Assembly: GCA_963823555.1 (NCBI GenBank)
Contig: CAWGMA010000001.1
Span: 2,144,001 to 2,208,000, forward strand
DNA length: 64,000 nucleotides
Source: Candidatus Eiseniibacteriota bacterium
GTDB taxonomy: Bacteria > Eisenbacteria > RBG-16-71-46 > CAVPCR01
Reading direction: 5' to 3'
The notes below the pieces were generated by a model. That model had not been told where the DNA came from, did no database searches, and saw nothing but the letters and a program-made list of their open reading frames with translations. Numbering within the stretch: position 1 is the first letter of the stretch; every line of letters starts with the position of its first letter. Shown in pieces: positions 1 through 64,000 of the stretch. The position numbers were made by a program, and so were the translations under genes.

Positions 1-1
1 C

Positions 2-190
2 AAGGCGGACGGCATGCTCGTCAGCGACAACACGCTGTGGAGCGGCAAGGTGCTGGCCGGCGGCGGCGACGCCGACACCGAGGGCATCCGCCGCTACAAC
101 CAGCTGGCTGCCCGCTCGCGCACCTATCTGACCACGGTCCTTCCGCTCCGCGACGGGGTCTCGATCACGACTCGCGCCCGCCGCCCGTAG
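2..190 (+). CDS. O-methyltransferase (caffeoyl-CoA OMT-like), 3' end only
   Basis: Own translation KADGMLVSDNTLWSGKVL...TTVLPLRDGVSITTRARRP*. DNxLWxGxV and PLRDG are typical C-terminal motifs of this family. Truncated by the window edge. Confidence 0.8.
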   Translation, partial: KADGMLVSDNTLWSGKVLAGGGDADTEGIRRYNQLAARSRTYLTTVLPLRDGVSITTRARRP

Positions 191-221
191 CGGCAACGTG
201 GCCCCTCTTCAGCGGCCGCCA

Positions 222-914
222 TCAGAAATGAACCAGGGCCCCCAGGCTGATATCAGCCTGCAGGATGCTTGCGCGCCCTGATATCTGCGCCAGACACCCC
301 TCCCGCGAGCAGAACATCTCATCCCGCGAGAAGCTGATCCCCCCCATGAGGCGGGCGTCGGCGCGAAGGCCGAACCGCGGCGAAACGTAATACTTGGCTC
401 CTCCGGCGGGGGCCAGGGCCAGGAAGGTCTCCTTGCGGTACGCATTCCCGACTGGATCCGCCGTCATGCCTCCCAGATAGATCCCGGCAAAGGGCACGAA
501 CCGCTTCGAGACGACGAAATCGTAGGTGGCGCCGACCAGGAAGTAGTTGAGGTCGAGATCGAGCTGGTACTCGCGGGGAACGTCCGATGCGTTGAGGTAG
601 ACCCCCGTCCGCTGGTGCATGTACAGGAACTCGGCGTGCAGCTCGGGCTGACCCGGACTCGCATAGCTGATCGCGCCGCCGAAGTCCGCCGCGCCATCGA
701 ACTCGAGCCTGCCATTCTCGACGCTGATACCTCCCCCGAACCGATAACCGGAGAACACGACGATCTCGGTCCCGCCGCCGGCGACGGCCCACTCCGCCGA
801 GATGGCTGCCCCGAACGAGGGCGTTTCGGCCAGGAGCAGGAGTACGGGCGGCATGAGGAGCAAGAGCAGGCGGCAACCTCGTTCTCGAAGAGGGGAGCAG
901 CGGTGAGCTGGCAT
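222..914 (-). CDS. Outer membrane beta-barrel protein
   Basis: C-terminal part of ORF 222..1898, start inferred at ATG 914. Hydrophobic signal-peptide-like N-terminus, amphipathic beta strands (GGAKYYVSPRFGLRADAR) and terminal Phe (LGALVHF). Confidence 0.7.
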   Translation of the reverse strand: MPAHRCSPLRERGCRLLLLLMPPVLLLLAETPSFGAAISAEWAVAGGGTEIVVFSGYRFGGGISVENGRLEFDGAADFGGAISYASPGQPELHAEFLYMHQRTGVYLNASDVPREYQLDLDLNYFLVGATYDFVVSKRFVPFAGIYLGGMTADPVGNAYRKETFLALAPAGGAKYYVSPRFGLRADARLMGGISFSRDEMFCSREGCLAQISGRASILQADISLGALVHF

Positions 915-1145
915 AAGGATCATGCGCCTCCTGAATGGCACCCAAGCCGGCGAGGGTCTCATGCTGCCGCCGCAAGGCATTGAGACGAGCGCCCTGGTCC
1001 CTGAACGCGGCCCCACCGGGCACGAATCGCGGGGCATGTTAATCGATGGGTTCCCGATCGACAAACACTGGTTTTCCCCATTCCCCCGGCTCAGATGCCG
1101 TTGTGATAACGTCGGCAGGTGGCCGCAAGCCGATCTGGAGGGGGC

Positions 1146-1916
1146 ATGGGTGAAGCGATTCAGGATCGGGCGTCCGAGCGCCTGATCGTCGCACTGGACC
1201 TCAACGAGTATGAACAGGCCGAGCGCCTGATCGATGACCTGCTGCCGGTGGTGGGGGGGTTCGCCATCGGCTACATGGCCATGGCCGAAGGATGGGACCG
1301 GAAGGCCGTCGACCACATCCTCGATACCGGTGAGAAGCGGGTCATCTTCTACGATCCTCATCTCAACGCCACACCCCGCATCACCGCCGCTGCGGTGGCT
1401 GCCTATGCCCGCTGGGGCATCACCCACCTGAGCGTCTGCGGCACCGCTGGCCAGCGGTCGATCCAGTCGGCCGTCGAGAATCGCGGGCCGGTCGACATCG
1501 TCGTGACCACGGTCTTGACCTCCTTCGACGAGAACGAGATCCGCTGTGAATACGGGCGCCGCAGTGATGAGGTGGTGAGCGAGCACGCGCGCGCGGCCCA
1601 GCTGGCCGGGGCGCAGGCCCTTCTCTGCTCGCCCCAGGAGCTCAAGATCATTCGCGCCTACGTCCACGTCGAGCGCCTGATCAAGATCGTCAACGGCATT
1701 CGCTTCCCAGAGAGCCCACTCAAGCAGGACGATTTCCAGCGGATCCTGTCTCCCGGCGACGCCATCCGCGCCGGCGCCGACTATCTCCTGGTCGGCCGGC
1801 CCATCCTCGAACCTCCCGCGGGCGTCCGCTCGCCGCGCGAGGCCGTGGATCGAATCATCAACGAGATCGTCGATGCGCTGCCCTCGGCGCCGGCCCATAC
1901 GCGAGCTGGAGCCTGA
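1146..1916 (+). CDS. Orotidine-5'-phosphate decarboxylase homologue with substituted catalytic residues
   Basis: LIVALD, TVLTS, GIR, DDFQR and GADYLLVGRPI motifs of PyrF. DxKxxD reads DPHLNA and the first catalytic Lys is Ala. GGAGG RBS upstream of ATG 1146. Confidence 0.85.
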   Translation: MGEAIQDRASERLIVALDLNEYEQAERLIDDLLPVVGGFAIGYMAMAEGWDRKAVDHILDTGEKRVIFYDPHLNATPRITAAAVAAYARWGITHLSVCGTAGQRSIQSAVENRGPVDIVVTTVLTSFDENEIRCEYGRRSDEVVSEHARAAQLAGAQALLCSPQELKIIRAYVHVERLIKIVNGIRFPESPLKQDDFQRILSPGDAIRAGADYLLVGRPILEPPAGVRSPREAVDRIINEIVDALPSAPAHTRAGA

Positions 1917-1948
1917 TCGCAGCCGATCGCCACGATCACGCCAGCAAC

Positions 1949-4290
1949 ATGCCAGAAGCCAGACACGAGGATGCCACCCGGCATCATCTACAGGAAGCCC
2001 TCAGGCGCTACCCGCAGCTCGCCGACCGCATCCACCGCGCGCTCCTGATCGCCCTGCATCAGCAGGGGATCTGTACGATCGACGAGATCTACGACCGGGC
2101 CCGGCGGCGAGCGCGACGCGAGGAAGAGCCGGAACCGACAGCGAACGACAGTAGCGACAACATCGCCACCGAACGGCGCTGGGACCGACTCGAACGCCGC
2201 TTCGTCGGCGAGGTCATCCGCGAGCTCACGGTCGAGCACCTATCTCCAGATGAAGTAGACGACCTCATCAACCTCACTCTCAAACGCGAGCAGGTTCGCA
2301 CACTGGAGGAGATCGCGAATCTCTCCACGGTCTCGTTCGGCCTGATCGCCGAGAAGGTCCGCGCCTTCGGGCGGCTGCCGGAGGGACAGACCCGCCTTCC
2401 GGAGTCGGAGGCGCTGGCGGTGCGGGTGGCCCTGATCCGCCACTTCATCTCGGATCAGCTCGAGTTCATCGGCGTGGCCCGCCATCCTCACCATCCGTGA
2501 TTTCGAGGACCTGGTCGATCGCATCGTCGGCGACCGACTGCGGCATCGGGCCGCATCGGCGGCAAGGCCGCGGGCCTGTTCCTGGCCGAGCGGATCCTGC
2601 GATCGGGCGCAGCGCGAGGACGCGGATGCCCCCAAGGTCGAGGTCCGCATTCCCGAGTCGTTCTTCCTGCGCTCGGATGTCATCGAGACAGTTCCTGGAG
2701 CACGACGGCCTCTACGAGCTCCAGCGCCACAAGTACAAGAGCATCGACGAGATCCACAACGAGTACCCGATGATCCTCGAGGTCTTCAAGAACGCGGAGT
2801 TTCCTCCCGAGATCGTGGTCGACCACCTGCGCGCCCTGCTCGAGCAGATCGGGCCGCATCCTCTCATCGTCCGCTCGTCGAGCCTGCTCGAGGATCGCTT
2901 CGGCGCCGCCTTCGCCGGCAAGTACCGCAGCGTCTTCCTGACCAACCAGGGGCCACTCGAGCAGCGGCTGAGCGACCTGCTCGGCGCCATCGCCGAGGTC
3001 TACGCCAGCACCTTGCACGCCGACCCCATCAGCTACCGGCGACGCACAATCTTCTCGACTACGACGAGAACATGGCGATCCTGATCCAGAAGGTCGTCGG
3101 TCAGCGCTACGGACGGTGGTTCTTCCCCGCCTGGGCCGGGGTCGCCTTCTCGCGGAACGAGTACCGGCGCAACTCCCGGATCCGGCCCGAAGACGGCATC
3201 ACGCGCATCGTCTTCGGACTCGGCACCCGGGCCGTGGACCGCGTCTCGAGCGACTGGTCCCGCGCATGATTCCACTGGGCATGCCGACGCTACGCCCGGA
3301 GGTCAAGGACCAGGACATCGTGCGCGCTACTCCCAGCACGAGGTGGACGTGATCAACCTGGAGAGGAACGCGTTCGAGACCGTTCAGCTCGACGAGCTGC
3401 TTGACCGATGATCGGCTCCCCGGCTTGGATCATGCGGTCTCGATCTATCGCAATGGGCACCTGACACGCCCGGTGGGGACTTTCATCGATGCTTCCCGTC
3501 CGAGCTGGTCATCACCTTCGATCGCCTGGTGCGCGAGACCCCCTATCCCGGCTTCCTGCGCTGGGTGCTCTCGACGCTCGAGAAGGCCTACGGGCAACCG
3601 GTGGACATCGAATACGCCTTCGATGGCGAGCGATTCCACTTGCTGCAGTGCCGGCCACAGGTCCTGCGCGGGCTGGACGTGCAGGTGGAGATTCCTTCGG
3701 GCATCGACCCTGCGCAGGTGATCTTCAGCGCCACTCGCGATGTCATCTCGGGTCTGGTCGGTGACATCGAATATGTCGTGGTGGTCGATGCTCACGACTA
3801 TGAGAACATCGACACCAACGAGAGACGACTGCGCGTGGCGGCGGCAATCTCAGCCCTCAACAAGCGCCTCGAAGGCCGCCCCTTCATCCTCATGGGGCCC
3901 GGGCGCTGGGGGAGCAAGGACCCGCTCCTCGGGATCCGCGCCGGATACGCGGACATCAACAACACCCGCATGCTCATCGAGGTGGCGCGCCCCCTGGGCG
4001 GCACCATGCCCGAAGCCTCATTCGGGAGCCACTTCTTCCAGGACCTCATCGAATCCGACATCCAGTACCTCGCCCTCTACCCCGAGGATGAAGGCACCGT
4101 CTACAATGAGGCGTTCTTGCTCGAGTCCGCCAACGATCTTCCCCGGCTGCTGCCGGAGATGGCATCCATGGCGGATGTGGTTCGAGTCATCCATGTCCCC
4201 GCCCTCACCGGGGGGCTCTTCCTGCAGGTGGCGATGGACGGCGACACGAACCGGGCGCTCGGGTACCTGGGACCGAAGCGCGCCCCCTGA
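1949..4290 (+). CDS. PEP/pyruvate-binding (PPDK_N, ATP-grasp) domain protein, split by several frameshifts
   Basis: Motifs across successive frames: IGGKAAGL (about 2555), LIVRSSSLLED..FAGKY, MAILIQKVVG, FGLGTRAVDR, DIEYA..LLQCRP, GPGRWGS and SFGSHFFQ. Pieces are ORFs 1949..2500, 2497..3084, 3072..3269 and 3529..4290. Confidence 0.8.
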
Positions 4291-4295
4291 ACCGC

Positions 4296-5897
4296 TCAGG
4301 CCAGGGTCTCCATGTACCGCGCCACTTCCCGGCTCACCTCCGGCCGTACATCCGGATTCCGCCGCGCCATGCGACGCAGATCGACCTTGGAGACGAACCG
4401 GACGTGGATGAAGGGACGCAGGCTGGAAATCGGGATGTGGGCCGGATTCGCGAGCAGGAGTCGTGGCACGTCGCGGTTGGCCGCCCCCGTGTGCAAGCTC
4501 GGCACCCGGATGATCTTCTCGAGAACGCGCACACTCCTGCTGTCACGCGCCACCAACGCGACCAGGCCGGCCATGGAAATCGCCTTGGGGTTGTCAAGCA
4601 GCCCCAGAATGAACGAGTCGTTGTCGATATGCCGATGGAGGAGATCGAGCAGGGTGAGTTCGCGGCCCGCCTTCGTTCCTGGCTGATCGGGTAGCGACGG
4701 CACGCCATCGGGCAACACGAGATTGAGTGCACGCCCTTCCTGGTAGCAGGTCTCGATTCGATCGGGGCCGGGTCGGCGGGCGCCCCACTCCGCAATCGTC
4801 GGCCAGATCGCCTCGGCGATCTCAGGCTCCAGGGACAGGGCGATCGACGTGTCTCCCTGCCGGTACTCGAGCACCTGCAACATGATCGACAGCAGATCCG
4901 CGGGCCGGCCATCCGTCACCGCCTTGGCGCGCAGGAGGTGGATCTGATAGAGCTGCGAGACGTGGAAGGCGAACTCGCGGCTGAGCACCGGGCGGAGACG
5001 CATGGCTTCGATGATTCGCCCCAGGCTCCGGGCCACGGTATCCCTGGACATGGCCTTCACCAGCTTGTCCAGTTCGGTGCTGGTGAGCGCCTGCTCGATG
5101 GTGAGTGACCGCTCGAAGAACGGTTCATAGGTGTTGATCCTCGACACCACATCCTTCATATGCTCGATGTCCTGATCAAGCCGGCTGAGCACTGGCAGCA
5201 GGCGCGCGATCCGGCGCGTGTCGTAAGGATCGATGGCGCCCGCGAGCAGGGACACGCGCTTCTCGAGCAGCTTCACCTCGAGCATGGCGAGCTGGGTGAT
5301 GAACTGCAGCGTGTCATCGGGGAGATCACGCCCTTCATCGAGCCGGAGCGCGATCTGGTCGAACCAGGCGTTCAGGTGCTGATGGACGGCGCCCAGCACC
5401 CGGCGATCTGCTGGCAGCTCGCCGATGGCGAGATCGAGAGCACCAAGGCGCGCCCCCTCCTCCAGCATGTCGAGAATGGGCCTGGCTGCGTTCACTTCCT
5501 GTGATTCTTCGGGCTCGTGCCAGGACCCGCTCGCGATCTTCAGGGTGACGCGCCTCAGACTGGACAGTCCGTTGAGCTGGCCGAGGACCTCCGCTCCCGG
5601 GCGCGTGACCTCCAGGAAGCCGAACCAGAGCCGGAGGCCTGACCGCTCTCGAGCGAGGGCCAGGGTGCCCGCCGCCTTCAAGAGCTCGATCGCCGCCCCC
5701 GCCTCGAGCTTGCGGAAGACCTCCGCAATCCGCCGGTTCCGCTCCCGGACCCGCTCGTCATCGGTCGCGGCCCGGATGCACTCAGCATGGGCAGGAGAGA
5801 CAGCGAGCTGCGACAGTTGCCCCGCCGCCTCGGTCAATGGAAGGGAGGCGGTGAGATCGACGGCCGCATACGGGGGATCGAGGGCTTGAGCGGGCAT
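4296..5897 (-). CDS. Hypothetical helical protein, 533 aa
   Basis: Long ORF with normal composition, convergent with the upstream gene. C-terminal LLANP..IP..SL..FI...DLRRMAR..DV..EV segment looks like a helical repeat. Confidence 0.75.
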   Translation of the reverse strand: MPAQALDPPYAAVDLTASLPLTEAAGQLSQLAVSPAHAECIRAATDDERVRERNRRIAEVFRKLEAGAAIELLKAAGTLALARERSGLRLWFGFLEVTRPGAEVLGQLNGLSSLRRVTLKIASGSWHEPEESQEVNAARPILDMLEEGARLGALDLAIGELPADRRVLGAVHQHLNAWFDQIALRLDEGRDLPDDTLQFITQLAMLEVKLLEKRVSLLAGAIDPYDTRRIARLLPVLSRLDQDIEHMKDVVSRINTYEPFFERSLTIEQALTSTELDKLVKAMSRDTVARSLGRIIEAMRLRPVLSREFAFHVSQLYQIHLLRAKAVTDGRPADLLSIMLQVLEYRQGDTSIALSLEPEIAEAIWPTIAEWGARRPGPDRIETCYQEGRALNLVLPDGVPSLPDQPGTKAGRELTLLDLLHRHIDNDSFILGLLDNPKAISMAGLVALVARDSRSVRVLEKIIRVPSLHTGAANRDVPRLLLANPAHIPISSLRPFIHVRFVSKVDLRRMARRNPDVRPEVSREVARYMETLA

Positions 5898-6016
5898 GCC
5901 TCACCGTGGGACAGAAGGTGGCAGCGGTCTGGGCCGGAAACGGGTTCGAGCTCAGTATCGGCAGCCCATCGCCCGTCCTCATGGTGCAAGACCGAATCCC
6001 ACTCGCGGTCCCATCC

Positions 6017-6031
6017 TGATACCATCGCGCC
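6017..6031 (+). promoter_or_regulatory. Putative extended -10 promoter for a leaderless transcript
   Basis: TG-a-TACCAT at 6017-6025, then 6 nt, then ATG 6032. No Shine-Dalgarno sequence. Confidence 0.4.
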
Positions 6032-6193
6032 ATGGAGCCCTTTCTCGGCATCCCGCTCTGGTTCCTGTTCGGCCTCCTGGGGGCCTGGATCGCCACCACC
6101 AAGGGCCGCTCGGGATGTGGGTGGTTTCTGGTCTGCGCGATTCTCGGCCCGATCGGTCTCCTCGTCGCCGCCGTGATCAAGAAGAGGGGCTGA
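6032..6193 (+). CDS. Small two-helix membrane protein, 53 aa (absent from the ORF track)
   Basis: Own translation MEPFLGIPLWFLFGLLGAWIATTKGRSGCGWFLVCAILGPIGLLVAAVIKKRG*. Two hydrophobic segments, a KGRS-x-x-x-WF...LGPIGL pattern seen in small membrane proteins, and GC3-rich codons. Confidence 0.7.
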   Translation: MEPFLGIPLWFLFGLLGAWIATTKGRSGCGWFLVCAILGPIGLLVAAVIKKRG

Positions 6194-6279
6194 GCCCGAG
6201 GCGCTCCCACCGGGCCATTGACAGCCTGTAGGCACTCGCCCGTGGTCCCGGAGCGCCGCACCTGTTCCCGAAAGAGCCC

Positions 6280-6462
6280 ATGAACCCGTCCCCTGCTCGG
6301 CCGCTTCAGCTCCTGCTGATCGGCGGCCTCTTCGCCCTCGTCTACATTCTGATCCAGCTCCCCCTCGGCTATGACGGTCTCGTCGGGGGATCACTCCGGC
6401 CGGCCGAGAGCCAACGGCACCCAGGCGGTACCCACGTCGGCTCTGCAAATCACCAGCGCTAG
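6280..6462 (+). CDS. Possible small membrane protein or gene remnant
   Basis: 60-aa ORF with one hydrophobic stretch (LLLIGGLFALVYILIQL). No recognisable family. Confidence 0.25.
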   Translation: MNPSPARPLQLLLIGGLFALVYILIQLPLGYDGLVGGSLRPAESQRHPGGTHVGSANHQR

Positions 6463-6779
6463 TGGGACGCAGCCGAGCATCATCTCCCTCCGGTCTCTGA
6501 AGAGAGGATAAGATGATGATGAAATGGGGCTTTGTGTTCCAGGCGAGGATCGCACTGGCAGCTGTCTCCGGCGGGGCCAGACTTCGTCGGAGGGAAGGGC
6601 CGGATCGATAACCAATATCGCCACCGTCCTTCCGCATGAAGCCGCTCTCGGTCCTGGGCTGCGAGCATACGGGCTACTTCGTCCCGTGGCAGGCGCCGGC
6701 AACACGGCGTTGACGTCTTCCTGCGGCCCTCCTACGATCTACTCGGAGGCCAAGACCCGGCTTGCCTTGGGGTGGCTCG

Positions 6780-9700
6780 ATGGATCACCAGGATCCGCGT
6801 CATGATCCACCGCCGGCAACACGGCGAAGGAAGGATGGCGAGGAAGCCGATGCGACAGCCTCGATCGGCGACCTGGTTCGCTCGATTGCCTCCCAGTTCG
6901 AGCTGGTCATGGGCCGACCGGAACGAGTGGCCGACTTCTGCTCCCGCCTCCAACAGCAGATCAGTCATCCGCCGACCGCCGCGGAAGCGGCACAGCTCGA
7001 AGAGCTGATCCCGCTCCTCTCCCTCAAGGGGGGAGACCTTGCAGCCCCGCTGTTCGATCTCCTGGCGCGAGTTGCCAGCGTCTGCGGTGCCCCATGGCCC
7101 TTCCTCGCCGGGATGCTCGCCGCCCGCGATCCCGAACTCGGGCGCCGCGCCCTGCACCTGACCGCGCAGCTCGCCGAGTCTGGAATGATCCCCATCGACG
7201 AGGAGAAGGCCCTCTTCCTCGCGCGGCAGGTCGAGAGCGAAGGCTCCCTCTTCCGTGAAAGCACTTCGTTGCGAACGATCGGGCAGCTCGTCAGCCGATT
7301 GCCGGCCGCGGGCGCCGCGCACCCGGTGCTCGACCTCTACCGCCGCGCGCCCCCCGACCCCCTCTCCCGCCTGGCGGCGCGCCTCCTCGATCTCGACAAC
7401 CAGCCGGCATCCAGCCGGCTCGCGAGGGAACTCCTGGGACGCGATGCCTATAGCTTCCTCCACCCCTATCTCGACTACACCCGGGCGTCCCATTTCGATC
7501 TCCTGCACCTCGTGCCCGAGCGTGGCCAGCCTCCACCCGCTCTCCCTTCGCTTCGCCGCACCGAAACCACCTGCGGCGCGGAGCTTCTGCGCGAGGTGAT
7601 CGCAGCCCTGGGCTGGCACCGCATCAATCTCGGCCTCGAGGTCACGCCGACCATCGGCGTCTCGATCGGCGATTCGATTCCCTTCCTGGTGTCGCCGGCC
7701 GAGGCGCAGCTCATCGCGTCCTGCACCGGCGCACGGCGCGTCTCCGAGTCCTTCATCTTCATCGCGCATGGCGGCCTGCCGGTGGATCAGCCGGGCGATC
7801 ACGAGCAGGGGAGCACGGTCGCCCGATTCCGGGCCTATAACCTGGCGCACGCCGAGGTCCTCGCCGACATCCTCGACGTGGCGGCACTCACCGGGGAGAA
7901 GACACGGCGGATACTCAGCCGGATGGACGAGATCGTCAGCGACTTCACCGCGCTGTTCGCCGCCATGAGTGAAGAATGCGAAATTCTTCCTGCCGTGTAC
8001 GCGGAACTCAGACAACGAGTCACCACCGAGCTGGAGAAGGAGGATGTCCATCCTCAGCTCTCGCCCGAGCTCACGAGACTCGTTCAGATGTTCGAGGATC
8101 CGGGATCGCTGGCGGACGTGAGGACGCTTCACGGCCTCAAACGCTACCTCCACCAGCGCGGGCTCAAGCTCGGCCTGCGACTGGTCGCCGCGGGCGCGGG
8201 GACCATGCGCACGGTGAGCCTTGTTGTCTCCAATCGCCGGCGAATCCTCCGCACTGTGGCCGCTATCCAGTATGTCGACTTCGAACCAACCACACCGCAG
8301 TTCAGCGCAGGACCGGAAACGGCATCGACCGTCGGACTGCCCTTCCCCGTCTCCGTGCTCGTGCATGCGTACGGCACCCAGCTCCTTCATGGCCAGGAGA
8401 GCTTCCCGAGCATCAAGATCTTCTGCTATGGCAACGAGGTCCACTACTACATCGCGTTCAAGAATCACCCGGCTTTCCTGCGCATCGATTTCTCGCCTCC
8501 GCTCAAGGGCGGCATGATCGATCTCGAGTACTTCGGTGTCAGCAACTACGAGCTGTCCGCCCACCCCAACCCGGCGCTGGACTCGATCCGGCTGTTCTTT
8601 GGCCGCCTCGATTTCGATGTCCAGATCGACGGTACGCGGATCCACGCCCGCTACGACAAGGAGCGGGCCCTCGACCTGGGAGAACTGTGTGACGCAGCCG
8701 GAGCCTTGTGCCGGCTCATTCCCTTTCTCATGGATGTGGACTGGATCATCGGCGGCCTGGATCTCGACCGCGACGCCCGCGCCAGGGTGGCCCGGGCCTG
8801 GGCCGACCGATTCGCGCTGTCGGGGACGTTGCCCATCGAGCAGCTCTTGACCCGGGACCGTAGGGGCATCCTCCAGGCCGTGGAGACGGGTCCGGCCGGG
8901 GAGCGCGAGGTGCCGTGGTCGGGAGAAGGGTCCTATCGCGATCGCCTCCATCTGCCGTCGGCCGATCTTCTCCTTCCCTTGCACTCGGCACTGGAAGAGC
9001 TCGGGCTGGACATCGTGTCGTTCCCGACACCAGGCGAGAGCCAGGGCGTGGGGGCGATGGCGCTCGAGCGCCTCCTGCTACGCCCCCTGCGGGAGGCGGT
9101 GGCCCGGGGCGAGCTGATGGTGACACCCGACGGATTCCGGAAGTGCCCACCCCAGAGGTTCCAGCGGAAACATGAGGCGGAAGCGCTGGCCGAGATCCTG
9201 GGCCGGGATGACACGACCATCAGAGAGGCCGCTCTGCTCGGCCAGCTGGTGGCGCCGCTCGAACGAACCCTCAGCTTCCAGACCACCGGCAGCGTGAACG
9301 GCTACGAGGTCCAGCGGGCGCGCTTGCCCTTGCTCGGAGAAAGCCTGGGGCTCCACGTGCTTCGCGACGCAGGTGGAATCGTCCGCCTGGCCGTCTTCAC
9401 CCACGGCGAGTCGATCTACAAGCGCCGGGATGACCCCAATGACACCTGGCGCTCGAACGAGAGCCTGAGCGTCCCCGAGCTCACATTGCTCCTCCGCCGA
9501 TCGAATTACCTGGCTCCCGGCGTGGAGTCGCCCGGGGAATGGGAGGCCGAGGAGGCGGAGAGGATCCGGGAGATGTTCGGGCGCACGAGCCCGTTCGAAC
9601 CGCGCGCACCGCTCAGGGGCGAGAGCGTGCTCAGGGGGCTCAGGGCATCGCCGGGCCGGGCTGTGGGCAGGGTCCTCTTCAGCACGGTCGGACGCCTGCC

Positions 9701-11920
9701 CGCCGACTTCGACGGCGCGGTCTTGGTGGCCGCCTCGGTGCGGCCGGAGGACAGCATCGTCCTCCACCATGCCGCGGGCATCGTCAGTACCGGGGGCGGG
9801 ATTCTCAGCCATGCCGGGCTCATCGCCGTGCAGCTGCACAAGCCAGCCCTCATCATCTCCGGACAGTGGCGAGACGAAGCGGACGGCACCCGCAGCCTCC
9901 TTCACGGCACCTTCGAGTACACGGAGGAAGCACGCGAGATGGGAGGCCACCGCGTCGTTCTCTGGCACGGCATGAAGGAGCGCGAGCACCGGCTGCACGA
10001 AGGAGCCCTGGTGGTGGTGGATGCCGATGCGGGAACGCTGCGTGTCATCGGCCATGACCGGGAAGCGCTGGCCTTGCACGAAGAGCTACGGCTCTTCGCC
10101 GCAGCCAGCCGACATCTGCTGCATGCCACCGACGAGAACGAGATCCTGCGCTTGCGCGGCAGGCAGCTCCAGGCGCGCTACCAGATCGCGAAACTCCTCG
10201 GTCGCCTCAACGATCCGATTGTCGCCCGCCATGCCGTCCACGAGATCCTGCTGGGCGAGGCCTTCGAGCCGGCCGGGGCTCGCGCCCACCGCGCTCAGCT
10301 CTTGTCCCTTGTCCTCGGCAACCCGCGTGTCGGCCCCGCGGCCCGCGACGGTTTGCTCCAGATCGCAAGGGAACTCGACCGCCGCCGTGCGGCGGCGCAC
10401 GAAGCGGCGGAGCGCTGCATCCCGGCCGCCGAATCCGTGTTCGAGATCCTGTGGCTGCGCCTGGCGGTCCGCCGCCTTCACCGCATTCTCGAGGGCACCA
10501 CCACGGCCCTGCTCGAGTGCGGGCTCGATGCTCCCCCACCAGACTCCTTCCTTCCATCCGCCATCGATCAGATGGCGGCTCGCCGGCTTGCCGATCTCAG
10601 GCTCGAGCGGCTTCATGCGCTGAGCGATGCGGCCGTCGGATCCCGGCAGCGGGTCCGGCGACGTCATCTGCTGCGTGAGATCGGACGCCTCGACCTCCTC
10701 CTGGGCAGGCAAGGGCAGCAGGACCGCGCGGCCTCTGCGGATGAGCTCTCTCGATCCGATGCCCAGGCGTGCGCAAGACTCGCCAAGCAGCACATCCTCG
10801 GCCCGGAGGAGGGAGGACTGGAGCTCCATCCCCTTCTCGGCTGGAAGGCGGCCAACCTCGCCGAGATCGGGGAGCTGGGCGGCCTCGCCCACGTCCCGCC
10901 CTGGTTTGCCATCACCCGTCGCGCGTTCAACGAGGTCCTCGCCAGGCCACTCGACCAGACGGCCCCGGCGAGTCCCGAGATCCTCCGGACCAGCCCCACG
11001 CTGGGTGTCGCCATCGATGCGATCCTGGATCGAGCCGACCTCAGCCCGGGGCAGCAGTCGGCGCAGATTCGTGAGCTCTGGGATCGGGTCGCGCTCCCCA
11101 GGGAGTTGATTGCCGAACTCCTGGCCGCCTATCGCCGGCTGGGGGAACTCCTGGCGCGGAGCGAAGACGCGCCACCTGATCCGGTCGGACCCTATGTCGC
11201 CATCCGCTCCTCCAGCCTTGAGGAGGACACCGAGAGCGCCGCCCGTGCCGGTGAGTTCGACACCTTCCTGTTCGTCCGCGGGGAAGATCGGCTCCTCGAC
11301 CCACCTCAGACGGGCATGGAGCGGGCTGTGGACGGAACGGGCGATCCACAACCGCGCGACGCTCGGCACGGGCTCGGGCCGGATCGGCGGCGGGGTCATC
11401 GTCCAGCGCATCGTCCGCTCGCGCGTTTCTGGAGTGCTCGCAGACAGTGAACGTCGCCGAGGGCAATATGCGGGAGATGGTGATCAACGCCGGGCTCGGG
11501 CTCGGCGAGGGGATCGTCTCCGGCGTCGTGGCGGCCGATCAGGTCGTGGTCGCCAAGGGCGGGGACCCGCGACATGAGTCGCTGCGCTTCCGTTACTTGA
11601 CGAGCGACAAGCAGAGCCAGGTCGTCTTCAACGAACGCGCGGGATCGGCACGGTGCGCGCCGAGACCCTCTATCACCAGCGACTTCGCCCCGCACTCGAG
11701 TACGTCGAGCTGTGCGAACTCGTGGCGCATCGCCACCGATCTCGAGGCGGCGTACGGCTACCCGCTCGACATCGAGTTCGGGATCGAGGGCACCCGCCTC
11801 TGGATCCTGCAGGTCCGCCCGATGGCCGTCTATGTCCCGGCGCTCCGCGAGACGCTCGATGATGATCCGATTTCGGCGGCGCCGCCGACCCGCTCTCCCC
11901 ATGAGGAGTCACAGTCATGA
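6780..11920 (+). CDS. Very large (about 1700 aa) dikinase-family protein: long N-terminal region, phospho-His swivel domain, C-terminal PPDK_N nucleotide-binding domain. Frameshifts near the 3' end.
   Basis: ASPGRAVGRV and STGGGILSHAGLIA (His codon 9810-9812), then GWKAANL, IRSSSLEED..AGEFDT, GLGEGIVSG and DIEFG..LWILQVRP across ORFs 6762..11450, 11110..11577 and 11447..11920. Confidence 0.85.
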
Positions 11921-14185
11921 TCCGACGTGAGGATGCTCTCGACTACCACGCGCCGACCGACCCGGCAAGATCGAGCTCCGCGCGACCAAGCCCTGCCTCA
12001 CGCCGCGCGAGATGCGCCTGGCCTACCTGCCGGGAGCGGCCTTCCCGGGCGAGGAGATCGCGAGGACCGCGCCGCCGTCCTTCCGCTACACGTCGCGGGG
12101 CAACCTGGTCGGCGTCATCACCAACGGCACGGCGGTGCCCGGCCTCGGCAACGTCGGGCCGGACGCGGCCAAGCCGATGCAGGAGGGGATCGCCGTCCTC
12201 TTCAAGCGGCTCGCCGACATCGACGTCTTCGACCTCGAGCTGGACACGACCGACCCCGATCGTCTCGATCGAGACCGTCCGCCTGCTCGAGCCGACCTTC
12301 GGCGGGATCAACCTCAAGGACATCCGCGCGCCCGAGGGGCTCTGAACATCTACGACCGGCTGCGCGAGTGCCTCGACATCCCGGTCTTCCACGAGAACCT
12401 CTACAGCACGGCCGTGGTGGCCGCCGCCGCGCTCCTCAACGCGCTCGATCTGGTGGACAAGCGGATCGATGAGGTTCGCGTCGTCATCTGCGGCGCCGGC
12501 ACCGTCGGCATCGGCTGCGCCCGCCTGCTCCTCGGCCTCGGGGTCACGCCGGACAACCTCCTCATCTACGACGTCCACGGCCTGATCCACCCCGACCGCG
12601 ACGACCTGCACGATTACCAGCGCGCGCTTCGCCCGGGAGGAGTCCGGCGCGCCAGCTGGCCGAGGGCCTGCGGGGAGCGGACGTCTTCCTCGGCGCCTCG
12701 GCCGGCGGGGTCTTCACCCAGGAGATGATCCGCTCGATGAGCCGCTTTCCCGTCGTGTTCGCCCTGGCCACGCCCGAGCCGGAGATCGGCTACGAGGCCG
12801 CGCGCGCCAGCCGGCGGGACGTGATCGTCGCCACCAGCCTCGATCGAGCACCCCAACGCCGTCGTCGATCTGCTGAGCTTCCCCTACATCTTCCGCGGCG
12901 CCCTCGACGTCCAGGCCACGCGAATCACCGAGGGCATGATGATCGCCGCGGCGCGCGCTCTGGCCGATCTGGCCCGCGAGGACGTGGTCGAGGAGGTGGA
13001 GCGGGCCTACGGCTACGAGCAGCTTCAGCTTCGGGCCCGAGTACCTGCTGCCCAAGCCGATCGACCCGCGCATCCTGGTGCGGGAGTCGGCGGCCGTCGC
13101 CGCAGCAGGCGATCGAGGAAGGCGTGGCCCGGCGTCCGCTGGACCGGAGACCTACGAGGAGAGCCTGACGGTCCGCCTCGGCACCGGCCGGGAGACGATG
13201 CGCGGGATGATCCTGACGGCGCGCCAGGAGAAGCCCCGCGTCGTCTTCTCCGAGGGCAGCGAGCGAGACGATCCTCCGCGCCTGCGCGCATCCTGGTCGA
13301 CGAGGGGATCGCGAGCCCGATGCTGCTGGGGCGCGAGGAGGAGATCCGGGCCGTGATCGACCGGCTGCGGCTCGACCTGAGCGGGTTCCGATCGTCGATC
13401 CGGCGCGGAGCCCGCGCCTCGAGACCTACGTCGAGGAGTACTTCCGCCTGCGCCGCCGCCGGGGCGTGATGCGGCAGCCGCGGCGCCGCAGCGGCTGCTC
13501 CAGCCCGACTACTTCGCCGCGATGATGCTCCACACCGGCGACGCCGACATGATGATCGCCGGCGCCTCGACGCACTACGTCGAGACGCTGCGGACCATCC
13601 TCGAGGTCATCGGCCCGGCCCCGGGCATCGGGCGTATCTCGAGCCACTACCTGGTGCTGCTGCCCCAGGGACGTGATCATCCTGGCCGACTGCGCCGTGA
13701 ACATCGAACCCGAGCGCCGAAGAGCTGGCCGAGATCGCGCTGCTGGCCGCGCGCACCGCGCGCTCGCTGGGCATCGAGCCCCGGGTGGCCATGCTCTCCT
13801 TCTCCAACTTCGGCAGCGTCGACCACCCTTCGCCCGGGAAGGTGCGCCGCGCCACCGAGATCGCCAAGCAAGCGCGCCCCGGATCTGGTCAGTCGACGGC
13901 GAGATGCAGCTCGCCACCGCTCTCGACAGCGCGCTGCGCCGGAGTACTTCCCCTTCTCCGAGCTCGAGGAGGACGCCAACGTGCTGGTCTTCCCCGACCT
14001 GCAGTCGGGGAATCTCGCCCTCCACCTCCTGCAGCACGTGGGCGCCGGCCGTCCTGATCGGACCGGTGCTGATGGGCACTCGCCTGCCGGCTCACGTCCT
14101 CCAGTACGGAGCCACGGCGGAGGAGGTGGTGAACCTCACGACGATCGGGATCGTGGAGGCCTCGGCGCTCAGGCGCGCGGGATAG
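11917..14185 (+). CDS. MaeB-type malic enzyme homologue (malic domain plus PTA-like domain) with substituted catalytic residues, many frameshifts
   Basis: [62 protein letters not shown] and [13 protein letters not shown]. The ATG overlaps the upstream stop (ATGA). Confidence 0.85.
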
Positions 14186-14353
14186 GGGGTCCGCAGCAAG
14201 ACCCGGTGCGAGGATCTCAAGTCTTGATTGAAGATCTGGCCTATCCAGAAGGTCATCGTGCCGTCCGGCCCTAAACAAAGCGGCGGGCGACCGCATGCGC
14301 TTAAGGTTGCGCCTCCGGCCGCCCGCCGCGTGCAATGTGAAAGGAACGGGGAC

Positions 14354-15226
14354 TCAGCGCTGGCGCAACCGCGCCTTGACCGCACCCCAGGTTGTTGACT
14401 CGACGGCCGTCGCCCCCGAGACCTCGAGCACAAAATCATCCGTCCACGAGTCGTCGGGGGTGGGCGCCCCACCGCCGAAGCCGCAGACATGGCAGCCGGT
14501 GATCAGATCGTTCGGCCGCCGGAGCGATGTAAAGTCCTCGAAAGTCCAGGTGTCATTGGCATTGGGGAAGGCAACCCCGACCGATACTCCGCTGTTCTGG
14601 TGAAAGATGATGACCTGGGCGATCCCGAAATCATCGATCTGTCGCAGCCAGAAGGTGAAGGCGGTCACCTCGTCGGAGTCGATGGGGGGATTGAAGTTCT
14701 GGCGGAGACAGAGCCCGCCACCACCCGAACCACCGGTGTCATACGCGTCGTAGGTACCCGTATGCGGCACCGTCGTCGACACCGACCATGTCGTCGGAAT
14801 CCACCCCGCCATGGTGCCAGACTCGAACCCGGGGTTGACGATGGCGTTGACGAGGATCGGGGGACCGCCCGGCATGCCGTCGGGCGTGGGCTCGGCAATG
14901 GTGAACGCACTGGCGGCGGTCACGATTGTCTCGCCCTGCGTGATGACGACATCCCGCAGGCCAAGCGTTGCCGTGAAATCAACGGCCGCGCGAATCTCGA
15001 GGAGCTCGGGGGCCAGAACCGAGATCTCCCGGGTCGTAATCCCAGCCCCCAGCGTCACGGTGACGCCTGGCGTCCAGGCCGTTCCAGGAGTGTAGATGTG
15101 CACGATCGGGGACTCACCGCGTCCGGCGCCTGACGGGCTCAGCGTGAGAGCATGAGCGGGCCCAACCATGGCCAGGGCGATGAGAACGACGACCGCAACG
15201 AGAAAGGAAACGCTACGATGGAACAT
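14354..15226 (-). CDS. Secreted protein (Ig-like plus jelly-roll/CBM-like region) with C-terminal TWGAVK motif
   Basis: Signal peptide ending PAHA, NPGFESG..GW motif, C-terminus TAVESTTWGAVKARLRQR, GGAGG RBS. Confidence 0.8.
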   Translation of the reverse strand: MFHRSVSFLVAVVVLIALAMVGPAHALTLSPSGAGRGESPIVHIYTPGTAWTPGVTVTLGAGITTREISVLAPELLEIRAAVDFTATLGLRDVVITQGETIVTAASAFTIAEPTPDGMPGGPPILVNAIVNPGFESGTMAGWIPTTWSVSTTVPHTGTYDAYDTGGSGGGGLCLRQNFNPPIDSDEVTAFTFWLRQIDDFGIAQVIIFHQNSGVSVGVAFPNANDTWTFEDFTSLRRPNDLITGCHVCGFGGGAPTPDDSWTDDFVLEVSGATAVESTTWGAVKARLRQR

Positions 15227-15336
15227 GGGGATCTTCCTCCAATGGTGATTGGATTCCGTTCCGATCGCGGAAGACCCTCATCATACCACGATGAGCAGGG
15301 CTGGCCCACTGGCCGCGCCGCCGTCCAGACCGCGGC

Positions 15337-15615
15337 TCAATCCGGCGTGTACTCGCGCAGGCGGTCGGCGAGCCTTTGCGCCTCGAGCTCCTCGCCCGCA
15401 TTCAGGCGCCCGAGCCACTCCTCGATGATCGCCTTCGCCTCCTGCTTCCGCCAGCTGCGCAGGAACCCATCGAGATAGTGCTCGCCGGCGAGCGCCCGGT
15501 TGATCTCGGTCTCGCGGGTGTGGTCGTTGAGTTCGGTGAAGTACACGACCTTGAAGCGGCGGTTGAACTCCGCCTCGCGGTAGATCTCGAACATCACCTT
15601 CTCGCCGGCGAGCAT
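15337..15615 (-). CDS. Small hypothetical protein (92 aa), last gene of the radical SAM/activase cluster
   Basis: MLAGEKVMFEIYRE..FKVVYFTELNDH..EINRALAGEH..DGFL. GGAGGGAG RBS; starts 14 nt after the upstream stop. Confidence 0.75.
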   Translation of the reverse strand: MLAGEKVMFEIYREAEFNRRFKVVYFTELNDHTRETEINRALAGEHYLDGFLRSWRKQEAKAIIEEWLGRLNAGEELEAQRLADRLREYTPD

Positions 15616-15628
15616 CGTTCTCCCTCCG

Positions 15629-21213
<5,585 letters not shown>

Positions 21214-21366
21214 GGGTCACGTGTCTCCACCTTGCTGCGGCTTAAAGCCTGGGTAGGCGGGGTCACGCCGGAACGGACCAGAAACGCTCGTCCCCGAGCG
21301 CGGATTCCCTCCCTCGATCCGGAACGGTTGGGGGGTTGGAGTTGCTGCGGGGCCGGGCCTGTGATC

Positions 21367-23256
21367 CTAGCCGCCGCATCCTCCGCCACATGAACTCGAT
21401 CCGCCGGCGGGCAGATCGTCATCCCCGGTCGTGCCCTCGATGCGGGGCAGCGCGGCCGGGTGCTCGCGCCGGGCCGACGACGCGGCCGGTGCCGAATCCG
21501 AGATCACCGGGAAGACCTCGTCCGGCCTGCCATGCCCGTTCCCGTTCCCGTTGCCATTGCCGTGGCCGTCGTCCTGGCCCCGGCCACCATCGGAACGCGA
21601 AACCCGCCGCTTCGGGATCCCGACCACGTCGCCATGCTGGGCGCGGTAGTCCTCGATCTCGATGCGGTAGTCGTGCTCGATCTTCTCGCGGAACGTAGGA
21701 CCCGAGTTGTAGGCGCAGAAGGGGTAGACCTTGCCGTCGGGCGCGGAATAGTGGATCACGCAACGCTGGACGCGATCGATCTCGTAATTGTAGGAATCCT
21801 GGAAGTGCATCCCTGCGACCATCAGCGTCTTGAACGTGTACGTGCCGTCGCCTTCACCACGACCCCGCTCCTTGTCGAAGAAGCCCTCGAGAGTCTGCAG
21901 GAAGCGACGGAAGCTCAGGCCGACCGGCGCCCTCTCGGCGCGGAAATACTTGTGCGCCGAGTTGAAGGCCGCGATCTTGGAGAAGGTCTTGATCCGGGCC
22001 CGCTCGGTCTTCTTGGCCAGGTTGTTGAACTCGGTCAGCATCTTCTCGACGTCGATGAACTGAGTGATCGGTGTTGCCTTGCCGTTCTGACCGACGAACA
22101 GGTAGGTGCCCACGCTGCAGTGCGGGTGACAGGTCAGGTGGGTCGTCTTCTCGCCCCTGAGCGCGCTCACGAGCCGCGAGACCGGAGTGGTGCACGGTGT
22201 CGGGTACCAGTCATCGAGCGTGGTGAACCCGGTCTGCTCGCCGATGTCCATCGCCAGATCGGCGAGCGTGTAGCGCATCGCTTCGCGCTTCTTCTGCGCG
22301 ATGCGTCCGGTGAAGGCCACCGGCTGGTAGCTGATGCCCGAGATGACATCGATGTTCTCGATGGCGTAGCGGAGAATATCGCCCACCTGGTGGTCGTTCA
22401 CGCCGCGGCAGATGGTGGGCACGAGAACGATCTTGAGTCCGGCCTCGCGCACGCGCTGGACCGCCCGTTGCTTCATCTCCCAGACCGCCTCGCCGCGCGT
22501 CCGCCGGTAAACATCGTCGGACACACCATCGAACTGCAGGTAGAGAGTGTGAAGCCCGGCCGCCTTCGCGCGCTCGGCCAATCCGGGCACGTTGGCGAAG
22601 GTCTTGCCGTTGGTGGCGACCTGCACGTGGCTGAAGCCGACTTCCTTCGCCGCCGCCACGGCCTCCACGAACCAGGGATAGATGGTCGGCTCACCGCCCG
22701 AGAACTGGACGACGCGCGCCGCCACCGGGCGCATGTCGCGAAGCTGCTGGAGCATCTGCCGGATCTGATCGAGCGGCGGCTCGTAGATGTACCCCGCCTG
22801 GTTGGCGTTGGCGAAGCAAACCGGGCATGTCATGTCGCAGCGGTTGGTGAGATCGACGTTGGCGAGACCGGTGTGCGATGTGTGCATCTGACACACGCCG
22901 CAATCGTCCGGGCACGACACCGCGTCCGGAACGGCCGGATTGGCGATCCCCTCTCCCTCCTCGAAGGTCCAGTTCTCGAGCTTCAGGTAGAGCTCGACGT
23001 TCGAGAAGACGATCTCCTTCACGTCGCCGTGCTCGGGGCAGGTCTTTCCCATCCAGACCTTGCCGTCCTCGGCGAACAGCTGCCCGGGAACGGCTCGCTG
23101 GCACTCCGGGCACAGGCTCCTGGTCGGGCGCGGGAGACCCCGGGCCCGGGGCGGCAGCGCGAAGCCCGATGAAAGCCGATGCCAATCGGGACCCGGCTTG
23201 AGTCCCGGGGGCGCCGCCGGCTTGGGAATCGAGACAGGTTCGGTCGTCGCAGTCAT
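21367..23256 (-). CDS. Radical SAM protein of the MJ0619 / tetraether synthase (Tes, GDGT-MAS) family
   Basis: SLCPEC...KTCPEHG N-terminal metal site, CPDDCGVCQMH, LTNRCDMTCPVCFANA (CxxxCxxC), QFSGGEPT, YLQFDG, TCHPHC and MHFQD.YN...RVQRCVIHY..PDG..YPFCAYN. Confidence 0.88.
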   Translation of the reverse strand: MTATTEPVSIPKPAAPPGLKPGPDWHRLSSGFALPPRARGLPRPTRSLCPECQRAVPGQLFAEDGKVWMGKTCPEHGDVKEIVFSNVELYLKLENWTFEEGEGIANPAVPDAVSCPDDCGVCQMHTSHTGLANVDLTNRCDMTCPVCFANANQAGYIYEPPLDQIRQMLQQLRDMRPVAARVVQFSGGEPTIYPWFVEAVAAAKEVGFSHVQVATNGKTFANVPGLAERAKAAGLHTLYLQFDGVSDDVYRRTRGEAVWEMKQRAVQRVREAGLKIVLVPTICRGVNDHQVGDILRYAIENIDVISGISYQPVAFTGRIAQKKREAMRYTLADLAMDIGEQTGFTTLDDWYPTPCTTPVSRLVSALRGEKTTHLTCHPHCSVGTYLFVGQNGKATPITQFIDVEKMLTEFNNLAKKTERARIKTFSKIAAFNSAHKYFRAERAPVGLSFRRFLQTLEGFFDKERGRGEGDGTYTFKTLMVAGMHFQDSYNYEIDRVQRCVIHYSAPDGKVYPFCAYNSGPTFREKIEHDYRIEIEDYRAQHGDVVGIPKRRVSRSDGGRGQDDGHGNGNGNGNGHGRPDEVFPVISDSAPAASSARREHPAALPRIEGTTGDDDLPAGGSSSCGGGCGG

Positions 23257-23636
23257 CGGATGGTCTCCCTCCGCGCGCGATTCGGGGAAAGGCCCGCGAC
23301 CTTTCCCACCTCATGGGTCCCCTTATCCGTCCAATCTGCTTTCCCCGCAACGGGTTGTGCCCGAAACGCCGAAATCCGGAGGTGAGTGGTCGGAGGGCCC
23401 AGCGAGCGGACGCCTGCCATGGCCACGTGAGGGTCGCGACGGGGCATCCCCGGCGGCGGCGAGGCCGGGTGAGGCCGGATTCGTCGGGGCCTCGTGTACT
23501 CCGGGGGAGGAGCGGCAGGAGCCCGCGGGGACACTCATCTGCTACACTGTTGAGCTCGATTGCTCTGTTCGTGGCCGCAACGGGGGGCGCGCCCCACGGT
23601 GTGCCCGGAACCAGGCCCCCGAGGCAAGATAACTGC

Positions 23637-24068
23637 ATGGAAGCCAAGATCTTCACAGTGGCCGAGGCCAACAATGCCCTGCAGCGTGTCGTGAAGCCGA
23701 CCATGCAACGGCTCACCGCGCGCATCGCCGCCCTCGATGCGCTCAAGACCGAGACCGAGGTGCTCGAGGTCGTCGTCGACTCCGGCGCCTCCGAGACCAA
23801 CCCCGATCGTGTCCAGCTCAAGTTGCTCGAGCAACGCGAACGGCGGATCCAGACCGAGATCCGCGACTCGATCGAGACCATTCAGGCCGCCGGCGGGGTC
23901 ATCAAGGATCCCCGCGCCGGCCTCGTCGACTTCTTCTCGATCTACGACGGCCGGCTGGTCTGCCTGTGCTGGAAGATCGGCGAGGATCGCATCCGGTTCT
24001 GGCACACGGTCGAGGAGGGCTTTCGCGGCCGGCGCCCGCTCGGAGTGCGCGCGCCGCGAGAGGAATAG
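23637..24068 (+). CDS. DUF2203 family protein
   Basis: FTVAEAN N-terminus and IKD...GLVDF.....GR.V.LCWK.GE..I.FWH..EEGF.GRRPL signature. Confidence 0.85.
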   Translation: MEAKIFTVAEANNALQRVVKPTMQRLTARIAALDALKTETEVLEVVVDSGASETNPDRVQLKLLEQRERRIQTEIRDSIETIQAAGGVIKDPRAGLVDFFSIYDGRLVCLCWKIGEDRIRFWHTVEEGFRGRRPLGVRAPREE

Positions 24069-24304
24069 CAGGCGTCGCCGTCGAGAGCGCGGCAACTGGT
24101 CCCGGCCCGGTGCGACGCACCGGGCCGCATCGTTTGCCGCCGGTTCTCTGCCGCTTCGCGAACGAGCCGCCGCGGAGTGACCACACTCCGGACCCGCAGC
24201 CGCGGCTTGCATGCATTAATGGACTAACCTATCTTCATATCCTCTATCCGAGGTCCCGGGTCCTCTTCGTCCCACCTGGGCTCATTCTCGCAGGGAGGCG
24301 AATC

Positions 24305-25384
24305 TTGCAAATCACCGGCTGGGTTGCCGACAAGCCGGGCGCGCCGATGCACCGCTGGGAACGCGAGGCCACACCCGGCCCGCATGAGGTCCTGGTCGAG
24401 GTTGCCGGCTGCGGCGTCTGTCATACGGATCTTGGTTTCTACTACGACGGCGTTCCGACACGACACCCCTTCCCCTTGATTCTCGGTCACGAGGTGAGCG
24501 GCACCGTGGTCGAGGCCGGCCCTGGCAGCGAGTCGTGGGTCGGACGCGACGTGGTCGTCCCCGCCGTGATCCCTTGCGGCCAGTGCGCTGCGTGCGCCGC
24601 CGGTCAGGGCTCCATCTGTCCGCAGCAGATCTTCCCCGGCTGCGACGTGCACGGCGGCTTTGCGACCCACCTCGTGGTGCCGGCCAACGGGCTCTGCGCC
24701 GTGCCCGACCTCGCCGATCCGGCTCACAACCCGCAGGGGCTCGATCTCGCCACGCTCTCCGTCATCGCCGACGCGGTCTCGACGCCCTATCAGTCCATTG
24801 TTCGCAGCGGTCTCGAAGCCGGAGATCTCGCCCTCTTCGTCGGGGCCGGCGGGGTCGGCGGCTTCGGGGTGCAGATTGCCGCCGCCATGGGGGCCGCGGT
24901 CGCCGCGATCGACGTGGATCCGGCCCGTCTCGAGCTCATCGGCCGTCACGGCGCCGCGCTGACGCTCAACGCGGCCGAGCAAGATTTCAAGTCTATCCGC
25001 AATAGCTTGCGGGCCTTCGCCAAGGAACGGAAGATCCCGACCTGGCGGCAGAAGGTGTTCGAAACCTCGGGAACGGCGCGCGGCCAGGAGACCGCCTTCG
25101 GCCTCCTCGGCCACGGCGGCTATCTCGGCGTCGTCGGCTTCACATCCGACAAGGTCGAGCTCCGACTCTCCAACCTGATGGCCTTCGATGCCACGGCTCA
25201 GGGCAACTGGGGCTGCGTGCCGGAGCACTACCCGGCCATCGTCGATCTCGTGCTTGCGGGCAAGGTCGCGTTGACCCCGTTCGTCGAGCAGCGCTCGATG
25301 TCCACGATCAACGAAGCATTCACCGCGTTGCATGCCCGGCGCGTCACGCGCCGCCTCATCCTCATTCCGGAGGAGACGAAGTGA
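24305..25384 (+). CDS. had: 6-hydroxycyclohex-1-ene-1-carbonyl-CoA dehydrogenase (Zn-dependent)
   Basis: GCGVCHTD, GHE, CxxCxxC, ADAVSTPYQ and LSNLMAFDA..GNWGC. TTG start after GGAGG; adjacent to oah and bcr. Confidence 0.9.
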   Translation: MQITGWVADKPGAPMHRWEREATPGPHEVLVEVAGCGVCHTDLGFYYDGVPTRHPFPLILGHEVSGTVVEAGPGSESWVGRDVVVPAVIPCGQCAACAAGQGSICPQQIFPGCDVHGGFATHLVVPANGLCAVPDLADPAHNPQGLDLATLSVIADAVSTPYQSIVRSGLEAGDLALFVGAGGVGGFGVQIAAAMGAAVAAIDVDPARLELIGRHGAALTLNAAEQDFKSIRNSLRAFAKERKIPTWRQKVFETSGTARGQETAFGLLGHGGYLGVVGFTSDKVELRLSNLMAFDATAQGNWGCVPEHYPAIVDLVLAGKVALTPFVEQRSMSTINEAFTALHARRVTRRLILIPEETK

Positions 25385-26493
25385 TGGAACTCAAGGACCA
25401 CCATCTCGCCCCGCCTGCCGCGCACCCCGGCGTGCTCTACGAGGAGCGGCCGCTCCTGGATCTCGAGGGACGCGCCGTCCCCGGCCTGCACACGGTCTGG
25501 ATCACGCTCGACAACCCGCGCCAGCTCAACTCCTATACCACCGACATGGTGAAAGGCGTGATCCTCGGCATGCGCCGGGCCTCGAACGACCGCGCCTGTA
25601 TCGCCGTGGTGTTCACGGGCAGCGGCAACCGGGCCTTCTGCACCGGCGGCAACACCGCCGAGTACGCCGAGTACTACGCCGGCCGACCCGAGGAATACCG
25701 CCAGTACATGCGGCTGTTCAACGACATGGTGAGCGGCATCCTCTCCTGCGACAAGCCGGTCATCTGTCGCGTCAACGGCATGCGGATCGCAGGCGGGCAG
25801 GAGATCGGGATGGCATGCGACTTCTCCGTGACCCAGGATCTGGCCCTCTTCGGTCAGGCCGGCCCGCGTCACGGCTCGGCGCCGGACGGCGGCTCGACCG
25901 ACTTCCTGCCGCTCTTCGTCGGCATCGAGGCCGCCATGGAGAGCTGCACCCTGTGCGAACCATGGAGCGCGCACAAGGCCTTCCGGCTCGGCCTCGTCAC
26001 CCGGGTGGTGCCCGCGCTCAAGGTCGACGGCCGCTTCATTCCCAATCCGCTCGTCATCACCGATCGCTGGGTCGGAGACGAAGGCCAGATCGTCTACGGG
26101 GAAACGCGACCGGGCCAGGAGCGAGCGGAGGGCAAGGCGCTCCTCGAGCGCGGCGAGGTCGATCTCAAGCGTCTCGACCGCACCATCGACGAGTTCGTGT
26201 GGAAGCTGGCCCATACCATGCCCGGCTGTCTCACCAAGACGATCGAGAGCGTGCGCAAGCACAAGCTCGAGCACTGGGATCGCAACAAGGAATCGAACCG
26301 CGCCTGGCTCGGTCTCAACATGATGACCGAAGGGCGAGCCGGCTTCCGTGCCTTCCATGAAGGATCGCGCGAATGCCGGGAGGCCGACTTCCTGCTCCTC
26401 CGCCGCCGTCTCGCCGAGGGCAAGATGTGGGGCGAAGAGCTCACGGCCGAGATCCTCGCCCGGGCGCACGGCAAGACGCCGGCGAACGCGTAG
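25381..26493 (+). CDS. oah: 6-oxocyclohex-1-ene-1-carbonyl-CoA hydrolase
   Basis: WITLDNPRQLNSYTT, AFCTGGNT.EYAEYYAG.P.EYRQYMRLFNDMV, GQAGPRHGSAP.GG.TDFLP and WD.NKE..RAWL.LNM. Confidence 0.95.
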   Translation: MMELKDHHLAPPAAHPGVLYEERPLLDLEGRAVPGLHTVWITLDNPRQLNSYTTDMVKGVILGMRRASNDRACIAVVFTGSGNRAFCTGGNTAEYAEYYAGRPEEYRQYMRLFNDMVSGILSCDKPVICRVNGMRIAGGQEIGMACDFSVTQDLALFGQAGPRHGSAPDGGSTDFLPLFVGIEAAMESCTLCEPWSAHKAFRLGLVTRVVPALKVDGRFIPNPLVITDRWVGDEGQIVYGETRPGQERAEGKALLERGEVDLKRLDRTIDEFVWKLAHTMPGCLTKTIESVRKHKLEHWDRNKESNRAWLGLNMMTEGRAGFRAFHEGSRECREADFLLLRRRLAEGKMWGEELTAEILARAHGKTPANA

Positions 26494-26524
26494 CCCTGCA
26501 GCGACAGGAGGCAGGAGGAAGGTC

Positions 26525-27691
26525 ATGACCGAGCTCGCGGCGCTCGTCGCCCGCGCCGAGGAACTCTACCGGGACTACCGTCTCACGCCGGTGCGCGAGT
26601 GGAAGGCGCGCACCGGCGGGCTCGCCGTCGGCTTCATGCCGATCTACGTCCCGCGCGAGATCCTCACCGCCCAGGGCGTGCTGCCCGTCGGCCTCATGGG
26701 GGGCGGCGACGATCTCGAGATCATCCGTGGTGACGCCTTCTACCAGTCCTACATCTGCCACATCCCGCGCTCGACCATCGAGCTCGGCTTGAACTCGAGC
26801 TACGATTGCCTCGACGGCGTTCTGTTCCCTGCGATCTGCGATGTGATCCGCAACCTCTCCGGGATGTGGAAACTCCAGTTCGCGGACAAGCTCGTGCGCT
26901 ATCTCGACGTGCCGCAGAACTTCGACGGCGCGATCGGCGGTCGCTTCTACCGCCACGAGCTCGAGGAGCTGATCCGGGATCTCGCGGCACGCGGCGCCAG
27001 ACCATACGATCCCGCGGCGCTCGGGGCGGCGATCGGTCTCTACAATGAGAACCGTCGCCTCGTGGCCGAGCTCTATGCGCTCCGCCTGGAGGAGCCATGG
27101 CGCGTACCGACAGCCGAGCTCTACGTGATCCTGCGCGCGGCGCTCGTCCTGCCGGTCGAGGAGTCGACCGCGATGTTCGCCCGCTATCGCGATCTCGTCC
27201 GCGCCGACGCGGAGCGCAAGCCGATGGATCAGGCCCGCGTGGTCCTGACCGGTTCCTTCTGCGAGCAGCCTCCGCTCGGCCTCATCAAGACCCTGGAGCG
27301 CTCCGGCTGTTACATCGTCGACGACGACTTCGTCCAGGTCCACCGTTGGATCCGCGGCGACATCGCCACCGCGGGCGATCCGCTCGGGAACCTGGTCACC
27401 GCCTTCCTCGATCAATCGATCGCGAGCCCGGTGCGCTACATCGGTGCCGACGTCAAGGGGCGGGACCTGGTCGAGCGCGTCGCGGCGAGCGCAGCCGAAG
27501 GGGTGCTGTTCTGCGCCCCGAGCTTCTGCGATCCGGCGCTCCTCGACCAGCCGATGGTGACCCGTGCGCTCGACCGGGCCGGAACTCCCTGGACCGCGTT
27601 CAAGTACGCCGAGAACAACGGCCAGTTCCAGGTCATCCGGGAGCAGGCCGGAACGTTTGCCGACTCGATCAAGCTGTGGAGCAGCGCCTAG
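26525..27691 (+). CDS. bcrC: Benzoyl-CoA reductase subunit C
   Basis: RGDAFYQSYICHIPRSTIELGL, CDVIRNLSGMW, GSFCEQPP, PSFCDPALLDQP and EQAGTFADSIKLWS. Confidence 0.93.
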   Translation: MTELAALVARAEELYRDYRLTPVREWKARTGGLAVGFMPIYVPREILTAQGVLPVGLMGGGDDLEIIRGDAFYQSYICHIPRSTIELGLNSSYDCLDGVLFPAICDVIRNLSGMWKLQFADKLVRYLDVPQNFDGAIGGRFYRHELEELIRDLAARGARPYDPAALGAAIGLYNENRRLVAELYALRLEEPWRVPTAELYVILRAALVLPVEESTAMFARYRDLVRADAERKPMDQARVVLTGSFCEQPPLGLIKTLERSGCYIVDDDFVQVHRWIRGDIATAGDPLGNLVTAFLDQSIASPVRYIGADVKGRDLVERVAASAAEGVLFCAPSFCDPALLDQPMVTRALDRAGTPWTAFKYAENNGQFQVIREQAGTFADSIKLWSSA

Positions 27692-27723
27692 GTGCACCGC
27701 TCGACCCCGGGCAAGGAGAAGCC

Positions 27724-29046
27724 ATGACCAACGATGCCGCGCAGAAGGACTCGAGCCAGATCCGCCAGAAGGACATGATCGCGGATCACTACCGGCGCTT
27801 GGCCCGCGCCCCCGAGACCGGGGACAAGTGCGCGTACACCTTCGTGCCGGGAAACCTGACCGAGCTCCTGCGCGCCTTCGATCTCCTGCCCGTGCTGCCC
27901 GAGATCAACGCCCTGCAGTCGGGGATGCGGGGCAAGTCCCGTGACTTCATCTCGCTCGCCGAGAAGCTCGGCCACTCCGAGGATGTCTGTACCTACGTCA
28001 AGTGCGATCTCGGAATGATGAAATCGGGAAATGTCGGCCCGACGGGCGAGCCGCTGCCGAAGCCCGATCTCCTGCTCCTCTCCTATACCGGCTGCTTCAC
28101 CTTCATGAAGTGGTTCGAGATCCTGCGTGAGGAGTACGATTGTCCGGTGGTCATGCTGCACGTGCCCTACCAGGGAGACGGCGTCATCACCGACTCGATG
28201 CGCCGCTACGTCGTCGATCAGCTCGAAGGCGAGGTGATCCCGGCGCTGGAGCGGGTCTCCGGCCAGCGCTACGACGAGGACCGGCTGAAGGGGATGCTCG
28301 CGCTCTCGGCCCGGGCCGAGGATGATCTGGTCTGGGTGCTCGAAGCGGCCAAGCACCGGCCTTCCCCGATCGATGCCTACTTCGGCGGGGTCTACTACAT
28401 CGGCCCCATCTTCACCGCCTTCCGCGGCATGCCGGAGGCCGTCGACTACTATCGCCTGCTGCGCGCGGAGGTGGCCGAGCGTATCGCCGCCGGCAAGGGA
28501 CCGGTGACCCCGGACGGCGAGATGGATGAGGAGAGGTTCCGCATCGTCGTCGAGGGGCCGCCCAACTGGACGAGCTTTCGCCAGTTCTGGAAGATGTTCG
28601 CCGATGAGGGCGCCGTGGTCGTCGCCTCCACCTACACCAAGGTGGGCGGTGTCTATGACCTCGGCTTCCGCCACGATCCGACCCGGCCGCTCGAGACGCT
28701 GGCCGATTACTGCATGGGCTGCTACACCAATCTCAACCTGCCCTCGCGCACCGACATGCTGTGCCGTTATCTCACCGAGTATGACGCCGACGGGCTCCTC
28801 ATCAACTCGATCAAGAGCTGCAACTCCTTCAGCGCCGGTCAGCTCCTGATCCTGCGCGAGGTCGAGCGACGGACCGGACGGCCAGGCGGCTTCATCGAGA
28901 GCGACCTCGTCGATCCGCGCTACTTCTCCGCCTCCAACATCAAGAACCGGCTCGAATCGTACTTCCAGATGATCGAGCAGAAGCGCCAGGGCGCCGCGGC
29001 ACGGGCGGCGGCGGCCGGCGGCACACCCTCCGGAGCCTCATCGTGA
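27724..29046 (+). CDS. bcrB: Benzoyl-CoA reductase subunit B
   Basis: TFVPGNL.EL, PEINALQ, GHSEDVCTYVKCD, SYTGCFTFMKWFE, SIKSCNSFSAGQL and DLVDPRYFS. Confidence 0.93.
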   Translation: MTNDAAQKDSSQIRQKDMIADHYRRLARAPETGDKCAYTFVPGNLTELLRAFDLLPVLPEINALQSGMRGKSRDFISLAEKLGHSEDVCTYVKCDLGMMKSGNVGPTGEPLPKPDLLLLSYTGCFTFMKWFEILREEYDCPVVMLHVPYQGDGVITDSMRRYVVDQLEGEVIPALERVSGQRYDEDRLKGMLALSARAEDDLVWVLEAAKHRPSPIDAYFGGVYYIGPIFTAFRGMPEAVDYYRLLRAEVAERIAAGKGPVTPDGEMDEERFRIVVEGPPNWTSFRQFWKMFADEGAVVVASTYTKVGGVYDLGFRHDPTRPLETLADYCMGCYTNLNLPSRTDMLCRYLTEYDADGLLINSIKSCNSFSAGQLLILREVERRTGRPGGFIESDLVDPRYFSASNIKNRLESYFQMIEQKRQGAAARAAAAGGTPSGASS

Positions 29047-30356
29047 AATACTGTGTCGGCATCGATCTTGGATCCACGACGACCAAGGCCGTGGTCCTCG
29101 GCGAGTCCGGGACCATCCTCGGGCGCGGCATCACCAATAGCCGCAGCAACTACACCGTGGCCTGTGCCGTCGCCCTGGGCGAGGCGCTGATCAACGCCCG
29201 CTTCGGGCTCATCGCTCAGGAGCTCGAGCGAGCCCAGGTGTCCCCTCCCAGGCAGGCGGAGTGGCTCGCCGAGATCGAGCGTCTGTTCCGCATGCACCAG
29301 TACCGCCACCAGCTCCAGGTGCTGGCCGAGGTCATGCACGAACAGCTGACCCGCGACCACGGGGGGCAGGAGCATGAACTCCGCGACGCGCTCGAGTCGA
29401 TCCTCGACCACATGGAGGCGGAGACCGCCGAGCTCTATGCCGCCGGCGCCCGGCGCAAGAGCGACTTCTTCCGCGACCTCGCCGGCAGCCGGTATGCCGC
29501 CCACGCCGAGGAGATGAGCCGCGCGCGGGGCCTCGGGTTCGACCGGCTGGTCGGCTGCTTCGACCGCGCCATCCTCGACGTGGAGAACCGGCCCTCGGCG
29601 GAGAATGCCTTCGAGACCCTGATCGCCGCCGCCCTCGAGGCGATGCCCCAGGCGACCGCGGAGCTCCGCAAGGCGGTCGACCGCGCCGCGCGAGAGGAGC
29701 TCACCCGCGCCCGCTCGATCGGCACCGGATACGGGCGGCAGACCCTCCCCTTCCCCAAGGAGCAGATTCGCTCGGAGATCCTCTGTCATGGCCTCGGCGC
29801 GCACGCCATGTTCCCGGGAACCCGCACCGTGCTCGATATCGGCGGCCAGGACACCAAGGCGATCCAGGTCGACGATCAGGGGATCGTCACTTCGTTCCAG
29901 ATGAACGACCGCTGTGCCGCCGGTTGCGGGCGCTACCTGGGCTACATCGCGGACGAGATGAACCTCGGCTTGCACGAGCTGGGACCGATGGCCTGCGAGT
30001 CCTCGCGCCCGGTGCGCATCAACTCGACCTGCACCGTGTTCGCGGGCGCCGAGCTCCGCGAGCGACTCTCCCTCGGCGAGCGCCGCGAGGACATCCTCGC
30101 CGGTCTCCATCGCGCGATCATCCTCCGCGCCATGTCGCTGCTCGCCCGCTCGGGAGGGATCACGGACGAGTTCACCTTCACCGGCGGCGTGGCCAAGAAC
30201 CCGGCGGCGGTCGACGCGCTCTCGGGACTCATCCAGGACCACTACGGGACCCTCACCACGAACATCTCGCCCGATTCCATCTATACCGGAGCGCTCGGGG
30301 CCGCGCTCTTCGCGCATCGCGAGATCGATCGAGTCCCGGCGGAGGCGGCATCATGA
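29043..30356 (+). CDS. bcrA: Benzoyl-CoA reductase subunit A (ATPase)
   Basis: GIDLGSTTTKA, GITNSRSNY, GTGYGR, SEILCHG, DIGGQDTK and MNDRCAAGCGRYLG. Confidence 0.93.
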   Translation: MKYCVGIDLGSTTTKAVVLGESGTILGRGITNSRSNYTVACAVALGEALINARFGLIAQELERAQVSPPRQAEWLAEIERLFRMHQYRHQLQVLAEVMHEQLTRDHGGQEHELRDALESILDHMEAETAELYAAGARRKSDFFRDLAGSRYAAHAEEMSRARGLGFDRLVGCFDRAILDVENRPSAENAFETLIAAALEAMPQATAELRKAVDRAAREELTRARSIGTGYGRQTLPFPKEQIRSEILCHGLGAHAMFPGTRTVLDIGGQDTKAIQVDDQGIVTSFQMNDRCAAGCGRYLGYIADEMNLGLHELGPMACESSRPVRINSTCTVFAGAELRERLSLGERREDILAGLHRAIILRAMSLLARSGGITDEFTFTGGVAKNPAAVDALSGLIQDHYGTLTTNISPDSIYTGALGAALFAHREIDRVPAEAAS

Positions 30357-31228
30357 ACGGACCCGGGGACCACGGCGCCCTTGTCGTCGCCGGCATCGAT
30401 GTCGGCTCCTCGGCCGTGAAGGTGGCGATCGTCGAGGATCGCGGCGAGGCGGGCGCCCGGAAGCTCGGCGGTCGCTTCGAGCGCATTCGGCGCCGCGATC
30501 CACAACGGGTCGCTGCCGATCTGTTCACCGAATGCGTCGCGGAGGCCGGCGTCGGGCAGGACGACCTGGCGTACGTGGCGACCACCGGCGAGGGCGAGCT
30601 CATCCCGTTCCGCACCGGGCACTTCTACGGCATGACGACCCACGCCCGCGGCGGGCTCTTCCTCGTCCCCGAAGCCCGTGCCGTCATCGACATCGGCGCC
30701 CTGCACACGCGCGCCGTGCTCATCGACGATCGGGCCAAGGTGCTCGGCTACCGGATGACGAGCCAGTGCGCCTCGGGCTCGGGGCAGTTCCTCGAGAACA
30801 TCAGCCGCTACCTCGGCATCACGATCGACGAGGTGGGTCCGCTCTCGCTCGAGGCCGACGACCCCGAGGCCTGCTCCTCGATCTGCGCCGTGCTGGCCGA
30901 GACCGATGTCATCAACATGGTGTCCCGAGGAGTGTCCACGGCGAACATCATCAAGGGCATTCACCAGTCGATGGCGGGACGCTATCTCCGCCTCCTGGTC
31001 TCGGTCGGGGCGCGCGGGGTGGTCCTCGTCACCGGCGGCCTCGCCGCCGACACGGGCCTCATCGCCGCGCTGGAGGAGGCCGTGGTCGAACAGAAGGCGG
31101 CCTTCACGTTCAAGAGCCATCCCGACTCGGTGCTGGCGGGAGCACTGGGAGCGGCGATCTGGGGGGCCTTCCGGGTGCGCAAGCTCGCTGCCAAGGGAGT
31201 CAACCTCGGCGCCGGAGTGGGGTCGTGA
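30353..31228 (+). CDS. bcrD: Benzoyl-CoA reductase subunit D (ATPase)
   Basis: GIDVGS, TTGEGE, HFYGMTTHARG and MTSQCASGSGQFLENI.RYLG. Confidence 0.93.
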   Translation: MNGPGDHGALVVAGIDVGSSAVKVAIVEDRGEAGARKLGGRFERIRRRDPQRVAADLFTECVAEAGVGQDDLAYVATTGEGELIPFRTGHFYGMTTHARGGLFLVPEARAVIDIGALHTRAVLIDDRAKVLGYRMTSQCASGSGQFLENISRYLGITIDEVGPLSLEADDPEACSSICAVLAETDVINMVSRGVSTANIIKGIHQSMAGRYLRLLVSVGARGVVLVTGGLAADTGLIAALEEAVVEQKAAFTFKSHPDSVLAGALGAAIWGAFRVRKLAAKGVNLGAGVGS

Positions 31229-31977
31229 GCGCTCCCCGGACACTCGATCCCGCCATCGCCCGTCTGGTGTCCATCGCCGGCAAGACGGCGCTCGTCACCG
31301 GCAGCGCGGGCGGCATCGGGCAGGCCGTGGCGGCGCTCCTCGGCGCGGCCGGCGCCACGGTCCTCGGAGTCGACCTCCCGGGTCACGACTCGCCGACCGC
31401 CACACGCTCCCTCGGCTGCGATCTCGCCGACCCGGGGGCGATCAAGACCCTCATGGCCGAGGTCGCAGCCACCGCGCCCCGGCTCGACATCGTCGTCCAC
31501 TCGGCCGGCATCCGCCGCGACGCGGTGCTCTGGAAGCTCGAGGACGAAGCCTGGAACGAGGTCCTCACCGTGAACCTCGATTCGGCCTTTCACCTGCTGC
31601 GCGGCGCGGTCCCGCTCATGCGCGATCACGGCGGCGCGATCGTGCTCATCACCTCGATCAACGGCGAGCGCGGCAAGTTCGGGCAGTCGAACTACGCGGC
31701 CTCCAAGGCCGGCCTCATCGGCCTCGGGCGCACGGCTGCGCGCGAGCTCGGCAAGTTCGGGATCCGCGTCAACCTGGTCGCCCCGGGGATGGTGCGGACG
31801 CCGATGACCACGACCTTGAGCCCCGAGTTCCTGCGCGAGGCGGAGGCCGAGTCGGTGCTCGGCCGCCTCGGGGAGCCGGTGGACATCGCCGCCGCCATTC
31901 TCTTCTTGTGCTCGGACATGGGCCGCCACGTGAGCGGCCAGGTGCTGCGCGTCGATGGCGGGCAGCTCATCGCCTGA
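31225..31977 (+). CDS. Short-chain dehydrogenase/reductase (FabG/PhaB-like), probably CoA-ester beta-oxidation
   Basis: TGSAGGIG, SING.RGKFGQSNYAASKAG, N.VAPG and VDGG. GTG start overlaps the bcrD stop. Confidence 0.85.
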   Translation: MSAPRTLDPAIARLVSIAGKTALVTGSAGGIGQAVAALLGAAGATVLGVDLPGHDSPTATRSLGCDLADPGAIKTLMAEVAATAPRLDIVVHSAGIRRDAVLWKLEDEAWNEVLTVNLDSAFHLLRGAVPLMRDHGGAIVLITSINGERGKFGQSNYAASKAGLIGLGRTAARELGKFGIRVNLVAPGMVRTPMTTTLSPEFLREAEAESVLGRLGEPVDIAAAILFLCSDMGRHVSGQVLRVDGGQLIA

Positions 31978-31987
31978 TGGAGATCCG

Positions 31988-32452
31988 ATGGATAACGCGA
32001 ATGAAGTGATCGTCAGACGGCTCAAGCCGGAAGACCTGGAAGCGGTGATCCACCTCGACGCCAAGCTCACGGGCCGCCGGCGCACCGAGTACTTCAAGCT
32101 CAAGCTGAATCAGAACCTGACCGCAACCGGCATCGTGGTGTCGCTGGCCGCCGAGATCGACCGCCTCTTCGTCGGGTTCCTTCTCGCCCGCGTCTACTAC
32201 GGCGAGTTCGGCATGATCGAACCGGCGGCGGTTCTCGACACCTTCGGCGTGCACCCCGACTTCCGCCGCCGCGGCGTCGGGGCGGCCCTCTTGGGCCAGC
32301 TCTCGACCGATCTCCGCGGGCTCGGCGTGCCGCGCCTGCAGACCGAGGTCAGCTGGAGCGACCCCGAGCTCCTGACCTTCTTCCAGCACCAGGGATTCCG
32401 CCCGGCCGAGCGCTTCTGCCTCGATCTCGATCTCACGACTCCGCGGGAGTGA
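31988..32452 (+). CDS. GNAT family N-acetyltransferase
   Basis: Acetyl-CoA motif GVHPDFRRRGVGAALL and FF...GF near the C-terminus. Confidence 0.85.
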   Translation: MDNANEVIVRRLKPEDLEAVIHLDAKLTGRRRTEYFKLKLNQNLTATGIVVSLAAEIDRLFVGFLLARVYYGEFGMIEPAAVLDTFGVHPDFRRRGVGAALLGQLSTDLRGLGVPRLQTEVSWSDPELLTFFQHQGFRPAERFCLDLDLTTPRE

Positions 32453-32828
32453 CGATCCGCCCAGCACACGGCGCCCGCTGACAGGCGTCGGCACGGTGAG
32501 GTCACGCCTGCGGTCCGACTGCCATCGTGACAGCCCCCATCGGACCGACAGACGCCACTGTGACAGGACAGCATCCCGGCTCCCATCAGGCCGACAGCCG
32601 TTGCCGATTTTCAAGTCCTTGTCCGGGAACCGGTAAGCGACATTTCACAGGGAAGCGCAAATTCCTTGATCAGCCGGTATGCCGAGTGCATGCTGCGAAG
32701 GTTGGTCCGGTGGAAAACCGGGACCGACCCGGCCCACCGCCAACGAGGAGCGTCCGCACGTCAGAGGCTCCGCCTCTCTCGGAGAGGCGATGTCGAGGGA
32801 TGTCCCGGGTGGAGGAGGACTGAGTGCG

Positions 32829-33881
32829 ATGTTGTGGACGAAACGACTGATCTGGCTTGCCGTGATCTTGTTCCTGCCCCTCGGTTTCTTCGGCTGCGAC
32901 GATGATGAGAGCCCGCAGCCCGTGCCGCCGACCGTCGAGGAGCTTCTCACCGCCTCCCTGCACAACACGACTCGCGGCATGGAGTACTTCTACGAGACGG
33001 AGCAGGGCGGGTTCGAGGCCCTGACCGGGGTTTCCTACGACGCCCTGAGCTGCAAGAACTGCCACGTGACACCCGCCACCTGCAGCCAGTGCCACACCGA
33101 TGACACACCCACGGCCGGAGCCGAGGTGGAGGACTCGAAGTGCCTCGTCTGCCATGGCCGACAGGGCGCCGAGTCGAACCAGGGCTTCTCGGACGTGCAT
33201 CGCACGGCGGGCATGGGGTGCGGCGATTGCCACAGCGCCGATGACGTGCATGGAGACGGCGCGACGCACAACTCGATGCTCGAGCCGGGGGTGATCCTCG
33301 CCAAGTGCACGAACTGCCACGGCACGGACAGCTCGCCCCTGCCCGAGAACCTATACCACTCGACCCACGGGGCAAACATGGAGTGCTCCGCCTGCCACGT
33401 GCAGAGCATCGTCACCTGCTACAACTGCCACTTCGAGACCGAGGTCAACGAGCAGCGGAAGGTCGCTTACGGGCAATTCAAGAACTGGAAGTTCCTCTTG
33501 AAGCGCAAGGATACCGGCAAGATCGATGTCGGCAACTTCATGACCCTGACCTACGAGGGGAAGGCCCAGCTCGTCTTCGCGCCCTTCTACGCCCACACGG
33601 TGTCCTCGAACGCCATCTCTTCCTGCGGCGACTGTCACAACAACGCGTTCGTGCAGGAGTACACGAATACGGGCGAGATCCAGGTCGTCACCTGGAATGG
33701 CACGGCGCTCGAGCACCCGGAGGGCATCATCCCGGTGCCTCCCGACTGGGAGACCGCCCTCCAGTTCGATTACGTGACGATCACCGCGCCCGGAACGCCG
33801 CCGACCTGGGGGTCCATCACGCCGACCGAGGTCGGGAAACAGATGCTGTTCGCCGAACCGCTCGACGGCATGCCGCAGTAG
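32829..33881 (+). CDS. Octaheme cytochrome c lipoprotein
   Basis: Lipobox-like signal (LPLGFFG-C) and eight CxxCH motifs: CKNCH, CSQCH, CLVCH, CGDCH, CTNCH, CSACH, CYNCH, CGDCH. Confidence 0.88.
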   Translation: MLWTKRLIWLAVILFLPLGFFGCDDDESPQPVPPTVEELLTASLHNTTRGMEYFYETEQGGFEALTGVSYDALSCKNCHVTPATCSQCHTDDTPTAGAEVEDSKCLVCHGRQGAESNQGFSDVHRTAGMGCGDCHSADDVHGDGATHNSMLEPGVILAKCTNCHGTDSSPLPENLYHSTHGANMECSACHVQSIVTCYNCHFETEVNEQRKVAYGQFKNWKFLLKRKDTGKIDVGNFMTLTYEGKAQLVFAPFYAHTVSSNAISSCGDCHNNAFVQEYTNTGEIQVVTWNGTALEHPEGIIPVPPDWETALQFDYVTITAPGTPPTWGSITPTEVGKQMLFAEPLDGMPQ

Positions 33882-33911
33882 GGAGCGGTTTCGTCCACAG
33901 GCACGGTCATC

Positions 33912-33939
33912 GGGCCGCCCGGCGGGAGCCGGGCGGCCC
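33912..33939. terminator. GC-rich hairpin between convergent genes
   Basis: GGGCCGCCCGGC-ggga-GCCGGGCGGCCC: perfect 12-bp stem with a GNRA loop. Confidence 0.6.
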
Positions 33940-33967
33940 CGCTGCTTTGGGGCTGGCAGGACTGAGG

Positions 33968-34726
33968 TCACTCGCCGCGGTGGATGCCGAGCGGTCCCCA
34001 GGCCTGGCAGGTGGGCATCACTTCGAGGCTGTTGACATTGACGTGAGGGGGGAGATTCGTCACCCAGTAGACCATGTCTGCGATGTCCTCCGCTCGAAGC
34101 GGGGCCGTACCCTTGTAGACCGCTGCGGCGCGCTCGGCGTCGCCGTGAAAACGCACGATCGAGAACTCGGTCTCGGCAAGCCCGGGCTCCAGGTTGGTGA
34201 CCCTGACCGCCGTGCCGAGGAGGTCAGCGCGCAGGTTGCGCGAGAACTGGGCGACGAAGGCCTTGGTCGCGCCGTAGGCGTTGCCTCCCGGGTAGGGCCA
34301 GGCACCGGCGGTCGAACCGATGTTGACGACATGGCCGCGGTTCCGGGCTCGCATGCCGGGGAGGATGGCGCGCGTCACGTACATGAGGCCCTTGACGTTG
34401 GTGTCGACCATCGTCTCCCAGTCATCGAGCTCGGTCTGATCCGCCGGGGCCAGGCCGAGGGCGAGGCCGGCCGAGTTCACGAGCACATCGACCTCGCGGA
34501 ACCCGGCGGGCAGCCCTCCCAGCTGCTCGAAGACCGCCGCCCGATCGCGCACATCGAGCGGGAGCGGATGCACGGCGCTGGATGAACCCGCTTCGTCGGC
34601 CAGCGCGCGGAGCCGCTCCGCGCGGCGCCCGACCAGCACGAGCTTGTGACCGTGGCGTCCGAACAGACGAGCTGCCGCCGCCCCGAAACCGGATGAAGCT
34701 CCCGTGATCAGAACCGTTTGCGTCAT
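33968..34726 (-). CDS. YdfG-like NADP-dependent SDR (3-hydroxy acid dehydrogenase)
   Basis: TGASSGFG, AGLALGL.PA, YPGGNAYGATKAFV, EPGLAETEFS..RF.GD and P.HVN.N. AGGAGG RBS. Confidence 0.85.
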   Translation of the reverse strand: MTQTVLITGASSGFGAAAARLFGRHGHKLVLVGRRAERLRALADEAGSSSAVHPLPLDVRDRAAVFEQLGGLPAGFREVDVLVNSAGLALGLAPADQTELDDWETMVDTNVKGLMYVTRAILPGMRARNRGHVVNIGSTAGAWPYPGGNAYGATKAFVAQFSRNLRADLLGTAVRVTNLEPGLAETEFSIVRFHGDAERAAAVYKGTAPLRAEDIADMVYWVTNLPPHVNVNSLEVMPTCQAWGPLGIHRGE

Positions 34727-35015
34727 GGGGCACACCTCCTCACATCATCGTCCGATGTTGAGACTCCGCTCGCGCCAAGGAGTAAACCGCGCGGGGAGGC
34801 CAGTCAAGTAGCGCCCCGCTCGACCTCGACCCCAGGGGTTGGCGCTCGAGTCCCCGTGGTCTATAATGCGACCCATTCGCGCAGCCCATCGGCATCCCGG
34901 CCGGGGCCCGCGGTCACCACGGACGGTTCTGCCGCCCACCGCGCCCCTCGAACCGGTGCGCTCGCGCCCAACGCAACACGCAACCGGCTTCGCCCAGAAG
35001 CCAGGAGGTATCCCC

Positions 35016-35844
35016 ATGCGACTCTGGCTTGCGTTGATCGTCGCCCTCTGTCTGACCCCGGCTCTGGCTCTCGCCGAGCTCGATGACGCCGGAAACATCA
35101 TCTACGACCCCGGCCAGAATCCGGTCGAGCCTGGGGACGCCCCGGGGGATCCCTGCGGTCAGTGCCAGACTCCGGGCACCGGTCAGAAGGGCGTCACCTT
35201 CAAGGGCGGCGACCTCTGGACCATCGACAGCGCCGGTCTCCTCTCCCACTACGTCAACTGCGTGATCGTCGAGCAGCAGGGCACGCAGACCGGGGCCTCG
35301 ACCTTCGGTCTCGGCTACGACTCGAACCGGAACCTGTGGGTGATCACGAGCCCGTCGCACCGATCGCGTCTACCAGGTCGATATGGGAGGGGGGCTCGTC
35401 AACTCCTGGCCCACGCCGGGATCGGGACCGGTGGGCGCCGCCTACGACCCGAGCCGTGATCTCTACTGGATCACGGACTTCAGCACCTCCCAGATCTACT
35501 CCATCAACCCGAACACCGGGCTTCCCGGTCCGGCCATCAATGTTCCTGCCGGCTCGCGCCTTGCCGGCACCGGCTACAACGCCGGTGGGGACATCCTCTT
35601 CTATCACGGGCGCAACGAGGCCATGAGCTACTGCATCTCGGCCTCGAACGGGCAGCTCCTGTTCTCCTTCCCCATTCCCGCTGGCGGGGGAAACAACGGG
35701 CAGGGAGCGGGCTGCGCGCCCGGCACCGGCAACGGCTGGCTCACCCACTACGAGCAGCCGTTCGTCTACTGCGTCGAGAGCTGCGGCGGCGCGACCCCGG
35801 TCGAGGCCTCGACCTGGGGCACGATCAAGTCGCTCTACGACTGA
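35016..35844 (+). CDS. Secreted beta-propeller-like protein with C-terminal TWGTIK motif, one frameshift near 35358
   Basis: Signal peptide MRLWLALIVALCLTPALALA, repeated G..YD.....W units, C-terminus TPVEASTWGTIKSLYD, AGGAGG RBS. Confidence 0.78.
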
Positions 35845-35867
35845 GGGGACTGACGGGGAGAGCACGG

Positions 35868-35895
35868 CGGGCCGGGCTCGGACGAGCCCGGCCCG
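35868..35895. terminator. Intrinsic terminator-like hairpin
   Basis: CGGGCCGGGCTCG-ga-CGAGCCCGGCCCG inverted repeat followed by TTCCTCTT, between convergent genes. Confidence 0.6.
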
Positions 35896-35932
35896 TTCCT
35901 CTTGCTCCCGATCTGTCGCCGTGATCGAGCAG

Positions 35933-37003
35933 CTACGCCGCCTTCCGCTCCGGGCCGGCCTCCATCGCGCCGCCCAGGCGCTCAGGCGGAACCACCAGTC
36001 CATCCGGAGGGATCGACGCCGCACGCAGCGCCGACTCGATCTCGCCGGCATGTCGCGTGAACGCCTCGACCATCGCCGGGTCGAGCTGGGTGCCGGCCGC
36101 CGCGGCGAGCACGGCCAGGGCCGCCTCCAGCCCACGATCGCCGCGGTGGCTCCGCCGGCTCACGACGGCATCGAAGGTATCGGCGACGGCGATGATGCGC
36201 GCGACGAGAGGGATCGCGTCGCCAGCGATCCGATCCGGATAGCCGGCGCCGTCGAAGCGCTCGTGATGATGGCGCACGCCGCGGCGGGCGCCAGCCAGCC
36301 AGCGGATCGGCCCCAGCATCTCGTCCCCGCGCACCGGGTGCTCCTGCATCACGAGATGCTCCGCGGCAGTCAGCTTGCCGGGCTTCTTCAAGATACGGTC
36401 GGGAACCCCGATCTTCCCGATGTCGTGCAGGAGCGACGCCCAGTAGAGGTCGCGGCGGGTCATGGCGTCGAGCCCGAGCGCCTGCCCGAGCTGGATGGAA
36501 GCGAGATGGACTCGCTCGGAATGGCCGCGCGTGAACGGGTCCCTGGCATCGACGGCGGCGATCAAGCTACGCATGGTGGCATCGAGGATCCCGCCCGATT
36601 GCTCGGGCGCCGGCTCCACCATGTCCCCCGCGGCCGCAGCCAGGGCCAGCAGGCGCTCGAGCAGAGCGTGGAAGCCGGCGATGCGCCGCGCGGGAGCAAT
36701 GGCGAGAAAACGTCCCTGTGCGACCACGCGCAGCACCTGTCCATGCGGGCAGAGATGCGATTCGTCGCGCGCCAGTGCGGGCCGCGTCTCGGCGTGACAG
36801 CGCACGTGGACGGCAGGTGTCTCGCCGCGACAGCGCTGGCAGGCGGGAGCCACCGCCATGCTCAAGCTGCCCTCACGGGCGACATGCCGCTCGATCCCGG
36901 CTCCGGCGCACTCCGCGGCCTGGCGGAGAAGGTCACCGAGGGGATCGAGGGCTGGTGAAGAGGATGGGCCCGGGACCAGGGCCAGGGGGACTCTCGCCGA
37001 CAT
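35933..37003 (-). CDS. HD-GYP domain phosphodiesterase
   Basis: D..T.GHSERV, LLHDIGKIG, HHERFDGAGYP and ARIIAVADTFDA. Start position uncertain. Confidence 0.85.
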   Translation of the reverse strand: MSARVPLALVPGPSSSPALDPLGDLLRQAAECAGAGIERHVAREGSLSMAVAPACQRCRGETPAVHVRCHAETRPALARDESHLCPHGQVLRVVAQGRFLAIAPARRIAGFHALLERLLALAAAAGDMVEPAPEQSGGILDATMRSLIAAVDARDPFTRGHSERVHLASIQLGQALGLDAMTRRDLYWASLLHDIGKIGVPDRILKKPGKLTAAEHLVMQEHPVRGDEMLGPIRWLAGARRGVRHHHERFDGAGYPDRIAGDAIPLVARIIAVADTFDAVVSRRSHRGDRGLEAALAVLAAAAGTQLDPAMVEAFTRHAGEIESALRAASIPPDGLVVPPERLGGAMEAGPERKAA

Positions 37004-37299
37004 GGACCTCCTTCAGACCGACCGGGCTCGAGATCGCATCGAGCCCGACCGGGCCGTGCAGAGTGCAACCCGGTCTTGCAAGCCGCCCGCGGTCGGACCG
37101 CCGCAAACGGGATAGCCACGGCCTGCTGCCAGAATGGACCGGGGGTATGCACAGCCTGTGCCGTCGGGTCGGGGTACGGGATCGGAGCGCAGACCTCCCC
37201 TGTGGCCGCGGGCACCGACCGCGCCGCCGGCGCCCGGGTCCAGGCCGATCCGGCCGCCATGGCCCGTTCCGGCATGCGGTTTGCTTCGCTTGCCGCGAG

Positions 37300-37968
37300 A
37301 TGGATACCTCACCGAACCGGCGCCGCCCTCGCGCCTTCTTGCAGAACCGCCGGGCACAGGTCCTGCAGGCCTTCCTGATTGTCACCTATCTGGTCGTCTA
37401 CACCGCGGCGCTGTCGGCGGCGGCCATCGGCCCCACGGTCCTCGCGCTCCTGCGTCACCCGGCCAGCTTCGAGACGGCGCCTCACCGCGCGGTCGCCGCC
37501 GCCAACGAGCTCTTCTTCTTCGAGGAACGATTCTGGCCGATCGCCGTCGTCCTCATCGTGGTCTTCGGGCTGCACTCGATCTACATGTCGCACCGCGTCT
37601 ATGGTCCCCTCGTTCGCGTGCGAGCGGAGGCGGACCTGGTCGCCACCGGGGATCTGACGCGGCGCGTCGTATTCCGCCGCGGTGACCAGCTGAGCGACCT
37701 GCAGGACTCCATGAACGATATGATCGAAGCGATGGACTCCCGGGTTGCCGCGGCTCAGATCGCGGCCCGCGATTGCGAGGGCGGCCTGCGGCGACTTCAC
37801 GAAGCCCAGTTCACGGGGAGCCCCGCCGGCCGCCTCGCCGCTCATGAGCAGATGGTTGCCGAGTTCGAAGCGCTGAAGCGCCGGCTCGACGATTTCAAGA
37901 CCAGCGCCAACCCGGCCGGCGCTCGTGCAGAAGAGGGCGAGCCGCCCCAGGTGGCCATCGCCTCCTGA
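37300..37968 (+). CDS. Two-TM HAMP-domain membrane protein without catalytic domain
   Basis: Two hydrophobic helices, SHRVYGPL.R and GDLT...FRRGDQL.DL...MN.MI HAMP pattern, then a coiled coil. Confidence 0.7.
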   Translation: MDTSPNRRRPRAFLQNRRAQVLQAFLIVTYLVVYTAALSAAAIGPTVLALLRHPASFETAPHRAVAAANELFFFEERFWPIAVVLIVVFGLHSIYMSHRVYGPLVRVRAEADLVATGDLTRRVVFRRGDQLSDLQDSMNDMIEAMDSRVAAAQIAARDCEGGLRRLHEAQFTGSPAGRLAAHEQMVAEFEALKRRLDDFKTSANPAGARAEEGEPPQVAIAS

Positions 37969-37985
37969 GGGGGCGAGACAGGCGC

Positions 37986-38384
37986 ATGCACCACTCTCAC
38001 GCGGCCAAGACTCGTGCCGGGGTAGGCTTCGTCGAGCTGTCGATCGTGCTCGTGATCGTCGGCCTGCTCACCCTGGGCGGCATGGCGAAGGTGCGTGAGG
38101 CCAAGAAGAGCGCCTACCGCATTCGCGCCACCATTGCGCTCGAAGACGTGCATCGCATGGAAGTGCTGCATGCCGCGGTGCACAGCGGTTACACGGCTGA
38201 TTTCGCCGCGCTTCATTCCCTTGGACTGGCCAGCGAACTCGATCCGGTCTATCGATTCAGTCTCGTTTCACCGGATGCCAGTCAATTCACCTGCACGGCG
38301 GCCGCCAACCTCGATCGCGATGCGGCGATCGATTCCTTGATCGTGGACGAGAGCGGCGTTGTGGCGACGGTGGTCAAGGACTGA
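37986..38384 (+). CDS. Type IV pilin-like protein
   Basis: Class III signal-like G|VGFVELSIVLVIVGLL (Glu at +5), followed by a PilE-like body (Y..DF..L, Y.FS, F...A..NLD.D). Confidence 0.7.
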   Translation: MHHSHAAKTRAGVGFVELSIVLVIVGLLTLGGMAKVREAKKSAYRIRATIALEDVHRMEVLHAAVHSGYTADFAALHSLGLASELDPVYRFSLVSPDASQFTCTAAANLDRDAAIDSLIVDESGVVATVVKD

Positions 38385-38424
38385 AGCGCCTCCCCGCCGC
38401 TCCCGCGTGCAGTCACCGGAGCCG

Positions 38425-39195
38425 TCAATCGCTGAAGTTCGACTTGATGGCTCCCCACGTCGACGCTTCCACGGCGGCCGTCCCCTCCCCGGCGAGATCG
38501 CAGCCGTCCGGTGACCCATAGAGTCGCCCGTTGACCACAGCAGAGCACAGGCTCCAGACCTGGGTTCCGGTGAAGGTGGAAACGGTCCGGCGCACCAGGC
38601 CCAGTCCCGGGACCAGCGTCTCGGACAGCACCTGCGAATCAGCGCAGGGATGATCGTAGTAGTTCAACGTCACCGACCACGGATAGCTGCCCGCGGGCAC
38701 GGTGATGGGCATGGCGGCAGCGGTCACACAGCCCCGAACCCCGTGGACGCAATCCGCAGCCATCGCCGGAATCTCGAACTCGGCGCCAAGATTCTCGAGG
38801 AAACCCTCCTGACAGCAATACCATGCACCCGAGATCGGCTCGACCGGTCCCAGCTTCTGATGGGCATTGACGAGGCGAGGATTCACTTCGCAGGTCTTGC
38901 CGCAGCAGTCGGTGAAGAAGAACATCTCTGCGCCGTTCATCGGAAACATGTAGTTCTCGATTCGGCTCAGGCTGATCCCGCGATCCAGGAATGCCCCCGT
39001 GACGCGAACGGTCTGCGGCGTCCGGAAGCCTGGGTGCGGCGTCTCACAGACGTAGGTCCACTGGTTCCCATCCGTGAGCGGCATCATGCACGTGTGGGTG
39101 TCGTGCGCCCATGCCGCGGCGGAGACAAGAAGTGCCAGAAGGCAAACGGAGGCTGCGGTGATCGCAGCCGATGAATGATGCGCGGCCCTGCTCAT
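38425..39195 (-). CDS. Secreted Cys-rich protein with C-terminal TWGAIK motif
   Basis: Signal peptide ending AAWA, PL..GN.W.Y, ITVPAGSY and PGLGLV motifs, C-terminus AAVEASTWGAIKSNFSD. Confidence 0.75.
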   Translation of the reverse strand: MSRAAHHSSAAITAASVCLLALLVSAAAWAHDTHTCMMPLTDGNQWTYVCETPHPGFRTPQTVRVTGAFLDRGISLSRIENYMFPMNGAEMFFFTDCCGKTCEVNPRLVNAHQKLGPVEPISGAWYCCQEGFLENLGAEFEIPAMAADCVHGVRGCVTAAAMPITVPAGSYPWSVTLNYYDHPCADSQVLSETLVPGLGLVRRTVSTFTGTQVWSLCSAVVNGRLYGSPDGCDLAGEGTAAVEASTWGAIKSNFSD

Positions 39196-39548
39196 GATCG
39201 AACCCCCCGGGCTCTCCCTCGAGATGCGGCATCCGCCGGGTACGAGGGGAACCGATTGTCGCGCGGCTCCGTCGCGCGCGCCCGGCCGCCGGACAGGGGA
39301 ACGCAACCGCTCGGCCCCTCTCCGTTCCGGCGACTGCCCCGACTCCTGCTGTGCTGCGGCGGAGAAGACGCAGCCTTCTACCCCTAACAACGCAGCGGCG
39401 ACCGCCGGGGAACAGGCTTCCGCGGACCCTGCGGGCCGGCGGGGGGCCCTCGCCAGGCGCGCCCTGGTGGCGTAGACTCCGGGTCGTCCCTCGCCCGACC
39501 CCGAACGATTTCCAGGCGCCGCATTGGAACTAGGAGGGATTCACCGCC

Positions 39549-40739
39549 ATGGCATGCTCGCCTGTTCCGTTCCACCCGCCCGCGCGCCTGCTCATGGGCC
39601 CCGGGCCCTCGAATCTCCACCCCCGGGTGGTTGAAGCCCTGGCCTCCCCCCTCCTCGGCCACATGGACCCGCTCGTCCTCGGCCTTCTTGCCGAGGTGCA
39701 GGAACTGCTGCGAGGTGTTTTCGGCACGCGGAATCCACTCACGCTCGCGGTGTCGGGCACCGGATCGGCTGGCATCGAGGCTTGCCTCACGGGGCTCATC
39801 GAACCGGGCGACCCGGTCGTCGTCGAGGTCCACGGCTTCTTCGGCGGACGGCTGGCCGACATGGCGGCCCGGGCCGGCGCTGACGTGACGCGGGTGGAGG
39901 CACCATGGGGCCGCGCCGCCGATCTCGAAGCGCTCCGCCTGGCCGTCAAGAAATCGCCGCCCAGACTCATCGCGGTCGTCCACGCCGAGACCTCGACCGG
40001 CGTGCTTCAGCCCCTGGCCGACGTGGCGGCGATCGCCCGGGAGGCTGGCTCCGCTCTCTTCGTCGACTGCGTCACCTCGCTTGGCGGCATGCCCATCGAG
40101 GCCGAGGAGCTCGGCCTCGCCGCCGCCGCCTCTTGCTCGCAGAAGTGCCTGGGCGCACCGCCAGGGCTCGCCCCCATCACGATGAGCCCCGAAGCCGCCG
40201 CTCGTCTTCGCGACCGCGCGCAACCGCTTCCGTTCTACCTCGATCTGTCGCTCATTGCCCGCTACTGGAACGGCGATCACGCCTACCACCACACGCTCCC
40301 GGTCAACCTGATCTACGCGCTCCACGAGGCGCTGCTCCTGGCCGCAGAGGAGGGCGAGAGCGAGCGCCGCCGCCGTCACGAACGGCACGGCGCCGCGCTG
40401 GCTGCCGGGCTCGAGGATCTCGGTCTCACCATCCTCGCCGCCCCCGGCGACCGCCTGCCGATGCTCACCGCGGTCCGCATACCGGATGGGGTCGATGACG
40501 CGGCCGTGCGGCGCCGGCTGCTCGAGGACTTCAACCTCGAGATCGGAGGCGGGCTCGGAGAGCTCAAGGGCCGGGTCTGGCGTATCGGACTCATGGGCGA
40601 GACCAGCCGCATGAATCACGTGATCCTGCTGCTGGCGGCACTCGGACGCCTGCTCGGGCGCAGCCCGGAGAAGGTCGGGCAGGCCATCGACGCCGCCGGC
40701 GCCCGGGCCGAGGCTACGACCACCAGCGGAGCGCGATGA
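39549..40739 (+). CDS. Alanine-glyoxylate / serine-pyruvate aminotransferase (class V PLP)
   Basis: LLMGPGPS, SGTGSAG.E, VHAETSTG, DCVTSLGG, SQKCLGAPPG, YHHT.P and WRIGLMG. Confidence 0.92.
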   Translation: MACSPVPFHPPARLLMGPGPSNLHPRVVEALASPLLGHMDPLVLGLLAEVQELLRGVFGTRNPLTLAVSGTGSAGIEACLTGLIEPGDPVVVEVHGFFGGRLADMAARAGADVTRVEAPWGRAADLEALRLAVKKSPPRLIAVVHAETSTGVLQPLADVAAIAREAGSALFVDCVTSLGGMPIEAEELGLAAAASCSQKCLGAPPGLAPITMSPEAAARLRDRAQPLPFYLDLSLIARYWNGDHAYHHTLPVNLIYALHEALLLAAEEGESERRRRHERHGAALAAGLEDLGLTILAAPGDRLPMLTAVRIPDGVDDAAVRRRLLEDFNLEIGGGLGELKGRVWRIGLMGETSRMNHVILLLAALGRLLGRSPEKVGQAIDAAGARAEATTTSGAR

Positions 40740-42229
40740 CCCTCGCCGCCATCCGGGAACGGCTCGCGGCCTGCTTGAGCGCTCTGGCGAGCGAGCACCA
40801 TGCCGCCGCCTCCGGGCGGCGCGATAAGCCGCGTTTCAGCGCGATCTTCGATCGCTACGCCGATCTCGCGCGTCGAGAGCCCTTCGACCTCGTGAGCGAG
40901 CACCTGTCGGCAGCCACCGACGTCGACGACGAACGCCGCTTGCGTCATCTGCGGGAGGGCCTCGCCGTTCACGGCGAGGAGTTCCGCCTCCATGCGCTGG
41001 AGCAGCAGCTCGCCGCCCTCAGGGCCTCCTACCGGGTCCAGGTCGAAGGCGAACCGGTGGCCTACCGCGACCTGGAGGCGCGGCTGCATGCCAGCACGGA
41101 CCGCGGCCAGCGGCGGGCCATCCAGCGCGCGATCAACGCGGCGCTCGCCGGTCCGTTCCGTTCCTTGCATGTTGAACGCGCCCGGAGCGCACAGGCCATG
41201 GCCCGGGAGCACGGGTCCGCGAGCTACAGCGATTTCTGGCGCGAGATGTCGGGGATCGATCTCGCAGCGCTGGCGCGGCAGTTCGACCTCTTCTCCGCAC
41301 GCACGAGCGCCCGGATGGTCTCTCTCGTGACGAACGCGCTCCCGGCGGCAGCGGGCATCCCGATCGGCGAGGCGGAGAGCCACGACGCGATCCCGCTCTT
41401 GCGTGGGGCGCGGTTCGATCACGCCTTTCCACGAGGAGGGGCGCTGGCGCTGGCGCGGAGCATCGTCGAAGGCGGGCTGGGTCTCGACCTCATGGCCGGC
41501 GGTCGCATCCACATCGACGTCGAGCCCCGGCGCGGAGCGGGGCCGCTCTTCTTCACGGCGGCGGTCAGGGTACCGGATCACGTCATTCTGTATGGTGCTC
41601 CGGCTGCAGGCATCGAATCCTGGACTGCCCTCTTCCACGAGCTGGGACACGCGCTCCACCTCGCTCACATCGACCCGGATCGGCCCTTCGAGGATCGTCA
41701 CCTCGGCGACAGCTCGGTGAGCGAGGGCTTTGCCGCGCTCTGGGCGGGCATCCTCCACGAGCCCGCATTCGCCCGTCGTCATCTCCGCGACGAGGCGGAG
41801 GCCTATCTCGAGCAGGCCGCTCTGCGCGAGCTCTGGGTCATGCGCCGCTACGCCGCCAAACTGGCCTATGAGCTCGAACTGTGGAGCCCACCGCATGGTA
41901 TGATCAGGGACGCTGCGGCCCGCTACCAGGCGCGGCTCGAGGCGGCGACCCCCCTACCCGTGGACCAAGAACGCTGCTGGGCCGACCTCGGCCTCCGCTT
42001 CCAACCGGCACGCTATCTCCGCGGCTGGCTCCTGGCGGCCGAGCTCCGAGCCCGGCTCCGCGCCGACTTCGGAGAGTGCTGGTTCGAGAGCCGGCGAGCC
42101 GGGAGGCACCTGCGTGAGATCTGGTCCTACGGACAGCAGTGGAACGCGGAGGATCTGGCGCGCCAGCTCGGGGCCGATGGACTCGTGATCGAGCCCCTGC
42201 TGGCTGAAGTCGAGATCCTCGCTGGCTGA
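40736..42229 (+). CDS. M3-like zinc metallopeptidase
   Basis: LFHELGHALH (HExxH) and downstream SVSEGFA third ligand. ATGA overlap with the upstream gene. Confidence 0.75.
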   Translation: MTLAAIRERLAACLSALASEHHAAASGRRDKPRFSAIFDRYADLARREPFDLVSEHLSAATDVDDERRLRHLREGLAVHGEEFRLHALEQQLAALRASYRVQVEGEPVAYRDLEARLHASTDRGQRRAIQRAINAALAGPFRSLHVERARSAQAMAREHGSASYSDFWREMSGIDLAALARQFDLFSARTSARMVSLVTNALPAAAGIPIGEAESHDAIPLLRGARFDHAFPRGGALALARSIVEGGLGLDLMAGGRIHIDVEPRRGAGPLFFTAAVRVPDHVILYGAPAAGIESWTALFHELGHALHLAHIDPDRPFEDRHLGDSSVSEGFAALWAGILHEPAFARRHLRDEAEAYLEQAALRELWVMRRYAAKLAYELELWSPPHGMIRDAAARYQARLEAATPLPVDQERCWADLGLRFQPARYLRGWLLAAELRARLRADFGECWFESRRAGRHLREIWSYGQQWNAEDLARQLGADGLVIEPLLAEVEILAG

Positions 42230-42323
42230 ACCGTCTTGCGTCCGGCCCCGTAACTCAAGTGAATATTGACGCCTTGGCGCAGCAAATGACCCATCTGGAT
42301 CATCCTCGATGGAGGTTGCTACG

Positions 42324-42950
42324 ATGATGCAGTCCCGGATATCGACGCGGAAGCGGAACCCGCGCGGCGGCGGATGGCGGGCTCCGGCCGCAGCCGTTCT
42401 GGTCGCCGCGGCTCTCAGCCTTCTCGCCGCTCCCCCGTCGCCGCTGGTTGCGGCCGCGGCGGCCGAGCTCATCGACCTCGGCTCACCGATTCCGGTCGAA
42501 GTCCACTTCCTCTTCGATCCGCTCACCCTGGTCCGGATCCCGCCCGGAGCCTTCGGCTCCTACCCCGAGGGGACCCTGGCCGAGATCCAGGTCGACATGC
42601 CATCGTGCAACGGCCCCAATTGCATCAGCGGGCAAGGCTTGCTCGTGGCGTTCGACGGCCGCTACAGCGGGGACCTGGTCTCCCCCGTCACCATGCAGAT
42701 TCGCTACGACGAGGAGGCCGTGCGGCTCTTCGGGGTCACCGAGGAGGATCTCGTGATCGCCCGCTGGGACGAGCGCTTCCGGGACTGGCGGCCCTATGCC
42801 GGGCAGGAGATCGACCCCGAGAGAAACCTGATCTCCGCCCCCGAGACCGAGAACATCCGCGCCTTCGTGGCGGTCTTCGCGGGAAATCCCGCCCCGGTCG
42901 CGCCCCGGAGCTGGGGGGCGATCAAGGCTCTCTACGCGGTGGAGCCCTAG
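42324..42950 (+). CDS. Secreted protein with C-terminal SWGAIK motif
   Basis: Basic N-terminus plus hydrophobic signal, IPPGAF and I.Y.E......E.DL.IARWD....W pattern of small beta-sandwich domains, C-terminus APVAPRSWGAIKALYAVEP. Confidence 0.75.
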   Translation: MMQSRISTRKRNPRGGGWRAPAAAVLVAAALSLLAAPPSPLVAAAAAELIDLGSPIPVEVHFLFDPLTLVRIPPGAFGSYPEGTLAEIQVDMPSCNGPNCISGQGLLVAFDGRYSGDLVSPVTMQIRYDEEAVRLFGVTEEDLVIARWDERFRDWRPYAGQEIDPERNLISAPETENIRAFVAVFAGNPAPVAPRSWGAIKALYAVEP

Positions 42951-43032
42951 GCCCAGGGCACCGCTCTCAGCTCCGGGCGAGCACCCCGCAGCGGGGCCGT
43001 CCCAACCCGCAAAGCCTTTGTCAAGAAATCGG

Positions 43033-43063
43033 TTGACAGCGCTGGCCCGTGCTCCGTAAAACT
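43033..43063 (+). promoter_or_regulatory. Putative sigma70 promoter of the lipid cluster
   Basis: Perfect TTGACA at 43033-43038 and TAAAACT 18 nt downstream, about 165 nt upstream of the FAR start. Confidence 0.35.
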
Positions 43064-43228
43064 ACCTTCATCCTTGGCCCGACTCATCCTGACTGTGTGC
43101 GCGACCTCCCGGCTGGGCGGAGATGGATCGCCGCCTCCGGAAGAGCGCGCGGTGACATGGACCCATCTCGGTCGCCGGCGCGGCTCCCGAGCGAAAGGCC
43201 GCGGTGAGGCTCTTCGCCAACCCCCACC

Positions 43229-44914
43229 ATGGGTAGCATCGCCCACTTCCTCAGAGGCAAGGTCCTCTTGGTGACCGGAGCCACCGGCTTCCTGGCCGGG
43301 GGCCTCGTCGAGAAGATCCTGCGTGCCGCGCCGGGCGTCACCCGCATCTACCTTCTCATCCGCTCCAGCAAGCAAGGCACCGCCACCGAGCGGTTCGAGC
43401 GGGAGATCCTCAAGGCCAGTGTCTTTTCCCGTCTGCGCGAGGTCCATGGGGCCCACTTCGAGGAGTTCGCGCGCCAGAAGATGGTTCCCATCGCCGGGGA
43501 TCTGACTCACGACCGGATCGGACTCACAGACGACGACTACGCCCGCCTCACCCGTGAAGTCGACATCGTCATCAATAGCGCGGCGAGCGTCGTCTTCGAC
43601 GAGCAGCTCGATCAAGCACTCAACCTGAACACCCTGGGCCCAAGACGCCTCGTCGAGTTCGCCCGGAGCTGTCGCGACGCGATCTTGCTCCATGTCTCCA
43701 CGGCCTATGTCAACGGGCAGCGCATCGGACACGTCCCCGAACAGCTTCTGCCCGCCGATCGCTCGCTCGCGCAGATCATCGATCCCCGCTCCAAGGTCGA
43801 CTTCGACCTCGAGAGCGAGATCGAGTCGATCGCCGCCTTCGGCCGCAGGGCCTATGAAGATGCCATGCGTCCCGAGCTGGAGGCGGAATTCGAGCGGGTC
43901 GTGGAGCGCACGCATGCCGGACGGCCGCTCTCCGAGAGCAGACGCAAGCATCACATCGAAGCGCAACGCGGACGCTGGATCAAGAAGCGCCTTGTCGACG
44001 AGGGGATGCGACGAGCTCGCCGCCTCGGCTGGACGGACAGCTACACCTTCACCAAGGCGATGGGCGAGATGGTCGTGGCCAAGACTCGGGGGAACCTGCC
44101 CACCGCCATCGTCCGCCCCTCGATCATCGAGTCGAGCCTCGCCGAACCGGTGCCGGGCTGGCTCGACGGGCTCAAGGTGGCCGACCCGCTCATCATGCAT
44201 TACTCGAAGGGCCGTCTCCCGGACTTCCCGGCCGATCCCAACATCGTGCTCGATCTGATCCCGGTCGACATGGTGGCCAACGCGATCCTGGCTGCATTGC
44301 CCCGGATCCGCGAGAGCCGGGAGATCATGGTCTACCAGGTGGCCAGCGGCTCCGAGAACCCGTTGACGCTCGGTCAGATGTTCGATCTCATCTACGATCA
44401 CTTCCAGAAGCACCCGCAACAGAACCGCCAGGGCGAGGCGATCCGCGTGCAGCGCTGGACCTATCCCAGTCTCGAGCAGTTCCGGCGCTCATTCCGTCTC
44501 AAGTACGTGATGCCGGTGAGCGCGGCATCGTGGCTCATCACCCATTTCGCCGGGCTGCCCTGGACGCCCAGATTCAGGCAACGTGTCCTGCTCATGGCAG
44601 CCACTCTCGACCGGGTCCAGAGCTTGCTCCACATCTACAGCCCCTACATGCATCTCGATTTCCAGTTCGACACCAGCAACACGCGCCGGCTCTACGAGTC
44701 GCTCGATGCCGAGGACCAGGGGGCCTTCGACTTCGACGTGCGGGGTATCGACTGGCGTGAATACATCGAGGACATTCACCTGCCGACACTGATGCGCAAC
44801 TTCTCCAAGGAAGGAAACGGACAGCGGCCGGCCGGACCCCCGTCGACCAACGGCCCGCGGCAGTTGACCGGGCCATCGGCCGTGAGCAGCACCGGCGCCT
44901 CGCTGTCGACCTAG
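43229..44914 (+). CDS. Fatty acyl-CoA reductase (male-sterility type, alcohol-forming)
   Basis: VTGATGFL, NSAASV.FDE, HVSTAYVNG, GW.DSYTFTKAMGE (YxxxK), RPSIIES...P.PGW, DLIPVD.VAN and F.FD...IDW..Y. Confidence 0.9.
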   Translation: MGSIAHFLRGKVLLVTGATGFLAGGLVEKILRAAPGVTRIYLLIRSSKQGTATERFEREILKASVFSRLREVHGAHFEEFARQKMVPIAGDLTHDRIGLTDDDYARLTREVDIVINSAASVVFDEQLDQALNLNTLGPRRLVEFARSCRDAILLHVSTAYVNGQRIGHVPEQLLPADRSLAQIIDPRSKVDFDLESEIESIAAFGRRAYEDAMRPELEAEFERVVERTHAGRPLSESRRKHHIEAQRGRWIKKRLVDEGMRRARRLGWTDSYTFTKAMGEMVVAKTRGNLPTAIVRPSIIESSLAEPVPGWLDGLKVADPLIMHYSKGRLPDFPADPNIVLDLIPVDMVANAILAALPRIRESREIMVYQVASGSENPLTLGQMFDLIYDHFQKHPQQNRQGEAIRVQRWTYPSLEQFRRSFRLKYVMPVSAASWLITHFAGLPWTPRFRQRVLLMAATLDRVQSLLHIYSPYMHLDFQFDTSNTRRLYESLDAEDQGAFDFDVRGIDWREYIEDIHLPTLMRNFSKEGNGQRPAGPPSTNGPRQLTGPSAVSSTGASLST

Positions 44915-44952
44915 CGGCCCCGAAACCCGCCGCATGGCGGCAGGGCGGTTCC

Positions 44953-46954
44953 ATGGAACGGAACGGCGACCAGTCAACACCCCCGCTGCACGTGGCTCTG
45001 CTCGGAGACCCGGCGCAGATGCTCGATGTCTTCGACGGCGCGGCCCGCGAGATCATCGAGGTCGGGAAGCCGGAGGGCTACTTCGATGGCTGGGCGCCGG
45101 ATGAATCTGAGCTGGCCACCGAGTCGGGACGAGACCGGCCCCATCAGCCTCGACGGGCTCTTGAAGCAGGCGCGCATCGTCCATGCGATCTACTCCGGGG
45201 TTCCGCGCCGCCGCGAGACCCGGCTCGCCGACGCGCACGCCCAGTTCGTCAAGGCCACCCCCGGCTATCATGCCGCCTCGCGCCTCTACCTCGAGATCGA
45301 GAAGCTCTATGTCGAACGCGGCGCCGGCACCGCCCTCGATTTCCTCCATCTCTATCAGGAGCTCTATCTCGATGCCCTGGCCCGAGCCGGCCTCTACACT
45401 CCCGACGAGGGTGAAGCAGCCCTCGAGCGCGCCCGGATCACGCGCGCACCGCTCGCTCACGCGCAGGCGAGTGCGGAGGCGCTGGCCGTCGCCGCCGCAG
45501 CCGGCGATCCCCGCCTCGATCAGACCTATGCGGCCGGCGATCCGGCACGTGAAGCGCCGCTGCGCGAGCACCTGCAACAGGTCGCCCAGGGTACGATCGA
45601 AGCCATCGCCGCCGGAGATCTGCTCGCCACGCGTTACAACACCTATACCAATCTGGCCTGGTTCGGATGCTCGGCCTGGAAGACCATCCTCGACGTGCAG
45701 ATCCTGCTCCGCCGGATCGCGGGTTCCCCCCTCGCCCGGCGCGCCGATGCCAAGGAGACCGCCGGACTGGAAGGCGACATCCGCCGCGCCCAGGGGATGT
45801 TGATCGAGTTCTTCGCCGCTCATCGCGAGGATCCCGCGCGCATCAAGCCGGCGAGCTACTGGTACGGTCATCGTTACAGCTACTTGACACGCGACATGAT
45901 CGATGCCTGCCGTGCCCTCGTTGCCCGTGCCAACCGTCTGGTGCGCGAGCTGGTACGCATGGCAGTGCCGGGAGGCGAGGAGATCGCCGAGATCGCCCTT
46001 CCACCGCTCCTCGCCGGGCGCCTGAGCGGACGCTATCTCGAGTATCCCCACGTCGGACCCCAGCGCCGGTTCTCGACCTGGCAGCGCGTCACTCGCCTCG
46101 GGCGCTGGATCGGGCCGTCGCTGGCCAACGGCCGCAGGAAGCGGGCCCTGGGCAGCTCTCCCCTCTCCCCGCCCGAACGCCGGCGCATCATCTGGCGCGA
46201 GAACGTGCGCTGGGCCGAAACCACACTCCGCACTTTCGGCATCGAGGTTCGGGTCACCATCGATCCCGAGTTCCACTCGATCGCGCGCGCCCTGGATCTG
46301 GGCAACAGGAAGCGAAAGATCCTCTTCCTGCCCACACACCAGGGCCTGCTTGATCATCCCATCATGTACCGGGCGCTGGCCTCGCCCGAACTCGTGGCGG
46401 CCATGGGCTGGGCCGAACCGGCGCCCTGCGCCATGTTCGCGCGAGCAGGCCTCGGCATGGCCGGGCTACGCATCGGCAAGTGGTCGACCACCATGTTCGG
46501 GGTCTCGGCCCGGGAGTTCGATCACCTGCTCGAGACCGTCGATGGATATGTGATCGCCGACCGCACCGGGGACGCGCGCAACGCGATCCAGCGCTTCGCC
46601 AAGGTGCTGGAGGATCGTCCCGGAGTCCTCTATCCGGCGCTCACCACCGCCGCCTTCGACATCCAGTCGCCACCTCTTCAGCACATTCTCTTCGCTCTCC
46701 TACCCCAGGATGTCGTCATCATCCCGGCCGCCATCCGCGGCAGCCACGGGCTCTGGCCCAAGTCTCCGAAGGGAAATCTCCACCTGAATCCCGGGCTTGC
46801 CGAGGTGGTGTTCGCGCCTCCCATGCTCGGCGAGACGACGCTCCTGCCCCGCCGGCGGTCGCTTCGCATCCAGATCGAGGCCGCCGCGCTCTTCCAGGCC
46901 GTGCACTTGCACTACCTTCTGAATCCCGAACCAGCGGCTGCGCAAGCCGGCTAG
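44953..46954 (+). CDS. Protein with C-terminal PlsC/LPLAT acyltransferase domain and unknown helical N-terminal domain; probable frameshift near 45130
   Basis: LFLPTHQGLLDH (HxxxxD) and VIIPAAIRGS..LWPK in ORF 45026..46954. The N-terminal about 60 codons are most protein-like in the frame starting at 44953. Confidence 0.65.
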
Positions 46955-46958
46955 ACGG

Positions 46959-47672
46959 ATGGAGACCTCACATTCGAAGCTTCTCCCGCCCGCCGCATTC
47001 TTCGATGTGGACGGCACCCTCATGTCCACGAACATCACGATGTACTACGTCCATGTCGCCACCCGTGGCTACTCACCGCTGCGCCGCCTCCTGTGGACCC
47101 TCGGTGTGGGCCCCAAGGCCCTCTACTACCTGCTCCTCGACAAGATGAGCCGCGGCGCCTTCAACCGCGTCTTCTATCGCAACTACCGCGGCCTCGATGC
47201 GGCCCACGTGCGGTCTCTCGCCGACGAGATCTTTGCCGCCGTCATGCGTCCGCGACTCTATCCCGGCGCCCTCGAGGCCATCGCCGAGCACAGGGCGCGC
47301 GGCGAACGGGTGGTGCTGGTCACTGGATCGGTCGATTTCCTGATGTGGCCCCTTGCCCGATTCCTGGACATCGATCCCAGCGATGTGATCGCCGTCGAGC
47401 TCGGCGAAGAGAACGGACGGTTCACCGGTGAGCTCACCGGGCCGCCGCTGGCCGCGGAGGAGAAGGCCCGTGCCGCGCGCGAGCATGCCGCGCGGCACGG
47501 CATCGACCTTGCCGCGTCCTCCGCCTATGGGGACTCGGGAGCGGACATCCCGCTCCTCGAGGCCGTCGGGCACGCGGTCGTCGTCAATCCGACACAGAAG
47601 CTCGAGCAGCTCGCCCGCGAGCGCGACTGGCGCGTTGTGACCTGGTCGCCGGCAGCGGGTGACAGGACATGA
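46959..47672 (+). CDS. HAD-IB family hydrolase (phosphatase)
   Basis: AFFDVDGTL, LVTGS, FTG, EKA and AYGDS..D.PLL.AVG....VNP. Confidence 0.9.
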   Translation: METSHSKLLPPAAFFDVDGTLMSTNITMYYVHVATRGYSPLRRLLWTLGVGPKALYYLLLDKMSRGAFNRVFYRNYRGLDAAHVRSLADEIFAAVMRPRLYPGALEAIAEHRARGERVVLVTGSVDFLMWPLARFLDIDPSDVIAVELGEENGRFTGELTGPPLAAEEKARAAREHAARHGIDLAASSAYGDSGADIPLLEAVGHAVVVNPTQKLEQLARERDWRVVTWSPAAGDRT

Positions 47673-49738
47673 TGAGGCGCGAACGGCGCGGCGTCCGGAT
47701 CGCCCTGGCCGTCGCCGGTGTGCTCTTCGCCCTCGTCATCACCTTCGCCACCACGACCCACCGCCTCCGCTATCTCTCCCGCGTGAATGCGCTCGGGGCC
47801 GGGAGTCTGCCCGCATCGAGCTTGACCTTGCCGGTACGTCCCATCCTGCCCGCTCCCTACCTCGACGGCTATGCCTGGGTCACTCTCGCCCGCCACATGG
47901 CGGAGTCGGGGCGCACGCGCATCCACTGGACGGACGATGACAATGCTCCGGACGGACGCCGCGTCGACTGGAGCTCGCTCTACGCGTGGTGGCTCCTCGC
48001 GCTCGGCGCCGCAACCGGGCAAGGGGACCTGCTGGCGGTCGCGCGGGCCGCGCCGCTGGCGGGACCGGTGCTTCTCGCCGTCCTCTTGCCGCTCCTGGCC
48101 TGGTTCGCCTACCGGGGGTCGGGTGCGGCGGGCGCGCTCGTCATCGCGCTCTCCCTCGCCGGCGCCTTTCCGCTCGCCGAGAGCTTCTTCGCCGGCAACG
48201 TCGATCATCACGGGCTCGTGGTCGCTGCCGTCATGGCGACGGGGCTCGCCCTCGCCGCCGCCGGCGGCGGCTGGATCGGCGGCGGAGACGCGACCCGGCG
48301 CACGGCCCGCCGCTGGATGATCGTCTCCGGAGTGGCCGCGGCGGTCGGGCTCTGGGTGAGCGCGGTCACGCTCGCCGTGGTGCTCGCCGGCATCGGGCTC
48401 GGTGCCCTGGCGAGCGCCCTTCTCGCGCGCTCGCCGCAAGCCGCACTCGAAACATCGATCACACCGTGGCCAGAGGCCTGGCGGGTATGGGGCTGGTCGG
48501 GGGCGATGGCGAGTCTCGCCTTCTATCTCATCGAGTACTTCCCGGGCGACCTCGGCATGCATCTCGAGGTCAACCATCCGCTCTACGCTCTCGCCTTCGC
48601 CGGCGGCGGCGAACTCCTGACGGGCTGGTGGCGCTGGGTCCGCGACAGGCGGCTCACCGGCGGCGATCTCTTTCGGACTTCAGCCGGGGCCATCGCGGTC
48701 TCGTTGTTGCCTGTGGCCATCATCGTTGCCGGGCCTTCCTGGTACGCGCTCCGCGATCCCTTTCTCTGGAGCCTGCATCAAGACATCGAGGAGTTCCGTC
48801 CCCTCATCACGCTCTTCGCAGAGGCCAGGACGGGAGTGCTGTTCGCCGCGCTGAGCCCGCTCCCGCTCGTCCTCTTCGCGGCGGTGCTCTTGTTCCGGGG
48901 CGGGCATCCCGGCGCCCATGGCGATCAGGCAGCGAGCGACAAGCTCGACCCGCCGGCCGGCGATCCGGTACGAGCGCGGGCCCAGCTCACCCTCGGCCTC
49001 GGCCCGGCTCTCCTTCTCGGCGTCCTCGCCCTGTGGCAACTCCGATGGGTGGGGATCTGGCTCGCAGCACTCGCCGTCCTCGGCTCGGTGGTGGCGGGCG
49101 AGCTCGCGCCCTGGTCGGGTCGCCGCCGCGCCCCGACCAGAGCCCGGACCCGCGCGGCGATCGCTCTCGCCGTGCCCCTGGTCCTCCTCGTCGCCGGGGC
49201 CTTCGATATCGTATCGAGCGCGAGCGCTCAGGCTCGGGGGCGCGCCTTCGTTCCCGACGATATCGTCTCCGCCCTGCTCCGCGACATGGCGCTCGTGATC
49301 GCCCCAGCGCCGGATGCCCAGGGAGGAGATACGGACCACGGCCGGCCCATCGTGCTCGCCAGCCCGGATGCCACGGTCGCCCTGACCTACTTCGCCGATC
49401 TGCGCGGAATCGGCACCCTGTACTGGGAGAACCTGCCCGGTCTTCGTTCGAGCGCCGAGATGTTCGCGACCTCGAGCGCCGATAGCGCGCGCGCCTTGCT
49501 CGCCTCGCGACAGGTCACGCATGTCGTCCTCCTCTCGGAACGCAGCTTCATCGGGACCTACTACCGCCTGATCCACGGCCGCCTCGATGTCGATGCGGCG
49601 CGCAGCACCCTGTTCGGCCGGATCCTGTTCGCCGGCGAGGCGCCGCCCCCCTGGCTTCGCCCCATCCCCTACCGGCTCCCCATCGATCGTCTCGGCGACC
49701 GGCCGCTCCGCGCCGTTCTCCTCGAGGTCACGCCGTGA
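47669..49738 (+). CDS. Polytopic membrane protein, STT3/AglB-like GT-C glycosyltransferase
   Basis: Many TM helices, with LDGY (47864), P.GR...W, G.VDHH (48203), IEEFRP (about 48785) and PIVLA-SPDAT...TY at the usual WWDYG position. Confidence 0.6.
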   Translation: MMRRERRGVRIALAVAGVLFALVITFATTTHRLRYLSRVNALGAGSLPASSLTLPVRPILPAPYLDGYAWVTLARHMAESGRTRIHWTDDDNAPDGRRVDWSSLYAWWLLALGAATGQGDLLAVARAAPLAGPVLLAVLLPLLAWFAYRGSGAAGALVIALSLAGAFPLAESFFAGNVDHHGLVVAAVMATGLALAAAGGGWIGGGDATRRTARRWMIVSGVAAAVGLWVSAVTLAVVLAGIGLGALASALLARSPQAALETSITPWPEAWRVWGWSGAMASLAFYLIEYFPGDLGMHLEVNHPLYALAFAGGGELLTGWWRWVRDRRLTGGDLFRTSAGAIAVSLLPVAIIVAGPSWYALRDPFLWSLHQDIEEFRPLITLFAEARTGVLFAALSPLPLVLFAAVLLFRGGHPGAHGDQAASDKLDPPAGDPVRARAQLTLGLGPALLLGVLALWQLRWVGIWLAALAVLGSVVAGELAPWSGRRRAPTRARTRAAIALAVPLVLLVAGAFDIVSSASAQARGRAFVPDDIVSALLRDMALVIAPAPDAQGGDTDHGRPIVLASPDATVALTYFADLRGIGTLYWENLPGLRSSAEMFATSSADSARALLASRQVTHVVLLSERSFIGTYYRLIHGRLDVDAARSTLFGRILFAGEAPPPWLRPIPYRLPIDRLGDRPLRAVLLEVTP

Positions 49739-49805
49739 TACGGTGGCCGGTAAGGTCCTTCCCGCCCCCGCTCTCCGCGCTCCCCTTAAGCTCCGCGCGG
49801 CGTTG

Positions 49806-49820
49806 TGCTAGCGTGCGCCC
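49806..49820 (+). promoter_or_regulatory. Putative extended -10 promoter for a leaderless transcript
   Basis: TG-c-TAGCGT at 49806-49814, then 6 nt, then ATG 49821. No Shine-Dalgarno; same geometry as at 6017. Confidence 0.4.
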
Positions 49821-51044
49821 ATGAAGGCGATCCAGTACCGGCGAAGCGTGCCGCGCTACCTCCTCGTGCGAGCGATCGCCGGGCACTGGTCCCCGATCGC
49901 CACCGGCCCGCTCGCCATGATCGGCCTGCGCGAGCTCGAGGAGCCTCGTCTCATCACCGATTCGTGGGTGCGCATCCGCACGCGCCTCTGCGGCATCTGC
50001 GGCTCGGATCTGGCCACGATCCTCGCGCAAGGAAGCCCCTACTTCTCGGCCCTCACGTCGTTCCCATTCGTCCTCGGGCACGAGATCGTGGGCACCATCG
50101 ACGAGTTGGGCCCCGCCGTCACCGGACTCGCGCCGGGCGATCGCGTCACCATCGAGCCGGTCCTCGGCTGCACCGCGCGCGGCATCGCCGAGACCTGCCC
50201 GCAATGCCAGGCCGGAAACTTCGGAAACTGCGAGTACACGACACGCGGCTCGCTCGCTCCCGGCATCCAGACCGGCTTCTGTCGTGACACGGGCGGCGGT
50301 TTCAGCCCGCTCTTTCTCGCTCACTCGAGCCAGGTGCACCGCGTGCCCGACGCGCTCGACGACGATGCCGCGGTCCTGATCGAACCCTTCAGCTGCGCGC
50401 TACACGCGGCACTCAAGCCGGAGCTGTCCGCGGACGCCACGGCGCTCGTGCTCGGCGCGGGAACGATGGGCCTGCTGACGATCGCCGCACTCCGCGCCGC
50501 TGGCCGCCGCGCCCGGCTGATCGCCGTCGCCAAGTACCGCCATCAGGCCGAGCTCGCCGGCGAGCTCGGTGCCGATCTCGTGATCCGGAGCGGCCGCGAT
50601 CTCTACCGCGAGGTCTGCCGCGCCACCGGGGCCGAGATCCACCGGCCCGCGCTCGGGAAACCGGTCCTCTCGGGAGGCGCCGACGTCACCTTCGATTGCA
50701 TCGGGAACTCGGGCACGATCGACGATGCGCTGCGCTTCACGCGGGCTCATGGCACGGTCATCCTCGTCGGCATGCCCGCGGTGCCACGCCAGGTCGATTG
50801 GACCTCGATCTGGTACAAGGAGCTCGCGGTCGTCGGTGCCTACACGCAAGGCACCGAGACACTCGACGGCCGGCGCATGCGTACGTTCCCGCTGGCCATG
50901 GAGCTCATGCGGGCGCGGGGCGCCGTGCTGGCGCCGCTCGTGAGCGCGCGTTTCCCGCTCCAGGACTTTCGCCAGGCCTTCGCCCACGCGGCGGCGAGCG
51001 GGCGCCTCGGTGCCGTCAAGACCGTCTTCGCATTTCCCGGATAG
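49821..51044 (+). CDS. Zinc-dependent alcohol dehydrogenase (MDR family)
   Basis: CGICGSD, GHE, structural Zn C......CPQC......C, EPFSCALHA and GAGTMG. Confidence 0.9.
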   Translation: MKAIQYRRSVPRYLLVRAIAGHWSPIATGPLAMIGLRELEEPRLITDSWVRIRTRLCGICGSDLATILAQGSPYFSALTSFPFVLGHEIVGTIDELGPAVTGLAPGDRVTIEPVLGCTARGIAETCPQCQAGNFGNCEYTTRGSLAPGIQTGFCRDTGGGFSPLFLAHSSQVHRVPDALDDDAAVLIEPFSCALHAALKPELSADATALVLGAGTMGLLTIAALRAAGRRARLIAVAKYRHQAELAGELGADLVIRSGRDLYREVCRATGAEIHRPALGKPVLSGGADVTFDCIGNSGTIDDALRFTRAHGTVILVGMPAVPRQVDWTSIWYKELAVVGAYTQGTETLDGRRMRTFPLAMELMRARGAVLAPLVSARFPLQDFRQAFAHAAASGRLGAVKTVFAFPG

Positions 51045-51092
51045 CCGGGCGCAGAGATCCGCGATCAGTCACCGGGAGGAAGAGGAGGAGAG

Positions 51093-52640
51093 ATGAAGTA
51101 CCTGACCTACTCGGGAAACAGCTTGGTCGAGGCGGAGCTCCCGGAGAGCGCCCACGTGTACTTCCCGCCGCCGCCGATTCCCGGGATCAAGCGCCCCGAC
51201 CTGCCGGCAGCGCTCCGCCGCACGGTCGAGAACCCGCTCGGCATGCCGCCGCTCCGCGAGCTGGTGGGCCCCACGGCCAAGGTCCTCATCCTCTTCGATG
51301 ACAACTGCCAGCCGTTCCCACCCATGCAACGGCCCGACATCCGCGAGACCCTGATCACAGAACTCCTCGCGATCCTGGGCGAGCACGGTGTCCGGCGGGA
51401 GAACGTCACGCTCATGTGCGCCGTCGCGCTCCATCGCAAGATGAAAGAGAGCGAGCTCACGCACATGCTCGGCGAGCGGCTGATGCGGGAGTTCCACCCC
51501 ACCCGCTGCCGGAACTTCGACGCCGAGGATCCCGACGCGATCGTCTACCTCGGCGACACCGAGAAGGGAGAGCCGGTCGAAACCGACCGCGCCGTCATCG
51601 ACTCCGACCTCGTCATCTATGTGGACACGGTCCAGATCCCGCTCAACGGCGGCCACAAGTCGGTGGCGGTCGGGCTCGGCACCTATCGCTCGATCGCGAG
51701 CCACCACGCCCCGCAGATGACCCTGGAGAGCCCCCATGTCATGCAACCCGACGGCTCGCACATGCATGAGCTCATCGAGCGACTGAGCCACGTGATCCTG
51801 AAACACGCGCGGATCATGGTGATCGAGGCGGCGATGAACGGGGCCACCTATCCGCCGGCGCTCGCCCATCTCGGCAAACCGCGCTCGCAGATGTCCGATC
51901 TCGAGCGGGCGCTCAACACGGCAACCCCCGTCGCCATGGGGCTCCTCCCCGAGCCGGCGCGCTGCGCCATTCTCCGCGGCATGCGCTCGGTGTACGAGCC
52001 GATCGAGATCCACGCCGGCGCGATCGACGCCGTGCACCCCCTGACCCTGGCCGCGCTCGACCGCCAGCTCCGGGTCCAGATGCCGCAGCAGTACGACACG
52101 CTGGTGTTCGGCCTCCCGGATCTGAGCCCCTACTCGGTCGGCGCGCGGGTGAACCCGGTGCTCGTGGTGAGCGATGTCCTCGGCTACGTCTTCAACTGGT
52201 TCTACAACAAGCCGTACGTCAAGCCCGGCGGCGCGGTCATCATCCTGAACCCGGTCTTCGAGATCTTCCATCCCGAGTATCACGTCGCCTATCGCCGCTT
52301 CTACGACGACGTGCTACTCGCGACCAAGGATCCGCTCGAGATGCAAGCGACGTTCCAGGAGAGGTTCGCCAAGGATCCGGTGCTCGTGGATTGCTACCGG
52401 AACCGCTTCGCCCATCACGGCTTCCATCCCTTCACGGTGTGGTACTGGGCGACCTATCCGCTCCGGTACCTGTCCAAGGTGATCCTGGTGGGGCCGCCGG
52501 ATGACCGGCAGGCGAAGCGGCTCGGGGTGTCGTGGGCGAAGAGCCTCGCCGATGCGCTGGCGATGGCGCGCGAGGCGACCGGTGGGAACGACGTCGTGGG
52601 GCTCACCATTCCGCCGTTCCTCTATGCGGAGGTGGCGTGA
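51093..52640 (+). CDS. Lactate racemase (LarA/DUF2088) domain protein
   Basis: NPLGMPPL.ELV, ILFDD, ALHRKM, GGHKS..VG and FHP motifs. AGGAGG RBS. Confidence 0.75.
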   Translation: MKYLTYSGNSLVEAELPESAHVYFPPPPIPGIKRPDLPAALRRTVENPLGMPPLRELVGPTAKVLILFDDNCQPFPPMQRPDIRETLITELLAILGEHGVRRENVTLMCAVALHRKMKESELTHMLGERLMREFHPTRCRNFDAEDPDAIVYLGDTEKGEPVETDRAVIDSDLVIYVDTVQIPLNGGHKSVAVGLGTYRSIASHHAPQMTLESPHVMQPDGSHMHELIERLSHVILKHARIMVIEAAMNGATYPPALAHLGKPRSQMSDLERALNTATPVAMGLLPEPARCAILRGMRSVYEPIEIHAGAIDAVHPLTLAALDRQLRVQMPQQYDTLVFGLPDLSPYSVGARVNPVLVVSDVLGYVFNWFYNKPYVKPGGAVIILNPVFEIFHPEYHVAYRRFYDDVLLATKDPLEMQATFQERFAKDPVLVDCYRNRFAHHGFHPFTVWYWATYPLRYLSKVILVGPPDDRQAKRLGVSWAKSLADALAMAREATGGNDVVGLTIPPFLYAEVA

Positions 52641-53548
52641 GCACGAGCGGGGCCATGAACGCCGGGGGCGAGACCCTGGTCATCGCCAACCCGGTTTCGG
52701 GAGGCGGTCGCGGGCACACGCTCGGCGACCAGGCGGCGGCCCTCATGCGGGAACGCGGGATCGCCGCGCGGCTCGAGTTCACGACCGGCCCCGGCGAGGC
52801 GGAGCGGATCGCGCGCCAGGCGCTCGCCGCCGGGGGCAGGCGTTTCGCCGTCGTGGGCGGGGACGGCACGGTGCATGAGGTGGCGAACGCGCTCGCCGGA
52901 TCGGAGGCGGCGCTCGGCCTCCTCCCCTGCGGGCGCGGCAACGATCTGGCGCGGGTCCTCGGGGTGCCGGGCGAGGTCGAGCGCGCGGTTGGGATCGTCG
53001 TTTCTGGGCGTCAGCGGCGGATCGATCTCGGGCGCGTCGGCGGGCGGCATTTCGCCACCGTCGCCTCGATGGGGTTCGACTCCGAAGCAGCCGAGCTCGT
53101 GCACTCGGGGGCCGCTCCCCTGGGCGGAACGGCAGGCTACATCTATGCGGTGCTCCGCACCCTCGCGAGCTACAAGAGCCCGACGGTGACGATCCGCGGC
53201 GACTTCGGCGAGTTCACGGGCGAGGTGCTCCTCGCCGCGACCGGCAACACCTCAACCTACGGCGCCGGCATGAAGATCGCGCCGCGCGCAGTCTGCGATG
53301 ATGGATTGCTCGATGTATGCATCGTGCGGGCGCTCCACCCGCTCACCGTGCTCCGCTACTTCCCGCGCATCTTCGCCGGGACGCACGAGGATCTGCCGTT
53401 CGTGGCGATGCACCGCACGCGCCGGGTCGCGATCGAGACCTCGCGCCCGATCTGGATCTACGCCGATGGGGAGCCGATCTGCCGCACCCCAGCGGCGATC
53501 GAGGTCGTGGCAGGGGCCCTCACGGTGCTGTGTCCGGCGGGGGGGTAG
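52637..53548 (+). CDS. Diacylglycerol kinase family lipid kinase (YegS/DgkB-like)
   Basis: IANPVSGGG, GGDGTVHEVAN, P.G.GNDLAR, GFDS, YG.GM.IAP.A..DDG.LD and ADGE. GTG start overlaps the upstream stop. Confidence 0.92.
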   Translation: MSTSGAMNAGGETLVIANPVSGGGRGHTLGDQAAALMRERGIAARLEFTTGPGEAERIARQALAAGGRRFAVVGGDGTVHEVANALAGSEAALGLLPCGRGNDLARVLGVPGEVERAVGIVVSGRQRRIDLGRVGGRHFATVASMGFDSEAAELVHSGAAPLGGTAGYIYAVLRTLASYKSPTVTIRGDFGEFTGEVLLAATGNTSTYGAGMKIAPRAVCDDGLLDVCIVRALHPLTVLRYFPRIFAGTHEDLPFVAMHRTRRVAIETSRPIWIYADGEPICRTPAAIEVVAGALTVLCPAGG

Positions 53549-53742
53549 TCGACGCGCCGCCCCTCCTCTCGATCTCCAGGAATAGCGCAGAGGGCCACAC
53601 GACCCGAGCGTGGCCACCGGGTCTTCCTTCACCCCGGCCGGGACCCTGCTAGAATGGTCGCGGGCGGGATGCCGCGACCGGCTGTCCCGAGCCGCCATCC
53701 AACATGGCAACGGCCTGGGCGGCTCCCCCGGAGGAATGCACG

Positions 53743-56700
53743 TTGGCCGCGAATCGCAGGATTGGGCTCCTGGGTGGTCTCCGCGTCATCGACGGTGATC
53801 GAGAGATCACGCACTTCGTCACGCAGAAGACCGCTTCTCTCCTCGGCTTTCTGGCCTATCATCGCGAGCAAGCGCATCTCCGCGACACCGTGATCGAGAT
53901 GCTCTGGCCCTGGGCCAGTCCCGGAGCCGGCCGCCAGAGCCTGAGCACCGCGCTATCCGCCCTCCGCCACCAGCTCGAGCCGATCGGTTTCTCCCCCGGT
54001 TCCGTCCTCCTCACGGATCGCAACACCGTGCGCTTGAACCCTGAGACGACCGTCACCGATGTCCAGGAGTTCGAGACAGCACTGGCAAATGCTGACAAGG
54101 CGGGACCATCCACCAGGAGGCGACAGCTCGAGCGAGCCATCACCCTCTATCGCGGCGACCTGCTCGCCGGGCTCTATGAAACCTGGATTCCACCCGAGGC
54201 GGAACGTCTTGCAGAGCGGTTCCAGGCGGCAGCCTCGGAACTGGCCCGGATCCTCGCGGCTCGCGGCGAGAAGGAGCTCGCCGCCACTCACCTGGAGCGG
54301 GCCATCGAAACAGCGCCGCAGCGCGAGGAACTCTACCGGCAGCTGATGTGCCTCTATTCGGCACTCGGCGATCCTCATCTGGCGCTCGATCTCTACGCGG
54401 AACTGGAAGCCGGCCTGCGTCAGGGTCGGAGGCAGACCCCGGCGGCGGCGACCCAGGAGCTGGCGCAGGAGCTCAAGCATAGCGTCGTGGCTCGCCCCAT
54501 GGCGACGGCGGCACGCAGGCGAATCATCGATCGCAGGGCGCTGCGTGGAGCTCCCGCCACACTGCCCACCGGGACTGTGACCTTCATCGCCATTCTCGCC
54601 GCCAGCGGGTCCGAGCCCGAGCTCCGCGACCTTGGGTTCGATGAAGAGATGCGACGCCATGGCGGCGTGATGGTCGAACCCGAATCCAACAACGCCGCAT
54701 TGCATGTGATGGCGTTCTCGCATGCCGGCGACGCGCTGAACTGCGTCGCGGCGTGCCAGCTGAGAGCGGCACGGTCTCCGAGCAGGGACGCGTCGCGGCC
54801 GGCCATGGCCGTTCACACCTGCCAAGCGGACGTCGGAACTGACGGGCGCTATCCACGCGGCACCCTCGAACATGTGTTGAGCCTCCTGGCCGTGAGCCAT
54901 CCCGGGCAGATCTTGTACACGGAGACCGCCGCGGCCCTCGTCCGCCATGGATTGAGCGGTGGATTCGGGATGCGCAAACTCGGCCGCTATCGCCTACCGG
55001 GCGGCGCGGCTCCTGAACCCCTCTGTCAGATCGATTACCCGGGCGGTCCCGAGAGCTTTCCCCCGCTCAGAGCCGAACCCGGCCCTGCCAACCATCTGCC
55101 CGTCCGCATGACACGCTTCTTCGGACGCGAGGGCGAGATACTCCAGATCGAGGCCATGCTCTCGAGTGGGGCCCGGCTCATAACCCTCGTCGGCGCGCCG
55201 GGATGCGGAAAGACACGCCTCGCACTCGAGATGGCGAATCGGATGGTCGAGGCGTTCGCTGGTCGTGTGTGGTTCGTGCCACTGACCGACCTGCCCGAGG
55301 GTAGTGGCATCCACGACCGGACTCTCGACTCGCTCCGGATCACGCGTTCTCCTCGGATCCCACCCCTCGGTCGAATCGAGTCGGAACTCGCCGATCACCG
55401 GGCGCTCATCGTGTTCGACAACTTCGAACACCTGCTTGGAGCAGCGGGTGAACTGAGCACTCTGCTCGAACATCTACCGCACCTCCATTGCCTCGTCACC
55501 TCGCGACGGCGGCTGAACCTCCCGGAAGAGGAGTGCTTCGGGGTCTATCCCCTGCCGACGCCGATGGACTCCTCCATGAAGACCCTGCTCGCCAATGAGA
55601 GCATCCGGTTGTTCATCGATCGGGCCCAGGCCGTCGCGCCCGAGTTCGATTTGACTGCCGACAACTCCGGGGCTGTGGCGGAGATCTGCGCGCGTCTGGA
55701 TGGCATCCCGCTGGCCGTCGAGCTCGCTGCTGGCCGCCTCAACGTACTGGCGCCGGATCAGATCCTGGAACACCTGGGGGGGCCAGGAACCCTCATGTCC
55801 AGCCGCATTCGAGACGATGACACGCGGCATCGCACCCTGCGGGCAGCCGTGGACTGGAGTTACTCCCTGCTCGATCCCGAGCTCCAGACGTTCTTCGCGC
55901 AGCTCTCCGTGTTCGCGGGGGGGTGGACCACCGAGGCTGCCGAGGCGGTGTGCGATCAGCCGCTGGCCGAGGACCGCCTCTCCGAGCTCTCCGCCTGGTC
56001 GCTGGTCCTCTTCAGGGAAGCGAGCGAAATCGGAGCACAAGCGGGAACCGGTTCCGAGCCTCGCTTCGAGATGTACGCGAGCCTCCGGGAGTTCGCGCGC
56101 GAGAAGCTGCATGCGCTCGACGCTGACCTGGAGCGCCAGGCAGAGGAGCGGCATGGACGGTGGTATGCGCAGCATGGCACCGACGCGGCCATCACGGCGC
56201 TCGACCTGCACGGTGGAGTGGAGCGCCGCAAGAAGCTGGGAAGGGAGCTGGAGAACCTGGTCGTTGCCTGCCAGCGAGCCAGCGAGCGTGGCGATGGCGA
56301 GATCGCCGGGGATGCCTATTGTGGCGCGGCGGCGGTGCTCCTCTTCCAGGGGCCCTTCCACAGGGCCATCTCCCTCGGCGAGCGGGTGGGGGCACTGCCG
56401 CTCGATCAGCCGCACCGGATCCGGGTACTCAGGTATCTGGGGATCGCGGAACTTCGTTCCGGACAACACGATCAGGCAAGGGGCCACTTCGAGGCCGGGC
56501 TTGCGCTGGCGCGAGAGACGGGTCAGCGGCGCGATGAGGGCATGCTCCTCGCATGCCTGTACAGCCTTTGCCGGGAGCAGAACCGATTTCAAGAAGCACG
56601 CTCGCTCATCGAGGGCGCCCTGGCCATCGCCCGGGAGGTCGGAGATCGGATCAATGAGGGCATCTTCCTCGGAAACCTGGGTTCTCTGGACTTCACTGTG

Positions 56701-57669
56701 GGTCGGGTGAGAGAGGCGGAATCCCATACCAAGGCGGCGATCGCCATCCATCGCGAGGTCGGCAACCGCAGTCAGGAGGGTCTCTGCCTCGGAAACTTCG
56801 GCGTCATCTGCCGCGAGCAGGGCCGCACGAGCGAGGCACGCACCCATTATGAGTCGGCGCTCGCCATCCATCGCGAGGTCGGCAACCGGCGGCTGGAAGG
56901 GGTTCTCCTCGGTTATCTGGGGAATCTGTGCCGCTCTCAGGGGAAGCGCGACGAGTCCCGCACCTATCTCGAGGCGGCGCTCGCCATCCACCGGGAAGTC
57001 GGCAACCTCGCCTCCGTCGGGATCACGCTCGGTTTTCTGGGCAATCTGCATCGCGAGCAGGGCAGGATCGACGAGGCGGTCACGCTCTACGATGATGCCC
57101 TGGCCGTGGCGCGGAAGATCGGTGACAGGCGAACTGAGGGCACGATCCTGGGCAATCTCGGCATCTCGCAGTATGGCCGAGAGCGGATGCAGGAAGCCGA
57201 GTCGTACTACCGAGCGGCCATCGCCATTCATCGGGAGACATCTGACAGCGGAGGGGAAGGCCGTACGCTTCACAGCCTGGGGTTGCTCTGCCTCGAACAG
57301 AACCGACTGGACGAGGCGCAGAGTCATTTCGAGTCTGCGCTCGATACCGTGAAGGCAGGAGGCAACACGCGAAGCGAGGGTGCCATCCTCGAGAGTCTGG
57401 GCTCCGTGTTCATGGCCAAGGGCCTGATCCAGCAGGCAAGGGAAGCGATCGACCGCGGTGAGGAGATTCTCCGCGCGGTCGGCAACCCATGGGAACTGGC
57501 AAGCCTCTACTGCACGCGGGCTCAACTGGAGATGAAGATCGGCAACCCGTCCGCCGCCATCACGGCGCTCAGGAGGGCGGAGGACCTGGCCGTCCAGGCG
57601 GGGGCGGGACCGGAATCGGAACTGGCGAAACGGCTGGCCGAAGCCCGCCTGATCTGCCCGGCGCTCTAG
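53743..57669 (+). CDS. AfsR/SARP-type regulator: wHTH, BTAD, degenerate cyclase-like domain, STAND ATPase, TPR repeats
   Basis: LLGFLAY, LWP, LYRGDLL.G, NHLP..TRFFGRE, GAPGCGKTRL, DNFEHL, LDGIPLAVELAA and H.TLRAAVDWSY. TTG start after GGAGGA; alternative ATG at 53704. Confidence 0.9.
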   Translation: MAANRRIGLLGGLRVIDGDREITHFVTQKTASLLGFLAYHREQAHLRDTVIEMLWPWASPGAGRQSLSTALSALRHQLEPIGFSPGSVLLTDRNTVRLNPETTVTDVQEFETALANADKAGPSTRRRQLERAITLYRGDLLAGLYETWIPPEAERLAERFQAAASELARILAARGEKELAATHLERAIETAPQREELYRQLMCLYSALGDPHLALDLYAELEAGLRQGRRQTPAAATQELAQELKHSVVARPMATAARRRIIDRRALRGAPATLPTGTVTFIAILAASGSEPELRDLGFDEEMRRHGGVMVEPESNNAALHVMAFSHAGDALNCVAACQLRAARSPSRDASRPAMAVHTCQADVGTDGRYPRGTLEHVLSLLAVSHPGQILYTETAAALVRHGLSGGFGMRKLGRYRLPGGAAPEPLCQIDYPGGPESFPPLRAEPGPANHLPVRMTRFFGREGEILQIEAMLSSGARLITLVGAPGCGKTRLALEMANRMVEAFAGRVWFVPLTDLPEGSGIHDRTLDSLRITRSPRIPPLGRIESELADHRALIVFDNFEHLLGAAGELSTLLEHLPHLHCLVTSRRRLNLPEEECFGVYPLPTPMDSSMKTLLANESIRLFIDRAQAVAPEFDLTADNSGAVAEICARLDGIPLAVELAAGRLNVLAPDQILEHLGGPGTLMSSRIRDDDTRHRTLRAAVDWSYSLLDPELQTFFAQLSVFAGGWTTEAAEAVCDQPLAEDRLSELSAWSLVLFREASEIGAQAGTGSEPRFEMYASLREFAREKLHALDADLERQAEERHGRWYAQHGTDAAITALDLHGGVERRKKLGRELENLVVACQRASERGDGEIAGDAYCGAAAVLLFQGPFHRAISLGERVGALPLDQPHRIRVLRYLGIAELRSGQHDQARGHFEAGLALARETGQRRDEGMLLACLYSLCREQNRFQEARSLIEGALAIAREVGDRINEGIFLGNLGSLDFTVGRVREAESHTKAAIAIHREVGNRSQEGLCLGNFGVICREQGRTSEARTHYESALAIHREVGNRRLEGVLLGYLGNLCRSQGKRDESRTYLEAALAIHREVGNLASVGITLGFLGNLHREQGRIDEAVTLYDDALAVARKIGDRRTEGTILGNLGISQYGRERMQEAESYYRAAIAIHRETSDSGGEGRTLHSLGLLCLEQNRLDEAQSHFESALDTVKAGGNTRSEGAILESLGSVFMAKGLIQQAREAIDRGEEILRAVGNPWELASLYCTRAQLEMKIGNPSAAITALRRAEDLAVQAGAGPESELAKRLAEARLICPAL
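56600..57260 (+). repeat. 120-nt (40-aa) periodic TPR-encoding repeats
   Basis: GCCATCCATCGCGAGGTCGGCAACC and variants recur at 120-nt spacing (about 56623, 56743, 56863, 56983, 57103, 57223), encoding ALAIHREVGN-type units. Confidence 0.75.
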
Positions 57670-57949
57670 ACCGCCTGTGGAGACCGCCCGGGCTCGATTC
57701 CAGGGGCCGAGCGGAAGCCTGCACTCCGCACGTCCGGAATGAAGCCGTAAGACATTATAAAAAGATCACTTACAGGAACATCAAGAACGATTTAAGACTT
57801 TTGTGAGAGTGAGCGCGCATCGTCACTTCACGCGCAACGAAGGTGATGAAGCCGCAAGCAAGCTCCGGCCAGGAGGGCCGGATCAGGCCGGGAGGTGCGC
57901 GGTTGGGTCGTCGGGGGAAGGCCGCTACCCCCGACCGCGCGCCAGGACG

Positions 57950-57985
57950 AGAAGCCCCGGCGGGTGGTGCCCCGCCGGGGCTTCT
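57950..57985 (+). terminator. Strong hairpin in the intergenic region between the two SARP regulators
   Basis: AGAAGCCCCGGCGGG-tggtgc-CCCGCCGGGGCTTCT: perfect 15-bp stem followed by GCTTGTT. Confidence 0.6.
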
Positions 57986-58141
57986 GCTTGTTCGAGATGG
58001 CCTGCGATCCGCAACGATGCGGGCTATTCCCATTTCTCCCCTGTGGATGATATTCTCAGCAAGTGGCTCTGCGGGAACGCCTTCTTTCCCGCCTGAGTCG
58101 GTCGGTCCATCCCCGGCCCAGACCCATTCGGGAATCGAGCC

Positions 58142-61100
58142 ATGGCCGCAAGCTGGCACATTCGGTTCTTTGGCGGACTGGTCCTCCAGGGACCGGATCG
58201 TACGATCACTCGCTTCCGCACCCAGAAGACAGCGGCGCTTCTGGCGTACCTGGCTTATCACCTCGGCCGCACTTTCCCGCGCGAGACCCTGGTCGACATG
58301 CTGTGGCCGGGCGACTCGATCTCGGGACGCCACAGCCTGAGCACAGCCCTCACTTCGCTTCGCCGTCAGGTCGAGTTGCCCGGGCTCCCTGCCGACTCCG
58401 TTCTCGTCGCCGATCGATACTGCGTGGCACTCAGCGCCGACACCGTCTCTACGGATGTCATCCAGTTCAGAGCAGCACTCCTGCGCGCGGAGCGCGCACG
58501 AAACGCCGAGGAGCGCATCCACGCGCTGGAACATGCGGTCGGGCTCTATCAAGGCGAGTTTCTCCCCGGTCTCTATGAGGAATGGGTTGGCCGGGAGAGC
58601 CTGGCTCACTCCGAGCGATTCGCCAACGCTCTCTGTGAGCTCACGATTCTTCTCGAGAAGCGCGGGGACAGCGTGGCCGCTATCGAGTTTGCGCGGCGTG
58701 CCATCCAGGCCGATCCGCTGCGCGAGGAGCCCTACCGGGAGCTGATGCGCCTCTATGCCGGGATGGGTGAACCGAGCACGGCCGTCCGCTATTACCACGA
58801 CCTCGTGCAGGTCTTTCGCACTGAACTCGACGAATCGCCGTCGCCTGAGACGCGTGCGCTGGCGAAGAAGATCCAGGATGAGCTCTCCCTGAGTGACGGC
58901 TCCCAACCGGCCGAGACGGATTCGACTCGAAGGGGCGACCGGGACCGTGCCGACAGATCAGCAACCGCAGCGACCGCCCCTGCCGGCACGGCGGCCCTCC
59001 TATGGGTCGAGATCACGCCCGCGGACCAGGCGCACGAGCGCGTGGCCACGCCGACACCTGGGCGGCTCCGGAAAGTGCTGCGACGAGAGATCCCCAGTCA
59101 CGGCGGCCACATCGGGACCACACCGGAGGGCCAGCATCTCGGCGTCTTCGCGCGGGCCGCGGACGCGGTCGCCTGCGCTGCCGCGTGCCAGTGCGCACTC
59201 GCTGGAAAGAGTGGACACCCGGCCCGCAACACGACCTTCCGCGGCGCCATCCATACCGGGGATGTCGAGACGACGGGCAGCATCTACAGCGGCTCTGCGG
59301 TCGAGCATCTGGCGCACCTCCTCACGACCGCTTGCGGGGGACAGATCCTCTGCTCGGAGGCAACGGCAGGACTGCTGCGACCCATTCTGGATGGGGGCGT
59401 CACGATACAGAGCATCGGCACCTATCGAATCGGAGAGAAGGCGGTCGCCGAGCGCATCTACCAGATCAACTATCCAGGCCAGAAGATCACCAGGTTTCCA
59501 CCGCCACGCGCCGCCCATGGCCGCCCCAGCAATCTTCCCCTCCAGTTGCCGCGATTCTTCGGCCGGGAAGAGGAGCTCCGGCAACTGGTAGGACTACTCA
59601 CCACAAGCGACATCCGTCTCATTACCCTGGCCGGTCCGCCCGGCGTCGGCAAGTCCCGGCTCGCCATCGAGACGGGGACGCGAGCCCTCGAATCGTTCGG
59701 CGGCGCCGTCTGGTATGTGGACGTCGGCCATCTGCGTGATGCCGCCCGCATCCCTCACGAGATTCTCGAGGCGCTTGCCATCGAGCCCGATGGCAAGATC
59801 GGACTCCTGACGCAGTTGACCCGGGCCCTGGCCGAAGAACGCGGACTGCTCATCCTCGACGACATGGAGCACCTTGCCGCGGGGGCTCCCCTGATTCGAT
59901 CCCTGCTCGAAGACTGCCCACAGCTCAGGGTCCTCGTCACCTCGCGCGAACTGCTCCACCTTCCCGGCGAGCGCGAGGTCATGGTCGCGCCCCTACCGAT
60001 CCCTGTCGCGGACGACGCACCGGAGAAGCTCGCCGTGACCCCGAGCGCCCAGCTCCTGGTCGACCGGGCCCGATCCGTGAGACCAGACTTCGAGCTCACG
60101 GCCCATAACGCCCCCTACCTGGCCGCCATTTGCCAGCAGCTCGAGGGGCTTCCCCTGGCCATCGAGCTTGCCGCTTCCTGCATTCACAAGATGGGCTTCC
60201 CTGATACGCTCGAATTCTTCGCGCACGAACTCGATCTCCCCATCAACAATGGAGAGATCAGGACTCGCCATGGCACACTGCGGGCGGCGCTCGACTGGAG
60301 CTTCGATCGCCTCGGTCCGGATCACCAGCGCTTCTTCGCCTGCCTCGCCGTGTTCCGCGGCGGGTGGACAGCAGAGGCCGCCGAGGCAGTGGGTGATGAT
60401 CCCCTGGCGCTGGACCACCTGGCAGACCTCGCCGATTGCTCACTGATCCAGACCGAGCACGGCCCCAGTGCGGTTCGCTTCCGCATGCTCGATCTGGTGC
60501 GGGAATATGCGCTGGAGCGCTTGGTGGTTCTCGGAGATGCAGGCCCTGCTGAAGCCCGGCATCGCGAGTTCTACCTGGACCTCGCCACGAGGGCGACCGC
60601 CGATCGCCACCGAGCGCTCTCCGCTGCGCAGCTGGAAGTTCTCGACGCGGAGCACGAGAACATGCTGGCCGCCATCGAGTGCTTCAGCATGACGCCTCGT
60701 TGCGCGTCCGTGGCCTTGCGCCTGGCCGTTGCCCTGCACCCATTCTGGTGCAGGCGCGGTCATCTGAAGCTCGGCCTGGCCGTCATTTCGCGAATTCTGA
60801 GCTTGCCGGAAGCTCCTCGGCACTCGCAGCTACGTGCTGAAGCGCTCCATGCCCTGGGACTGCTGTCCCGGGAGCAGGGCGCCTGCCCCATCGCCCAGCG
60901 GCATCTGGAAGATAGCCTCGCCATCTATCGGGAACACGATGACGCAAGAGGCGCCGCTAGTGTGCTTCACGAGCTCGGGATTCTCTTCGCTCGGCGGCAC
61001 GAGTGGGACCGGGCCCAGGACCGCTTCATGCAGGCCTTGTCCCTCGTCCTCGAGTCAGGAGACCTCTGGCTCGAGGCACGGATCCGCGGAGATCGCGGCG

Positions 61101-61756
61101 CCGCCTACCTCGACGAAGGTCGACCTGAGAAGGCAAAGGACGACCTGGAGAGAGCGGCGGCGATACGGCGCCAGCTTGACGACAAGGAGGCTCTGGCAAC
61201 GCAGCTCGTCACCCTCGCCCGCGCCCTGCAGAGCATGGGAGAGGATACGCGCGCCGATTCCCTGTGGCGGGAGTGCCTGGCAATCAGGCGAGAGATCGAT
61301 GATCTCCCCGGGGCGGCCCAGGTATTGCTCGAACTGGCAGCCGCCAGAGCGACCGCCGGGGATCATGAGGCGGCTGCGCGACGCATCGGAGAGTGCCTCG
61401 CTTTCGCTCGCGATCTGGGTGCCCACCCCACGGCAACGGATGCGTGCGCGACGCTCGCGGAAACCGCCGCTGCGATCGGCAGGACCGATCCAGCCGACTC
61501 CGCTTCAGCACTCTGGACATGCGCGGTCAAGCTGGCTGGGGCAGCCGAGTCACTGCGGGGAGAATCACAAGCCGCGCCGACAACGGATGCGGCACGGCCG
61601 GACGAGCGACTGCTGAGGGAAGCGCGGGCCGCTCTCGGTGCAGCGGCCTTCACGAGTGCCCTGGCGGAGGGTCGGGCCATGAGCTTCGATCAAACCATTA
61701 CCTACGCGCTCGGTGCCGTGAAGGAGCTTCGCTCGGACTCCAGCTTGCCGACATGA
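58142..61756 (+). CDS. Second AfsR/SARP-type regulator (wHTH, BTAD, degenerate cyclase-like domain, STAND ATPase, TPR)
   Basis: LLAYLAY, LWP, LYQGEFLPG, DPLREE.YR.LM, SNLP..LPRFFGRE, GPPGVGKSRL, LEGLPLAIELAA and H.TLRAALDWSF. Confidence 0.9.
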   Translation: MAASWHIRFFGGLVLQGPDRTITRFRTQKTAALLAYLAYHLGRTFPRETLVDMLWPGDSISGRHSLSTALTSLRRQVELPGLPADSVLVADRYCVALSADTVSTDVIQFRAALLRAERARNAEERIHALEHAVGLYQGEFLPGLYEEWVGRESLAHSERFANALCELTILLEKRGDSVAAIEFARRAIQADPLREEPYRELMRLYAGMGEPSTAVRYYHDLVQVFRTELDESPSPETRALAKKIQDELSLSDGSQPAETDSTRRGDRDRADRSATAATAPAGTAALLWVEITPADQAHERVATPTPGRLRKVLRREIPSHGGHIGTTPEGQHLGVFARAADAVACAAACQCALAGKSGHPARNTTFRGAIHTGDVETTGSIYSGSAVEHLAHLLTTACGGQILCSEATAGLLRPILDGGVTIQSIGTYRIGEKAVAERIYQINYPGQKITRFPPPRAAHGRPSNLPLQLPRFFGREEELRQLVGLLTTSDIRLITLAGPPGVGKSRLAIETGTRALESFGGAVWYVDVGHLRDAARIPHEILEALAIEPDGKIGLLTQLTRALAEERGLLILDDMEHLAAGAPLIRSLLEDCPQLRVLVTSRELLHLPGEREVMVAPLPIPVADDAPEKLAVTPSAQLLVDRARSVRPDFELTAHNAPYLAAICQQLEGLPLAIELAASCIHKMGFPDTLEFFAHELDLPINNGEIRTRHGTLRAALDWSFDRLGPDHQRFFACLAVFRGGWTAEAAEAVGDDPLALDHLADLADCSLIQTEHGPSAVRFRMLDLVREYALERLVVLGDAGPAEARHREFYLDLATRATADRHRALSAAQLEVLDAEHENMLAAIECFSMTPRCASVALRLAVALHPFWCRRGHLKLGLAVISRILSLPEAPRHSQLRAEALHALGLLSREQGACPIAQRHLEDSLAIYREHDDARGAASVLHELGILFARRHEWDRAQDRFMQALSLVLESGDLWLEARIRGDRGAAYLDEGRPEKAKDDLERAAAIRRQLDDKEALATQLVTLARALQSMGEDTRADSLWRECLAIRREIDDLPGAAQVLLELAAARATAGDHEAAARRIGECLAFARDLGAHPTATDACATLAETAAAIGRTDPADSASALWTCAVKLAGAAESLRGESQAAPTTDAARPDERLLREARAALGAAAFTSALAEGRAMSFDQTITYALGAVKELRSDSSLPT

Positions 61757-61774
61757 GCCCCTGAATGGGGGGGT

Positions 61775-62503
61775 TCAGCTCAGGAGCTTCCCGCCATCCA
61801 CGGCGAGGACCTCGCCGGTAATGAAGTCCGACTCGCAGAGGAAGACCACCGCGCGCGCCACATCCTCCGCGGTCCCGATGCGCCGGACGAGCGCGCGCTC
61901 CGCCTCCTCGCTGACCTCGGCGTCCGTGGCATCAGGTGCGGGAAGCACGGTCCCGGGCGACACCGCATTGACGAGTACGTGCGGTGCCAGCGCCTTGGCC
62001 AGACCGTGAGTGAGGTAGTTGAGTCCGGCCTTGGTCGCCCCGTAGGGGAGATAACCTGTCCACGGCAGAACCCCGCCGACATCACCGATCATGATGACGC
62101 GACCGCCGCGGCTGCGCAGCACCGGGGCCAGGGCCTGGGTCAGCAAGAAGGGAGCGCGCAAGTTGAGAGCGAACAGCCGGTCCCAGACCTCGGGCTTCAC
62201 CGTGCCGAGCGGTGTCCGGAAGTACACGGCAGCCGAATTGACCAGGATGTCGACCCCGCCGAAGCGCTCGGCCACGTCACGGGCCAGCTGCTCGATGTCC
62301 GAGGTCTCGGTGAGATCGGCCGCGAACGTGGCGACCTCGACCCCCTTCGCCCGGATCTCAGCCGCCGTCTCTCCCGCGGCTTCGACCGACTGATTGTGGT
62401 GCAAGGCGATCGAGGCGCCGCGCCCCGCCAGCTCGAGCGCGATCGCACGCCCCACGCGGCGCGCCGCCCCCGTCACGAGAGCGATCTTTCCCGAGAGTTC
62501 CAT
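61775..62503 (-). CDS. SDR, pteridine reductase / FolM-like
   Basis: TGAARRVG.AIA, LVNSA, NLRAPF.L, YGATKAG, VNAVSPG.VL and FITGEVL.VDGG. Confidence 0.82.
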   Translation of the reverse strand: MELSGKIALVTGAARRVGRAIALELAGRGASIALHHNQSVEAAGETAAEIRAKGVEVATFAADLTETSDIEQLARDVAERFGGVDILVNSAAVYFRTPLGTVKPEVWDRLFALNLRAPFLLTQALAPVLRSRGGRVIMIGDVGGVLPWTGYLPYGATKAGLNYLTHGLAKALAPHVLVNAVSPGTVLPAPDATDAEVSEEAERALVRRIGTAEDVARAVVFLCESDFITGEVLAVDGGKLLS

Positions 62504-62504
62504 C

Positions 62505-63911
62505 TCACCGTCCCTCCATCACATCGCCATGCAGTGTATGCGACGTGGAACTGTGAACAAGCACCCGGACCAGACCCCCTGGCCCGACGCCGGCGGCCGG
62601 GAACACCACGGTCTTCCCATGCTCGCATTTGCCATATAGCCGGGACGGGTCGCGGCGCGACACGCCCTCAACGAGCACCTCGACCGTTCGGCCCTCCCAC
62701 AGCCGATTCTGCTCGGCGGCGATCGACTCGACCAGAGCGATCACTTCCGTCAGCCGCTCCCCCTTTTCCCCCTCACTCACCGTCTCCGGCTGTTCACGTG
62801 CCGCGTGTGTCCCTTCACGCTCCGAGTACTTGAACATGAACGCAGACTCGAACCGCACCTCACGTAACAAGCTGATCGTATCCGCGAAATCATCATGGGT
62901 CTCACCCGGGAAACCGACGATGATGTCGGTCGTGAGGGTGATGGACGGCATGGCCGCCCGCATGCGGGAGACGAGGTCGAGAAACGAGGCTCGCGTGTAA
63001 TCTCGGCGCATGGCCGCAAGCACGCGATCCGAGCCCGACTGCACCGGCAGGTGGACATGCTTCATGACCGCCGGGTGCTCGGCCATGACCGCGATCGTGC
63101 GGTCGTCGAATTCAGCAGGATGCGGCGATGTGAAACGTACGCGCTGGATGCCGTCGACACTGGCGACCTGAGCCAGGAGATCGCCGAATCCAGTATCTCC
63201 ATGCCGATAGGCGTTCACTGTCTGCCCGAGCAGAGTGACCTCGCGCCCACCTGCCCGCGCGTGCTCGGCGACCTGCCGGATCACCTCCGCCGGCGGCACA
63301 GCGCGCTCCCGCCCGCGCACATAGGGCACGATGCAGAACGTACAGAACTTGTCACAACCGCGCTCGATCGTGATCCAGGCGTGGACACTGCCCGCGCGCA
63401 CCGGATCGACGCCCTCGTAGTGCTCGCCGCGGTCGAGGTGGAGATCGCGATGGGGATGGCCGAGCCGGGCGCCATCGCCGGCCGCGGCGATCAGGCGCGG
63501 CAGGCTCCGATAGGCGTCCGGCGATGCGATCACATCGACGGCTGCGGTGTCGCCTGTCAACTCCTCCCCGACGTGCTTCGCCATGCAGCCCAGAACACCC
63601 AGGATGAGCCCCGGGCGCTTGCGTTTCCAGCCGGCGAGCTCGGCCAGGCGGCCGCGCACGCGTTCCTCGGCATGCTCGCGGATGGCGCACGTGTTCATGA
63701 GGATGACATCGGCCTCGCGCGCGCTCGCGGCCGTGCGATACCCGGCCGGACCGAGGATGCCAAGGATGAGCTCCGAGTCGGAGATATTCATCTGGCAGCC
63801 ATAGGTCTCGATGAACACGCGGGGCCCGCCCACCACCCCGGGCACGAGCCCGCCTTCGGGCGCTGGTCGGGGCGCGCCGCCATCGGCTCTGATCGGAATC
63901 CGCATCGTCAT
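62505..63911 (-). CDS. miaB: tRNA-2-methylthio-N6-dimethylallyladenosine synthase
   Basis: ETYGCQMNISDSE, NTCAIREHAE, GCDKFCTFCIVPY.RG.ER, LLGQTVNAY, RFTSPHP, HLPVQSGS, DIIVGFPGET and C-terminal TRAM domain. Confidence 0.95.
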   Translation of the reverse strand: MTMRIPIRADGGAPRPAPEGGLVPGVVGGPRVFIETYGCQMNISDSELILGILGPAGYRTAASAREADVILMNTCAIREHAEERVRGRLAELAGWKRKRPGLILGVLGCMAKHVGEELTGDTAAVDVIASPDAYRSLPRLIAAAGDGARLGHPHRDLHLDRGEHYEGVDPVRAGSVHAWITIERGCDKFCTFCIVPYVRGRERAVPPAEVIRQVAEHARAGGREVTLLGQTVNAYRHGDTGFGDLLAQVASVDGIQRVRFTSPHPAEFDDRTIAVMAEHPAVMKHVHLPVQSGSDRVLAAMRRDYTRASFLDLVSRMRAAMPSITLTTDIIVGFPGETHDDFADTISLLREVRFESAFMFKYSEREGTHAAREQPETVSEGEKGERLTEVIALVESIAAEQNRLWEGRTVEVLVEGVSRRDPSRLYGKCEHGKTVVFPAAGVGPGGLVRVLVHSSTSHTLHGDVMEGR

Positions 63912-63922
63912 CGCCCCACAGT

Positions 63923-64000
63923 CTAGATCGGACCCTGCGCGTCGACCAGCGCGAGTCGCTCGATGCGAGCCGCCGCCACCTGCTCCCGGTCGAGGCCGAA
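63923..64000 (-). CDS. 3' end of an unidentified gene upstream of miaB
   Basis: Open frame FGLDREQVAAARIERLALVDAQGPI* ending 12 nt before the miaB start. Truncated by the window edge. Confidence 0.4.
   Translation of the reverse strand, partial: FGLDREQVAAARIERLALVDAQGPI

Follow-up and report, generated by a model that had tools for sequence, protein, structure and literature searches.

A predicted giant swivel-histidine phosphotransferase and a malic enzyme homologue lacking catalytic residues are encoded by a conserved two-gene unit in uncultured bacteria

We analysed a stretch of 64,000 nucleotides from Candidatus Eiseniibacteriota bacterium (GCA_963823555.1, CAWGMA010000001.1:2144001-2208000), referred to here as the window, which contains two gene pairs of related appearance (Table 1). 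In each, a homologue of a metabolic enzyme that lacks catalytic residues (PyrF* and MaeB*) adjoins a gene with a PPDK_N domain. An earlier note on this DNA had placed the residue-poor PyrF homologue 32 nt before the PPDK_N gene, and both the residues and the spacing are confirmed, with 32 nt separating the PyrF* stop codon from the ATG at 1949. Its description of the giant gene as coupled to a residue-poor MaeB also holds, as the TGA of the giant gene and the ATG of MaeB* overlap as ATGA at 11917-11920. Besides these two homologues, the genome encodes one further copy each of pyrF and maeB, in which the canonical motifs are present. The 533-aa ORF between the pairs was not found beside the giant gene at other loci.

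Table 1. Genes and domains of the two pairs, in window coordinates
Feature	Coordinates	Strand	Remarks
PyrF* gene (OMP decarboxylase fold)	1146..1916	+	PF00215 match
PPDK_N gene, ~780 aa, without His domain	1949..4290	+	frameshifted over several frames
533-aa ORF between both pairs	4296..5897	-	no known family
Giant swivel-histidine phosphotransferase gene (predicted), ~1,700 aa	6780..11920	+	frame breaks near 3' end
Central domain of giant (presumed acceptor)	8070..8860 (limits approximate)	+	invariant His at 8130, 8151
PEP-utilizers His (swivel) domain of giant	9711..10031	+	phospho-His codon 9810
C-terminal ATP-grasp (PPDK_N) of giant	10830..11830	+	Lys 10845, Arg 11205, Thr 11262, Glu 11774, Gln 11810, Arg 11816
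MaeB*, ~750 aa, malic-enzyme domain + PTA-like domain	11917..14185	+	frameshifted in window

The window is rich in indels and frameshifts, and intact homologues of the frame-broken genes were found. Public contigs that cover only pieces of the region have one base fewer at each of positions 11298, 12266 and 13667, which coincide with frame breaks or lie close to them; these contigs perhaps derive from the same strain or a near one.

MaeB* shares the full-length malic enzyme plus PTA architecture of the Bdellovibrio-type hybrid MaeB (PDB 6ZNG; E 9e-200; PMC7902834, PMC12704298), and also its hook region, Rossmann motif, most acetyl-CoA contacts and a PTA domain without the catalytic Asp and Ser/Thr. 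It differs by replacement of K107, E149, D174, D175 and N300 and by changes at Y721 and K722; and unlike the Bdellovibrio protein it is tied to a dikinase gene and is usually encoded in addition to a normal maeB. The residue roles follow PMC7902834. Relative to B. bacteriovorus MaeB, the window copy has Ile for Lys107 (12189), Lys for Glu149 (12316) and Glu/Asn for Asp174/Asp175 (12393/12396). The catalytic K107 is absent from all 117 MaeB* homologues and D174 is kept in just one of them, whereas K107 and D174 are both present in 55/55 canonical MaeB controls. The replacements are themselves uniform, with E149K in 114, D174E in 116 and D175N in 115 of the 117, and N300 lost in 116. Among the metal-site acids only D150 is kept, E149 and D175 each being retained in 0/117; we take D150 and D175 to be metal ligands of MaeB.

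Both MaeB* and PyrF* are under purifying selection. The dN/dS check proposed earlier gave values well below 1, with a median of 0.21 for MaeB* and 0.18 for PyrF* (one pair), and relative constraint on the PTA domain is greater in MaeB* than in canonical MaeB (distance ratio 1.37 versus 1.85-1.99). Although the many frameshifts in the window might suggest that sequencing errors or the decay of pseudogenes produced the substitutions, this explanation is refuted: the same substitutions recur in 117 independent full-length MaeB* and 14 PyrF* homologues, and dN/dS is far below 1. The prior assertion that the catalytic changes are substitutions and not indel errors is thus borne out.

Much of the ligand-binding apparatus of MaeB* is preserved. 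The Rossmann GAG motif, D233 and R242 are kept in 113-117 of the 117 homologues (G207, D233 and R242 in 116-117). Also kept are the acetyl-CoA contacts R535 (108), R581 (107), N616 (115), Q683 (116), N718 (108) and Q748 (110); over the whole set of PTA contacts (R535, K538, Y576, R581, N616, Q683, N718, P735 and Q748) the range is 105-117, with K538 present as Arg. These retained CoA and nucleotide contacts fit a putative sensor role. The acetyl pocket itself is altered, Y721 being Leu or Met, K722 His or Gln, and T614 Ala; because Y721 and K722 have changed, the ligand may not be acetyl-CoA.

The malic enzyme pocket appears rebuilt rather than decayed. Y52 and D150 are kept in 117/117, and many once-invariant positions now carry a new residue at a frequency of 85% or more. 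A set of near-invariant polar residues (Q89, K134, D135, E159, N160 and D316) is peculiar to the remodelled pocket and fits a new catalytic site as well. Together with the retained Rossmann motif, this would suit an arrangement in which the giant and MaeB* form one enzyme with a new active site in MaeB*, perhaps for an NAD(P)-linked step or as an acceptor site for the phospho-His. We regard this as improbable, since MaeB* has lost the general base, the nicotinamide contact N300 and two of its three metal ligands, its PTA domain has not regained the catalytic Asp and Ser/Thr, and the highly conserved central domain of the giant itself would still need a role.

The giant gene and MaeB* constitute a conserved two-gene unit, present wherever the flank is readable, in many uncultured bacteria. 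A MaeB gene lies directly behind the giant gene in every one of the 28 informative metagenome loci; among the 18 class genomes with either gene, 17 show this arrangement. Of 48 giant-MaeB* junctions, 29 are 4-nt ATGA overlaps. Eight of 80 maeB loci lack the Lys; a giant gene is upstream in all eight of these and in 0/72 of the others. Among 121 near-complete genomes of the class, 12 have the giant gene, and these are also the 12 that have MaeB*. The idea of a third conserved gene was dropped, since any other neighbour is shared by at most 7 of 81 loci, and no response regulator is recurrent among the giant's own neighbours.

A canonical-tier second maeB was found in 13 of 16 other carriers, and in two carriers the canonical gene lies within ~7 kb of the giant gene start. 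This, and the many newly conserved Ser, Thr and His residues of MaeB*, could mean that MaeB* is a phospho-acceptor of the giant, or that it tunes the canonical malic enzyme through mixed oligomers. Such roles seem improbable to a similar degree: the canonical gene is usually unlinked, it was not found in the near-complete carrier G148 (96%), and no specific acceptor residue stands out in MaeB*.

The first pair behaves differently. In PyrF* the first Lys is Ala40, and the Lys and second Asp of the DxKxxD motif are His72 and Ala75, with Asp70 kept. The His/Ala version occurs in 15 of the 120 top PyrF matches (query included), and the other 105 keep both motif residues. An RPE-like metal site was ruled out by the absence of the beta-2 His and Asp, which we assume to be the RPE metal-site motif. 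PyrF* represents a small conserved clade, with only one other carrier, G001, among 206 genomes (80% identical). In G001, which is 85% complete, PyrF* has unrelated neighbours, and neither the giant nor an orthologue of this PPDK_N gene was found; no match to PyrF* was found in any of 66 giant loci. Three orthologues of the PPDK_N gene adjoin glutamate dehydrogenase (GDH) genes. The PF00391 His domain is lacking from the PPDK_N window fragments, from an intact orthologue and from a paralogue, so that the His-phosphorylation test proposed earlier is inapplicable to this protein.

PyrF* and the PPDK_N gene are unrelated neighbours that lie outside the giant-MaeB* module. A single system of two pseudoenzyme-dikinase pairs, comprising all four genes, would draw on their presence within 13 kb in this genome and on the conservation of PyrF* under purifying selection, but it is largely refuted and very improbable given the G001 context, the GDH-linked orthologues, the missing PyrF* at giant loci and the opposite-strand ORF that separates the pairs. 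Of the pattern reported to occur twice within 13 kb, the giant-MaeB* half is a real system, and the PyrF*/PPDK_N half is a coincidence found only in this genome. The proposal that residue loss co-occurs with a neighbouring dikinase likewise stands for MaeB* and fails for PyrF*. No description of the giant-MaeB* pair, of PyrF* or of the GDH-linked PPDK_N family was found in searches of open-access PMC and bioRxiv, although tables in genome papers could mention them.

Homologues of the giant number 461 clusters among 8000 scored. Pfam matches and intact homologues give the order as a helical N-terminus, the central domain, the His domain, a helical linker and the ATP-grasp. The His domain matches PF00391 above the cut-off, and the phospho-His is present in 82/83 representatives. 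Two residues before it (codon 9804) stands Leu, in all 83; we take this position to be the regulatory Thr site of PpsA and PPDK. In the ATP-grasp, Lys is present in 83/83 and Glu in 82/83 representatives and Arg and Thr in at least 90% of 97, and all four are found in the window, their roles being assigned from PMC4844700. The phospho-His and the ATP-grasp residues are intact, and the giant would transfer phosphate by a predicted beta-phosphate chemistry with AMP release. Neither the giant nor the PPDK_N gene product has a PEP-utilizers_C match in Pfam, in agreement with the earlier report that both lack the pyruvate-binding TIM barrel.

The N-terminal region of the giant yielded no usable match in the ESM Atlas (best 0.81, the chance level). 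A profile of residues 180-940 had no match in the PDB and no consistent family in Pfam, and no solved or Pfam acceptor domain matched the N-terminal 760 residues; the best PDB match, allophycocyanin, was rejected at E 0.35. Against 1.84 billion representatives the same profile gave 255 matches, and the 150 matches listed look like family members or fragments.

A candidate relative of the central domain is found in a PEP-synthase-like family (phylum of G206) of ~870 aa, composed of ATP-grasp, His domain and a ~290-aa C-terminal domain. This family was chosen for HHalign on a supposed resemblance, and its C-terminal domain aligned with the giant central domain at 51% probability and E 1.5e-4 over 186 columns, the core having been trimmed after the match was seen. 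The score of 37.4 compares with a maximum of 30.7 in 60 shuffles, and both conserved His positions of the central domain are aligned. A 13-sequence profile recovered no giant at E 0.01, the best single-profile value being E 0.06. The central domain appears to be a remote homologue of the PEP-synthase-like C-terminal domain, with homology that is marginal. This family reaches 9 copies per genome, and a receiver or His kinase adjoins its genes in 10 of 29 loci (a count with no background rate alongside); no characterisation of it was found in the open-access PMC and bioRxiv literature. An HPt domain was rejected for the His helix of the central domain (Pfam Hpt matches 0/44 members at E 0.5). 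Three further PPDK_N proteins of the genome gave no match and were rejected as carriers of the central domain.

The giant could instead be a metabolic water dikinase that converts pyruvate to PEP or acts on another central acid, with the central domain replacing the TIM barrel and MaeB* serving as an allosteric subunit in place of PSRP/PDRP control. In genome G000 there is a PPDK, and also an enzyme I-like barrel that lacks PPDK_N, but no PpsA-type gene; other carriers have about two barrel loci each, and the regulatory-Thr position is invariably Leu in the giants. The recurrent neighbours of the giant are also metabolic, with oxaloacetate-decarboxylase-like genes (OadA/OadB-like) in five loci, malate dehydrogenase and a canonical maeB nearby at locus L257 and a DASS carrier at L046. 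These metabolic neighbours, however, occur only in a minority of loci that are possibly kin, a PPDK is already in the genome, the N-terminal 760 residues match no acceptor domain, and the PEP-synthase-like family, the candidate homologue, occurs in several copies per genome with signalling genes around it. We therefore consider a metabolic dikinase unlikely.

Comparison with known swivel-histidine enzymes sets the giant apart from each. Like GWD1 (PMC13553574), it is large, with the central domain followed by the His domain and then by a C-terminal ATP-binding domain, but it is bacterial, lacks carbohydrate-binding modules and has a dedicated partner gene; its central domain has no sequence match, that of GWD included, in the PDB or Pfam. 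With RPH, PigC and RedH it shares equivalents of Lys22, Arg117, Thr136 and Glu297 in the ATP-grasp and a non-barrel acceptor domain, but those proteins (PMC4844700) are ordered ATP-grasp, acceptor, His, and their acceptor domain is unrelated by HMM; the giant scores 130-170 bits against cut-offs of at least 999. VadK (Rv1127c; bioRxiv 10.1101/2025.10.30.685616) is likewise a His kinase that derives from PPDK and has come to regulate central metabolism, with no pseudoenzyme partner mentioned in the abstract or discussion of the preprint. The ATP-grasp of the giant resembles that of PpsA (E 1.7e-40 to a PpsA chain) and its His domain is closest to the PPDK type, but unlike PpsA and PPDK it has no PEP-utilizers_C barrel, a reversed order and Leu for the regulatory Thr, and it falls far below the equivalog cut-offs. 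Its 940-residue N-terminal region is presumably without counterpart in VadK. The multicopy PEP-synthase-like proteins differ in domain order, in their shorter length and in their location among two-component genes.

On balance, and with roughly even confidence, we favour MaeB* as a metabolite-sensing subunit that would control the giant swivel-histidine phosphotransferase, with a protein as the probable acceptor; VadK offers a precedent for such a dikinase-derived regulator. Acetyl-CoA or NAD(P) sensing by MaeB* (putative) would control the giant. Judging from family knowledge of GWD, RPH and PPDK, the ATP-grasp would pass the beta-phosphate of ATP to the His at 9810, which would then swivel to the central domain. 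Binding of an acyl-CoA to the PTA ring would make the dead malic domains turn, in the manner of Bdellovibrio MaeB, and so switch the kinase. With Lys in place of Glu, the vacated Mg site may have gained a positive charge, such that a C3/C4 acid would still be bound without turnover. The weakest step is the protein acceptor, for which the argument is a remote homology with proteins whose genes lie among response regulators. A bolder version is possible but rather doubtful: a new signalling class, outside two-component kinases and the PTS, in which a dead malic enzyme hexamer reading acyl-CoA, NAD(P) and C3/C4 acids would drive a beta-phosphate histidine relay through an acceptor domain shared with a multicopy family among response regulators in sulfate-reducer-type genomes.

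Current annotations name MaeB* 'malate dehydrogenase (decarboxylating)' and the giant 'pyruvate, water dikinase', and metabolic reconstructions based on these names probably include activities that the proteins do not have. Intact natural giant and MaeB* genes exist despite the frameshifts in the window, and the candidate link to the PEP-synthase-like family would provide a second, culturable route to the acceptor domain. If the proposed role is true, a malic enzyme would have been kept for its allosteric machinery alone and wired to a kinase, and the swivel-His phosphotransferases would gain a regulatory branch, placed at the pyruvate/malate/acetyl-CoA node in uncultured and anaerobic bacteria.

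Canonical-motif pyrF and maeB genes are also present on other stretches of the genome (G000), and the PyrF-like and MaeB-like genes of the window are thus extra copies. The assembly carries numerous single-base indels, so that reading three of the four genes requires more than one frame. All four lie at the positions given in the earlier note. The 533-aa ORF between the pairs matches nothing in Pfam or NCBIfam. Elsewhere in the window, the activase, radical SAM and HGD-D genes form a 2-hydroxyacyl-CoA dehydratase-type cluster.

Features of the window with their coordinates
Feature	Position	Strand	Remark
PyrF-like gene	1146-1916		
PPDK_N gene	1949-4290		start 32 nt past PyrF-like gene
533-aa ORF	4296-5897	-	between the pairs, strand opposite to both
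Giant dikinase gene	6780-11920		
MaeB-like gene	11917-14185		ATGA common to giant gene end
BadF/BcrA-type activase	15629-20200	-	frameshifted
Radical SAM protein with HMPTM zinc ribbon	21367-23256	-	
HGD-D dehydratase component	27097-29046	+	
Fatty acyl-CoA reductase-like (male sterility), zinc dehydrogenase and lactate racemase N-domain genes	43229-52640	+	one run
Two BTAD-ATPase-TPR regulators	53704-57669; 58142-61756	+	tandem, SARP/STAND-like

The giant gene and its MaeB-like partner, a malic enzyme homologue without catalytic residues (pseudo-MaeB), form a conserved pair. Species genomes were scanned with the first 102 residues of pseudo-MaeB and the best 80 of 569 relatives kept; the catalytic Lys is absent in eight, all with a giant gene upstream, whereas no giant gene lies beside any of the other 72 (Lys motif printed in 71, none printed in one). 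The reverse approach from the giant gave 58 metagenome loci, of which 30 were dropped for ending inside or just past the gene; in each of the 28 informative loci maeB lies downstream, and none of the 27 maeB genes covering the position has the catalytic Lys. The co-occurrence of residue loss with an adjoining dikinase gene, which the earlier note proposed to test, is borne out for this pair in both sets. In the window's class (206 genomes) the giant is present in 17 and pseudo-MaeB, at a strict cut-off, in 16; among 121 near-complete genomes, the 12 with the giant are also the 12 with pseudo-MaeB. The mismatches are explained by G069, where pseudo-MaeB lies behind the giant but is frameshifted, G073, where the giant's end is at a contig edge preceding pseudo-MaeB, and G055, where the contig stops inside the giant, so that the pair is seen in 17 of the 18 class genomes with either gene, with one unreadable. 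The two genes overlap by 4 nt at 29 of 48 junctions (two of these rows may be the same DNA) and are separated by no more than 50 nt at nine more; at one locus (L044, 8559-9959) about 1.4 kb intervenes. By depositors' MAG labels, the pair occurs in Bacteroidota, Gemmatimonadetes, Acidobacteriota, Planctomycetaceae, Eisenbacteria, Anaeromyxobacter, Latescibacterota and Desulfobacterales. Because kin are not independent, these figures are counts and not statistics.

The same pattern had been thought to occur twice; the giant and pseudo-MaeB are a real module, but the PyrF-like protein (an OMP decarboxylase homologue without catalytic residues, pseudo-PyrF) and its PPDK_N neighbour, judged on the two pseudo-PyrF contexts read, stand together by coincidence. 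Pseudo-PyrF is found in 2/206 genomes, and in G001 (85% complete) its context differs, with a polyamine-aminopropyltransferase-like membrane gene on one side and two M16-type peptidase genes on the other; no giant gene and no orthologue of the window's PPDK_N gene was found in that genome. The three best orthologues of the latter (G009, G015 and G008) adjoin glutamate dehydrogenase genes or have them on both sides, as do three paralogues on contig C4 of G000, and the His domain is absent from the G009 orthologue and the closest C4 paralogue. Such His-less PPDK_N proteins are encoded in groups of two or three near glutamate dehydrogenase genes (L036 3503-15823 on C4; L252-L254), some with receiver-like or nucleotidyltransferase extensions, and we found no literature description of them. 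Among the 120 best matches to pseudo-PyrF, 15 have a His/Ala motif, and in the remaining 105 both residues are unaltered. This small clade of 15 clusters is under purifying selection (dN/dS 0.18, one pair), and its replacement motif, with His where the catalytic Lys would stand, is nearly invariant. Asp18, Asp70, the Thr-Ser loop and the Gly-Arg phosphate gripper are retained, and because they stay, binding of a nucleotide monophosphate has probably persisted in pseudo-PyrF, unless the protein has acquired another activity, possibly one new to the OMP decarboxylase barrel.

We aligned 117 full-length pseudo-MaeB homologues (of 120 matches listed, three being shorter) with 55 canonical MaeB sequences, numbered as B. 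bacteriovorus MaeB via the PDB alignment and an excerpt of PMC7902834. The K107 position is Met, Val or Ile in 115/117 and Lys in none, and E149 is replaced by Lys (114), D174 by Glu (116), D175 by Asn (115) and N300 by Thr (110). Y52 and D150 are retained in all 117, and the Rossmann glycines, D233 and R242 in 113-117; in a sub-branch from more distant loci (L160 4866-7097; L162 6463-7860) the Y52 equivalent is also lost. In the PTA domain R535, Y576, R581, N616, Q683, N718, P735 and Q748 are retained in 105-117 of 117, K538 is Arg in 113, Y721, K722 and T614 are altered, and the catalytic Asp of true PTAs is not restored. The median dN/dS is 0.21 (maximum 0.55; 24 intact genes, 213 unsaturated of 276 pairs), rather than near 1 as the earlier note would have it for a neutrally evolving pseudoenzyme; in the two pairs more than 90% identical it is 0.03 and 0.06. 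Divergence of the PTA relative to the malic domain is 1.37x in pseudo-MaeB and 1.85-1.99x in canonical MaeB. A second maeB, at 48-54% identity, is present in 13/16 other carriers (canonical motifs read in the G000 copy only). The pocket has not decayed: other residues, themselves near-invariant, now line it, which fits a ligand site; alternatively, it could carry out a new reaction.

The giant consists of 940 residues of no known domain, a His domain, a helical linker and an ATP-grasp, the same domain order as in glucan water dikinase (PMC13553574, in part). Residues 300-950 are common to 461 clusters among 8000 scored, and most of 120 homologues listed are 1,600-1,730 aa long with PF00391 and PF01326. 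The phospho-His is present in 82/83 representatives and the ATP-grasp Lys, Gln, Glu and Arg in 82-83 of 83, corresponding to positions studied in RPH (PMC4844700, in part). A divergent 1,464-aa homologue (P0478) has ATP-grasp motifs that look eroded. For the ATP-grasp the top-scoring matches are PpsA/RPH-like proteins, for the His domain PPDKs, and the giant is therefore a mosaic. Two residues ahead of its His is an invariant Leu, at what we take to be the exact Thr-His spacing in PpsA. Because this Leu occupies the place of the PpsA-type regulatory Thr, PSRP-type control of the giant is unlikely; in PpsA, regulation acts on a Thr near the His (PMC2817694, excerpt).

The central domain has no match outside its own family in Pfam, PDB, the ESM Atlas or 1.84 billion representatives. 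We took its pattern to resemble the C-terminal domain of deltaproteobacterial PEP-synthase-like proteins, and PPDK_N loci were taken from ten genomes following this likeness. The top four non-self matches of the giant profile among 216 open frames belong to the PEP-synthase-like family, at the two predicted motifs. A 13-sequence alignment of that family matched the central domain with an HHalign E of 0.002, and its profile reached E 10 or better in 11/196 giants versus 2/41,569 decoy frames, with none below 0.01. With 43 versus 84 sequences the HHalign probability is 51% (E 1.5e-4, 186 columns), both conserved His positions match up, and the score is 37.4; 60 block shuffles gave 20.9 +/- 3.4 (maximum 30.7), and reversal gave 16.5. 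Because the family was picked and the core trimmed only once the likeness had been seen, homology is probable but not proven. The family is in 47/121 genomes of the phylum of G206, with up to nine copies per genome; at L269-L357 these proteins (ATP-grasp, His, C-terminal domain of about 290 aa) are often in tandem with stand-alone receivers, and for the C-terminal domain there is neither a Pfam model nor a match in PDB. Downstream of 29 such genes, scanning the two longest same-strand frames without background control, we found stand-alone receivers at eight, histidine kinases at two and DUF190-CBS proteins at two.

Any third gene recurs beside the giant and pseudo-MaeB in at most 7 of 81 loci. 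The pair is adjoined by OadA/OadB-like genes in five, malate dehydrogenase with canonical maeB in one, canonical maeB in another and a DASS carrier in one, and these metabolic neighbours favour a small molecule as the giant's acceptor. The family context and the precedent of VadK (bioRxiv 10.1101/2025.10.30.685616, in part) favour a protein, which is our preferred acceptor. G000 has a PPDK and an enzyme I-like barrel, and a PpsA-type gene was not found in it; PPDK/PpsA-type assignment in other carriers is by match lengths only.

Both components are of known kinds, the giant being a swivel-His phosphotransferase and pseudo-MaeB a probable pseudoenzyme regulator, but their combination and the presumed acceptor domain are undescribed in open-access texts. 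In hybrid malic enzymes acyl-CoA is bound in the PTA ring and the malic domains rotate (PMC7902834; PMC12704298; both in part). The best-supported model, for which we infer the interaction, ligands and acceptor, is a complex in which pseudo-MaeB would retain this allosteric hardware and through it control the giant, which would take phosphate from ATP onto its swivel His and hand it on at the central domain.

Follow-up and report, generated by a model that had tools for sequence, protein, structure and literature searches.

An Eisenbacteria-type genome carries a radical SAM gene of the Tes/GDGT-MAS family in one row with genes for a PlsR/PlsA-type reductase and a small conserved protein. We interpret this locus, with moderate confidence and on the basis of sequence comparisons, as a membrane-lipid operon that would give rise to ether-linked membrane-spanning lipids. 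In the proposed pathway the PlsR/PlsA pair would convert the ester linkages of phospholipids to ethers with low-potential electrons generated at the cost of ATP, and the Tes homolog would link two alkyl tails end to end through a radical C-C coupling reaction, so that the products may be GTGT/GDGT-like spanning lipids or mixed ether/ester forms. Both activities are carried over by analogy from characterized relatives, the mechanism of Tes from MJ0619 and ester reduction from PlsA/Ger. We infer that the genes are co-transcribed, that the substrate in the host is a lipid, that the ether is of the alkyl and not the vinyl type, and that the steps run in the order given.

Organization of the locus

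The locus was analyzed within a stretch of 64,000 nucleotides, referred to here as the window, using open reading frames and profile searches. The following features were recognized:

23257..23620, minus strand: leader between tes and a divergent DUF2203 gene, common to both
21367..23256, minus strand: tes, Tes/GDGT-MAS-family radical SAM enzyme, 629 aa in one frame
19281..21168, minus strand: plsR-like subunit, frameshifted in the assembly, about 625 aa by read-through
15629..19284, minus strand: plsA/Ger-like gene with two PF01869 domains and DUF2229, frameshifted in the assembly, about 1190 aa by read-through
15337..15615, minus strand: conserved unannotated 92-aa protein, after plsA

The four genes are real and all run in one direction, from 23256 down to 15337, as the initial annotation had proposed. 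The ATGA overlap that it described between plsR and plsA (19284-19281) is in frame only after correction of indels, and an intact relative from genome G016 has the same overlap (contig L111, 10049-10052). The gap between tes and plsR is 198 bp, and no terminator-like site was found in it, a weak test in a high-GC genome. By simple arithmetic, the chance that tes would fall less than 10 kb from either of the two DUF2229 loci of this genome is about 0.9%.

The leader aligns locally with the region upstream of tes in G001 (score 115) and with the region upstream of plsR in G002 (score 43), scores that none of 200 shuffles reached in either case, while the local alignments with G004, G016 and G098 were not significant. 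No sigma-70-like promoter was found at the leader, and Rfam gave no match in the window. Just beyond the DUF2203 gene, on the opposite strand, lies a class I benzoyl-CoA reductase (BCR) cluster with its own activase.

Conservation of the gene neighborhood

The exact row of tes, plsR, plsA and the small gene was found only in one genus, represented by the window genome, genome G001 and the metagenome contig L140. In G002, which belongs to the same family, the DUF2203 gene adjoins plsR with no tes between them, and G004, G016, G098 and family f18 have the same reductase branch but no Tes that scores above the cut-off; all carriers of this branch in the Eisenbacteria phylum outside the genus are without Tes. 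It is likely that this genus acquired, or retained, tes ahead of an older unit made up of plsR, plsA and the small gene. Among the 13 Acidobacteriota with this PlsR branch, Tes is present in only four and absent from nine, in no case adjacent (Fisher p 0.11, or 0.39 when the centre genome is left out). Tes is far from PlsA in five of the seven Tes genomes of the Eisenbacteria phylum, and when the count is limited to Tes loci flanked by 5 kb or more on each side, a pls gene lies near Tes in 1 of 44 genome loci (many of them archaeal) and in 0 of 22 metagenome loci.

Rows of Tes and PlsA do recur in other phyla. In the class Glassbacteria, Tes lies within about 5 kb of PlsA and on the same strand in 10 of 11 Tes-bearing genomes, and in Acidobacteriota it adjoins a PlsA of another clade in 2 of the 25 genomes that hold both. 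The PlsA proteins beside Tes in these genomes are about 28% identical to that of the window. Since the PlsA clades, the Tes clades and the gene orders all differ, Tes and PlsA must have become neighbors on two or more occasions, and the presence of Tes beside a different PlsA clade in Glassbacteria and two Acidobacteriota argues for a functional link. At the genome level, DUF2229 is found in 25 of 37 Tes genomes of Acidobacteriota against 29 of the 214 others (n=251), and in 7 of 7 Tes genomes of the Eisenbacteria phylum against 29 of 199 others, counts in which kin are not independent.

These observations bear on the strongest alternative, which we regard as rather unlikely: that both modules act on membrane lipids but do so independently, the reductase giving mono- or diethers or plasmalogens, its necessary products in genomes that lack Tes, and Tes giving ester-linked spanning lipids or macrocycles, with the adjacency a lineage-specific insertion under shared low-oxygen control. 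The occurrence of the reductase branch in most cases without Tes and the lack of tes at the same place in G002 are what such independence would produce; moreover, PlsA and Ger (vinyl and alkyl ether, respectively) cannot be told apart from sequence alone, and the condensation need not favor ether over ester (PMC13274423). It accounts poorly for the repeated origin of the adjacency and for the strong co-occurrence across genomes. The claim that one locus supplies both ether formation and tail coupling thus stands as a likely functional link, and not as an obligate coupling.

The PlsR/PlsA-type pair

In a frameshift-aware alignment, the plsR-like read-through matches the intact L140 protein over residues 1-625 with 81% identity, 27 indel events and no stops, and the Cys residues that are invariant in alignment A1 (C125, C168, C489) are kept. 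Pfam and NCBIfam gave no match for this protein, PF06050 included, and neither did a search of PDB by sequence. An AlphaFold model of the L140 protein (pLDDT 83) predicts an HGD-D/BCR fold, as the 11 best Foldseek rows for this model are chains of HGD-D (HadBC), BCR or DCCP (best E 1.9e-4; two of the 11 with E below 0.001). Compared as profiles, PlsR and the window's BcrC match weakly (probability 1.3%).

Open reading frames in the plsA region of the window match PF01869 and part of PF09989, and the intact relative from G016, a protein of 1215 aa, has two PF01869 domains followed by PF09989. This BBD architecture is conserved in alkyl-ether producers (PMC13159169). Read through against the relative from G004, the plsA-like gene aligns over residues 6-1191 with 73% identity, 39 indel events and one apparent stop, and keeps 15 of 16 Cys as well as the activase motifs; a 102-residue in-frame piece shares 81-83% identity with proteins of 1189-1193 aa from Bryobacteraceae. 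The proposal of a PlsR/PlsA-type activase pair was thus supported, by a fused double activase with DUF2229 and a partner with an HGD-D-like predicted fold.

It is improbable in our view that the pair instead serves central metabolism by dehydrating or reducing CoA esters, for instance in the nearby benzoyl-CoA pathway, with tes as an unrelated neighbor. Such a role would be in keeping with the homology of the domains to HgdC/HadI/BcrAD and HGD-D, with database names that read as CoA activases, with the benzoyl-CoA reductase cluster nearby, and with the fact that no tested member of the reductase branch was found. The activase component, however, is a fused protein of about 1200 aa with two activase domains and DUF2229, not a stand-alone activase of 240-280 aa, and in this the pair also differs from the activases of amino-acid-fermentation dehydratases, the comparison that had been suggested. 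It shares just 24-30% identity over one domain with the BcrA of the window, and the BCR equivalog models score far below their cut-offs on a PlsA relative. The bcr genes run in the opposite direction, and none was seen among the scanned neighbors of the pair in other genomes.

The gene that follows plsA encodes a protein that is likely accessory, and it may have some role in the pathway. This 92-aa protein has 456 homologs (184 cluster representatives at 50% identity), and its gene comes after plsA in all five complete plsR-plsA loci of the Eisenbacteria phylum and in 6 of 14 acidobacterial loci. Neither Pfam nor NCBIfam matched it, its Atlas clusters (0.77-0.80) are solely 'hypothetical', and for its confident structural model (pLDDT 90) Foldseek returned nothing at an E of 0.001 or below. 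A DegV/FakB fatty-acid-binding fold was considered for this protein and rejected, the best VIA-align Z of 3.9 being too weak.

The Tes homolog

The radical SAM protein scores 574.6 bits against NF045702, above the curated cut-off of 450, and 336.6 against the TrsS model, below its cut-off of 490. It matches MJ0619 (PDB 7TOL) over residues 26-541 with 433 bits (E 1.8e-128); its core spans approximately residues 45-545 and is followed by a low-complexity tail. All of the motifs named in the initial annotation are present (CPEC at 49, CPEH at 73, CPDDCGVCQMH at 115, CHPHC at 376, RCVIHY at 498, PFCAYN at 512), with the qualification that only the second Cys of CHPHC is invariant; at the first, the archaeal rows displayed have T, A or P, and 21 of the 46 bacterial rows have S.

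Judged from the alignments, the ligands of all four metal sites of MJ0619 are kept. The rubredoxin-like site C-x2-C-x20-C-x2-H is present (C49, C52, C73, H76), and the Cys of the N-terminal [4Fe-4S] cluster (C115/C119/C122), conserved throughout the 46 bacterial rows, align with C73/C77/C80 of MJ0619, with His 125 and 128 as candidate His ligands. The radical SAM CxxxCxxC is formed by C140/C144/C147. Alignment points to C380, C499 and C514 as putative ligands of the C-terminal cluster, positions at which all 19 archaeal and all 46 bacterial rows have Cys. Counted on the 7TOL alignment, with its 20-residue tag offset, M483 and Y503 correspond to Met439 and Tyr459 of MJ0619.

In a quick IQ-TREE phylogeny of 75 rows, the protein sits on a short branch amid bacterial Tes; the fork to which it belongs is open and includes 21 archaeal-type rows as well, and the genome's own Tes-like paralog group forms a separate long branch. 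The tree left out four rows that were short or contained stops and retained no more than 11 of the archaeal rows L060-L100. The radical SAM protein is thus a Tes homolog, as proposed, and its expected grouping with bacterial and archaeal Tes was recovered, in a quick tree that is without MJ0619 and Sulfolobus Tes.

A further reading, which we consider very improbable, is that the bacterial homolog keeps the metal sites but uses a substrate other than a phospholipid. Bacterial Tes activity is unconfirmed according to PMC11868695, and the accessible parts of the literature searched (most subscription journals outside its scope) yielded no tested bacterial Tes; the proven bacterial spanning-lipid synthases are Mss, and T. 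maritima and T. ethanolicus are without Tes (PMC13159169). Against this reading are the full-length match to MJ0619, including Met439 and Tyr459, and the recurring linkage to PlsA-type genes. Crystals of MJ0619 held E. coli phospholipids in both pockets (PMC9433317).

Frameshifts in plsR and plsA

Together, plsR and plsA contain about 66 frameshifts, at which the initial annotation hints solely by its mention of a corrected operon. Almost every one is a single surplus letter, and insertions account for 63 of the 66. In a contig of run X1 that is 96% alike, ten single letters of 19541-20094 are absent, and the frameshifts are therefore likely assembly errors. That the two genes are true pseudogenes in this genus and the locus inactive is extremely improbable: both genomes of the genus do have broken plsR and plsA with tes intact, and G001 shares the positions of 12 of the 39 breaks in plsA (against an expectation of 6.6, P about 0.016) and of 6 of the 27 in plsR, but besides the X1 contig this is opposed by the excess of insertions with only 0-1 stops and 73-81% identity kept, by the intact plsR and open plsA start of L140, whose Tes is 91% identical, and by the unrelated cox1 gene of the same genome, which is likewise split into eight pieces.

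The host and the possible product

The host is uncultured and close to Candidatus Eisenbacteria, its genome being 92.5% complete, which agrees with the initial annotation in placing it outside Acidobacteria. The suggestion that it is an anaerobe did not hold, as it encodes heme-copper oxidase subunit I and is thus not a strict anaerobe. Elsewhere the genome encodes another PlsA/PlsR pair and another Tes-like gene, and partners could therefore be mixed. No convincing FabH was found in the 92.5%-complete genome, and likewise no PlsX.

Under the preferred reading of a lipid operon, a branched GDGT as the product would be a guess, since no bacterial Tes activity was found in the literature searched, sequence does not separate Ger from PlsA, and a supply of iso-C15 is presumed, neither a convincing FabH nor a PlsX having come to light. 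Among 14 Acidobacteria that produce iso-diabolic acid, Tes was found in only 3 (PMC13159169), which speaks against the lipid-operon reading. More speculatively, and with doubtful standing, the row could be the minimal complete bacterial tetraether set, in which a Solibacter-type reductase would make dialkyl ethers, Tes would couple them to brGDGT cores, the 92-aa protein would be a third reductase subunit, and facultatively aerobic Eisenbacteria would be overlooked brGDGT producers of freshwater and sediments. As proxies for temperature and pH the brGDGTs are in wide use, their producers and enzymes are poorly known, and if this were true a lineage outside Acidobacteria would join the candidate producers. 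With its three or four genes, the contiguous set lends itself to a direct trial of the diether-condensation pathway already in print, for which intact relatives are the better material because the window copy is damaged by the likely assembly errors.

Comparison with known systems

The Tes homolog aligns over its full length with MJ0619 (PDB 7TOL/7TOM; NF045702; PMC9433317, PMC8941075), with the same rubredoxin spacing, the same N-cluster and radical SAM cysteines, and the C-cluster Met and nearby Tyr in common. It differs in its extra low-complexity C-terminal tail of about 85 aa and in its bacterial host, where no GGGP synthase (PF01884) was found in the 92.5%-complete genome and the enzyme is likely missing; an archaeal-type substrate is therefore unlikely, and the substrate is likely derived from fatty acids.

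The reductase pair resembles PlsA/PlsR of Clostridium perfringens (CPE1195/CPE1194) and Ger of Thermotoga maritima (Tmari_0479) and Desulfatibacillum alkenivorans (PMC13159169, PMC9702350) in having two PF01869 domains with DUF2229 and a dehydratase-fold partner. It is longer than the clostridial pair, about 1190/620 aa against 1004/420, and its branch differs from clostridial PlsA/PlsR and Ger in having plsR before plsA, no PF06050 match and the conserved 92-aa gene. HgdC/HadI activators with 2-hydroxyacyl-CoA dehydratases, class I BCR and DCCP:DCCP-R share the same ATP-driven electron-transfer domain and the dehydratase fold, whereas their activases are stand-alone proteins of approximately 240-280 aa without DUF2229 that act on CoA esters or small molecules.

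The closest precedent is Solibacter usitatus Ellin6076, for which Acid_0921/Acid_0922 (PlsR/PlsA) and Acid_5929 (Tes) have been proposed in brGDGT synthesis (PMC10087280); the main texts of the papers searched did not contain the Acid_ locus tags. In the literature searched, most subscription journals being outside its scope, we found no paper on Eisenbacteria and tetraethers and, in the parts accessible, no report of tes-plsA clustering. The Solibacter proteins, of 589 and 1188 aa, match this branch (Bryobacteraceae matches of 581-598 and 1189-1193 aa), an equivalence judged by lengths, domain layout and the Bryobacteraceae matches, and share just 30% and 21% identity with the clostridial PlsA/PlsR proteins. 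In Solibacter the tes and pls locus tags are about 5000 apart and the genes unlinked, whereas those of the window are contiguous. The diether-condensation pathway is thus already known as a proposal for Solibacter, and what is new here is the contiguous tes-plsR-plsA set in an Eisenbacteria-type host.

Tes homologue at the head of a four-gene row

Open frames, profile matches and read-through place four co-oriented genes at 15337-23256, as the initial annotation had proposed:

23256-21367, - strand: tes, a single open frame of 629 aa
21168-19281, - strand: plsR-like gene
19284-15629, - strand: plsA-like gene
15615-15337, - strand: small gene of 92 aa, last of the row, whose product had no family match in the profile search

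On NCBIfam NF045702, the model for tetraether lipid synthase (Tes), the tes product reaches 574.6 bits, above the cut-off of 450; on the TrsS model it reaches 336.6, under that model's cut-off of 490. Its residues 26-541 align to MJ0619 (PDB 7TOL) with 433 bits. MJ0619 is described as holding four metal sites, namely a rubredoxin-like Fe and the N, radical SAM and C clusters, the last with Met439, together with a conserved Tyr459 (PMC9433317; PMC13459092). The window protein has rubredoxin-type ligands C49/C52/C73/H76, spaced as in MJ0619, and the cysteine sets C115/C119/C122, C140/C144/C147 and C380/C499/C514, the last being Cys in all 19 archaeal and all 46 bacterial alignment rows; by manual count on the 7TOL alignment, M483 and Y503 align with Met439 and Tyr459. 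The above-cut-off score and the retained metal-site ligands bear out the earlier call of a Tes-type radical SAM protein with auxiliary sites. The tree placement that the annotation asked for agrees: in a quick tree built from 75 rows, MJ0619 not among them, the window Tes pairs with that of G001 (same genus) among bacterial Tes, with its fork unresolved and archaeal Tes inside too. Its tail of about 85 aa (21367-21620, - strand) is of low complexity, with Gly-Asn repeats and a terminal short Cys-Gly motif; the Tes tail on L140, a metagenome contig with tes-plsR-plsA, likewise ends with two Cys.

No GGGP synthase was found in the 92.5%-complete host genome, so the substrate of this Tes is likely fatty-acid based; MJ0619 is reported to bind E. 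coli phospholipids (PMC9433317).

Reductase pair

The middle 5.5 kb of the row is split into many short frames; the only domains that score directly there are one partial activase domain and a fragment of DUF2229. Intact relatives of the reductase pair came from a search at the DNA level in 151 genomes of the phylum. In one of them (G016), a 606-aa gene, whose product has no Pfam match, shares an ATGA overlap with a 1215-aa gene, followed by a 92-aa gene; the 1215-aa protein holds two activase domains (PF01869) and DUF2229 (PF09989), a BBD layout, as conserved in producers of alkyl ethers (PMC13159169). The 11 best structure matches of a model of the L140 PlsR (pLDDT 83), two with E below 0.001, are chains of HadBC, DCCP and benzoyl-CoA reductase. 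This layout and this predicted fold uphold the assignment to a PlsR/PlsA-like pair; alkyl and vinyl ethers are not distinguishable by sequence (PMC13274423; PMC11868695).

The reductase branch is abundant, with at least 7998 and at least 7999 homologues (every scored candidate passed), among them matches named as Bryobacteraceae, Blastocatellia, Terriglobia and Planctomycetota. The proposed Solibacter PlsA (1188 aa) and PlsR (589 aa) share just 30% and 21% identity, respectively, with the clostridial proteins (PMC10087280, Table S6). Bryobacteraceae-named matches have 1189-1193 aa (PlsA) and 581-598 aa (PlsR), and two such PlsA proteins are 81-83% identical to an in-frame segment of the window PlsA, 102 residues long. 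Judged by these lengths and matches, the window and Solibacter pairs would belong to the same branch; none of the clusters looked up carried the name Solibacter.

In three acidobacterial loci of this branch, plsR and plsA are separated by a radical SAM gene (about 430 aa) of non-Tes type (L250:8232-9539, L257:7893-9188, L258:7035-8327). At three further acidobacterial loci the small gene is followed by a ferredoxin-like gene, possibly an electron donor for the reductase (L247:3118-3492, L248:3866-4240, L249:4910-5293).

Origin of the frameshifts

Read through against an intact relative, plsR shows 27 events (25 insertions), no stops and 81% identity, and plsA 39 events (38 insertions), one apparent stop and 73% identity. 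Shared decay in the genus retains a small probability: both genes are broken in G001 too (15 and 50 events), and 12 of the 39 plsA break positions are common to both genomes, against 6.6 expected, which sequence-context-dependent errors would explain. Against decay, a 553-base contig from the freshwater metagenome X1, about 96% alike, is without ten of the single letters present at 19562-20024, where read-through has 8 events with equal net frame change; plsR is intact in L140, which has a Tes piece 91% identical to that of the window; and the host cox1 is also split, into 8 pieces. The frameshifts are probably assembly errors, and damage in the host assembly is patchy. Frameshifts of the same kind occur in a malic enzyme with a PTA-like domain (11917-14274, + strand).

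Recurrence and limits of the Tes-PlsA linkage

Elsewhere Tes adjoins a PlsA clade distinct from the window's branch (about 28% identity), in the order plsA-plsR. This linkage is present in 10 of the 11 Tes-bearing genomes of a 13-genome Glassbacteria class, in two (G270 and G410) of 25 Acidobacteriota with both genes, and on one Vicinamibacterales-titled contig. In the quick tree none of these Tes proteins is the sister of the window Tes, so Tes-PlsA linkage arose at least twice. Among Acidobacteriota, DUF2229 occurs in 25/37 Tes-positive versus 29/214 Tes-negative genomes, a comparison in which relatedness inflates any test. The Glassbacteria-type row (L038, L039, L171) reads SAM hydroxide adenosyltransferase, tes, DHH phosphoesterase, plsA, plsR; L039 has a Gemmatimonadales title, yet its genome falls within the Glassbacteria class sample. 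LolA-like and outer-membrane beta-barrel genes follow Tes in family f12 (L117, L118).

The suggested synteny survey found Tes-PlsA rows recurring elsewhere, while the window's own tes-plsR-plsA row was seen only in the host, G001 and L140. In G002 (same family), DUF2203 faces plsR with no tes between, and the plsR leader resembles the window tes leader (score reached by 0 of 200 shuffles). Tes exceeds the cut-off in 7 of 206 genomes of the phylum and DUF2229 occurs in 36; all seven, representing three families, hold DUF2229, adjacent in only two. One unpublished genome, G044, counts in the 151-genome search and probably in these figures, and no conclusion depends on it alone. Among 251 Acidobacteriota, 13 carry the window's PlsR branch, four of these with Tes (p 0.11). 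The 14 fetched acidobacterial loci of this branch had no tes nearby; plsR-plsA order holds in 13 and the small gene in six. A pls gene lies at 4/80 genome and 2/80 metagenome Tes loci, many of which are short or archaeal.

Host context

The host genome (G000; the window is C1:2144001-2208000) has 4.6 Mb in 4 contigs, and X1 contigs match it with 0-2 differences over 278-350 bases. It encodes the class I benzoyl-CoA reductase cluster listed below, next to the row, and subunit I of a haem-copper oxidase, whose HPAVY motif we take to mark the O2-reducing type, so the host is likely facultative rather than strictly anaerobic. The initial interpretation is supported in part: Tes identity and PlsR/PlsA type hold, and an anaerobic host is not supported. 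Other features are:

23966-31243, + strand: class I benzoyl-CoA reductase cluster (had, oah, bcrC, bcrB, bcrA, then likely bcrD; all but bcrD above NCBIfam cut-offs), divergent from tes, past DUF2203
43229-53548, + strand: lipid-type row of fatty acyl reductase (PF07993 and PF03015), 642-aa protein without family match, HAD-IB hydrolase, membrane protein, Zn dehydrogenase, LarAH14/15/16-like (below cut-off) and YegS-type lipid kinase
6762-11450, + strand: 1562-aa frame in which a long unannotated N-terminus precedes PEP-utiliser mobile and PPDK_N domains, their order being unusual
G000:C1:1917028-1919322 (L226), + strand: second Tes-like gene, 313.5 bits, under the NF045702 cut-off
G000:C1:1698100-1702604, - strand, outside the window: second PlsA/PlsR-type pair, order plsA-plsR
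L239:1297-3057 (G000:C3): 587-aa B12-binding radical SAM frame, reaching no specific family

The second Tes-like gene lacks the N-cluster Cys, sits on a long branch in the quick tree and is followed by what are presumably cydAB. The second-pair PlsA is a single frame of 1066 aa and shares 53% identity with the PlsA type linked to Tes in Glassbacteria. Parts of the lipid-type row resemble myxobacterial elb/FAR ether-lipid genes (PMC9131029), and the row is possibly another way of making fatty alcohols or ethers.

Proposed function and comparison with known systems

By analogy with characterised systems, we lean slightly towards ester-to-ether reduction by PlsR/PlsA combined with radical C-C coupling by Tes. 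ATP hydrolysis by the PlsA activase domains would send low-potential electrons to Fe-S sites of DUF2229 and PlsR, and the pair would convert phospholipid esters to ethers; Tes would abstract H from terminal methyls, parking the first radical on the C cluster before forming the C-C bond in the MJ0619 manner. Canonical brGDGT is a less likely product: neither PlsX nor a convincing FabH was found in the 92.5%-complete genome, which has matches to FabF-type, PlsY and E1 dehydrogenase proteins, so that iso-C15 supply is putative.

In the passages and abstracts searched, we found no report of an Eisenbacteria lineage with tetraethers, nor of tes-pls clustering. Bacterial Tes activity was termed unconfirmed in 2025 (PMC11868695), and of 14 Acidobacteria that produce iso-diabolic acid, Tes is reported in only 3 (PMC13159169). 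Two other host genes invite comparison with Solibacter genes: the second Tes-like gene is similar in kind to Acid_2410 (714 aa), and the 587-aa frame is near in length to the GrsA/B homologue Acid_5783 (597 aa). Already known are the proposal of a brGDGT role for bacterial Tes homologues, made in 2022 (PMC8941075), and that of a Solibacter pathway made up of PlsAR and Tes (PMC10087280). To these the row adds a four-cofactor Tes that is contiguous with the same branch of reductases as proposed in Solibacter, and a 92-aa companion gene that is conserved but carries no annotation.
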